From Candidatus Omnitrophota bacterium (GTDB lineage Bacteria > Omnitrophota > Gorgyraeia > Aquiviventales > JACQRC01): a stretch of DNA of 63,948 nt. A model generated the notes under the pieces. It saw only the letters and a program-made list of their open reading frames with translations, was not told where the DNA came from and searched no databases. Position numbers and translations under genes: made by a program. The stretch lies in the NCBI GenBank assembly GCA_016206665.1, contig JACQRC010000105.1, positions 1 through 63,948 of the forward strand, read 5' to 3'. Shown piece by piece: positions 1 through 63,948 of this stretch (the stretch's first letter is position 1; each line of letters opens with the position of its first letter).

Positions 1-2
1 AG

Positions 3-797
3 ATCACCGCGACCTCCGGCCCGGCGATCGAGCGCGCCGGGGATCTCATCGGCATCCTGACGAATCTGGAGGCGGGGGACCTGCTCTTCATCGACGAGAT
101 TCACCGCCTGTCCAAAGTCGTCGAGGAATTTCTCTACTCCGCCATGGAGAATTTCCAGATCGATTTTGTGATCGACAAGGGCCCCTACGCGAAGACGATC
201 AAGTTCCAACTGAAACCCTTCACGCTGATTGGCGCCACGACGCGCTCCGGGCTGCTGTCGGCGCCGTTGCGGAGCCGATTCGGCATGCTCTACCATCTGG
301 AGTTCTATCAACCGGAGGATCTGGAGCAGATCGTCGAGCGCTCGGCGAAGATCCTGGGCATCACGCTGGAGGCCGGGGCGGCGCGCGCGATCGCTCAGCG
401 CGCCCGCGGCACGCCGCGCGTCGCCAACCGGTTGTTGCGGCGGGTGCGCGACTACGCGCAGGTCAAGGCCCGCGGACGCTTGACCGCATCCATCGCCGGC
501 GAGGCGCTGACCGCCCAGGGGATCGATGCGGTCGGCCTCGACGGAATCGACCGCAAGGTCCTGCAGGCCATCATCGAGTTTTACAACGGCGGGCCGGTGG
601 GGATCGAATCGCTGGCGGCGGCGCTGAATGAGGAACCGGACACGATCGTGGATGTGGTGGAGCCGTACCTGTTGTCGATCGGCTTCATGAAGCGGACCGC
701 CCGGGGCCGCAAGGCCACGCGGCTCGCCTTCCGCCACCTGGCGGAGGGGTCATCCACCGCGCCCCGGGAGCTCTTCCAGTCCCCCTCGGATGACTGA
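3..797 (+). CDS. ruvB: Holliday junction branch-migration helicase RuvB, 5' end cut by window edge
   Basis: Frame open from base 3; [49 protein letters not shown] are conserved RuvB AAA+ and winged-helix segments. Confidence 0.95.
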
Positions 798-1011
798 GTT
801 CCACCACGTCGGCCGCTGGCTCATCCTGTGGGGCGCGCTCCTCGTCATCGCGGGTGCGATGCTGCTGGTCCTGCCGAAGCTGCCCTGGCTGGGCCGCCTG
901 CCGGGCGACATCCTGATTCAGCGCGAGCGGACGACCTTCTATGTTCCCCTGGCGACGTCGCTGTTGCTGAGCCTCCTGCTCTCCTTGGGGCTGTGGCTGT
1001 TTCGGCGATGA
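790..1011 (+). CDS. DUF2905-family small membrane protein
   Basis: 73 aa, two hydrophobic helices around [17 protein letters not shown]; 8-nt overlap with ruvB stop. Confidence 0.75.
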
Positions 1012-2213
1012 GGCGTTCGCATCCGGGGCGGCGGTGGCTGGTGGGTGCGGTGGCGGCGGCCGTGTGTCTGCTGCCGTTGCCTGGCGCGGCCCAGCCAACC
1101 ACCGTGCCGTCGGCACCCCTCATCCGCGTGGCGATCGCCCAAGCGATTGATGAGGCGCAGCTGGCCATCCGCGGCCGGTTCAAGATCGTGACGCTCAACA
1201 CGGCCGAGACGCTGCATGAAGGCCGCTCTCTCAAGCGGACCACCATCATCCCCCTGGTGAGCGGCCTGCAACTGGGGAAGCTGTCCCTGCCCGTCTTCGG
1301 CGTGCGCATCGAGCCGGAGCAGGATGCCTCGATCCTGATCAACGGGCGCCGGTTCCGCGGAGCGGTGGAGATCATCCGCCAGCAGAATCTGACTCTGCTC
1401 ATCATCAACCACATCAACCTCGACGCCTATCTCTATGGCGTACTCTATCACGAAGTCTCGCATCGCTGGCCGGTCGAGGTGTTGAAGGCCCAGGCGATTG
1501 CCGCGCGCACCTACGCCATCTATCAAAATCTGCACAACGCCGGCAAGGATTTCGACGTGACCGCCGACATCTACTCCCAGGTCTACGGCGGCCGCAGCTC
1601 GGAGCAGCGCAAGACCAACCGGGCCGTGGATCAGACGCGCGGCCTCGTCTTGACCTATCGCGGCGAGCTGTTTCCGACCTATTATCACGCCACCTGCGGC
1701 GGGCGGACCGAGTCTGCCAAGGAATTGTGGCAGACCGATTTGCCGCCGCTGTCCGGTGCGGCGTGCCCCTACTGCACGGCCTCGCCGCACTACCGCTGGC
1801 ACGCGGCCATCGAGGCCGACCGGCTCGGACGGCTGCTGGGGCATGGCGGGTATCAGGTGGGCGAGGTGGCGGCGGTTGAGCCGGTCGACTATACGCCGTC
1901 GGGCCGGATCAAAACGCTGCGGGTGCGCGGGAGCGTGTCGACGGCAACACTTTCCGGCAAGGCGTTTCGTGAGCTGGTGGGGGCGAATCTGTTGCGCAGT
2001 CTCACCTTTACCGCCGTTCTGCGGGATGGTACCATGCATTTCTCCGGCCGTGGCTGGGGCCACGGCGTCGGGATGTGCCAGTGGGGGGCCTTCGGCCTGG
2101 CGCGGCGCGGAGCGACCGCCACACAGATACTGTCCTATTACTATCCCGGCGCCGCGGTGATACCGCTCGCATCGGTGACCGGCTGGCTCCCCACGACGAC
2201 GAAGAAACCGTAA
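1008..2213 (+). CDS. SpoIID/LytB-domain protein (secreted)
   Basis: Start taken at [19 protein letters not shown] signal peptide (ATGA overlap with the previous stop); YLYGVLYHEV, AQAIAARTYA, YHATCGGRTE, GWGHGVGMCQWGA motifs. Confidence 0.85.
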   Translation: MRRSHPGRRWLVGAVAAAVCLLPLPGAAQPTTVPSAPLIRVAIAQAIDEAQLAIRGRFKIVTLNTAETLHEGRSLKRTTIIPLVSGLQLGKLSLPVFGVRIEPEQDASILINGRRFRGAVEIIRQQNLTLLIINHINLDAYLYGVLYHEVSHRWPVEVLKAQAIAARTYAIYQNLHNAGKDFDVTADIYSQVYGGRSSEQRKTNRAVDQTRGLVLTYRGELFPTYYHATCGGRTESAKELWQTDLPPLSGAACPYCTASPHYRWHAAIEADRLGRLLGHGGYQVGEVAAVEPVDYTPSGRIKTLRVRGSVSTATLSGKAFRELVGANLLRSLTFTAVLRDGTMHFSGRGWGHGVGMCQWGAFGLARRGATATQILSYYYPGAAVIPLASVTGWLPTTTKKP

Positions 2214-2232
2214 CTCAACAAGGAGTGTCCCG

Positions 2233-2571
2233 ATGCGGCTGTGGTTGCTATGGGCCGAGGTGGTGCCGGATGCGCCGCGCGCGCCCAATCCGCTGGTCAG
2301 CCTCTTTCCGCTCGTCATGATCTTCGGGATTTTCTACGTGCTGATGTTGCGACCGCAGCAGAAGGCGCAGAAGCAGCATGCCGCCATGCTGCAGGCCCTC
2401 AAGAAAAATGATGAGGTCGTCACCAGCGGCGGCGTCCACGGCACCGTCCTCAATGTGAAGGAGGAAACGGTCACCGTGCGGATCGACGACAACGTGAAGA
2501 TGGATGTGGACAAGTCGGCGATCAGCCGGGTCAAGAAGCAGCGCGGGGAGGGTGCAGCGAGCCATGCCTAA
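2233..2571 (+). CDS. yajC: preprotein translocase subunit YajC
   Basis: FYVLMLRPQQKAQKQH...NDEVVTSGGVHGTV is the YajC signature; lies directly upstream of secDF. Confidence 0.9.
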   Translation: MRLWLLWAEVVPDAPRAPNPLVSLFPLVMIFGIFYVLMLRPQQKAQKQHAAMLQALKKNDEVVTSGGVHGTVLNVKEETVTVRIDDNVKMDVDKSAISRVKKQRGEGAASHA

Positions 2572-4741
2572 GAACTTGCGCTGGCGTCTGCCGCTCATCC
2601 TGTTAGTGACCGGTCTGTCGGCGTGGTACGCCTTCCCGCTGGAGAAGCGCATCAGCCGCGGCTTGGACCTGCAGGGCGGGATGCATCTGGTCTTGCGGGT
2701 GGAGACCTCGAAGCTGCCGGCCGAGGCCCGCGCCGACGCGCCGGCCAGGGCGCTGGAGGTGATCCGCAACCGCATCGACGAATTCGGCGTGCGCGAGCCC
2801 GTCATTCAGCGGCAGGGCGTGGACCAGATCATCGTGCAGCTGCCCGGGGTGACGGACCGCGAGCGGGCGCTCGCTCTCATCGGCCGGACCGCCCAGCTGG
2901 AATTCAAGCTGGTGGCGGATGATCCGACGCTGCTGCAGGAGGCGAGGGACGGCCGCGTGCCGGAGGGGCACGAGCTACTGGAGGACGAGCAGGGAGCGCC
3001 GCTCCTCCTCGAAAATGCGGAAGCCCTGACCGGGGAGATCTTGAGCGACGCCCGGGTCGATTTTGGCAGCTTCGGACTGCCCGACGTCGCCTTCACGATG
3101 AACAAGGAGGGCGCGAAGAAGTTCGGGCGGCTCACCGGGGCCAACATCGGCCGGCGGCTCGCCATCGTTCTCGACCACAAGGTTCAGTCCGCCCCGGTGA
3201 TCCAGAGCCGGATCTCCGACGCCGGCCAGATCACGGGGCAGTTCAGCCAGGAGCAAGCCCAGGACCTCGCCCTCGTGCTGCGCGTCGGCGCCTTGCCGGC
3301 GCCGGTCGTCATCGAGGAGGAGCGCACCGTCGGCCCGACCCTGGGACAGGACTCGATCAAGGCGGGCCTGACCGCGGTGGGGGCCGGCTTTCTGCTGGTC
3401 ATTCTTTTCATGGCGGGCTACTACCTGTTCGCGGGCTGCGTGGCCGTCATCGCGCTGCTGCTCAACCTGCTCATGATTCTGGGCGCATTCGGGATGTTTC
3501 ACGGCACCATGACCCTGCCAGGCATCGCCGGCTTCATTCTCTCCCTCGCCATGGCGGTCGACGCCAACGTGCTGATCTACGAGCGGATCCGGGAGGAGCT
3601 GGCGGCGGGCAAGCCGCTGAAGATGGCGGTCGCGGGCGGCTACCAGAAGGCCTTCTCCGCCATTGTCGATTCGAATGTGACCACCCTGATCGCGGCGGGT
3701 CTGCTGTTCCAGTTCGGGACCGGGCCGATCAAGGGCTTCGCCCTGACCCTGACGATCGGTTTGGTGGCCAGCCTGTTCACCGCCATCGTCGTCACGCGGA
3801 CCATCTTCGATCTGCTGATGGGGTCAGGCTGGCTGAAGGCTCTGCCGATGCTGCACCTGTTCCGCGGAACCACCCGGATCGACTTCATCGGCAAGCGCCG
3901 CCTGTTCTATGCGGCCTCGCTCCTGCTGGTGGTGGGAAGCTGTGCCTATTTCCTGCTGCATCAGCATCAGGCGTACGGCCTCGACTTCACCGGCGGCCAG
4001 CTCGTCGAGTTCCGCTTCCAGCAGCCGGTGCCCATCGACCGGCTGCGGGTCTCGCTGCAGGCCGTCGGGATGGGCGATGCCTCCATTCAGGAGTATGGCG
4101 ATCCGCGCGAACTGCTGGTGCGAACCCAGGCCGCCTCCGCTCAGCCGCTGTTGGACCAGGTCGCGAAGGATTTTGCGGGTCAATACGAGGTGCGCCGCAT
4201 CGAGCATGTCGGGCCGGCGGTGGGCCAGCATCTGCGGCGTCAGGCCGGGCTGTCGCTGGGCTGGGCGCTGTTAGGGATTCTGGTCTACGTGGCTTTCCGG
4301 TTCCGGCAGTGGGATTTCGGGCTGGCAGGCGTCATCGCGCTGATGCATGACGTTTTCGTGGCGGTGGGGATCCTAGCCCTGACTCACCGCACGATCGACC
4401 TCACCGTCGTGGCGGCGTTGCTGACGATCGCCGGCTACTCGATCAACGACACGATCGTCATCTACGACCGGGTGCGCGAGAATAGCCGGCTGCTGCGCAA
4501 GAGCTCCATCGCCGAGCTGATCAACCTGAGCACCAACCAGATGCTGGGCCGCACGCTGCTGACCTCGCTCACGGTCATCCTCACCTTGATCGCCTTCTAT
4601 CTGTTAGGCGGCGAGGTGCTGCGCGATTTTTCCTTTGCGTTGCTCGTAGGGTGCCTCTCCGGCGTCTATTCCACCGTCTACATTGCCGGCGCCCTCGTCG
4701 TGACGTGGCGCAGCCTCGGCAAGCGTACTGCGGCCCGATGA
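2564..4741 (+). CDS. secDF: protein translocase SecDF fusion
   Basis: Start at MPKNLRWRLPLILLV; one ORF contains the SecD periplasmic domain and 6 TM, then the SecF TM block (INDTIVIYDRVRE). Confidence 0.92.
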   Translation: MPKNLRWRLPLILLVTGLSAWYAFPLEKRISRGLDLQGGMHLVLRVETSKLPAEARADAPARALEVIRNRIDEFGVREPVIQRQGVDQIIVQLPGVTDRERALALIGRTAQLEFKLVADDPTLLQEARDGRVPEGHELLEDEQGAPLLLENAEALTGEILSDARVDFGSFGLPDVAFTMNKEGAKKFGRLTGANIGRRLAIVLDHKVQSAPVIQSRISDAGQITGQFSQEQAQDLALVLRVGALPAPVVIEEERTVGPTLGQDSIKAGLTAVGAGFLLVILFMAGYYLFAGCVAVIALLLNLLMILGAFGMFHGTMTLPGIAGFILSLAMAVDANVLIYERIREELAAGKPLKMAVAGGYQKAFSAIVDSNVTTLIAAGLLFQFGTGPIKGFALTLTIGLVASLFTAIVVTRTIFDLLMGSGWLKALPMLHLFRGTTRIDFIGKRRLFYAASLLLVVGSCAYFLLHQHQAYGLDFTGGQLVEFRFQQPVPIDRLRVSLQAVGMGDASIQEYGDPRELLVRTQAASAQPLLDQVAKDFAGQYEVRRIEHVGPAVGQHLRRQAGLSLGWALLGILVYVAFRFRQWDFGLAGVIALMHDVFVAVGILALTHRTIDLTVVAALLTIAGYSINDTIVIYDRVRENSRLLRKSSIAELINLSTNQMLGRTLLTSLTVILTLIAFYLLGGEVLRDFSFALLVGCLSGVYSTVYIAGALVVTWRSLGKRTAAR

Positions 4742-6426
4742 CCGCGAAGCGCTGGCATCTGGCCGAGGCCGATCCAGCGCTCCAGCGCACCCTCGCCGAG
4801 GCGCTGGACCTCAGCCTCCCCGCCGCGCAAATCCTGATCAATCGCCGTCTCACCACCGTGGACGCCGCCCGCGCCTTTCTGCGCGGGAGCGCCGATGGAG
4901 CACAAGGGCTTCGCCTGCCGGATCTTGAGGCGGCCGTCGCGCGCCTGCATCAGGCGCGCCGGCGCGGCGAGCAGGTGGTGATCGTCGGCGATTATGACGT
5001 GGACGGCATCACCGGGACCGCGCTGCTGACGGCGGTGCTGCGGGAGCTGGGCTGCCGGGTAACCGCCTATCTGCCGAACCGGCTGCAGGATGGCTACGGC
5101 CTGGGCGCCTCGGCCCTGGCCTTCGCCCGCGCCCAGCGGGCCACCCTCGTGGTGACGGTGGACTGCGGGACGACGGCCATCGAGGCGGTGGCCGCCCTCG
5201 CGGCCGACGGCATCGACACGGTCATCGTGGATCACCACACGCCGCTGGATCGGCTGCCGCCGGCGCGGGCCATCGTTAATCCGGTCCGGCGCGACTCGGC
5301 CTATCCCACGGGCCTGGCCAGCGTCGGTGTGGCCTTCAGGCTGGCGGAGGCGCTGGTGGAGGATCCGGTGTCGCTGCGCCACCATCTCGATCTGGTGGCC
5401 CTCGGGACGGTGGCGGATGTGATGCCCTTGAGCGGCGAGAACCGTCAGCTCGTCAAGCAGGGGCTGGAGGAGCTCTCTGCGAGCCGCAAGCAGGGCCTGC
5501 GCGCCTTGCTGACGATCTCCGGCCTTGAGGGCAAACCACTCTCCACCTTTCACCTGGGCTTCATCCTGTGTCCGCGCATCAATGCCGTTGGACGGTTGGG
5601 TTCCCCGGATGACGTGCTGCGGCTGCTGTTGACGGAATCCGCCGATGAAGCGCAAGCGCTGGCGGTCCGGCTCGAGCAAGCGAACCGCGAGCGTCAGCGC
5701 ATCGAAAGTCGCGTGCTGAGCGAGGCGATGGCGGTCGCGGAACGGACCCTCCACTTCAGGGAGGCCCAGGCGGTCGTGGTGGCAGGGGAAGGATGGCATC
5801 CCGGGGTCTTGGGCATCGTCGCGGCGCGCCTCGTCGAACGATTCTACCGGCCTGCGCTGGTCATCTCCTTCGAGGGCGAGGTGGGGAGGGGCTCGGGCCG
5901 CTCGATTCGCGGCTTTCATCTGGTCGAGGCGCTACGGGAGTGCGAGGCATTACTGGAGAGTTTCGGCGGCCACGCGCAGGCGTGCGGCTTGACGCTGCAG
6001 CGCCGGCAGCTGGAGCCCTTGCGGGAACGGCTGAACCGCGCCGCGGCCGCGCGGTTGCAAGCGGCCGATCTGCAGCCGGTGTTAGAGATCGATGTGGAAC
6101 TGCCGCTGAGCGCCGTCGATGAGCGGCTGGTCGGCCACGTGGCGTCCTTTGAGCCCTTTGGCCCGGGCAATGCCAAGCCGCTGTGCCTGACGCGCGGTCT
6201 GGCGCTGAAGGCCGAGCCGCAGATCGTCGGGCGGCAGCACCTCAAGTGCTGGCTCACCGACGGTCGGCGGACCGCCGAGGCGATTGGCTTTGGGATGGGG
6301 CATTGGCTCGAGGTGGTGCGCCGGGGTCCGCAGCTGGACTGCGTCTACACGCCGACCCACAACGACTGGGATGGGGAGCGGTCGATTCAGCTGGAGCTGA
6401 AGGACGTGCGGTCTAGCGGGCCTTGA
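4738..6426 (+). CDS. recJ: single-stranded-DNA exonuclease RecJ
   Basis: ATGA overlap with secDF; DHH motifs VIVGDYDVDGITG, VTVDCG, VIVDHH and the DHHA1 region. Confidence 0.92.
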   Translation: MTAKRWHLAEADPALQRTLAEALDLSLPAAQILINRRLTTVDAARAFLRGSADGAQGLRLPDLEAAVARLHQARRRGEQVVIVGDYDVDGITGTALLTAVLRELGCRVTAYLPNRLQDGYGLGASALAFARAQRATLVVTVDCGTTAIEAVAALAADGIDTVIVDHHTPLDRLPPARAIVNPVRRDSAYPTGLASVGVAFRLAEALVEDPVSLRHHLDLVALGTVADVMPLSGENRQLVKQGLEELSASRKQGLRALLTISGLEGKPLSTFHLGFILCPRINAVGRLGSPDDVLRLLLTESADEAQALAVRLEQANRERQRIESRVLSEAMAVAERTLHFREAQAVVVAGEGWHPGVLGIVAARLVERFYRPALVISFEGEVGRGSGRSIRGFHLVEALRECEALLESFGGHAQACGLTLQRRQLEPLRERLNRAAAARLQAADLQPVLEIDVELPLSAVDERLVGHVASFEPFGPGNAKPLCLTRGLALKAEPQIVGRQHLKCWLTDGRRTAEAIGFGMGHWLEVVRRGPQLDCVYTPTHNDWDGERSIQLELKDVRSSGP

Positions 6427-6646
6427 CGACGCGGCCCGATTTCAGGCAGGCGACACAGACCAGCGCCCGCCTGGCCATCCCGTTGACGAGCAGTCGGACG
6501 CGTTGCAGATTGGGGAGAAACCGGCGGGGGTTGACGCGGGTCGTGCGTCGGCCGACCCCGCCTTTCTTTTTCAGCATGCCTTTGTGGGAATAGGTGCGGC
6601 CCTTGACGGCGCCCTTGCCGCAGACCGCGCACGCTCGAATCGCCAT
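6413..6646 (-). CDS. rpmB: 50S ribosomal protein L28
   Basis: MAIRACAVCGKGAVKGRTYSHKG...RRFLPNLQRVR. Confidence 0.9.
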   Translation of the reverse strand: MAIRACAVCGKGAVKGRTYSHKGMLKKKGGVGRRTTRVNPRRFLPNLQRVRLLVNGMARRALVCVACLKSGRVVKAR

Positions 6647-6692
6647 GACGGTACCTCCACGTGGCACGCACTATAACACAAGCCTCCAACGC

Positions 6693-8768
6693 ATGCAACC
6701 CCTTTCCCAGCGCTCCGCGCAGTACCTGAAAGGCGTGGGTCCCCGCCGGGTGCGGCTGCTTGAGCGGCTGGGCATCCGCACCGTGACCGATGCGCTCTAC
6801 TACCTGCCGCGGCGCTACGAGGACCGATCCCGCTTTGTGCCGATCCGCGACGTGCGACCCGGCCAGAGTTACACGCTGCGAGGGAGCGTGCGCTCCAGCA
6901 AGAGCTGGCGTTCCCAGCGGGGCCGGTGGGTGTTAGAGGTCGCCCTCGGTGACGAGACCGGGGTCATCCACGCCCTCTGGTTCAACCAGCCCTATCTGCG
7001 CCACCGCTTCGCGGCGGGTGCGGAGCTCATCATCTACGGACGCGTCGAGCGGTTTCGCAAGCTGCAGGTGGTCTCGCCTGAGTACGAGCTCGTCGAATCG
7101 AGCGCCGATGCCTCCATCCACATGGGGCGGATCGTGCCGGTCTATCCGACGACGCACGAGCTGCCCCAGCGGGCGCTGCGAACCATTCTGACCCGGGCCG
7201 TCGATCAGCACGCCGCGGCCCTGCAGGACCCCTACCCGACGGAGGCCAGGCAGCAGTGGCATCTGCCGCCGCTGGCCGATGCCATCCGCCTGCTGCACCG
7301 TCCTGAGGACGTCGCGGCCACACCGGACGCGCGCCGCCGCCTCGTCTTCGATGAACTGCTCCTGCTGCAGCTGCGCCTCGCCCTCAAGCGGCGCGCCACG
7401 CGGCAACTGACGAAACCGGTCCGCTACCAGGTGGAGGGTCCGCTGCTCGCGCGCTTCCGTGAGCGGCTGCCCTTTGCCCTCACCGCGGGCCAGGAGCAGG
7501 CGATTCGGGAGATGATGGCCGACCTCCAGCAGCCGCAACCGATGAATCGCCTTCTCCACGGCGAGGTCGGCAGCGGCAAAACCATCGTCGCCGCGCACGC
7601 GCTGCTGGCCGCGGTTCAAAGCGGCCACCAGGGAGCGATCATGGTGCCCACAGAGATTCTGGCCGAGCAGCATGCGGCCACCCTGCGCTACTGGCTGGCC
7701 CCGCTGGGCGTCACCACGGCGCTGCTCGTCGCCGGCCAGCGCCCGGCCGAGCGGCGCGCGCTGCTCACCGGGATCAAGGCGGGCGCGGTGCAGCTGGTCG
7801 TCGGCACGCAGGCCCTGCTGACCCAGGCCGTCGTCTGGAAGCAGCTCAGCCTCGTCATCATCGATGAGCAGCACAAATTCGGCGTGATGCAGCGGGCGGC
7901 CTTGCGGCGCAAGGGATTCTGTCCGGACGTCCTCGTGATGACGGCGACCCCCATTCCGCGGACGCTGGCCATGACCCTCTACGGCGACCTCGACATCTCG
8001 ACGCTACGCGAGCTCCCCCCGGGCCGTCGCACGCCCGCCACCGTCTGGCTGCCTGACGCCCAGCGGGAGCAGGCCTACGAGCTGGTGCGGCAGGCGGTGG
8101 CGGACGGCCATCAGGCCTACGTCGTCTATCCGGTCATCGAGACCTCCGCGACACGCGCCCTACGGGCCGCCACCCAGATGTACGAGCAACTGCGCGAGGA
8201 GATCTTTCCCGGTCTCACCGTCGGGCTGCTGCACGGCCGGCTGCGACCGGAGGAGAAGGACGAAGTCATGCGGGAGTTCGTCGAGGGGCGGGTGCAGGTG
8301 CTCGTCTCCACCGTCGTCATCGAGGTCGGCATCGACGTGCCGAACGCGACGGTCATGCTCATCGAACACGCCGAGCGGTTCGGCCTGGCCCAGCTGCACC
8401 AGCTGCGCGGCCGGATCGCCCGCAGCCGCGCAGCGTCGCGCTGCATCCTTCTGGCCGACGTCACCACGGAGGAGGCGCAGGAGCGGCTGACCGCCCTCGT
8501 GGAGCTGTCGGATGGGTTTGCGCTGGCCGAGATCGATTTGCGTCTGCGCGGTCCGGGGGAGTTGTTTGGCGTACGCCAGCACGGCGAGCCGCAGCTCAAA
8601 ATCACGAATCTCCTGACGGATGAAGCCATCCTGGTTGAGGCGAAGGCGGCCGCCGAGGCGCTGTTGCGCGAGGACCCGGGGTTGCGCCGTCCAGGATGGA
8701 CGCTGCTGCGATCGGAGCTGGGGCTCAAGTTGGCCGGGCCGCAGGCCGCCCTGGCTTCGGTGGGGTAG
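6693..8768 (+). CDS. recG: ATP-dependent DNA helicase RecG
   Basis: Start at MQPLSQRSAQYLKGVGP; wedge domain, GEVGSGKT Walker A, IIDEQHKFG, TATPIPRTL, QLHQLRGRIAR. Confidence 0.93.
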   Translation: MQPLSQRSAQYLKGVGPRRVRLLERLGIRTVTDALYYLPRRYEDRSRFVPIRDVRPGQSYTLRGSVRSSKSWRSQRGRWVLEVALGDETGVIHALWFNQPYLRHRFAAGAELIIYGRVERFRKLQVVSPEYELVESSADASIHMGRIVPVYPTTHELPQRALRTILTRAVDQHAAALQDPYPTEARQQWHLPPLADAIRLLHRPEDVAATPDARRRLVFDELLLLQLRLALKRRATRQLTKPVRYQVEGPLLARFRERLPFALTAGQEQAIREMMADLQQPQPMNRLLHGEVGSGKTIVAAHALLAAVQSGHQGAIMVPTEILAEQHAATLRYWLAPLGVTTALLVAGQRPAERRALLTGIKAGAVQLVVGTQALLTQAVVWKQLSLVIIDEQHKFGVMQRAALRRKGFCPDVLVMTATPIPRTLAMTLYGDLDISTLRELPPGRRTPATVWLPDAQREQAYELVRQAVADGHQAYVVYPVIETSATRALRAATQMYEQLREEIFPGLTVGLLHGRLRPEEKDEVMREFVEGRVQVLVSTVVIEVGIDVPNATVMLIEHAERFGLAQLHQLRGRIARSRAASRCILLADVTTEEAQERLTALVELSDGFALAEIDLRLRGPGELFGVRQHGEPQLKITNLLTDEAILVEAKAAAEALLREDPGLRRPGWTLLRSELGLKLAGPQAALASVG

Positions 8769-8772
8769 GGCC

Positions 8773-9318
8773 ATGCGCATCGCGACAGGGAAACTGAAGG
8801 GACGCCGGCTGGCGCGCCCTGCCGCCAGCCGGCCGACGAGCGACAAGGTCCGGCAGGCCATCTTCAATATTTTAGGCGCGGTAGTGGAGGGAGCCGAGGC
8901 GCTGGAGCTCTTTGCCGGCAGCGGTGCGGTGGGGCTGGAGGCATGGTCACGCGGGGCGCGGCGGGTGACCTTCGTGGAGGCGGACCACGCCGCCCTGGCG
9001 GCGTTGCGGCGCAACATCGCCACCGGGCCTGGAGAGGCCCAGGCGGAGCTGCTCATCCAGGATGCCTTTGCGGCCGTGCGCCGCCTGCAGCGCGCCGGGC
9101 GCCGCTTTGACCTGATCTTCCTGGATCCGCCGTACCGACGGGGATGGGCAAAAAAGTGCTTGCTCGCCGTCGAGGCGTGTGGTATCCTACGACCTGCCGG
9201 ATGGCTCGTCGCCGAGCACGAGGAGCACGAGGAGATGCCGGAGGCGGCGGGTGCCCTGCAGCGCCGGTCCGTCCACCGGTACGGCCACACCAGGGTGTCG
9301 TGCTACCAGGCGCGGTGA
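8773..9318 (+). CDS. rsmD: 16S rRNA (guanine966-N2)-methyltransferase RsmD
   Basis: MRIATGKLKGRRL..RPTSDKVRQAIFNIL...LFAGSGAVGLEA...IFLDPPY. Confidence 0.88.
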   Translation: MRIATGKLKGRRLARPAASRPTSDKVRQAIFNILGAVVEGAEALELFAGSGAVGLEAWSRGARRVTFVEADHAALAALRRNIATGPGEAQAELLIQDAFAAVRRLQRAGRRFDLIFLDPPYRRGWAKKCLLAVEACGILRPAGWLVAEHEEHEEMPEAAGALQRRSVHRYGHTRVSCYQAR

Positions 9319-9392
9319 GGGCCGGCCGGCCCGCGATGGCAGGCTACACGGAACAACGTGTAGCCTCACTTCGTATTAGGGGTGGACTTCCC

Positions 9393-9896
9393 ATGCCTGC
9401 GCGCCGCATCGCCATCTACCCGGGGACCTTTGACCCGATCACGAACGGCCACATCGACCTCATTCGGCGCGCCCGGGCGATGGTCGATGAGCTGATCGTG
9501 GCGGTGGCCCATAATGCCGAGAAGCGGCCGCTCTTTTCCGTCCGGGAGCGGGTGGCGATGGTGCGGCGGGCGCTGGCCGGCATGGCCCATGTGCGGGTGG
9601 TGGACTTCGGCGGCCTCGCGGTCGCCTTCGCCCGGCGGCAGGGCGCGCGGACGATCCTCCGCGGCGTGCGCATGGTCTCCGATTTCGAATACGAGTTTCA
9701 ACTGGCGCTCACCAATCGCAAGCTGGATCCCGGCGTGGAGACGATCTTCATGATGCCGTCGGAATCATACGCCTATCTCTCCTCCAGGCTGATCAAGGAA
9801 GCCGCGGCGCTGGGGGCCACGGTGTCGGCCTTCGTCCCGCGGTTCGTGGAAACGGCCCTGAAACGGAAACTGCGCTCCAGCCGGTCCAGGGCATGA
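9393..9896 (+). CDS. coaD: phosphopantetheine adenylyltransferase
   Basis: IAIYPGTFDPITNGHIDLIRRA...ILRGVRMVSDFEYE...SSRLIKE. Confidence 0.93.
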   Translation: MPARRIAIYPGTFDPITNGHIDLIRRARAMVDELIVAVAHNAEKRPLFSVRERVAMVRRALAGMAHVRVVDFGGLAVAFARRQGARTILRGVRMVSDFEYEFQLALTNRKLDPGVETIFMMPSESYAYLSSRLIKEAAALGATVSAFVPRFVETALKRKLRSSRSRA

Positions 9897-10330
9897 CCGG
9901 CGGCGCCACCCTGGTCGACGCCATGAAGATTCAGGTCATGAAGGTTCCTGAGGAAGGCCTCTCGCTCGACACCAGCTACGACCCGCAGCAGCTGAATGTC
10001 GACCGGCAGGACGCCCACCTGACCAGCCCGGTCCGGCTGGCCACGCGGGTCACCCGGGAGGGCGAGGATCTCTTCGTGCAGGGCTCGTTGCGCTGCGTCC
10101 TGACGATGATCTGCGGCCGCTGCCTGGAGTCCTTCGACGCCACGGTGGACAAGGAGCTGCTGCTGCACTACGACGTGACCGGCAAGTATGTCGTCGACAT
10201 CACCGACGACGTCCGTCAGGAGCTCGTGCTGGAGTACCCGATGATTGCGCTGTGCCGTTCCGACTGCCTGGGCTTGTGTCCGCGGTGCGGCGTGAACCGC
10301 AACCACACCACCTGTTCCTGCAACGCATAG
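9893..10330 (+). CDS. yceD: YceD/DUF177 family protein
   Basis: ATGA overlap with coaD; CGRCLESF...CRSDCLGLCPRCGVN motif; directly upstream of rpmF as usual. Confidence 0.85.
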   Translation: MTGGATLVDAMKIQVMKVPEEGLSLDTSYDPQQLNVDRQDAHLTSPVRLATRVTREGEDLFVQGSLRCVLTMICGRCLESFDATVDKELLLHYDVTGKYVVDITDDVRQELVLEYPMIALCRSDCLGLCPRCGVNRNHTTCSCNA

Positions 10331-10339
10331 GAGCCATCC

Positions 10340-10525
10340 ATGGCCTTACCCAAACGACGACATTCCAAGACCCGGCGCGATAAGAGCCGGACTCATCACG
10401 GGCTCATCCCCCCGCAGCTCGCCCCCTGCAAGCAGTGCGGGGCGCTGCGCCTGCCGCACCGCGTCTGCCCGCAATGCGGGACGTACCGCGGACGCCAAGT
10501 CATCAAGATGGGGTCGGCCGAATAG
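10340..10525 (+). CDS. rpmF: 50S ribosomal protein L32
   Basis: MALPKRRHSKTRRDKSRTHH...CKQCGALRLPHRVCPQCGTYRG. Confidence 0.93.
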   Translation: MALPKRRHSKTRRDKSRTHHGLIPPQLAPCKQCGALRLPHRVCPQCGTYRGRQVIKMGSAE

Positions 10526-11554
10526 GTGGCGAACGCCGCCCGTCCCCTCACCATCGCGATCGATGCGATGGGGGGCGACAACGCCCCCTCGGCGATCGTG
10601 GCGGGCGCCGTCCGCGCGGCGCGCGAGCTGCCGCACCGCCTCGTCCTCGTCGGCCAGCGCGAGGCCATCGAACGGGAGCTGGCGAACTATCCCCATCTGC
10701 CCTCCTCCCTCACCATTCATCATGCCTCGGAGATCGTGGGCATGCATGAGTCACCCGCCGTCAGCATCCGCAAGAAGCGCGACTCGTCGATCTCGGTCGC
10801 CGTACAACTGGCCAAGGAGCGTCAGGTGGATGCCGTCCTGTCGGCCGGCAACACCGGGGCGATGGTCGCGGCAGGCGTCTTTACCCTCGGGTTGCTGCCC
10901 GGCATCGAGCGGCCAGGCATCGGCATCGTCCTGCCGGGACTCACCTCCCCGTCACTGCTCATCGACGTCGGTGCCAACATCGAAGTCAAGCCCCTCCACC
11001 TGCTCCAGTACGGTATCATGGGTGCCTCGTACGTGCGGCAGATCCTCCATGTGGAGCGGCCCCGCGTCGGATTGCTCAACATCGGTGAGGAGGCCAGCAA
11101 AGGCACCGATCTGATGAAGGAGGCCTTTGCGCTCCTGGAGCAATCGTCGCTCAACTTCATCGGCAACGTCGAGGGCCGGGACATCTACGCCTCCACCGCC
11201 GACGTCATCGTCTGCGACGGCTTTGTCGGCAACGTCGCCCTCAAGGCCTCGGAGAGTCTGGCCAAGGCGGTGGCCGCGCTGTTGAAGCGCGAGCTGACCC
11301 GCAACCTGCTCACGAAGCTGGGCGCCCGGCTGGCTCGGCCGGCCTTCGCGGCGCTACGCAAGGAGATTGACTACGCCGAGTACGGGGGCGCGCCGCTCTT
11401 GGGCATCGAGGGGGTTTGCATCATCTGTCATGGCGCCTCATCGTCGAAGGCGATCAAGAACGCCGTCGCGGTCGCCGCCGAATTCGTCCAGCACGGCCTC
11501 AATGACGAGATCGTGCGGTTCATTCAGCAGTTGCCCAAGGTCCAGCCCGCATGA
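10526..11554 (+). CDS. plsX: phosphate acyltransferase PlsX
   Basis: GTG start next to the rpmF stop; IAIDAMGGDNAP, SAGNTGA, GFVGNVALK motifs. Confidence 0.93.
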   Translation: MANAARPLTIAIDAMGGDNAPSAIVAGAVRAARELPHRLVLVGQREAIERELANYPHLPSSLTIHHASEIVGMHESPAVSIRKKRDSSISVAVQLAKERQVDAVLSAGNTGAMVAAGVFTLGLLPGIERPGIGIVLPGLTSPSLLIDVGANIEVKPLHLLQYGIMGASYVRQILHVERPRVGLLNIGEEASKGTDLMKEAFALLEQSSLNFIGNVEGRDIYASTADVIVCDGFVGNVALKASESLAKAVAALLKRELTRNLLTKLGARLARPAFAALRKEIDYAEYGGAPLLGIEGVCIICHGASSSKAIKNAVAVAAEFVQHGLNDEIVRFIQQLPKVQPA

Positions 11555-12612
11555 CCCCGACCGCCAAGCGCAGCTCGCATCGTACCATCATCAAGGCCAC
11601 ACCCACGGTGCGCCGGCCGTCTTGCACCGGCAGTCTGCGTCAGGTCGGCATCGTGGGGCTGGGCGCGTGCCTACCCCAGCGGGTCGTGACCAACGCCGAG
11701 TTGGAGCGGATGGTCAAAACCTCGGATGCGTGGATACGCAGCCGCACCGGCATCCGGGAGCGTCGCTTGATCGAGCCGGGCCAGGCGACCAGCGACCTGG
11801 CCGCGCCCGCCGCGCTGGAGGCGATCAAGGCGGCCGGCTTGCGGCCGGATGAGATCGAGTTGATCGTCACCGGCACGACGACGCCGGACACGTTGTGCCC
11901 CTCGGCCTCGTGCGTCATTCAAGACAAGGTGGGGGCCAAGCGCGCCGGCTGTTTCGACGTCAATGCCGCCTGCGCCGGCTTCGTCTACGCGCTCAGCGCC
12001 GCGCAGGGCCTGGTGGCGAGCGGCCAGTATCAGAACGCGCTCGTCATCGGGGCGGATGTCCTGTCCACCATCATCGACTGGACCGACCGCTCGACCTGCG
12101 TGCTGTTCGGCGATGGGGCGGGCGCGGCGGTCATCGCTCCGGTGGGTCGGGGTGGCATCCTGGCGTCCTATCTGGGCACGGACGGGTCGGGCGCCTGTCA
12201 TCTGCAGGTGCCGGCCGGCGGCTCACGCATCCCCGCGTCCAAACACTCCGTCGAGCAGAAGCAGCATTTTCTCAAAATGAACGGCAGCGAGGTTTTCAAG
12301 TTCGCCGTGCGCGTGATGGGGGAGGCGGCCATCGTCGTCCTCGACCGCGCCGGCCTCAAACCGGAAGACGTCGATCTCTTCATCCCGCACCAGGCCAACA
12401 TCCGCATCATCCAGGCCGCGATGGAGCGGTTGCATTTGCCCATCGAGAAGGTTTACCTCAACGTCGAGAAATACGGCAACATGTCGGCCGCCTCGACGAT
12501 CGTCGCCCTGTACGAAGCGGCGAAGGCCGGGCGCATCAAGCGCGGCGACATCGTCGTCCTCGTCGCCTTCGGTGCCGGCCTCGTGTGGGGCGCCACCGTC
12601 ATCGAATGGTGA
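11551..12612 (+). CDS. fabH: beta-ketoacyl-ACP synthase III (FabH); true start may be the GTG at 11608
   Basis: ATGA overlap with plsX; active-site DVNAACAGF, HQANIRI, GNMSAAS. Confidence 0.9.
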   Translation: MTPTAKRSSHRTIIKATPTVRRPSCTGSLRQVGIVGLGACLPQRVVTNAELERMVKTSDAWIRSRTGIRERRLIEPGQATSDLAAPAALEAIKAAGLRPDEIELIVTGTTTPDTLCPSASCVIQDKVGAKRAGCFDVNAACAGFVYALSAAQGLVASGQYQNALVIGADVLSTIIDWTDRSTCVLFGDGAGAAVIAPVGRGGILASYLGTDGSGACHLQVPAGGSRIPASKHSVEQKQHFLKMNGSEVFKFAVRVMGEAAIVVLDRAGLKPEDVDLFIPHQANIRIIQAAMERLHLPIEKVYLNVEKYGNMSAASTIVALYEAAKAGRIKRGDIVVLVAFGAGLVWGATVIEW

Positions 12613-13535
12613 AGCTCGCCTATCTCTTCCCCGGCCAGGGCGCCCAGGCCGTCGGGATGGGGAAGGCCTTCTACGACCGCTTCGCCGAAGCGCGTGACGT
12701 CTACCAGCAGGCCAACCGCCGGCTCGGCTTCGACGTCACCGCCCTCTGCTTCGAAGGCCCCCAGGAGTTGCTCACCCGCACCGATCTCTGCCAGCCGGCC
12801 ATCTTTGTGACCTCCATGGCGGCCTTTCGGGCGTGGCGGTCCGTGGCGCCTGCCGCACTGGTCCCCACGGCGGCAGCAGGCCTCAGTTTGGGGGAGTTGA
12901 CGGCATTAGCGGCGGTCGAGGCCATGACCTTCGATGAGGGGCTCTACCTCGTGCGGGCCCGCGGCGAGGCCATGGCTCAGGCCGCCCAGCAAGTGGCCGG
13001 CGCGATGCTCGCCGTCTTCGGCCTGACGCGGGAGCAGCTGCAACCGATCTGCGAGACGAGCGGCGTGGAAATCGCGAATCTCAATGCGCCGGGCCAGGTC
13101 GTGGTGTCTGGCAGGGTCGACGCGATCGTCCGTGCCGAAGCAGCCGCCAAGGCGGCCGGCGCCAAGCGGACCTTACGGCTGGACGTCGGTGGCGCCTTTC
13201 ACTGTTCCCTCATGACGCCGGCCGGCCAGCAGATGCGCTCCGCCGTAGCGAAAGTCCAGTGGCGCACGCCTCAGCTGCCGGTCGTGAGCAACGTCACGGC
13301 CCGGGCGGTGGCGGAGGCCGCCGAGATTCCCATCCATCTCGTGAACCAGTTGACCCACCCCACCCTCTGGGAAGCCTCGATGCGGCTCCTCCTCAGCCAG
13401 GGCATCTCTCAGTTTCTCGAGTTCGCACCCGGTAATGTGCTCGCCGGCTTGTGGCGACGCATCGACTCTGCCGTCACCTGCACCTCGCTCAACACCCCTG
13501 CCGACCTCGAATCCCTGACCAAGATTCTCGCCTAA
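12606..13535 (+). CDS. fabD: ACP S-malonyltransferase FabD
   Basis: Start at MVKLAYLFPGQGAQAVGMG (7-nt overlap with fabH); GLSLGELTAL active site. The upstream part of ORF 11895..13535 is a shadow of fabH. Confidence 0.92.
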   Translation: MVKLAYLFPGQGAQAVGMGKAFYDRFAEARDVYQQANRRLGFDVTALCFEGPQELLTRTDLCQPAIFVTSMAAFRAWRSVAPAALVPTAAAGLSLGELTALAAVEAMTFDEGLYLVRARGEAMAQAAQQVAGAMLAVFGLTREQLQPICETSGVEIANLNAPGQVVVSGRVDAIVRAEAAAKAAGAKRTLRLDVGGAFHCSLMTPAGQQMRSAVAKVQWRTPQLPVVSNVTARAVAEAAEIPIHLVNQLTHPTLWEASMRLLLSQGISQFLEFAPGNVLAGLWRRIDSAVTCTSLNTPADLESLTKILA

Positions 13536-13557
13536 CCGGCGTGGTCCCGACTGCAGC

Positions 13558-14295
13558 TTAGGTGTCCCGGTAGACTCCCCGTAAGGCATTCCAGCGGATC
13601 TGCAGTAACTCCACGAACGACGACACCGTATCCGAGCCCAGCCGCACCCGCGTCTGGGCCGAGTCGGCCCACTGAATCGGCACCTCACGCACCCGGATGC
13701 CCAGCCGTTTTGCCAGGAAGAAGAGCTCCGCATCATAGGCCCAGCGGTTGAGCCGCTGAAGCCGGCACACGGCGTGCGCCGCCTGGCGCTCTAACAGTTT
13801 GAAGCCGCAGGTCACATCAGAGATGCGCAGTCCCAACCACCGATTCGACAGATAGGTAAAGCCCTTGCCCATCCACTCGCGCAGGGGCGCTTGGCGCTTG
13901 AGAATCCGCGCCCCCGCCGCCTTCCGGGTGCCGACGACGAACGTGCCGGCCGCCGCGTAGGGCCAGCACCGCTCCAGTTCCTCGATCGGCGTCGAGCCGT
14001 CCGCGTCATAGAGCAGCACCTGCCCGCCCTGGCTGGCCATCACCCCATGCCGCACCGCGCCGCCTTTGCCTAAGTTGTGCGGATTGCGCAGGAGCCGGAA
14101 CCGCGGCAGGGCAGACGCGTGTTGCTGCGCGACGGAGACTGTGCCGTCGGTGGAGCCATCGTCCACCACGAGGACCTCGGCAGGGTAGGGCTGCCGGCCC
14201 AGATACGACCCCACCTCGTCGAGCGTGGCGCCCAGCCGCCGTTCTTCGTTATACGCCGGGATGATGACCGACAACCGCAGCGACGAGGCCGCCAT
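13558..14295 (-). CDS. family 2 glycosyltransferase (polyprenyl-phosphate glycosyltransferase-like)
   Basis: Start at MAASSLRLSVIIPAYNEE; VVDDGSTDGT, LLYDADGS (DxD) motifs. Confidence 0.85.
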   Translation of the reverse strand: MAASSLRLSVIIPAYNEERRLGATLDEVGSYLGRQPYPAEVLVVDDGSTDGTVSVAQQHASALPRFRLLRNPHNLGKGGAVRHGVMASQGGQVLLYDADGSTPIEELERCWPYAAAGTFVVGTRKAAGARILKRQAPLREWMGKGFTYLSNRWLGLRISDVTCGFKLLERQAAHAVCRLQRLNRWAYDAELFFLAKRLGIRVREVPIQWADSAQTRVRLGSDTVSSFVELLQIRWNALRGVYRDT

Positions 14296-14296
14296 C

Positions 14297-15832
14297 TCAG
14301 GCGCCTCGCCGGTGGTACAGCACGAGATGGGGCGGAGCCGTCGGATCGCGGAACTGGTGCTCGCCCAGGTCAGGCCGGTTATCCCATAGCAGATCGGTGT
14401 ACGGCAACTCGATCCGCTCATACGCGGATTCGATGCGCCGGAAATACCGGCTGCGATAGAACGCCTCCGGCAGCCAGGGCCGCTGGGGGAGGATCCACTC
14501 CGGGAAGCTCTCGTGCGACGCGAACTCGTCCATGAGCGATGCCGCATCCACCCGGAGCTGCAGGTAAAAGACGATCGGGATATAGGCGTAGGTGATCTTC
14601 ACCGTGTCGTCGGCCTTGGCGTGCACGCGCAGATAATCGATGCACGCCTGATTGGGTCCGGTATAGTCATGGGTGATCTCGTCGACGTAATGGGCGAGGT
14701 AGCTGTGCGGCTGGCCGCGGAGGAGAAAGTCGGGCCGGTGCAGGATGTCGGAGCCGAGCAGCAGCCCCACGACGAGCCAGGCCGCCACCTGCCGCCGCTG
14801 CGCCAGCCAGGCCAGCCCCACCGCCGCCAACAGGTAGAGCAAGGGCGCCATCGGCAGCACATAGCGCAGATAATGCTGCCGCCCCACGCAGACGAAGGCC
14901 AGCGTCGCCACGATGACCAGCAACACCAGCGTCAGTGACTGCCACTGCTGCCGCTGGATGGCTGTGCGTCGCGGGGCAGCGGCCCGCAGCGCCACCACGG
15001 CCGCCCACACCACCAGCCAGGCCGGCACGATGAACCGGTTGAGACTGCGGAGATAGAATTCGAGGCAACGTCGGATCTGCGTCCACGTGAGCGCCGCACC
15101 CTGCTCCCAGAGCCGTGCATACCACCACCACGGCAGCGTCCCCAGCGCCAGCACCGCGCCGACGACGGCCGCGGCACGCCACGAGACAGCCCGCCGGCCA
15201 CACCACCAGGCATGCAGGGCCACGGCCCCTAACGTCGGGAAAAAACTTCCGGGATTACTGTGGAAGAGCGCCAACCCGCTCGCGGCCAGCCACCACGGGC
15301 CCCGACGGTCGCCGGACAGCCACGCCTGGTACGCCAGCAGCACTCCTAACGTGGCGACGACCGCCGGCGCGTAATACCGGCACTGGCGCATGTGGAGCAG
15401 ATAGGGGACGGAGCCGGTCAGTAGCAACAGCGCGAACCGGCTGACGCGCCGATCCCCGAACAGTCGCTGGGCCAACAGAGAGGTCATCCACAGTCCAGCC
15501 CAACCGCAGAGCGCGAAGGGTAACCGCGCCGCGAAGGTGGTCTGTCCGAACAGTCGGAAGGAGAGCGCGGTGAGATAAAACTGCAGCCAGGGATGGAAGA
15601 CCCACACGTCCCCGGAACGGTGGTGAGCGAACGGCACCGCGAGGGTGTTGAGACCGTCAGAGGCCTTCGGGTAGCCGAACCGCAGCAGATTGCGCGCGAG
15701 CACCGCCGTCTCCGCCTCATCCTGCCAGAGGTAGGCGTCACCCAGGCGGGCGAACAGCAGGACCGCGCCCACGGCTAACAGCGCCGGCACCCACCAGTCT
15801 CGTTGCGATCCTTGGCGAGGCATGGCCCCCAT
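14297..15832 (-). CDS. ArnT/PMT-like (GT39-type) membrane glycosyltransferase
   Basis: About 12 predicted TM helices; N-terminal YLWQDEAETAVLARNLLRFGYP loop typical of the family; stop is 1 nt from the GT2 start. ATG at 15832 or 15823 (the ORF-track start at 15847 is TTG). Confidence 0.75.
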   Translation of the reverse strand: MGAMPRQGSQRDWWVPALLAVGAVLLFARLGDAYLWQDEAETAVLARNLLRFGYPKASDGLNTLAVPFAHHRSGDVWVFHPWLQFYLTALSFRLFGQTTFAARLPFALCGWAGLWMTSLLAQRLFGDRRVSRFALLLLTGSVPYLLHMRQCRYYAPAVVATLGVLLAYQAWLSGDRRGPWWLAASGLALFHSNPGSFFPTLGAVALHAWWCGRRAVSWRAAAVVGAVLALGTLPWWWYARLWEQGAALTWTQIRRCLEFYLRSLNRFIVPAWLVVWAAVVALRAAAPRRTAIQRQQWQSLTLVLLVIVATLAFVCVGRQHYLRYVLPMAPLLYLLAAVGLAWLAQRRQVAAWLVVGLLLGSDILHRPDFLLRGQPHSYLAHYVDEITHDYTGPNQACIDYLRVHAKADDTVKITYAYIPIVFYLQLRVDAASLMDEFASHESFPEWILPQRPWLPEAFYRSRYFRRIESAYERIELPYTDLLWDNRPDLGEHQFRDPTAPPHLVLYHRRGA

Positions 15833-15840
15833 TCTACCAC

Positions 15841-15878
15841 AAAACAAAAACGCCCTGGAGCCAAGCGGTTCCAGGGCG
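15841..15878 (-). terminator. rho-independent terminator after the spoVG/coiled-coil unit
   Basis: Minus strand reads CGCCCTGGA-loop-TCCAGGGCG then TTTTTGTTTT, 20 nt after the stop at 15899. Confidence 0.7.
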
Positions 15879-15898
15879 GTAGGAGCAACAGAGCCGGC

Positions 15899-16240
15899 TT
15901 AGTTGAGACTCTCCAACCGCTTCAATCGTTGATCGTGATCGCCGATAACGATATCCAATTTCTGCTCCACGCGGTCCATCCGCTGCTCCATGCGATCCAT
16001 GCGCTCTTCCAGAGCAGCCAGTCTCGTGTTCATCATCCGCGTCACGTCTTTCAGCAGATCCATGTCGGCTTCAAGACGTTGCAGCCGCTGCTCATGGTTG
16101 TCGAGCTTCTGCAGGGTCGCCACTTGATTCTCGGCGATGACCTTGATGTCATCACGCAGGTCCTCAACGACCACCAGGAGACGGCGGTAAGTCTCCTCAT
16201 GGGCGTCGTGATGCGCTGCTGAGATATGCGTCGGTTTCAT
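15899..16240 (-). CDS. coiled-coil hypothetical protein
   Basis: Start at MKPTHISAAHHD; heptad-like RLQRLEADMDLL..RLAALEERMDRMEQRMDRVEQKL. Confidence 0.55.
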   Translation of the reverse strand: MKPTHISAAHHDAHEETYRRLLVVVEDLRDDIKVIAENQVATLQKLDNHEQRLQRLEADMDLLKDVTRMMNTRLAALEERMDRMEQRMDRVEQKLDIVIGDHDQRLKRLESLN

Positions 16241-16298
16241 CGTATGAGTGCAACTGGTGGGAATGACGCCCACCAGTATACCAGTCGTGCCTGCCGTG

Positions 16299-16568
16299 TC
16301 AATCTTCCTTCTGATACGCCGCCATCACGACCTCGTCGATATGCCGGCGAAACTCTTCGGTGAGCGGGGTGATGGTGTCCCGCCACTTGCCATCCTTGCC
16401 CTGCGTGCGCGGCATGGAGACAAAGAGCCCTTTCGAGCCCTTCACGATCCGCAGCCCCTTCAAGATCAGCGCCTCGTTCACCTTCAGATCCACAAACGCC
16501 TTGAGGCTGCCCTCGCCCGTATACTTGAACACCCGATCCACCGCCACATCCATCGTCTGCGTGCTCAT
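16299..16568 (-). CDS. spoVG: septation/regulatory protein SpoVG
   Basis: VDRVFKYTGEGSLKAFVDLKVNEALILKGLRIVKGSKGLFVSMP. Confidence 0.9.
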   Translation of the reverse strand: MSTQTMDVAVDRVFKYTGEGSLKAFVDLKVNEALILKGLRIVKGSKGLFVSMPRTQGKDGKWRDTITPLTEEFRRHIDEVVMAAYQKED

Positions 16569-16605
16569 GCACCCTCCCTTGCTGTCACTCGCGACAGTGG
16601 GGGAG

Positions 16606-16634
16606 AGAATAGCAGGGAGTTGTTATATTGTCAA
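16606..16634 (-). promoter_or_regulatory. sigma70-like promoter for spoVG
   Basis: Minus strand TTGACA-17 nt-TATTCT, then AAGGGAGGG Shine-Dalgarno before the ATG. Confidence 0.45.
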
Positions 16635-16658
16635 TATATATTTTGCTAAATAATCAAT

Positions 16659-17537
16659 TCATGGCTGGGCGCCTGCCTGCCCCGAGCGCAGCGTGGCAGA
16701 CAGGGGCGCAGCCTCAGGAGTGGCGGAGGCGGGTGAGGTCCGGCCGGCATCGAGCTCTTCGTAGTAGCGGCGCCGGCCGGCGGACTTGGCGCGGCCGGCC
16801 ACATGGCCTAACAGCGCGCCGCCGATGGTGCCGATGGGGGCAAAGATGTAGCTGCCCACATACGTGCCATACGCCGGCCAGAGGATCTTGTAGGCATGCA
16901 ACTCCGTCTCGCGATCGTGAATCTCGACGAGATAATGGACCGCTTCGCCGGTGGCCTGCCATTCTTGGTAGAGATCCACGAAGGGAATCAGCCGGACGAC
17001 GGCGTAGGTGCCTTTGTACCGCTTCTTCGCATAATCATAGGCATGCCCCGCCTCGTGCAGCGCGATGGGCGGTTCATCCGAATAGAGATGCACGGCATTA
17101 GTGAACGGATTGTAGTAATCGCCCCACGGAAAGAGCCGTCCGGGCAGAAGCACATCGAAGATCAGCGTGGTCGGCAACCCTAACAGCAGGCGGTACGGCC
17201 AGGCGATATGGCGGTTGTGGATCAAGGCCCCCACATCGGCGCCGGGCGCATACTGATTCAGCCGGTAGGCGGTGTCTTCAAAGGCCGGCAACGTGCGCGC
17301 ATCGAGGTACTGCACCAGCACCGCTTCCGTCTGGGCCGAAATGGAGTGGTTGGCAAACCGCCAATCCCACAAGATGAGTTTGAACGGCAGCGCGAGGACA
17401 TTGCCGACAAAGTCAATGGGCGGAATCGCCGCGCCCCGCGTCACCTGCCGATGCGGCCCCTGGCCGACGTACGGCGTCGTCGTGGCGCAGCCAACCATCA
17501 GGACCCCGCTTAACCCTACCGCAGCGATTCGTCGCAT
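16659..17537 (-). CDS. lipoprotein with HExxH motif (possible zinc metallopeptidase fold)
   Basis: Lipobox LMVGC near the N-terminus; LHEAGHAYDY motif; no family recognised. Confidence 0.55.
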   Translation of the reverse strand: MRRIAAVGLSGVLMVGCATTTPYVGQGPHRQVTRGAAIPPIDFVGNVLALPFKLILWDWRFANHSISAQTEAVLVQYLDARTLPAFEDTAYRLNQYAPGADVGALIHNRHIAWPYRLLLGLPTTLIFDVLLPGRLFPWGDYYNPFTNAVHLYSDEPPIALHEAGHAYDYAKKRYKGTYAVVRLIPFVDLYQEWQATGEAVHYLVEIHDRETELHAYKILWPAYGTYVGSYIFAPIGTIGGALLGHVAGRAKSAGRRRYYEELDAGRTSPASATPEAAPLSATLRSGQAGAQP

Positions 17538-17600
17538 GACGTTCCCCCTACAGGCGCGGTTGTCGTCCCATCACTCATTCAACCTGTCCCTTTCGAACCC

Positions 17601-17627
17601 GGTACGGATTCCTCGGTACGGATTCCT
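17601..17627. repeat. tandem 13/14-mer GGTACGGATTCCT x2
   Basis: Direct read: copies at 17601-17613 and 17615-17627. Confidence 0.9.
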
Positions 17628-17630
17628 ATT

Positions 17631-18107
17631 TCACGGCGCCGTTGACTTCGTTGGCGCTTCCTGCAGTTGCCTCTTTTGAAGGTCGACGATGTTCGCGACC
17701 CTGTCGTCTTGGTCGTAAGTCACCTCAAGGGACATCTTGGTCCCGTCAAAGACCGCCTCTGTGGGGGTACCGACGATTTCCCACAGACCGAGCGTGAAGA
17801 CGTCTGCCGCTCCGTGGAAAACAGCTCGTGCAGCCTTGGTGGGTTTACTATAGCCCTGCCTGAAGGAGAACACATCCACCTTTTTCCCACCCCTCGTTTC
17901 GCTGGCGACTGGTTGACCCAGCTCAGCCAGCAGCGTGCTTCGAGGTGTGCCCTGCTTCAAAACAGAGAGATCCATTTTGCGTGGCTGTTTGGCAGCCATA
18001 AACACGGCGCAGCCGGTTTGGCTCAGCGAACCCACCACAGCGAAGAGACCGGCAATCACCGAAGTATACCGGCGCACATTACTGCCTCGCATCCTGGCTA
18101 TGCTCAT
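17631..18107 (-). CDS. hypothetical lipoprotein
   Basis: Signal peptide with lipobox LSQTGC; bracketed by inverted short-period repeats. Confidence 0.6.
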   Translation of the reverse strand: MSIARMRGSNVRRYTSVIAGLFAVVGSLSQTGCAVFMAAKQPRKMDLSVLKQGTPRSTLLAELGQPVASETRGGKKVDVFSFRQGYSKPTKAARAVFHGAADVFTLGLWEIVGTPTEAVFDGTKMSLEVTYDQDDRVANIVDLQKRQLQEAPTKSTAP

Positions 18108-18182
18108 CTCAATGCTCCCTTCTCACTTTGTACATGTCCTACCCCTGGTCCTGATACCACGTAATTCCAGTGGCTATCAAGA

Positions 18183-18224
18183 GGAAACGGGAAACGGTAC
18201 CGAAGGAAACGGGAAACGGTACCG
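18183..18224. repeat. tandem 20-mer GGAAACGGGAAACGGTACCG x2 (internal GGAAACG heptamers)
   Basis: Direct read: 18183-18202 and 18205-18224; the reverse complement shares the CGGTAC..TTCC core with 17601-17627. Confidence 0.9.
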
Positions 18225-18246
18225 GGTGCCAAAGGGACACGTTCAC

Positions 18247-18975
18247 TTACGGGGCGACGTGTCGTGAGAGGGTGCGGCCGGAGCGTTCAAGGTCAAGAGT
18301 GAGTCGTTTGACCGCGCGCGCCTTACGCAGGGCTTGGATGGCCTTCTGAGGACTCGTGAGGCGCTGGCCGTTGAGGGCCGTGACCATGTCGCCATCACGG
18401 AGATCCAGCAGACGGGCGGGCAGGAGATGGTCGACTCGCTTCAGCACGACGCCATCCATGGCACCGTCACGCCGAAGACGGCGTTGGAGCTGGAGAGGCT
18501 CGGCAGCGGTGAGGGTGGGTGGGAACGGCAGGGCCAACGCCTCAGCTTCAGGCTGAGACGCCTCATCTGCGATGGTGAACATCACCAGGCGGTGGCCCGC
18601 ATCATCCCTGAGTGTGACAGAACTTAAACGGATCGCTTCCAACGTCCAGGCCTCCAAGCGGTCACCCACATGATACTGGTGGTGGCGTCGCGTGTCCAGC
18701 GATTCGAGCAGCGCCGTCGGTTCCGCAGCCAGGCTGGTGCCTACTAACCGATAGGGCAGGCGAGCGACTGCGGCGGTGGGCCGTGACCTCTGCGGCTCCG
18801 AAGGTGGCGCCGACTCCGATGACGAGGCGGAGATGGGCGCGGTGGCCGTGACCCCCGGCGGTGTCAGAGGCGGGACAGGACCGGACGATGACGTCGACCG
18901 GCACAGCCACAGTCCGGTGAGCACCAACGCGCTCACCACACACGAGCCTGTGGCCACCACCCACTGGCGTTGCAT
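18247..18975 (-). CDS. GspC-like protein (N-terminal TM, HR-like segment, C-terminal PDZ)
   Basis: Start at [23 protein letters not shown] (TGATG overlap with the upstream stop); LPYRLVGT...YHVGDRLE.WTLEAIRLSSVTLRD; PDZ-like LDLRDGDMVTALNGQRL. Confidence 0.6.
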   Translation of the reverse strand: MQRQWVVATGSCVVSALVLTGLWLCRSTSSSGPVPPLTPPGVTATAPISASSSESAPPSEPQRSRPTAAVARLPYRLVGTSLAAEPTALLESLDTRRHHQYHVGDRLEAWTLEAIRLSSVTLRDDAGHRLVMFTIADEASQPEAEALALPFPPTLTAAEPLQLQRRLRRDGAMDGVVLKRVDHLLPARLLDLRDGDMVTALNGQRLTSPQKAIQALRKARAVKRLTLDLERSGRTLSRHVAP

Positions 18976-43642: not shown

Positions 43643-45039
43643 AACTCACGATGTTTCGGTTGCCGCCCTGCCAGCGCTTTCTTGCTACTTTCACCAGCCT
43701 CGCCCTCCTCACCGTCACCTGCCTCCAATACACCACCCCTGCCTTCGCCGAACAATCCCGCATCCGCTACTTCCACCCCGACCACTTAGGCAGTACGACC
43801 CTCGTCACCGACGAGCAGGGCCAGGTGGTCCAGGAGGTCTCCTACAAGCCGTATGGCGAAGTCTACGCCCAAGCCGGCGCCGTCAACCTGCCCCACAAGT
43901 TCACCGGCCAGCGCCACGATGTCTCGACGGGCCTCTACTACTACAATGCGCGGTACTACGACCCGCAGTTAGGTCGGTTCATCCAGCCGGACACCGTTGT
44001 TCAGGCGCCGGCGGATCCCCAAACGCTTAATAGGTACAGTTACGCCCGCAATAATCCTGTTCGATATGTCGATCCCACCGGCTATAGCTTCTGGAGCAAG
44101 TTTTTCGGGTCGATTGCTGCGATCTTTTTCTCTGTCGTCACGGCTGGCCTTGGCAGTCTACTGTCCGCGGCCATTTCTGCGGCGGCTTTTGGAGCGTTTG
44201 ATGCAGGAATTAGCGCTTACCAGGCAGGCGCTGGTTGGAATGGGGCTTTCAAAGCTGGCGCAATTGGAGCTGCGGCGGGCTTCGCCGGAAGTCTGGCCGG
44301 TGGTTTCACGTCCAATTTTGTTGGTGGATTAACCAACTCCTTTGCAGGCGATGCCTTTGGCTCTCTAGCTTTTGGTGCCACAAGTGGAGCAGTGGGAGCT
44401 GGCTTAAGCGGCGGATCAGTCGGACGTGGGACTTTAGCAGGAGCTGCGGCAAGCATTACGGCATTCACCTTAGCTCCTCTTGGCCCTAACGCAATGTTCT
44501 TAGCCAGCAGTGCCGTTGGGGCGGCTATCAGGGGTGAGGACCCTGTTGAGGCTTTGAAGGAAGGCGCTGGCGGTGGCCTCGGGTATACGGTGGCTACGAC
44601 TGCTTATGTCCACGCTACCGCCAGCCGGGTGCCTGCCAGCGGTCAAATTGACGCGCAGCCAGGTGACCGGCTCTACTATACTCCAGATTCACCTATCGGT
44701 CTGTTCGTTGTCCTCTTGGAAGGTGGTCCGTTCTCACACGTTAACGTCTATCTGGGAGATGGCAAAGTAGCTGATAATTCTCTTGGTACCAACACGCAAG
44801 AGCGCCAGCTATCGAAGTTTGCTGGTCGACCATACGTCTTGGCTCCGGCTCTGGGAATGCCCCAACAGAGCTTGTCCGCCTTGACTGGCGATCTGGCCAA
44901 GACCCATCCTCGTTACAATCCAATTCCTACTTCGCTATGGGTCTGCTCAACTTGTACCTCGACGATGTACGGTCAAGCTGGGCTCACCGGATTGTCCGGA
45001 ATCGGACCTAACGCGCAATACCTGCTTAATGACAAGTAA
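43639..45039 (+). CDS. mini-RHS toxin 2: signal peptide + RHS core + Gly/Ala-rich linker + distinct C-terminal domain (His then Cys, possibly permuted papain-like)
   Basis: MKLTMFRLPPCQRFLATFTSLALL; core nearly identical to toxin 1; C-terminal FSHVNVYLGDGK...WVCSTCTSTMY. Confidence 0.8.
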   Translation: MKLTMFRLPPCQRFLATFTSLALLTVTCLQYTTPAFAEQSRIRYFHPDHLGSTTLVTDEQGQVVQEVSYKPYGEVYAQAGAVNLPHKFTGQRHDVSTGLYYYNARYYDPQLGRFIQPDTVVQAPADPQTLNRYSYARNNPVRYVDPTGYSFWSKFFGSIAAIFFSVVTAGLGSLLSAAISAAAFGAFDAGISAYQAGAGWNGAFKAGAIGAAAGFAGSLAGGFTSNFVGGLTNSFAGDAFGSLAFGATSGAVGAGLSGGSVGRGTLAGAAASITAFTLAPLGPNAMFLASSAVGAAIRGEDPVEALKEGAGGGLGYTVATTAYVHATASRVPASGQIDAQPGDRLYYTPDSPIGLFVVLLEGGPFSHVNVYLGDGKVADNSLGTNTQERQLSKFAGRPYVLAPALGMPQQSLSALTGDLAKTHPRYNPIPTSLWVCSTCTSTMYGQAGLTGLSGIGPNAQYLLNDK

Positions 45040-45577
45040 ATTCGCACGTCTCGTGCCTCTGAAGAACACGTCCACCACACCTTCTATAGTTAGGACAATT
45101 TTTGTCTGTGGGCTGGCCGTTTTAGCTGGTTGCGCATCAATGCAACGGGTTAGGCATATTGATACCGCGACTTCGACATTTCTTAATGATTGGCGTCGCG
45201 AAAATTTCTTGGGAATGTACAGTCGTCTTCATTCGAACTTCCAAACGAAGGTTTCTCATGCGCAATTTGCCGGAGCTTTTCAAGCCATTGATAAAGTGAT
45301 AGGCCGCTTACAACATTTTGCAGAGCAGCCTATGCCTCGACACGCGCCGATATTGAACGAACGCATGTTCGCCGATCCTCTCGACTCTCCAGGAGCTCTG
45401 GTGGTAAGGAGGTACCGTTTGCAATTCGACCGATCAGAAGGATTCCTCATCGTCGAAATTGGAAGAGAGGGGGAGGACATTAAAATTGTGGGTCTCGGCA
45501 TAGACATCCCAGAGCTCAAACAGCCACCGCTCTCCGAGGAATTAAAGCCCTTTGGCATAGGGACTGGAAGCGATTGA
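45029..45577 (+). CDS. hypothetical lipoprotein, candidate immunity protein for mini-RHS toxin 2
   Basis: 11-nt overlap with the toxin stop; lipobox LAGCAS. Confidence 0.5.
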   Translation: MTSKFARLVPLKNTSTTPSIVRTIFVCGLAVLAGCASMQRVRHIDTATSTFLNDWRRENFLGMYSRLHSNFQTKVSHAQFAGAFQAIDKVIGRLQHFAEQPMPRHAPILNERMFADPLDSPGALVVRRYRLQFDRSEGFLIVEIGREGEDIKIVGLGIDIPELKQPPLSEELKPFGIGTGSD

Positions 45578-45631
45578 GAATGGAACCGGATTTTTCTGCC
45601 ACTGTACCACCCTCCAAGACATGACAAACAT

Positions 45632-46147
45632 ATGAATATGCGTTCGCGTGCCCTTAGGCTGTGCGCTATTCTCATGGTTGCCGCAATGGCTTGCGGCGGG
45701 TGCGCGACGGCGTTGATCAGCGGGGCTCTGAACACGCTGACGCATGAACCGATTGAGCGAACAAAGTTACCATCCAAGACGTTTACTGTGGACGCGACAC
45801 CGGAAAAGACTTTCCAGGCCGCACTTTCGGTCCTGCAAGTGGAAGGGTACGAGATTCAGACGCAAGATGTTACAGGAGGTCTCATTGAGACCGTTATGAA
45901 GCCGACGACTTCAAAATCTCAGCGATTCCTGTCCGGTGCAGTGTACGGGGCGAAGGGAAATAGCGAAGGATGGATCGTCGAAATTGCCAAAGTTGACCAA
46001 GGGACTGCGATAACGCTGCGCGCGCTGGTGGTCGCGGAGTTTGCGCTCGGTAAGCCATCGTATGACGCCGGACTGTCGAGAACGTTGCTGAGGCAAAAAG
46101 GTGACGATCTTGCCCGCTCCATCATCAATCTCCTGCGTTCCCAATAG
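45632..46147 (+). CDS. hypothetical lipoprotein
   Basis: Signal peptide with Cys (MACGGCA). Confidence 0.5.
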   Translation: MNMRSRALRLCAILMVAAMACGGCATALISGALNTLTHEPIERTKLPSKTFTVDATPEKTFQAALSVLQVEGYEIQTQDVTGGLIETVMKPTTSKSQRFLSGAVYGAKGNSEGWIVEIAKVDQGTAITLRALVVAEFALGKPSYDAGLSRTLLRQKGDDLARSIINLLRSQ

Positions 46148-46150
46148 ACC

Positions 46151-46756
46151 ATGGCATCGAGAGGTTCGATGGCCAATGCAATAGCGGGAGTCAGCTCGTT
46201 TCAACTAACGGTCTACCGCTGCCCTGTGTTCTTGCGCATCCTTGCTGCAGTCGCTGGGGTTGCAAGCTGCGCCGGCGCCATCACCTTGATGACCCAGACA
46301 TTCTCGCTGGAAGGTGGGGAGACGTGGGACAGGGTCGCAGCCGGAGTACTAATGGTGGTTGGCTTAGGAGGCCTCCTCATCAATGTGGAGCGTTACGAAG
46401 TAAGCGATCAAGGCCTCACGTGGCGGGTCTTGGGATGGCGGACGTTCCTGCGTTGGGATGAGATTCAACGACTTGCCCTGCTCCCCGGCGGCGAATGGCC
46501 TTTCTTAGCGTGCTACGCCATCTGTACCAGTCGGAAGCCACGGTGGAACTGGCCGCGCATGTATTTTTACAGCTGGATCGCACGCAACGACGAGTTCAAG
46601 TCCCTGATCATCGCGCGCGCGAACTTAACCCAAACATCCCAGCCAGGTGTGTTCTCACACGAACTGTACGAGCGACTGACGCCAGCGGAAACGCTTCGTC
46701 TACAGACACAGTCTCCAGGAACCCGAGGAAAAGGCGATGCACTGCTTCTACCATGA
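46151..46756 (+). CDS. hypothetical membrane protein
   Basis: Two TM helices, then YEVSDQGLTWRVLGWRTFLRWDEIQRL (bacterial PH-like pattern). Confidence 0.45.
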   Translation: MASRGSMANAIAGVSSFQLTVYRCPVFLRILAAVAGVASCAGAITLMTQTFSLEGGETWDRVAAGVLMVVGLGGLLINVERYEVSDQGLTWRVLGWRTFLRWDEIQRLALLPGGEWPFLACYAICTSRKPRWNWPRMYFYSWIARNDEFKSLIIARANLTQTSQPGVFSHELYERLTPAETLRLQTQSPGTRGKGDALLLP

Positions 46757-47081
46757 GCAGATTGACTCCGTTGCGGTTTGCAAGAGCTGCTACAGAGCAC
46801 TATGTCATGGTTGTTTGGTGCAGGGGCGAGGAGGCATCAGTTGCCGGGGGCCGTGTGAGGAAGCCGTCGCCCTCATGGGTTCCGTCATGGAGCGGGGAAT
46901 GTCAAACTTACGAACTGCAAGAACAGCCCAACAACGCTCTTCGCTTCTTATGGCCTTGATGGGCCTTGCCATGCTGGCTACCGGCTTGTGGCAGGGGCCC
47001 AGGATGTTGTCGGGTATAGGCGTAGTCTGTTTGTTCGGCGCGTTTCTTTATTACTTGAACGCCCGTGAATTGAAGAAGTAG
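46737..47081 (+). CDS. Cys-rich (B-box/zinc-ribbon-like) membrane protein
   Basis: MHCFYHEQIDSVAVCKSCYRALCHGC..CRGPC, then two TM helices. Confidence 0.45.
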   Translation: MHCFYHEQIDSVAVCKSCYRALCHGCLVQGRGGISCRGPCEEAVALMGSVMERGMSNLRTARTAQQRSSLLMALMGLAMLATGLWQGPRMLSGIGVVCLFGAFLYYLNARELKK

Positions 47082-47450
47082 ATGGTACAGTCAAAACGCT
47101 TGCGTATTTTAGGGTGGGCGTGTACGGCGATCCTGATTGCCGGATGTGTAGCAACTGGCGCACAAGCCCTCCGCTTAATGTCGCCAGAGGAAACAACCTT
47201 TGTCGAAAATGTCCTGGCGAAGATCGCCCCAGGAATGACCAAGGAGGAAGTCACCCAAATTCTCGGTACGGATTACTCTACACAGCCATTCATGAGGATG
47301 TGGTATCCAAAGTTGGGCGCGGGAAGAAGTCAGGTCCGGGTTTATTTCCTGAAGGGAAAAGTGTTCAGGGTCGTTTGGATCAAATTGGGTGGGCGGTCCT
47401 TCATCTATGAGCCATTTCCTCCAACCGATCCTTCTGATAGAGCAGAGTAG
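47082..47450 (+). CDS. BamE/SmpA-OmlA-like small lipoprotein
   Basis: Lipobox LIAGCVA; IAPGMTKEEVTQILG motif. Confidence 0.55.
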   Translation: MVQSKRLRILGWACTAILIAGCVATGAQALRLMSPEETTFVENVLAKIAPGMTKEEVTQILGTDYSTQPFMRMWYPKLGAGRSQVRVYFLKGKVFRVVWIKLGGRSFIYEPFPPTDPSDRAE

Positions 47451-47568
47451 TTGCGCCACAATTCACATGATCCTGCCCACCAGTAGTTGACCTACCGAGC
47501 ACCCGTTCACGGCCAGCCGAGAGGCATCAGACAACACCGCCGCAGCATAGCCGAGCGGCAATTACGCC

Positions 47569-47597
47569 TTGACGATATAACCTTCAGGTTATATACT
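47569..47597 (+). promoter_or_regulatory. promoter with embedded operator palindrome for the toxin-antitoxin pair
   Basis: TTGACG-17 nt-TATACT, 4 nt before the ATG; the spacer contains the perfect inverted repeat ATATAACCT-TC-AGGTTATAT (47575-47594). Confidence 0.5.
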
Positions 47598-47601
47598 TAA
47601 T

Positions 47602-47964
47602 ATGAGCCGCAAGCGAGCCATTTATTACCCGGATGCCAGGGGCAAGATACCAGCCTTGTCGTTCCTACGCGGGCTGCCGCAGGACGAGCAACAGAAGGCG
47701 TACGCGTACATCAGCTACCTGGAGGAGCAGGGGGAGGCCTTGCGGCGGCCCATTGCGGAGTACCTGGGCGGCAAGCTGTACGAGCTCCGACCAAAGCAGG
47801 TTCGCATCCTCTACGCCTTTGTTGGTCGGCAGGATGTCGTCATCCTCCATGCGTTTCGGAAGAAGACGGGATCGGTCCCAACCAGCGAGCAGCGGTTGGC
47901 TCAGGCCAGACTGGCAGATTTTGTTCGGCGGCAGGGACAAGGCATGATTGCCATCACGAGGTAA
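47602..47964 (+). CDS. RelE/ParE-superfamily toxin of the Gp49/HigB-like type
   Basis: LSFLRGLP..YLEEQGEALRRPIAEYLGGKLYELRPKQVRILYAF..VVILHAFRKKT. Confidence 0.8.
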   Translation: MSRKRAIYYPDARGKIPALSFLRGLPQDEQQKAYAYISYLEEQGEALRRPIAEYLGGKLYELRPKQVRILYAFVGRQDVVILHAFRKKTGSVPTSEQRLAQARLADFVRRQGQGMIAITR

Positions 47965-47970
47965 GGACGG

Positions 47971-48282
47971 ATGAAGCGGGTCAAGGCAGTCACTCATCGA
48001 CATGTGTTGAAGCGGCTGCTAAAGCGGCAGGACTTTCGGCGCGGCTATGAGGAGGAATTAGATAAGCTCCGGCTGGTGGATGCGTTGATCGCGCTGCGGC
48101 AGCGGCAGGGTCTGACGCAAGAGGCCTTGGCCAAACGGCTCAAGGTTAGTCAACCCTTTATTGCCAAGCTCGAGCGCGCCGAGACTCACAATTTTACCCT
48201 CGATACGCTGATCAAAGTGGTCGAGGCCTTAAACGGCGAACTGGTCATCCACGTCAAACCCAAAAAACTCCTGGCAGCTTAA
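47971..48282 (+). CDS. XRE-family HTH antitoxin (HigA-like)
   Basis: LRQRQGLTQEALAKRLKVSQPFIAKLERAE. Confidence 0.8.
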   Translation: MKRVKAVTHRHVLKRLLKRQDFRRGYEEELDKLRLVDALIALRQRQGLTQEALAKRLKVSQPFIAKLERAETHNFTLDTLIKVVEALNGELVIHVKPKKLLAA

Positions 48283-48371
48283 CGCATTCACCTGCCGCTT
48301 GACAGGGACCAGGTAGTAAGAGAGAGTTATTATCGATGAGACAATCGTAAGAATATAACCGGAGCGCGTCC

Positions 48372-48581
48372 ATGACCCAGGTGACGGTCTCGTCCAAGTA
48401 TCAAGTGGTGATCCCCCGGGAGGTGCGGCGGCAGTTGCCGCTGCGCATGGGGCAGAAGCTGGCCGTCCTGGTCAAGGAGGGTGTGATCACCCTACTGCCT
48501 GACCGTCCGCTCTCGGCCTTTCGCGGGTTCCTGAAGGACATGCGGGTCGGGGCCATCCGGGATAAGCGGGATCGGGTGTGA
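48372..48581 (+). CDS. AbrB/MazE/SpoVT-family antitoxin, apparently orphan
   Basis: VTVSSKYQVVIPREVRRQL swapped-hairpin motif; no toxin ORF follows. Confidence 0.75.
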   Translation: MTQVTVSSKYQVVIPREVRRQLPLRMGQKLAVLVKEGVITLLPDRPLSAFRGFLKDMRVGAIRDKRDRV

Positions 48582-48689
48582 CCTCCCTCAAGCGGCCTTG
48601 ATTATGAAAAGCCAGGTGTTCAGTACGCTGCTTAAGAGCAGCGATGAGGCCCTGCGCTCCTAATCATGCGACGTGACACAACTGCGATG

Positions 48690-48719
48690 TTGACAAAAGG
48701 CACACAATGGGTGTACACT
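48690..48719 (+). promoter_or_regulatory. sigma70-like promoter for brnTA
   Basis: TTGACA-18 nt-TACACT, 4 nt before the ATG; GTGTACAC palindrome overlaps the -10. Confidence 0.45.
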
Positions 48720-48723
48720 TAAC

Positions 48724-49023
48724 ATGGCACGGTACCAGTGGGATCAGGCCAAAAATGAGTGGTTGTTGCGGGAGCGTGGGATTTCCTTTGATCAGGTCGT
48801 CTGGCATATCGCTGAGGGCGATCTATTGGATGTGCTCATTTCTGACAAGGCGCAGTACCAAGGGCAGAAGCAGTTTGTGGTCGCCGTGCGTGGCTACGCT
48901 TATCTTGTGCCCTTTGTTGAGGAGGGGGACGCGATTGTCTTGAAGACTATCATCCCCAGTCGCAAGCTGACCAGGCAGTACCTGCGGAAAGGAGGAGCAG
49001 GCGATGGCACGACTGCATCGTGA
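48724..49023 (+). CDS. brnT: BrnT-family (DUF497) ribonuclease toxin
   Basis: YQWDQAKNEWLLRERGISFDQVV....VVAVRGYAYLVPFVEEGDAIVLKTIIPSRK. Confidence 0.8.
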   Translation: MARYQWDQAKNEWLLRERGISFDQVVWHIAEGDLLDVLISDKAQYQGQKQFVVAVRGYAYLVPFVEEGDAIVLKTIIPSRKLTRQYLRKGGAGDGTTAS

Positions 49024-49270
49024 GGAGCGGGAGCTTCTGAGATCGGTGGAGCGCGGAGCATGGCGACCGGCCGGCAAGACGGCGCTGGGCCGGTACGTGC
49101 GTGCGGCGCGCCGCACCCTGAAGAAGAACCGTCGGGTCAACATCCGCCTGGCGCAGATGGATCTGGAGGGCCTCCAGATCAAAGCGGTGGAAGAAGGCCT
49201 GCCGTATCAGACCCTGATCTCCAGCGTCCTCCACAAGTATGTCACCGGCTCCCTGATCGCGAAGCACTAA
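49004..49270 (+). CDS. brnA: BrnA-family antitoxin
   Basis: 20-nt overlap with brnT; NIRLAQMDLEGLQIKAVEEGLPYQTLISSVLHKY. Confidence 0.8.
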   Translation: MARLHREERELLRSVERGAWRPAGKTALGRYVRAARRTLKKNRRVNIRLAQMDLEGLQIKAVEEGLPYQTLISSVLHKYVTGSLIAKH

Positions 49271-49372
49271 CGTGCGCACAGGGTATCCTCGTCAGCGCCA
49301 GAATGTTATGATGAATTAACCAATTAAATCACAGTTGGTTACAATAAATTACCCTGCTCCTCAATTTTCCCC

Positions 49373-49402
49373 TTGACAGCCTGCCTGTGGATTTCGTAAG
49401 AT
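49373..49402 (+). promoter_or_regulatory. sigma70-like promoter in the long spacer upstream of the excisionase-like gene
   Basis: TTGACA-18 nt-TAAGAT. Confidence 0.4.
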
Positions 49403-49484
49403 AAGAACTACGAAAATTCGGAAGGAACAAGCACAAAGCTACGGCCGCGGGGTCGTAGCTTGTGTTGTCTTTAGGGCAAAATTG

Positions 49485-49582
49485 ACCACGGAAACACGGA
49501 GGCGGCGCCTGATGGCGCCTTCACGGAAGCACGGAACAAAGCAATTCCGTGTCTCCGTGGCTTTCCGTGATTCCGTGGTGTA
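49485..49582. repeat. palindromic CACGGAA element with a GGCGCC-TGAT-GGCGCC insert in the left arm
   Basis: ACCACGGAAACACGGA[GGCGGCGCCTGATGGCGCC]TTCACGGAAGCACGGAA CAAAGCA ATTCCGTGTCTCCGTGGCTTTCCGTGATTCCGTGGTGTA. Confidence 0.9.
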
Positions 49583-49592
49583 GGCGGGACGC

Positions 49593-49814
49593 ATGAACGA
49601 CTCCATCCTGACCATCACCGAACTCCACCTCTACCTGAAGATCCCCAAGCAGACCCTCTATGCCTTGGCCCAGCAGGGGAGGATTCCGGCGGCGAAGATC
49701 GGCAAGCACTGGCGGTTCCAGAAGTCGTCCATTGACCGATGGATGCGCAGCCAGCATCGGGTCAGGGAGCATCAGCTGGCTGGGATCAAGAGTGGGAATG
49801 GGAATAACAATTAA
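49593..49814 (+). CDS. excisionase-family (MerR-like HTH_17) DNA-binding protein
   Basis: LTITELHLYLKIPKQTLYALAQQGRIPAAKIGKHWRFQKSSIDRWM. Confidence 0.8.
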   Translation: MNDSILTITELHLYLKIPKQTLYALAQQGRIPAAKIGKHWRFQKSSIDRWMRSQHRVREHQLAGIKSGNGNNN

Positions 49815-49820
49815 AAATGA

Positions 49821-49907
49821 CACTTAAAGCACACCACGAAAACACGAAAGGTCACGAAACCACGAAACGACGTTTTCGTGATTTCGTGCGGTTTCGTGCT
49901 TTCGTGG
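49821..49907. repeat. empty palindromic CACGAAA element
   Basis: CACTTAAAGCACAC CACGAAA A CACGAAA GGT CACGAAA C CACGAAA CGACG TTTTCGTG A TTTCGTG CGG TTTCGTG C TTTCGTGG; starts 7 nt after the stop codon. Confidence 0.9.
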
Positions 49908-49926
49908 TTTATTTGATGTGGCGGAT

Positions 49927-51174
49927 ATGAACCCCAGACGTGTCGTGATCACCGGAGTAGGAGTCATCGCCCCGAACGGCATCGGGAAGGAAGCCTTTTG
50001 GGATGCCCTCGCGCATGGCCGCTCCGGCATCAGGCGCATCGAGCCGGAGAAGTTTGATGCCAGTCTCTTTCCCACCCAGTTCGCCGGTCACTTGGACGGC
50101 TTCGACCCGACGAAATGGCTGGACTTCAAGCGGGCCAAGCGGATGGAGCGCACCTCCCACCTCGCGGTCTGCGCGGCCAAGATGGCCGTGCAGGATGCAG
50201 GGCTCGATGTCTCTAAGGAAGACTCCAGCCGGATCGGTGTCATCGTCGGCACCGCGATGGCCGGGCAAGAGTTTTTGGTGCGGGAGCACTACCGATATAT
50301 GGAACGGGGGCCGATGAAGATCAACCCCTTTACCGCGATTGCCTCGTTTCCCGATGCGCCGTCCAGCAATATTTCCATTGAACTCGGCGTCCACGGGCCG
50401 AGTTTTTCGATGGCCACGGCCTGCTCCTCGGCCTCGGACGCTGTCGGCTATGCCTTCAATGCCATCCGCAAAGGCGATCTCGACATGTTCATCATGGGCG
50501 GGGCCGAGGCGGCGGTCTTCCCTGAGAGCATGGCCGCCTTCTGCATGCTGCGGGCCCTCTCGACGCGTAACGACGCCCCGGAAAAAGCTTCCCGTCCATT
50601 CGACAAGCTGCGTGACGGATTTGTGTTGGGGGAGGGGGCAGGAATCCTCGTCCTCGAATCGCTCGATCACGCCAAGAAACGCGGCGTGCACATTTACGCG
50701 GAGCTGTTAGGCTTTGGCATGACCTGCGATGCCTACCATATGACGCAACCCGAGCCGACCGGCAAGGAAGCCGCCCGGGCGCTCCAACAGGCCCTCCAGG
50801 ATGCCAAGGTCTCTCCAGACGAGATCGACTACATCAATGCCCACGGCACCTCGACCCCGCTCAACGACAAAAATGAAACTGCCGTCATCAAACAAGTCTT
50901 CGGCCAGCGCGCCTACAAGATTCCCATCAGCGCCACCAAATCGATGATCGGCCATTTGATCGGCGCCGCCGGCTCAGTTGAGCTCATCGCCAGCCTCCTG
51001 GCCATCGAGCATCAAGTGATTCCACCGACGATTAACTACGAAGTTCCTGATCCAGAGTGCGACCTCGATTATGTCCCGAACCAGGCCCGTCCGGCCAAGA
51101 TCCGCACGGTGCTCAAGAATTCCTTTGGTTTTGGAGGGAAGAACTCCGCGTTGGTGGTTCGAAGGTACGCCTGA
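49927..51174 (+). CDS. beta-ketoacyl-ACP synthase II paralog (second KAS II in the window)
   Basis: VVITGVGVIAPNG; catalytic Cys (ATACSSASDA) and both His (DAYHMT, NAHGTST) are present. Confidence 0.88.
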   Translation: MNPRRVVITGVGVIAPNGIGKEAFWDALAHGRSGIRRIEPEKFDASLFPTQFAGHLDGFDPTKWLDFKRAKRMERTSHLAVCAAKMAVQDAGLDVSKEDSSRIGVIVGTAMAGQEFLVREHYRYMERGPMKINPFTAIASFPDAPSSNISIELGVHGPSFSMATACSSASDAVGYAFNAIRKGDLDMFIMGGAEAAVFPESMAAFCMLRALSTRNDAPEKASRPFDKLRDGFVLGEGAGILVLESLDHAKKRGVHIYAELLGFGMTCDAYHMTQPEPTGKEAARALQQALQDAKVSPDEIDYINAHGTSTPLNDKNETAVIKQVFGQRAYKIPISATKSMIGHLIGAAGSVELIASLLAIEHQVIPPTINYEVPDPECDLDYVPNQARPAKIRTVLKNSFGFGGKNSALVVRRYA

Positions 51175-51497
51175 TGACTGCTCCAACGGTGGACCAACGT
51201 CTGGCCCAGGCGATCCAAGAGCTCAAAGACTACGGGGCGCAGAAGATCATTCTGTTCGGTTCGGCAGCCCGGGGCGAGGTTGATGAGTACAGCGATCTCG
51301 ACCTCGTCGTCATTAAGCCCACGGGCCAGCGGTTTCTCGAGCGCCTCCGCGAGGTCGTGAAACGCTGCCCGGTCGCCGGTGGCGAGGATGTGCTCGTCTA
51401 TACGCCGGAAGAATGGCAGCGGATGGCCGAGCACGAGAGTCCCTTTGCCGAGGCCGTCGAGCGCGAGCGACGGGTGGTCTATGAAGCACAGCACTGA
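51174..51497 (+). CDS. MNT-type nucleotidyltransferase (antitoxin-like half of a HEPN/MNT pair)
   Basis: TGATG overlap with the KAS II stop; ILFGSAARGEVDEYSDLDLVVI (GSx10DxD). Confidence 0.8.
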   Translation: MTAPTVDQRLAQAIQELKDYGAQKIILFGSAARGEVDEYSDLDLVVIKPTGQRFLERLREVVKRCPVAGGEDVLVYTPEEWQRMAEHESPFAEAVERERRVVYEAQH

Positions 51498-51594
51498 GGT
51501 GCCCTTCGAGGAGTACACGGCGACAGAGGCCCGGGAAGCCCTCCAGATGGCGCAGCAGATCATGACGCTGGTGCAGCAGAAGGTGGGGACATGA
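51481..51594 (+). pseudogene. 37-codon remnant resembling the C-terminal end of a HEPN partner
   Basis: 17-nt overlap with the MNT gene as in intact pairs, but only MKHSTEVPFEEYTATEAREALQMAQQIMTLVQQKVGT remains; no Rx4-6H motif. Confidence 0.4.
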
Positions 51595-51639
51595 AGCTTG
51601 GCGTCGGCGGCAAGCATTCGGCGTTGGTGGTGAGGAAGT

Positions 51640-53025
51640 TTGATGGCCGATAACGTTATCTCGACAGGGCAAGATAGGAAAGTTGAGCGGCGAGCTTCAT
51701 CTCGTTATCCCTTGGCATTGCCGGTCTGCTTCGATGACCGACTTTACGGAACTACCCTGAACTTAAGCAGGGAAGGTGCGTGTGTTGCTGTGCCGAGCAA
51801 CCTGCCGTTGTTAGATACCCAGACCTTCAATTCCCTCAAGGTTAAACTATCCAACACCGAGAGAGTTTTTATTCCTGCCGTCGCCGTAAGGCACGAAAAG
51901 ACCTCGGCCAGCCGTCTGACGGTGGGGATGCGATTCCACGAGTCCGGGTACATTGATCCAGAACAGCTCGAAACTGCTTATAAAGGATTCGTCCGCATCG
52001 ACGACAAATTTGCTTCAGAAACGAAGAAGGTAAGAAGGTTCGTAGAGGAGATCAAGCTCCAATGCGATCTCTACGATCAAAGCCACCCAAAAGAGGAGGA
52101 CCGACTTGGTTATCTTAACGGAATCGAGCAAGAGTTGAGAGGAAAGTTTGATGCTGGCTTTGCCAAGGCTTGGAAGCTTTACGCTGAGCTTCCGCCCGAA
52201 GGACAACGCACACATCAATTATACTTCCAACTGATGCTCCACGACTTAGTGGAAGAGAACGTAGAGATTAACCGGCATATCTACCGCAAGCCGCTTGGCT
52301 ATGCCGGTGATTTCATCATGATGAACTATATCTACAACTATCACAATGGGGCTTACATAGGGGCGACCACGTTTGAAAGGATTGTGAACCATTACACTTG
52401 TAGCATCCCAATCTCGAAGTCCAACATCGGCAGGAAGGAATTCCTCAAGCAGCAACTCCTCTCAACAATCGACCGGTGTGAACAGGCGAACATCTTGAGT
52501 GTTGGGTCAGGACCACTCAGGGAATTGACAGAGCTTGCGCTTGAAGGAAAGCTCAGTAAGCCGATACGCTTCACCTGCGTTGATTTTGAGCAGAAGGCTG
52601 TCGAATACTCCAAGTCCGAGATCGAAACCCTTGAGCTAGCCAAGCGTGGCCTTATATCGTTTGAGTTCGTCCTCGGAAACGTCGTTGCCATCATCAGGAA
52701 CAAAAACTTCAGAGAAAAGCTGAAGAGTTACGACCTCATTTACGCTTCTGGCGTGTTCGACTATTTGAGCGACCGGCTATCATCAGCTTTGATCCATCAG
52801 CTTTACGAATCGGCAAGGGAGAAGGGCAGAGTGATCGTCTTCAACGCATCGCTTGACACGAGCAGCCATCGCGGGTATTACGAGCTGCTCGGCGAATGGA
52901 ACATGTACCACCGGACAGAATCGGAGATGCTCCGGTGGCTTCGAGAGGATCTCCGGAAAGCTGCACGCTTCGAGAAACATCCCGCTTGTCCGGACTATCT
53001 TCTCCTAGTCCTGGACAAACCGTGA
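51640..53025 (+). CDS. PilZ domain fused to a class I SAM-dependent methyltransferase of the PhcB-like type
   Basis: PilZ motifs RRASSR and NLSREG; GYAGDFIMMNYIY; SAM motif I ILSVGSGPL; DLIYASGVFDYL. Confidence 0.75.
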   Translation: MMADNVISTGQDRKVERRASSRYPLALPVCFDDRLYGTTLNLSREGACVAVPSNLPLLDTQTFNSLKVKLSNTERVFIPAVAVRHEKTSASRLTVGMRFHESGYIDPEQLETAYKGFVRIDDKFASETKKVRRFVEEIKLQCDLYDQSHPKEEDRLGYLNGIEQELRGKFDAGFAKAWKLYAELPPEGQRTHQLYFQLMLHDLVEENVEINRHIYRKPLGYAGDFIMMNYIYNYHNGAYIGATTFERIVNHYTCSIPISKSNIGRKEFLKQQLLSTIDRCEQANILSVGSGPLRELTELALEGKLSKPIRFTCVDFEQKAVEYSKSEIETLELAKRGLISFEFVLGNVVAIIRNKNFREKLKSYDLIYASGVFDYLSDRLSSALIHQLYESAREKGRVIVFNASLDTSSHRGYYELLGEWNMYHRTESEMLRWLREDLRKAARFEKHPACPDYLLLVLDKP

Positions 53026-55217
53026 CCGTTCTCAACCACTTCATTCTTTCCGCATACCTCACTTCCGCTACTACCTTCCTTCTTGGCCTGTCCGTCCTTG
53101 TCATCAAGCGTTCCTGGCAACGCTCACACGTTGTCTTCGCAGCCTATTCGTTCAACATTGCATTCTGGAGCTTCTGCGTCACGAGATTCAGCCCATTCTT
53201 TGAAGATCCAGGTCTCTTGTGGGGAAGGCTATTGCACATCGGAGCATCACTCATTCCCGTACTGTTCCTCCATTTCGTGCATGAACTGCTGTACCTTGGA
53301 GATTCCAAGTTCTCCAAATTCATGTTAGGGTCGGCCTATATCACTACGGGCGTTTTTGTTGCCTTCGATCTGTCAGGATCCCTGCTGATAACTGGCGTTA
53401 CCCACAGGAGCGAATATAGCTACCCGACGCCAGGACCCCTCTATCCACTTTTCTTTGCTTACTTCGTTTCGGGCATCCTGTTAGGCATCGGACTTCTTTT
53501 TAAAGCATTTATCAGGTCTTCTGGAGTAAGACTCAACCAGTTGAAGTACCTCCTGTTGTTCTCCTCCATTGGGTACTTGGGAGGTATGAAGCACTTCCTC
53601 ATCCTTATCGGACTTGAGCCTTTCCCGATCTATCCATACGGCACATACGCCATCCCGCTCTACGTCTTGGCGGTGATGTACGCCATCACTCGATACAGAT
53701 TGCTGGACATCAATGTTGCTATTACGCGGGCAACCGTTTTTACGGCTGTTTACGCTGCGCTTCTCGGACTACCTTTGTTTGGTGCGTTGGCATGGCAATC
53801 ACGTCTCGAGCAACTCTTTGGGACACGGTGGTGGGTCGGACTCTGGTTAGCATGTGCAGTGCTAGCTACTATAGCTCACTACGTGAACCTGTACTTTCAG
53901 CGGAGGGCTGAAGAAAGGCTATTAGCGGAGCAGCGCCAATATCAGAGGACGTTGTTGACGGCATCGGCGGGGATGACGCAGATACGGGATCTGAAGAAGT
54001 TGCTGAATGTGATTGTGCGGGTGGTGGTGAGGCAGGTGCGGTTGGTGCATGGGGGGATCTTCTTGGCGGAGAAGGAGACGGAGCGGTACATCCTGCGGGC
54101 GGAGCGGGGGGGCAAGGATGGGTTGCAGGTGGGGATGACGCTGGAGAAGTACGATCCGCTGACGAGGTTTTTGAAGCAGCGGCGGGACACGTTAGTCTAT
54201 GAAGAGTTGAAGGCGATGTTGGGGGCGGAGAGCGAGCGGTTTACGGAGGGTGGGTTTTATCAGGATATGCGGCTGGCGCTGAATCGGATGGAGCAGCTGC
54301 AAGCGAGCCTAGCGATTCCAAGCTTTGCGGATGAGCGGTTGTTAGGGTTTCTGGTGCTGGGGCAGAAGAAGTCGGGGCAGATGTACTCAACAGACGACCT
54401 TTCCGTCTTCTCGACGCTGGCGAATCAGGCGGCGCTCGCGATTGAGAATGCCATCTACTTTGAGGAGTTGAAGACGAATCAGGCGTATCTGGTGCAATCA
54501 GAAAAGTTGGCGTCGTTAGGGCAGTTGGCGAGCGGGATGGCGCATGAGATTCATAATCCGCTGGCGATTATCTCCGGGGAGTCGCAGTTGTTCCTCGAGA
54601 AGGTGAAGCTGACGGAGCTCGAGGCGCAGACGGAGCGGGAGAAGGAGTTGGCCGCGAAGATGCGCCAGACGTTAGAGAGCACCATCGAGGAGTGCAACCG
54701 GGCCTCGGACATCACGCGGCGGATTCTGAAGTTCTCGCGGCCGGGCAAGGAGGGGTTTGAGCCGGTGGACGTGGGCGCCATCATCAAGGACAGCACGACG
54801 TTAGTGGGCTATCAGGTGTCGATTCAGGATACCGAAATCATCCATAACATCCCAGCGGATCTACCGAAGGTGTCCGGCAATGTGAACCAGCTGCAGGAGG
54901 TCTTCTTGAACTTGGTGCTCAATGCCTGCCAGGCGATGGGCGGCAAGGGGCGGTTGGAGCTGAGCGCTCAGGTTCGGGGACCCACCGTCGAGGTGAAAGT
55001 CATCGACAACGGCCCCGGCATCCCTCCTGAAAAACTCTCCAAGATCTTCGACCCCTTCTACACGACGAAACAAAACGGCACCGGCCTCGGACTCTTTGTG
55101 ACCCAGCGCATCATGAAGGCCCACGGGGGCTCGCTGGCCGTCGAGAGCGCGCTGGGGCAGGGGACGACGTTTACCGTCAAACTGCCCGTCATGCAAGAGG
55201 CGACAGCAGCGACCTAA
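53022..55217 (+). CDS. sensor histidine kinase with 7TM and GAF domains (HK3), paralog of HK2
   Basis: GTGA overlap with the methyltransferase stop; ITRYRLLDI; MAHEIHNPL; DNGPGI; no heptamer insert between the N and G1 boxes. Confidence 0.88.
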   Translation: MTVLNHFILSAYLTSATTFLLGLSVLVIKRSWQRSHVVFAAYSFNIAFWSFCVTRFSPFFEDPGLLWGRLLHIGASLIPVLFLHFVHELLYLGDSKFSKFMLGSAYITTGVFVAFDLSGSLLITGVTHRSEYSYPTPGPLYPLFFAYFVSGILLGIGLLFKAFIRSSGVRLNQLKYLLLFSSIGYLGGMKHFLILIGLEPFPIYPYGTYAIPLYVLAVMYAITRYRLLDINVAITRATVFTAVYAALLGLPLFGALAWQSRLEQLFGTRWWVGLWLACAVLATIAHYVNLYFQRRAEERLLAEQRQYQRTLLTASAGMTQIRDLKKLLNVIVRVVVRQVRLVHGGIFLAEKETERYILRAERGGKDGLQVGMTLEKYDPLTRFLKQRRDTLVYEELKAMLGAESERFTEGGFYQDMRLALNRMEQLQASLAIPSFADERLLGFLVLGQKKSGQMYSTDDLSVFSTLANQAALAIENAIYFEELKTNQAYLVQSEKLASLGQLASGMAHEIHNPLAIISGESQLFLEKVKLTELEAQTEREKELAAKMRQTLESTIEECNRASDITRRILKFSRPGKEGFEPVDVGAIIKDSTTLVGYQVSIQDTEIIHNIPADLPKVSGNVNQLQEVFLNLVLNACQAMGGKGRLELSAQVRGPTVEVKVIDNGPGIPPEKLSKIFDPFYTTKQNGTGLGLFVTQRIMKAHGGSLAVESALGQGTTFTVKLPVMQEATAAT

Positions 55218-55260
55218 GCCATCAGCAGTCAGCAAGCAGCAATCAGCAAGCAGCAATCAG
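55218..55260. repeat. heptamer array CAGCAGT/CAGCAAG/CAGCAAT starting at the base after the HK3 stop
   Basis: GCCAT CAGCAGT CAGCAAG CAGCAAT CAGCAAG CAGCAAT CAG. Confidence 0.9.
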
Positions 55261-55400
55261 TGCTTCGACTCGGCCCCGCAGGGCCTCGCTCAGCACTGAC
55301 CCTGAGCGAGCGCAGCGAGTCGAACGGGTCAGCAGTCAGCAAAAAAGCCAACCGCCAAAGCACAACACGCCGCAGAGGCGCAGAACCGCAGAGCGACGGT

Positions 55401-56861
55401 ATGGGCTGGTCACAACGCAAGCGACGGCAGGTCGCTGAGCTCCACCGCCGCGCCAAGCGCAACCTGATCCGCTTTCTGGTGGGGATGGGCGTTCTGGTGT
55501 GTTGCCTCCTCCTCACAGTGATGGGCCACGAAGGCTCCACGACCGGCCCCACCCTCGATAGCCGCTTCACCTACACCTACGATGCCGTGGGCAACCGCAT
55601 CACAGCGTCAAGCAACAGGCAACAAGTGACAAGTCAAGAGACCTACACCTACGATAACCTCTACCAGCTCATGGGCGTGACCAGCCCCCAGCCCCACACC
55701 TACCAATATGACCCCATGGGTAACCGCCTCCAAGCCGACGGCACGGTCTACACGCCAACCCCCCTCAACCAGTACGCCACCGTGGGTGGGACCAACCTCA
55801 CCTACGACCTGAATGGCAACCTCAGCAATGACGGCGTCCGGAGCTACGACTATGACTTCGACAACCGCCTCACTCGGGTTACCGGCCCTGGCCTGGACGT
55901 CCGCTACGCCCACGACCCCTTTGGCCGGCTCCTCGAGCGCAACGCCAACGGCACCCGCACCAGCTACCGCTACGATGGCGACCAGATTATCGAAGAACGG
56001 AATGCCGCGAACCAAATCGTGGCCACCTACACCTACGGCCCCGGCATCGACGAACCGCTCACGATGACCCGCGGTGGGCAGACGTACTACTACTTCCAGG
56101 ACGGCCTCGGCTCCGTGACCGAACTCACGAACGCCGCCGGCGAGGTGGTGGAGAGCTACACCTACGACCCCTACGGCCAGCCGACGCCGGCCGTCTCTGC
56201 CGTGGGCAACCCGTACCGCTTTACCGGGCGCTGGTATGATGAGGCCACGGGCCTGTACCACGCCCGGGCGCGGACCTACAGCCCTACCCTGGGCCGCTTC
56301 CTGCAACGGGATCCGAGGCCTGTCGAGCCCAACCCCTACAGCTATGCCCTCAACAATCCAACCACCTTAGTAGATCTGCAGGGCAATCTGACCATCGTTC
56401 CTGGGCCGCTGCCGACGAATCTTCAAGATCCCCGCGGCATCCGAGGCCCGCACCTGCCCACAGGTCAGCTGCCTTCACCGCCCCTGCCGCCCACCGGATG
56501 GGCCCCACCTCTACCACCTCCGCCGGGACCTGACCTGCTGCCTGAACCATCTGCCGGCACCGAAGCCGGGCAGAAAGAGCGCACGGGCAAGCGGGGTCAG
56601 GCCCTATCCCCCGGTGTGGGGCAGGGATCCGGTGTCGATATGGCCAAAGGCACGAGCCCGGAGGGCAAACGGCGTCGAGGGAGTAAAAAGCAAGACATCG
56701 CAGAGATAGACGACGCTGCACAACAAGCCGGAATAGATGATCCTGAAACGCGGAGAGAATTTGGCAGGTTTGTTGAAGAAAGTAAAAAGCAAGAGGGACG
56801 TGGTGATTACTCTTTTCAAGAGCTCAGGCAAAAAGCCTCGGAGTTTCTCGGGAGAAAATAA
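55401..56861 (+). CDS. short membrane-anchored RHS-repeat toxin 3 with Pro-rich linker and small unknown C-terminal domain
   Basis: Start at MGWSQRKRRQ.. plus a TM helix; about 8 YD repeats; core YRFTGRWYDEATGLYHARARTYSPTLGRFLQRDP..NPYSYALNNPTTLVDLQGN. Confidence 0.8.
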   Translation: MGWSQRKRRQVAELHRRAKRNLIRFLVGMGVLVCCLLLTVMGHEGSTTGPTLDSRFTYTYDAVGNRITASSNRQQVTSQETYTYDNLYQLMGVTSPQPHTYQYDPMGNRLQADGTVYTPTPLNQYATVGGTNLTYDLNGNLSNDGVRSYDYDFDNRLTRVTGPGLDVRYAHDPFGRLLERNANGTRTSYRYDGDQIIEERNAANQIVATYTYGPGIDEPLTMTRGGQTYYYFQDGLGSVTELTNAAGEVVESYTYDPYGQPTPAVSAVGNPYRFTGRWYDEATGLYHARARTYSPTLGRFLQRDPRPVEPNPYSYALNNPTTLVDLQGNLTIVPGPLPTNLQDPRGIRGPHLPTGQLPSPPLPPTGWAPPLPPPPGPDLLPEPSAGTEAGQKERTGKRGQALSPGVGQGSGVDMAKGTSPEGKRRRGSKKQDIAEIDDAAQQAGIDDPETRREFGRFVEESKKQEGRGDYSFQELRQKASEFLGRK

Positions 56862-57274
56862 TGGGTAAACGACGAGCCATCGGTTATCGCGAACATTTCG
56901 CGTCGTTACGCATCTTTGGCAAAATTCCGAGTTTTGAAATCATCACGAAGCGCCTTGGTGTTCGACCAGATCATGTACATCGGAAAGGAGAGCGCCGCAG
57001 CGAATTGAGCAAGCCATACGAACACGATTCCTGGCAGGTAAAGGCTCTGGTCGCTCGGAATCGCTCACTGGAGCATCATGTGCGCTGGCTCCATCGGCGC
57101 CTCGCAAAGAAGACGCCTTACCTGAAACGGCTAGCGCAGACGCACGAGGTAGACCTCTACTGCAGCTACCACAGCAACTATGACCAGGGCCGACTCGAGT
57201 TTCCTCCAGAAGTTTTGGCCTGGTGTGGCAATCTGGGGATTCCGCTCCGGGTGTCGATTCTCGTCCAGGAGTGA
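56861..57274 (+). CDS. DUF4279-like protein, candidate immunity protein for RHS toxin 3
   Basis: ATG overlaps the toxin stop by 1 nt (TAATG); SLRIFGKIPSFEIITKRLGVRPD...LYCSYHSNYDQGRLEFPPEVL pattern. Confidence 0.6.
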   Translation: MGKRRAIGYREHFASLRIFGKIPSFEIITKRLGVRPDHVHRKGERRSELSKPYEHDSWQVKALVARNRSLEHHVRWLHRRLAKKTPYLKRLAQTHEVDLYCSYHSNYDQGRLEFPPEVLAWCGNLGIPLRVSILVQE

Positions 57275-57276
57275 AT

Positions 57277-57330
57277 ATGACCTTCACGGTGAAGCTGCCG
57301 GTGATGCAAGAGGCGGAGGCGGAGGCGTAA
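57277..57330 (+). pseudogene. remnant of the 3' end of a fourth paralogous histidine kinase
   Basis: Encodes (M)TFTVKLPVMQEAEAEA*, matching the HK3 C-terminus TFTVKLPVMQEATAAT* (55167-55217) with only synonymous changes in the first 12 codons. Confidence 0.6.
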
Positions 57331-57353
57331 GGGCAGTGGCTAGTGATTGGTGG

Positions 57354-57390
57354 GCACTAAGCACTAAGCACTAAGCACTAAGCACTAAGC
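57354..57390. repeat. perfect tandem heptamer GCACTAA x5
   Basis: Direct read. Confidence 0.95.
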
Positions 57391-57466
57391 AAAAGCTAAC
57401 CGCCAAGGCGCTAAAGACAGACCACCGAAACACCGAAGGGCACTGAAATACAGAAGAGCAAAATTC

Positions 57467-57643
57467 ATGACTGCGAAAAGACAAAGCAAGAGGAGCATCG
57501 CCCATCTCCGGCCACGGAAGAGCGATAAAACGTGGTCAGAGGATGAGCCAGAGTTCCTTCGGCTCAGGCAGCAAGAATCTGAGGCGAGACCTCTGCAGGA
57601 GTATCTGGTTTGTCGACGGACGAGAGAGGACAAACGGCCATGA
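57467..57643 (+). CDS. small basic hypothetical protein (58 aa)
   Basis: ATG-initiated ORF below the track cutoff; ATGA-coupled to the next small ORF. Weak support. Confidence 0.25.
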   Translation: MTAKRQSKRSIAHLRPRKSDKTWSEDEPEFLRLRQQESEARPLQEYLVCRRTREDKRP

Positions 57644-57789
57644 AAGTGCGTCGCGGCACCTGCGGACTCTGCAAGCCTACCAAACGGTACAAGCGTCACA
57701 ACCGTAGGCTGGAGACGTGGCTGAAGCGTCAGACGGCCGTGGACCTTCCGGTCCGCAGCGTGAAGCTCCGTGAGCACCATCATCAATAA
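57640..57789 (+). CDS. small basic hypothetical protein (49 aa) with CGLCK motif
   Basis: MKVRRGTCGLCKPTKRYKRHNRR..; coupled to the previous ORF. Weak support. Confidence 0.25.
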   Translation: MKVRRGTCGLCKPTKRYKRHNRRLETWLKRQTAVDLPVRSVKLREHHHQ

Positions 57790-57872
57790 CTGCCAAGGCG
57801 CCAAAAAGACTACGGGCATACAACCGTTGTGCTGTGGTATAATTAGAAGCAGTTGAGTTGAAAGGAATCGCC

Positions 57873-58076
57873 ATGCCAAGCAAGCCGATGCCCATTGACC
57901 TGACGAAGCTGCTCGCCCCCTATAAGGGGGAGTGGGTGGCGTTGTCGCAGGACGAACAACAGGTATTAGGGCACGGCAAGACGATCGACGAGGCGCTCGC
58001 TGGCGCGAAGAAATACGGTGAGCATCGGCCGATCATCATCAAGGCTCCCGATCAATACTCCGCCTTTCTTCTGTGA
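57873..58076 (+). CDS. DUF5678-like small protein
   Basis: AAAGGA Shine-Dalgarno; YKGEWVALSQDEQQVLGHGKTIDEALAGAKK pattern; ATGA-type overlap with the next gene. Confidence 0.6.
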   Translation: MPSKPMPIDLTKLLAPYKGEWVALSQDEQQVLGHGKTIDEALAGAKKYGEHRPIIIKAPDQYSAFLL

Positions 58077-58528
58077 GCCGTCTGCTACCCATTCCGTATA
58101 CCGAACTGCCTGTTCCTCCTTCCGAAGCCTTTCCCGATGTGCAGAAGCGTGACTATCCCGTCCTGCCAGTGGCGTTATCTTACCAGGGGAGGGTCACCGC
58201 CTTTACCTTCTTTGCGATTATCGACTCTGGCGCAGACAACTGCATTTTCCCGGCCATTGTCGGACGGGAGCTGGGGATTCCCGTAGAAGCCGGTTCCAAA
58301 CTGTTGACGACGGGTGTAGCGGGAGGTGGCATTGCCTACTTTCATCAGGTGAGGGTTCTGTTTCGTTTGGACAACGGGAACTATAATTTCGATTGCTATG
58401 CTGGCTTCATGCCGAGCCTGGACCAAGTTGGCGTTGGCCTCCTCGGCAGGCACGGCTTCTTTGACCTGTTCGAGAAAGTGGCATTTAACAATACTGCCAG
58501 GATCGTCGAACTGACCGCGCGGGATTGA
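58073..58528 (+). CDS. retropepsin-like aspartic protease
   Basis: FFAIIDSGADNCIFP (D-S-G-A active-site motif). Confidence 0.7.
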   Translation: MSRLLPIPYTELPVPPSEAFPDVQKRDYPVLPVALSYQGRVTAFTFFAIIDSGADNCIFPAIVGRELGIPVEAGSKLLTTGVAGGGIAYFHQVRVLFRLDNGNYNFDCYAGFMPSLDQVGVGLLGRHGFFDLFEKVAFNNTARIVELTARD

Positions 58529-58598
58529 CAGAACCAGGAGGGACTCTTTGCTTTTGCAGTATTTTGGTGTATACTTTAAGGTAGTCATTAACCGAGGG

Positions 58599-58629
58599 CG
58601 CTAAGGAAGCGAATCCTTAGCGTTTTATT
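58599..58629 (+). terminator. terminator-like hairpin plus T-tract abutting the next start codon
   Basis: CGCTAAGGA-AGCGAA-TCCTTAGCG then TTTTATT, followed immediately by the ATG at 58630. Confidence 0.5.
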
Positions 58630-59751
58630 ATGGCAGAGAAAAGCGGGCCGCAGACGGTGCGGTTGCTGGTCGCGGATGATGAAGTCAAGATCTCGCGGCT
58701 GTTGGAGTCCTTCTTCCGCGACCGGGGCTATCAGGTCACCGTCGCCACGAACGGCAACGAGGCGGTCGACCACATCCGCAAGCAGCGGCCCCATTTGGTC
58801 TTCCTCGACCTGCGGATGCCCGGCCTCTCGGGCATGGAGGTGTTGAAGCAGGCCCGCGAGATGGACCCGACCATGAAGGTGATCATCATCACCGCCATGG
58901 AGGACGAGGCGACCATGGAGCAGGCCCGGTCGCTGGGCGCCACCGACTACGTCATCAAGCCGTTCAGCCTCGAGTACCTCAACAACACCGTCCTCAACAA
59001 AGTCAACGCCTCCCTGTATGAAGATCTGCGCCGCTCGAACGAGGAGTTAAAGGCCTCGTACGAGCGATTGCAGAAGATCTTCCGCGGGATCACGAAGGCC
59101 TTCGCGACGGTCTTAAGCAAGGTGGACCCCCACTACACCCACGAGCACACCTCCCGGTCGGTCGAGTATGCCTCGAAGATTTTGGTCAAGCTGCGCGAGT
59201 TGGGTGTCAAGCTGGACGGGATTCCCGAGGAGCTGCTGCTCGCCGGCGTGCTGCTGCACGACGTAGGCAAGATCTTCACGCCGAAGGAGGTCCTCTTCAA
59301 GGCCGGGCCGCTGACCGAGGAGGAGTGGCAGATCATGCGCCGCCACCCGGTCGACGGGGCGGACATCCTCACGCAGATCGACGGCTTGCAGGAGATGGCG
59401 AAGATCATCCGCTCCCACCAGGAATGCTATGATGGCTCGGGCTATCCGGACGGCCTCAAGGCCGAGCAGATCCCGATCGGCGCGCGGATCGCCTCGGTGG
59501 TGGACGCGTTCGATGCGATGATCACCGACCGGCCCTACCGCAAGGGCTGCAAGATCGAGAAGGCGATCGAGGAACTGAAGCGCTGCCGGGGGACCCAGTT
59601 CGACCCGACGGTGGTGGACGCCATCATCGCCATCTACGAGGAAGGCAAGCTGCAGCGCGCCACCGAACATCCCCACCACGTCGAGCCGCATACGCTGGTC
59701 AACAATCCCGCCAGTCAGGCGGCGCCGGCGCCCCAAGCGAAGAAAACCTAA
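58630..59751 (+). CDS. response regulator with HD-GYP c-di-GMP phosphodiesterase domain (RpfG-like)
   Basis: Receiver LLVADDE..VFLDLRMP..KPF; HD-GYP LLHDVGK, HHE.YDGSGYPDGL. Confidence 0.88.
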   Translation: MAEKSGPQTVRLLVADDEVKISRLLESFFRDRGYQVTVATNGNEAVDHIRKQRPHLVFLDLRMPGLSGMEVLKQAREMDPTMKVIIITAMEDEATMEQARSLGATDYVIKPFSLEYLNNTVLNKVNASLYEDLRRSNEELKASYERLQKIFRGITKAFATVLSKVDPHYTHEHTSRSVEYASKILVKLRELGVKLDGIPEELLLAGVLLHDVGKIFTPKEVLFKAGPLTEEEWQIMRRHPVDGADILTQIDGLQEMAKIIRSHQECYDGSGYPDGLKAEQIPIGARIASVVDAFDAMITDRPYRKGCKIEKAIEELKRCRGTQFDPTVVDAIIAIYEEGKLQRATEHPHHVEPHTLVNNPASQAAPAPQAKKT

Positions 59752-59752
59752 A

Positions 59753-59796
59753 CTACACCACGGAAACACGGAAATCCACGGAAGCACGGAAGTTCC
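59753..59796. repeat. solo arm of the CACGGAA element at the junction with fabG
   Basis: CTACAC CACGGAA A CACGGAA ATC CACGGAA G CACGGAA GTTCC; same 1-3-1 spacer pattern as the CACGAAA arms; starts 2 nt after the stop codon. Confidence 0.9.

Positions 59797-63948: not shown

Follow-up and report, generated by a model that had tools for sequence, protein, structure and literature searches.

To our knowledge, PhcB is the only characterised relative of the methyltransferase described here, and it makes a secreted signal, a fatty-acid methyl ester used by Ralstonia for quorum sensing. The products of PhcB proper are methyl 3-hydroxymyristate or methyl 3-hydroxypalmitate. The Rpf/DSF system of Xanthomonas consists of the synthase RpfF, the sensor kinase RpfC and the REC-HD-GYP protein RpfG. 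Synthesis of 3-OH-MAME/PAME needs PhcB (PMC6989110, PMC8578825), and RpfC-RpfF control has been described (PMC6989110).

The window analysed, 63,948 nucleotides from a Candidatus Omnitrophota bacterium, contains a methyltransferase gene and a sensor kinase gene which belong to a widespread, undescribed family and form a probable link between a lipid-like signal and c-di-GMP. All features discussed are on the + strand. What was observed directly is homology and domain content, together with synteny, the conservation of motifs and the mosaic structure. We lean, though not strongly, towards reading 51643-55217 as the central part of a signalling cassette of synthase and receptor, the whole circuit being made up of a lipid methyl ester, gating through PilZ, sensing by a 7TM domain and feedback through an HD-GYP protein.

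The first gene (51643-53025) encodes a PilZ::PhcB-superfamily SAM methyltransferase of 460 residues, as judged by Pfam, an AlphaFold model, hhalign and BLASTP. It starts at the ATG at 51643, and an in-frame TTG is present at 51640. The first-pass annotation had described a 461-residue protein with both PilZ motifs for c-di-GMP, and apart from the start this was borne out: Pfam PilZ (PF07238) scored 27.6 bits against a gathering score of 22.5, and the motifs R17-A-S-S-R21 (in RRASSR) and N40-L-S-R-E-G45 (NLSREG) fit RxxxR and D/NxSxxG. The segment GYAGDFIMMNYIY was found in the same protein. The PilZ domain (approximately residues 13 to 116) is followed by a helical cap (121 to 278) and a Rossmann methyltransferase domain (282 to 458), to which Pfam class I methyltransferase models matched with scores under their cut-offs. 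In the AlphaFold model (pLDDT 91.9) the PilZ domain has beta-barrel strands over residues 27 to 98 and a helix from 106 to 116, with pLDDT above 90 for most of the domain; nearly all the nearest solved structures are small-molecule O- and C-methyltransferases. The score, the two motifs and the predicted six-stranded barrel with its C-terminal helix are those of a canonical PilZ domain. The domain is predicted to bind c-di-GMP.

Both motifs were kept in 52 of 64 PilZ-bearing relatives, the second being lost in 12 of the 64 domains, and on this pattern of conservation selection acts on the c-di-GMP motifs across the family. Among the relatives the N-terminal slot contains PilZ, REC plus PilZ, REC or nothing, and this variability marks it as a position for regulatory input. 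The PilZ-methyltransferase architecture was not described in a PilZ survey. It resembles cellulose synthase BcsA and alginate Alg44, in which a biosynthetic enzyme is likewise joined to, or governed by, a canonical PilZ domain carrying RxxxR and D/NxSxxG (10.1101/814665), but here the enzyme is predicted to be a soluble small-molecule methyltransferase and the PilZ domain is N-terminal.

Residues 112 to 460 aligned with residues 113 to 463 of PhcB (hhalign probability 100, E 6.6e-46, 341 columns), and BLASTP gave E 2e-24 against the PhcB orthologue of Ralstonia sp. R-29 (L087), which sits in a phcB-S-R-Q operon. The PLGYAGD segment, which the annotation had associated with PhcB-type enzymes, and 12 other residues are invariant in both clades; P217, G219, Y220, G222 and D223 are among the invariant positions. 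On these alignments the protein is a true homologue of PhcB across the whole catalytic core of about 350 residues, and a member of the PhcB superfamily (helical cap, Rossmann core and PLGYAGD) to which the PhcB proteins of Ralstonia, Cupriavidus and Paraburkholderia belong. The suggestion that it is of PhcB type thus stands as homology from end to end of the core, but not as orthology, as a neighbour-joining tree placed it in a sister clade. Mean identity between the clades is 0.24, and the best match of the window protein inside the PhcB clade is 0.30. At about 24% identity the substrate of the sister clade could differ entirely. Some sister-clade members are labelled phcB in IMG, by automated annotation only.

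The second gene (53022-55217) encodes a sensor histidine kinase of 731 residues. The proposed GTGA overlap of the methyltransferase stop with the GTG start of the kinase is real (53022-53025), and the start is backed by the N-terminus of a homologue. Four Pfam domains scored above their cut-offs: HisKA_7TM (53022 to about 53716), GAF (about 53988-54449), HisKA (about 54516-54746) and HATPase_c (about 54879-55190). The H-box reads MAHEIHNPL, and the N- and G-box motifs DNGPGI and GTGLGL can be recognised. Alignment with PhcS is confined to the kinase core (31% over 242 residues). The pair cannot be assigned to PhcB proper by gene order, with a PhcS-type kinase and then PhcR/PhcQ, since the kinase is of the HisKA_7TM plus GAF type. 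The earlier suggestion that the genes mirror the phcB-phcS order was correct for the order itself, synthase and then sensor kinase, which is conserved in both the sister clade and PhcB proper, but the sensor part of the kinase is unrelated to PhcS. The best NCBIfam architecture match was PrsK (TIGR02916), the XrtA/PEP-CTERM system histidine kinase, with which the protein shares a layout of multiple TM segments, GAF, HisKA and HATPase; membership was rejected because 123.5 bits is far under the cut-off of 300 and, unlike for PrsK, there are no PEP-CTERM or exosortase genes near the window kinase.

The linkage of methyltransferase and kinase, which the annotation had proposed checking in other genomes, was kept in all 35 genes assigned to the sister clade. 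In the fetched loci the methyltransferase was followed by a 7TM(-GAF) kinase in 35 cases and by a PhcS-type kinase in 37, with 18 further methyltransferase genes, most of them at contig ends, left without a kinase-type assignment. A single split in the tree separates the two groups of methyltransferase perfectly by kinase type. The locus is like the Phc system of Ralstonia and Cupriavidus in having a homologous methyltransferase core over some 350 residues including PLGYAGD, in the succession of synthase gene, membrane histidine kinase and receiver proteins, in the FadL-type channels found near loci of both clades, and in the N-terminal domain, for which a PilZ fold is predicted in PhcB-type proteins. 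It is unlike it in that the window protein falls into a different clade, the c-di-GMP motifs missing from PhcB are retained in its PilZ domain, its sensor is not of the PhcS type, the output in the sister clade is a stand-alone REC or REC-HD-GYP protein instead of PhcR/PhcQ/PhcA, and the product is putative.

The methyltransferase and the 7TM part of the kinase lie in a block of low GC (51667-53716), recognised by blastn, identity profile and GC. The GC content is 50%, whereas the window as a whole has 61.7% and the remaining part of the kinase gene 58%, and the bounds are sharp. A contiguous blastn match of 2053 bp to locus L001 (77.5%) ends at 53716; over kinase residues 1 to about 230 the identity to L001 is 65-82%, dropping to 25-60% in the remainder. 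The proposal that an AT-shifted unit had been acquired is thus supported as a discrete imported block, but the kinase contributes its 7TM part only and not, loosely, its first half. Across 22 loci, methyltransferase identity followed 7TM identity closely (Spearman 0.83, Mantel p ≤ 0.001), a correlation partly expected from physical adjacency alone, whereas it did not follow GAF (rho 0.27) or the kinase catalytic core (0.19), and breakpoints recur at the 7TM/GAF junction. The window itself is an example of this. In L012 and L013 the methyltransferase is 77-81% identical to that of the window, yet the 7TM domain is different, a mismatch that could be explained only through their extra ICMT/PEMT gene.

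Synthase and receptor are replaced together by recombination at agr- and com-type quorum-sensing loci. A polymorphic 'pherotype' slot is a possible, though doubtful, description of the present locus: synthase and matching 7TM receptor would be swapped together by recombination within a conserved scaffold of KAS II, the cytoplasmic part of the kinase, REC-HD-GYP and fab genes, the synthase would be switched directly by c-di-GMP through PilZ, the receptor would drive a c-di-GMP phosphodiesterase, and Ralstonia PhcB would descend from c-di-GMP-gated enzymes, with a vestigial PilZ-fold domain retained. The known R22C mutation in PhcB, which lowers signal output, maps to this N-terminal domain. If this were true, the locus would tie a second messenger to a diffusible lipid signal in a closed loop, an arrangement previously undescribed.

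Related cassettes contain further genes of a lipid type. In L109, KAS, ACP, a 4HBT thioesterase, the PilZ-methyltransferase and the kinase form a tight operon; L097 has a thioesterase gene upstream of the methyltransferase, and an ACP gene is present in L001 and L012. Others contain FadL-type channels, ICMT/PEMT methyltransferases and GMC or 3-beta-HSD oxidoreductases, and several loci adjoin lipid A or fab genes. In the locus around the KAS II homologue P0366 the synthase slot is filled by a protein combining SRPBCC, a LuxD-like acyltransferase and a methyltransferase. These accessory genes were counted in favour of a synthase and receptor for a lipid signal. The presence of ICMT/PEMT, GMC oxidoreductase, FadL and ACP genes and the lipid A or fab neighbours would also fit a regulated enzyme that modifies a lipid or metabolite of the membrane or envelope, with the 7TM-GAF kinase sensing membrane state and controlling the same process, and no diffusible product is known for the sister clade. 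This alternative is nevertheless thought unlikely: the one characterised relative makes a secreted signal, and the methyltransferase and sensor domain have been exchanged together while the remaining kinase has not, a pattern often seen where signal and receptor form a specificity pair, but not one to be expected of housekeeping modification.

Downstream of the kinase, the stretch 55260-58600 contains an RHS C-terminal fragment (55260-56861), a DUF4279 gene (56861-57274), both identified by Pfam, and small ORFs up to about 58600. This material is missing between kinase and REC-HD-GYP in L097 and the P0366 locus. As nothing separates the kinase from the receiver::HD-GYP gene after it in these uninterrupted relatives, the RHS cassette is an insertion. 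The receiver::HD-GYP response regulator of RpfG type (58630-59751; Pfam Response_reg and HD_5, with HD and GYP motifs visible) had been pointed out as the next regulator beyond the RHS cassette, and was indeed found there, 3.4 kb from the kinase. From end to end it shares 45% identity with the REC-HD-GYP protein encoded next to the kinase in L097, and in L097, L112 and the P0061 and P0366 loci the kinase has REC-HD-GYP, or REC then HD-GYP, immediately after it. It is the probable output of the kinase. Two observations count against this: an HD-GYP protein follows the kinase in only a minority of loci, most having stand-alone REC proteins, and the receiver of the window protein is no closer to these cassette receivers than to unrelated ones.

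For the synthase-receptor cassette the following mechanism is proposed. The methyltransferase would most likely draw a fatty-acid-derived carboxylate from the acyl-ACP pool and turn it into a methyl ester of hydrophobic character, and the PilZ domain would make this activity dependent on c-di-GMP. The 7TM domain of the translationally coupled kinase would most likely recognise the product in the membrane, and the kinase would probably phosphorylate the receiver::HD-GYP protein, a predicted c-di-GMP phosphodiesterase. Perception of the signal would then lower c-di-GMP and feed back on the synthase through PilZ. We infer what the enzyme uses and makes, the binding of c-di-GMP and the sign of its effect, the 7TM ligand and phosphotransfer from kinase to HD-GYP protein. 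On this reading the cassette of the present genome lies in a lineage-specific scaffold with the order HTH_17, KAS II, variable synthase slot, 7TM-GAF kinase, REC-HD-GYP and fabG-acpP-fabF. The methyltransferase and its matching 7TM domain were imported into the slot as one block, with toxin-antitoxin genes inserted upstream of the methyltransferase and an RHS cassette downstream of the kinase. As proposed, the circuit resembles Rpf/DSF in its fatty-acid-derived signal, membrane kinase and output via a REC-HD-GYP c-di-GMP phosphodiesterase; the Rpf synthase is also under receiver-domain control, for which the REC::methyltransferase fusions in the window's family may be compared. It differs from Rpf/DSF in its synthase, a methyltransferase and not a crotonase-family enzyme, in its kinase architecture and in the proposed PilZ-mediated feedback on the synthase, which has no Rpf counterpart.

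Upstream, a small HTH_17 (excisionase-type) gene (49593-49814), 64% identical to the HTH_17 gene at the same position in L176, precedes a second beta-ketoacyl-ACP synthase II (49927-51174), and an HTH_17 gene precedes KAS II in the P0366 locus too. The description of this KAS II as a second, catalytically intact copy was upheld: TIGR03150 fabF matched at 568 bits against a cut-off of 494, the Cys/His/His motifs ATACSS, NAHGTS and IGHLIG are visible, and the protein shares 53% identity with the product of the canonical fabF elsewhere in the window. Its best named relatives are Ca. Omnitrophota FabF proteins (70-73%), and in L176 and the P0366 locus KAS II occupies the corresponding place in the scaffold. 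It lies upstream of the methyltransferase as reported, but not directly, being separated from it by a decayed MNT/HEPN toxin-antitoxin insertion (51174-51594; Pfam and comparison with L176) and a KAS remnant. The insertion has an intact MNT-type nucleotidyltransferase gene (51174-51497; PF01909, 60% identical to that of L176) and a HEPN C-terminal fragment (51499-51594) matching residues 105 to 135 of the L176 HEPN protein. The diverged KAS 3'-end remnant (51598-51654), ending in GVGGKHSALVVRKFDGR and a stop, overlaps the methyltransferase start and was detected as a direct repeat of 34 nt of the KAS II 3' end (51125-51158 and 51598-51631, 76% identity). In six-frame translation the signature GGK.SALVV occurs three times, in the two KAS genes and the remnant, and a matching remnant follows the toxin-antitoxin genes in L176. 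When conservation of the KAS II linkage was checked as the annotation had proposed, none of the nine loci inspected around the closest sequence relatives of the methyltransferase showed it, and it occurs only in the local scaffold of this lineage and one distant locus, L109. That the KAS II is like ordinary Omnitrophota FabF and missing from most cassettes counts against the main reading.

The toxin-antitoxin remnant and duplicated KAS end upstream, the RHS insertion downstream and the mosaic kinase would also be seen if the cassette were a decaying remnant, in which insertions had removed an upstream partner and a stand-alone receiver and the two intact genes no longer formed a circuit; the window has no homologue of the cassette stand-alone REC, ACP, ICMT or upstream REC-like gene. 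This is considered quite improbable, as both reading frames are intact with all catalytic motifs, the start-stop overlap is preserved, the imported block stops at a domain boundary with the kinase still in frame, and the REC-HD-GYP gene is intact downstream. A CheR-like adaptation enzyme under c-di-GMP control, methylating a protein such as the kinase or a receiver, would suit the order methyltransferase, kinase, receiver, loosely like chemosensory clusters, and has a precedent in the PilZ protein MapZ, which controls the methyltransferase CheR (10.1101/814665), but it is very improbable indeed given that no CheR-family model matched in the Pfam and NCBIfam profile searches, the nearest structures belong to small-molecule methyltransferases, homology to PhcB extends over the entire core and the kinases have no methyl-accepting domains.

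The REC-HD-GYP gene is followed in the window (59837-62191) by canonical fabG (59837-60586), acpP (60607-60861) and fabF (60953-62191), each matched by its NCBIfam equivalog model. The same three genes follow REC-HD-GYP in the P0366 locus, where it lies between the kinase and fabG.

All of the genes described in the first-pass annotation were found, with their motifs and domains, and the observation itself was confirmed. The KAS II gene (49927-51174, +), the second fabF copy, scores 568 bits with the fabF equivalog model of NCBIfam (cut-off 494) and its Cys/His/His motifs are visible; the fabF of the canonical fabG-acpP-fabF cluster (59837-62191) is 53% identical to it. The 460-residue protein encoded at 51643-53025 (+) has a Pfam PilZ domain above the gathering score, class I methyltransferase matches under the cut-offs and, on inspection, RRASSR, NLSREG and GYAGDFIMMNYIY; no NCBIfam model matches it. 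The gene ends in a TGA that overlaps the GTG start codon of a 731-residue kinase (53022-55217, +) with HisKA_7TM, GAF, HisKA and HATPase_c domains (Pfam). Next come an RHS fragment and a DUF4279 gene (55260-57274, +; Pfam), and beyond this cassette, as had been described, lies the receiver::HD-GYP gene (58630-59751; Pfam). The KAS II is indeed upstream of the methyltransferase but is not adjacent to it: between them lie an MNT gene, a C-terminal HEPN fragment and a second, diverged KAS 3' end. A scan for promoters and terminators around these genes gave no more sites than chance, and comparison with NCBIfam models rejected the kinase as a member of the PrsK family. The core of the interpretation stands: a PhcB-superfamily synthase coupled to a sensor kinase, with PilZ as the input and HD-GYP as the likely output.

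A resemblance to PhcB had been proposed in the first-pass annotation. A database search with the window methyltransferase gave 98 relatives, which have a core of about 340 residues in common behind variable N-termini (PilZ, REC+PilZ, REC, HTH or none), and several of which bear the KEGG name phcB in IMG. The first PhcB-type locus, with the order methyltransferase, kinase, receiver, receiver, was obtained from Paraburkholderia by tblastn of plasmids. In a scan of species genomes its methyltransferase was 63-70% identical, over the full length, to counterparts in Cupriavidus necator and several Ralstonia species, which confirmed it as an orthologue of their PhcB; 80 loci were kept, R. solanacearum itself not being among them. 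Ralstonia sp. R-29 has a PhcB orthologue as the first gene of an operon of the phcB-phcS-phcR-phcQ type, and the window protein is 25% identical to it over 254 residues (E 2e-24). Profile-profile comparison aligned window residues 112-460 with PhcB residues 113-463 (probability 100, E 6.6e-46), and PLGYAGD is invariant in the window clade and the PhcB group alike. The proposed resemblance therefore holds at the level of the superfamily.

The AlphaFold model of the window methyltransferase (pLDDT 91.9) consists of a beta-barrel with a helix, a helical cap and a Rossmann domain, and its solved structural neighbours are nearly all small-molecule O- and C-methyltransferases. When the PDB was searched by sequence, with the protein and with the family profile, it yielded no solved relative and just spurious coiled-coil and bromodomain matches. 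A profile search of 1.84 billion representative proteins gave 961 clusters (50% identity level) at E <= 1e-30, rising to 3427 at E <= 1e-10; a membrane kinase almost always accompanies the members, and the named relatives are from Omnitrophota, Nitrospirota, Planctomycetota and Deltaproteobacteria.

The type of that kinase was examined in 80 metagenome loci, annotated with profiles made from the genes collected so far. The next kinase after the methyltransferase was of the 7TM(-GAF) type for 35 genes and of the PhcS type, often fused to PhcR, for 37; a further 18 methyltransferase genes, mostly at contig ends, had no assigned kinase type. A neighbour-joining tree built from the methyltransferase cores has one split that sorts the 7TM-linked from the PhcS-linked group with zero errors, identity being 0.42 and 0.40 inside the two groups and 0.24 across them. 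The window kinase has only the catalytic core in common with PhcS. Judged by its core sequence, the window methyltransferase is a member of a clade sister to PhcB, defined by kinase type, and is not a PhcB orthologue.

The two groups also differ at their N-termini. The first 100 or so residues of PhcB-type proteins, which are conserved, were modelled (P0091, a PhcB-type protein, residues 1-125; pLDDT 79.8) as a six-stranded barrel with a helix, and the best PDB matches were almost exclusively PilZ domains, among them YcgR, MrkH, PP4397, VCA0042, BcsA, Alg44 and MotI. Comparison of this domain with the PilZ domain of the window clade gave an hhalign probability of 82.6. The c-di-GMP motifs are missing from P0091, from the proteins of loci L015 and L087 and from other orthologues. 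Classical PhcB-type methyltransferases are therefore predicted, from these models, to have an N-terminal PilZ fold that lacks the c-di-GMP motifs, an architecture that is not listed in a published PilZ survey. The signal-lowering mutation R22C of R. solanacearum sits in the N-terminal region outside the methyltransferase domain (PMC6989110), and R22 is invariant in our alignment (A2). A PilZ-fold N-terminus suggests a reason why N-terminal mutations of PhcB change signal output.

The proposal that an AT-shifted unit had been acquired was correct as to an imported block, but this comprises only the methyltransferase and the 7TM domain. The DNA from 51667 to 53716 matches locus L001 contiguously at 77.5%, the match ending there, and coincides exactly with a stretch of 50% GC (61.7% for the window). 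The window and L001 kinases are 65-82% identical over residues 1 to about 230 and just 25-60% over the remainder. Third-position GC is about 0.6 in the methyltransferase and 7TM block, about 0.75 in the KAS II, the C-terminal part of the kinase and a paralogous kinase, and 0.85-0.91 in the REC-HD-GYP gene, fabG, fabF and plsX; these three layers suggest successive acquisitions.

Across 22 loci the identity of the methyltransferase followed that of the 7TM domain (Spearman 0.83, Mantel p <= 0.001), whereas the GAF domain and the kinase core gave correlations of 0.27 and 0.19. Part of this co-divergence is due to physical adjacency. At least four independent pairs of loci have methyltransferase and 7TM domain in common but not the cytoplasmic half of the kinase, and two loci (L012 and L013) keep a window-like methyltransferase together with a differing 7TM domain and an extra ICMT/PEMT gene. 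A recurrent breakpoint at the domain junction is the pattern that a signal-receptor specificity pair would produce.

No KAS gene was found upstream of the methyltransferase in its closest sequence relatives (77-80%). The nearest relatives of the KAS II (75%), on the other hand, have the same neighbourhood as the window. In one (P0366, ENA ERZ27297570) the order is HTH_17, KAS II, a 702-residue protein, a 7TM-GAF kinase, REC-HD-GYP, fabG, acpP and fabF; in another (L176) it is HTH-cupin, REC, 7TM kinase, HTH_17, KAS II, MNT, HEPN, MNT, HepT, a 31-codon KAS-end remnant and a 7TM kinase. Within the lineage the scaffold is thus conserved, with a variable synthase slot. The KAS II link is lineage-specific, and is interrupted by the MNT/HEPN insert. 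All named KAS II relatives at 70-73% identity are Omnitrophota FabF, and the enzyme appears to be of the ordinary FabF type and to have been recruited to this locus.

In the P0366 locus the PilZ-methyltransferase slot is filled by the 702-residue protein, a fusion of SRPBCC (Polyketide_cyc), LuxD-like Acyl_transf_2 and methyltransferase domains, which may provide a different way of making an acyl methyl ester. In two related genomes (window 51125-51654, L176 5892-7660), toxin-antitoxin cassettes (MNT/HEPN, MNT/HepT) have piled up at the KAS II 3' end, each insertion leaving a diverged KAS-end copy behind, so that this end resembles a hot spot of site-specific insertion. The insertion in the window is old; a fresh target-site duplication was rejected as the origin of the KAS-end repeat since the copies are only 76% identical and L176 has the same arrangement. 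The RHS cassette is also an insertion.

Accessory genes give some indication of the chemistry. Locus L109 is a tight operon of REC, KAS, ACP, 4HBT thioesterase, PilZ-methyltransferase and kinase genes; a thioesterase gene lies just 5' of the methyltransferase in L097, and a profile built from these two thioesterases found no further members. An ACP gene is present in L001 and L012, and other cassettes carry FadL-type channels, GMC or 3-beta-HSD oxidoreductases or ICMT/PEMT enzymes; FadL genes are also near the methyltransferase in 9 of 37 PhcB-type loci. A search of the window for the stand-alone REC, ACP, ICMT and upstream REC-like genes of the cassettes turned up nothing beyond the housekeeping acpP and some receivers unrelated to them. 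Together with the known role of PhcB in signal synthesis (PMC6989110, PMC8578825), the lipid genes of related cassettes point to an acyl-ACP-derived acid that would be released and then O-methylated.

Of the 64 relatives with a PilZ domain, 52 conserve both of its motifs. A REC-HD-GYP gene, or REC then HD-GYP, directly follows the kinase in four loci (L097, L112 and those of P0061 and P0366), with 45% identity between the L097 and window proteins over the full length. These findings support the proposed c-di-GMP loop of PilZ input and HD-GYP output. Most cassettes, however, use stand-alone receivers; these and the HD-GYP receiver are 29-38% identical in all pairs, which does not discriminate among candidates for the cognate regulator.

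To our knowledge, Phc-type quorum sensing has been regarded as particular to Ralstonia and Cupriavidus, and we know of no ligands for the HisKA_7TM kinases. The comparisons show PhcB as one branch of a superfamily. The window branch fuses a candidate synthase to a predicted c-di-GMP receptor, and its kinase seems in some cases to be wired to a c-di-GMP phosphodiesterase. Should this be borne out, intracellular c-di-GMP would be tied directly, at the molecular level, to the making of an extracellular lipid signal. For the HisKA_7TM kinases, the analysis further provides pairs of synthase and 7TM sensor that can be put to the test.

Some contigs (L099, L010, L119) have two or three cassettes, arranged in tandem or separated by a few kb, with three methyltransferase genes in L099 and two kinase-REC sets in L010, suggesting several parallel channels within one organism. 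In the window a second 7TM-GAF kinase (731 residues), 36% identical to the cassette kinase, follows an HTH-cupin regulator, a REC and a 546-residue 7TM kinase at 36173-41209; this stretch has no methyltransferase, and the HTH-cupin, REC and 546-residue kinase genes show synteny with L176.

The fatty-acid synthesis operon of the window is split (plsX, fabH, fabD at 10526-13535; fabG, acpP, fabF at 59837-62191), and the intervening DNA, about 46 kb, is variable, rich in insertions and contains the cassette. The variable region includes genes for an IS200-like Y1 transposase (24060-24848, -) and for a protein with a 23S rRNA-intervening-sequence domain (34060-35238, -). A gene for a 2544-residue SpvB/TcdB/RHS toxin is present at 25190-32824 (-), and three orphan RHS C-terminal fragments are on the plus strand (41742-45039 and 55260-57274), the last followed by the DUF4279 gene, whose product may be an immunity protein. 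Upstream of the KAS II, a run of small paired ORFs (47602-49270; HigB/HigA-like, AbrB-type antitoxin and BrnT/BrnA-like) looks, to judge by the sequences, like toxin-antitoxin pairs.
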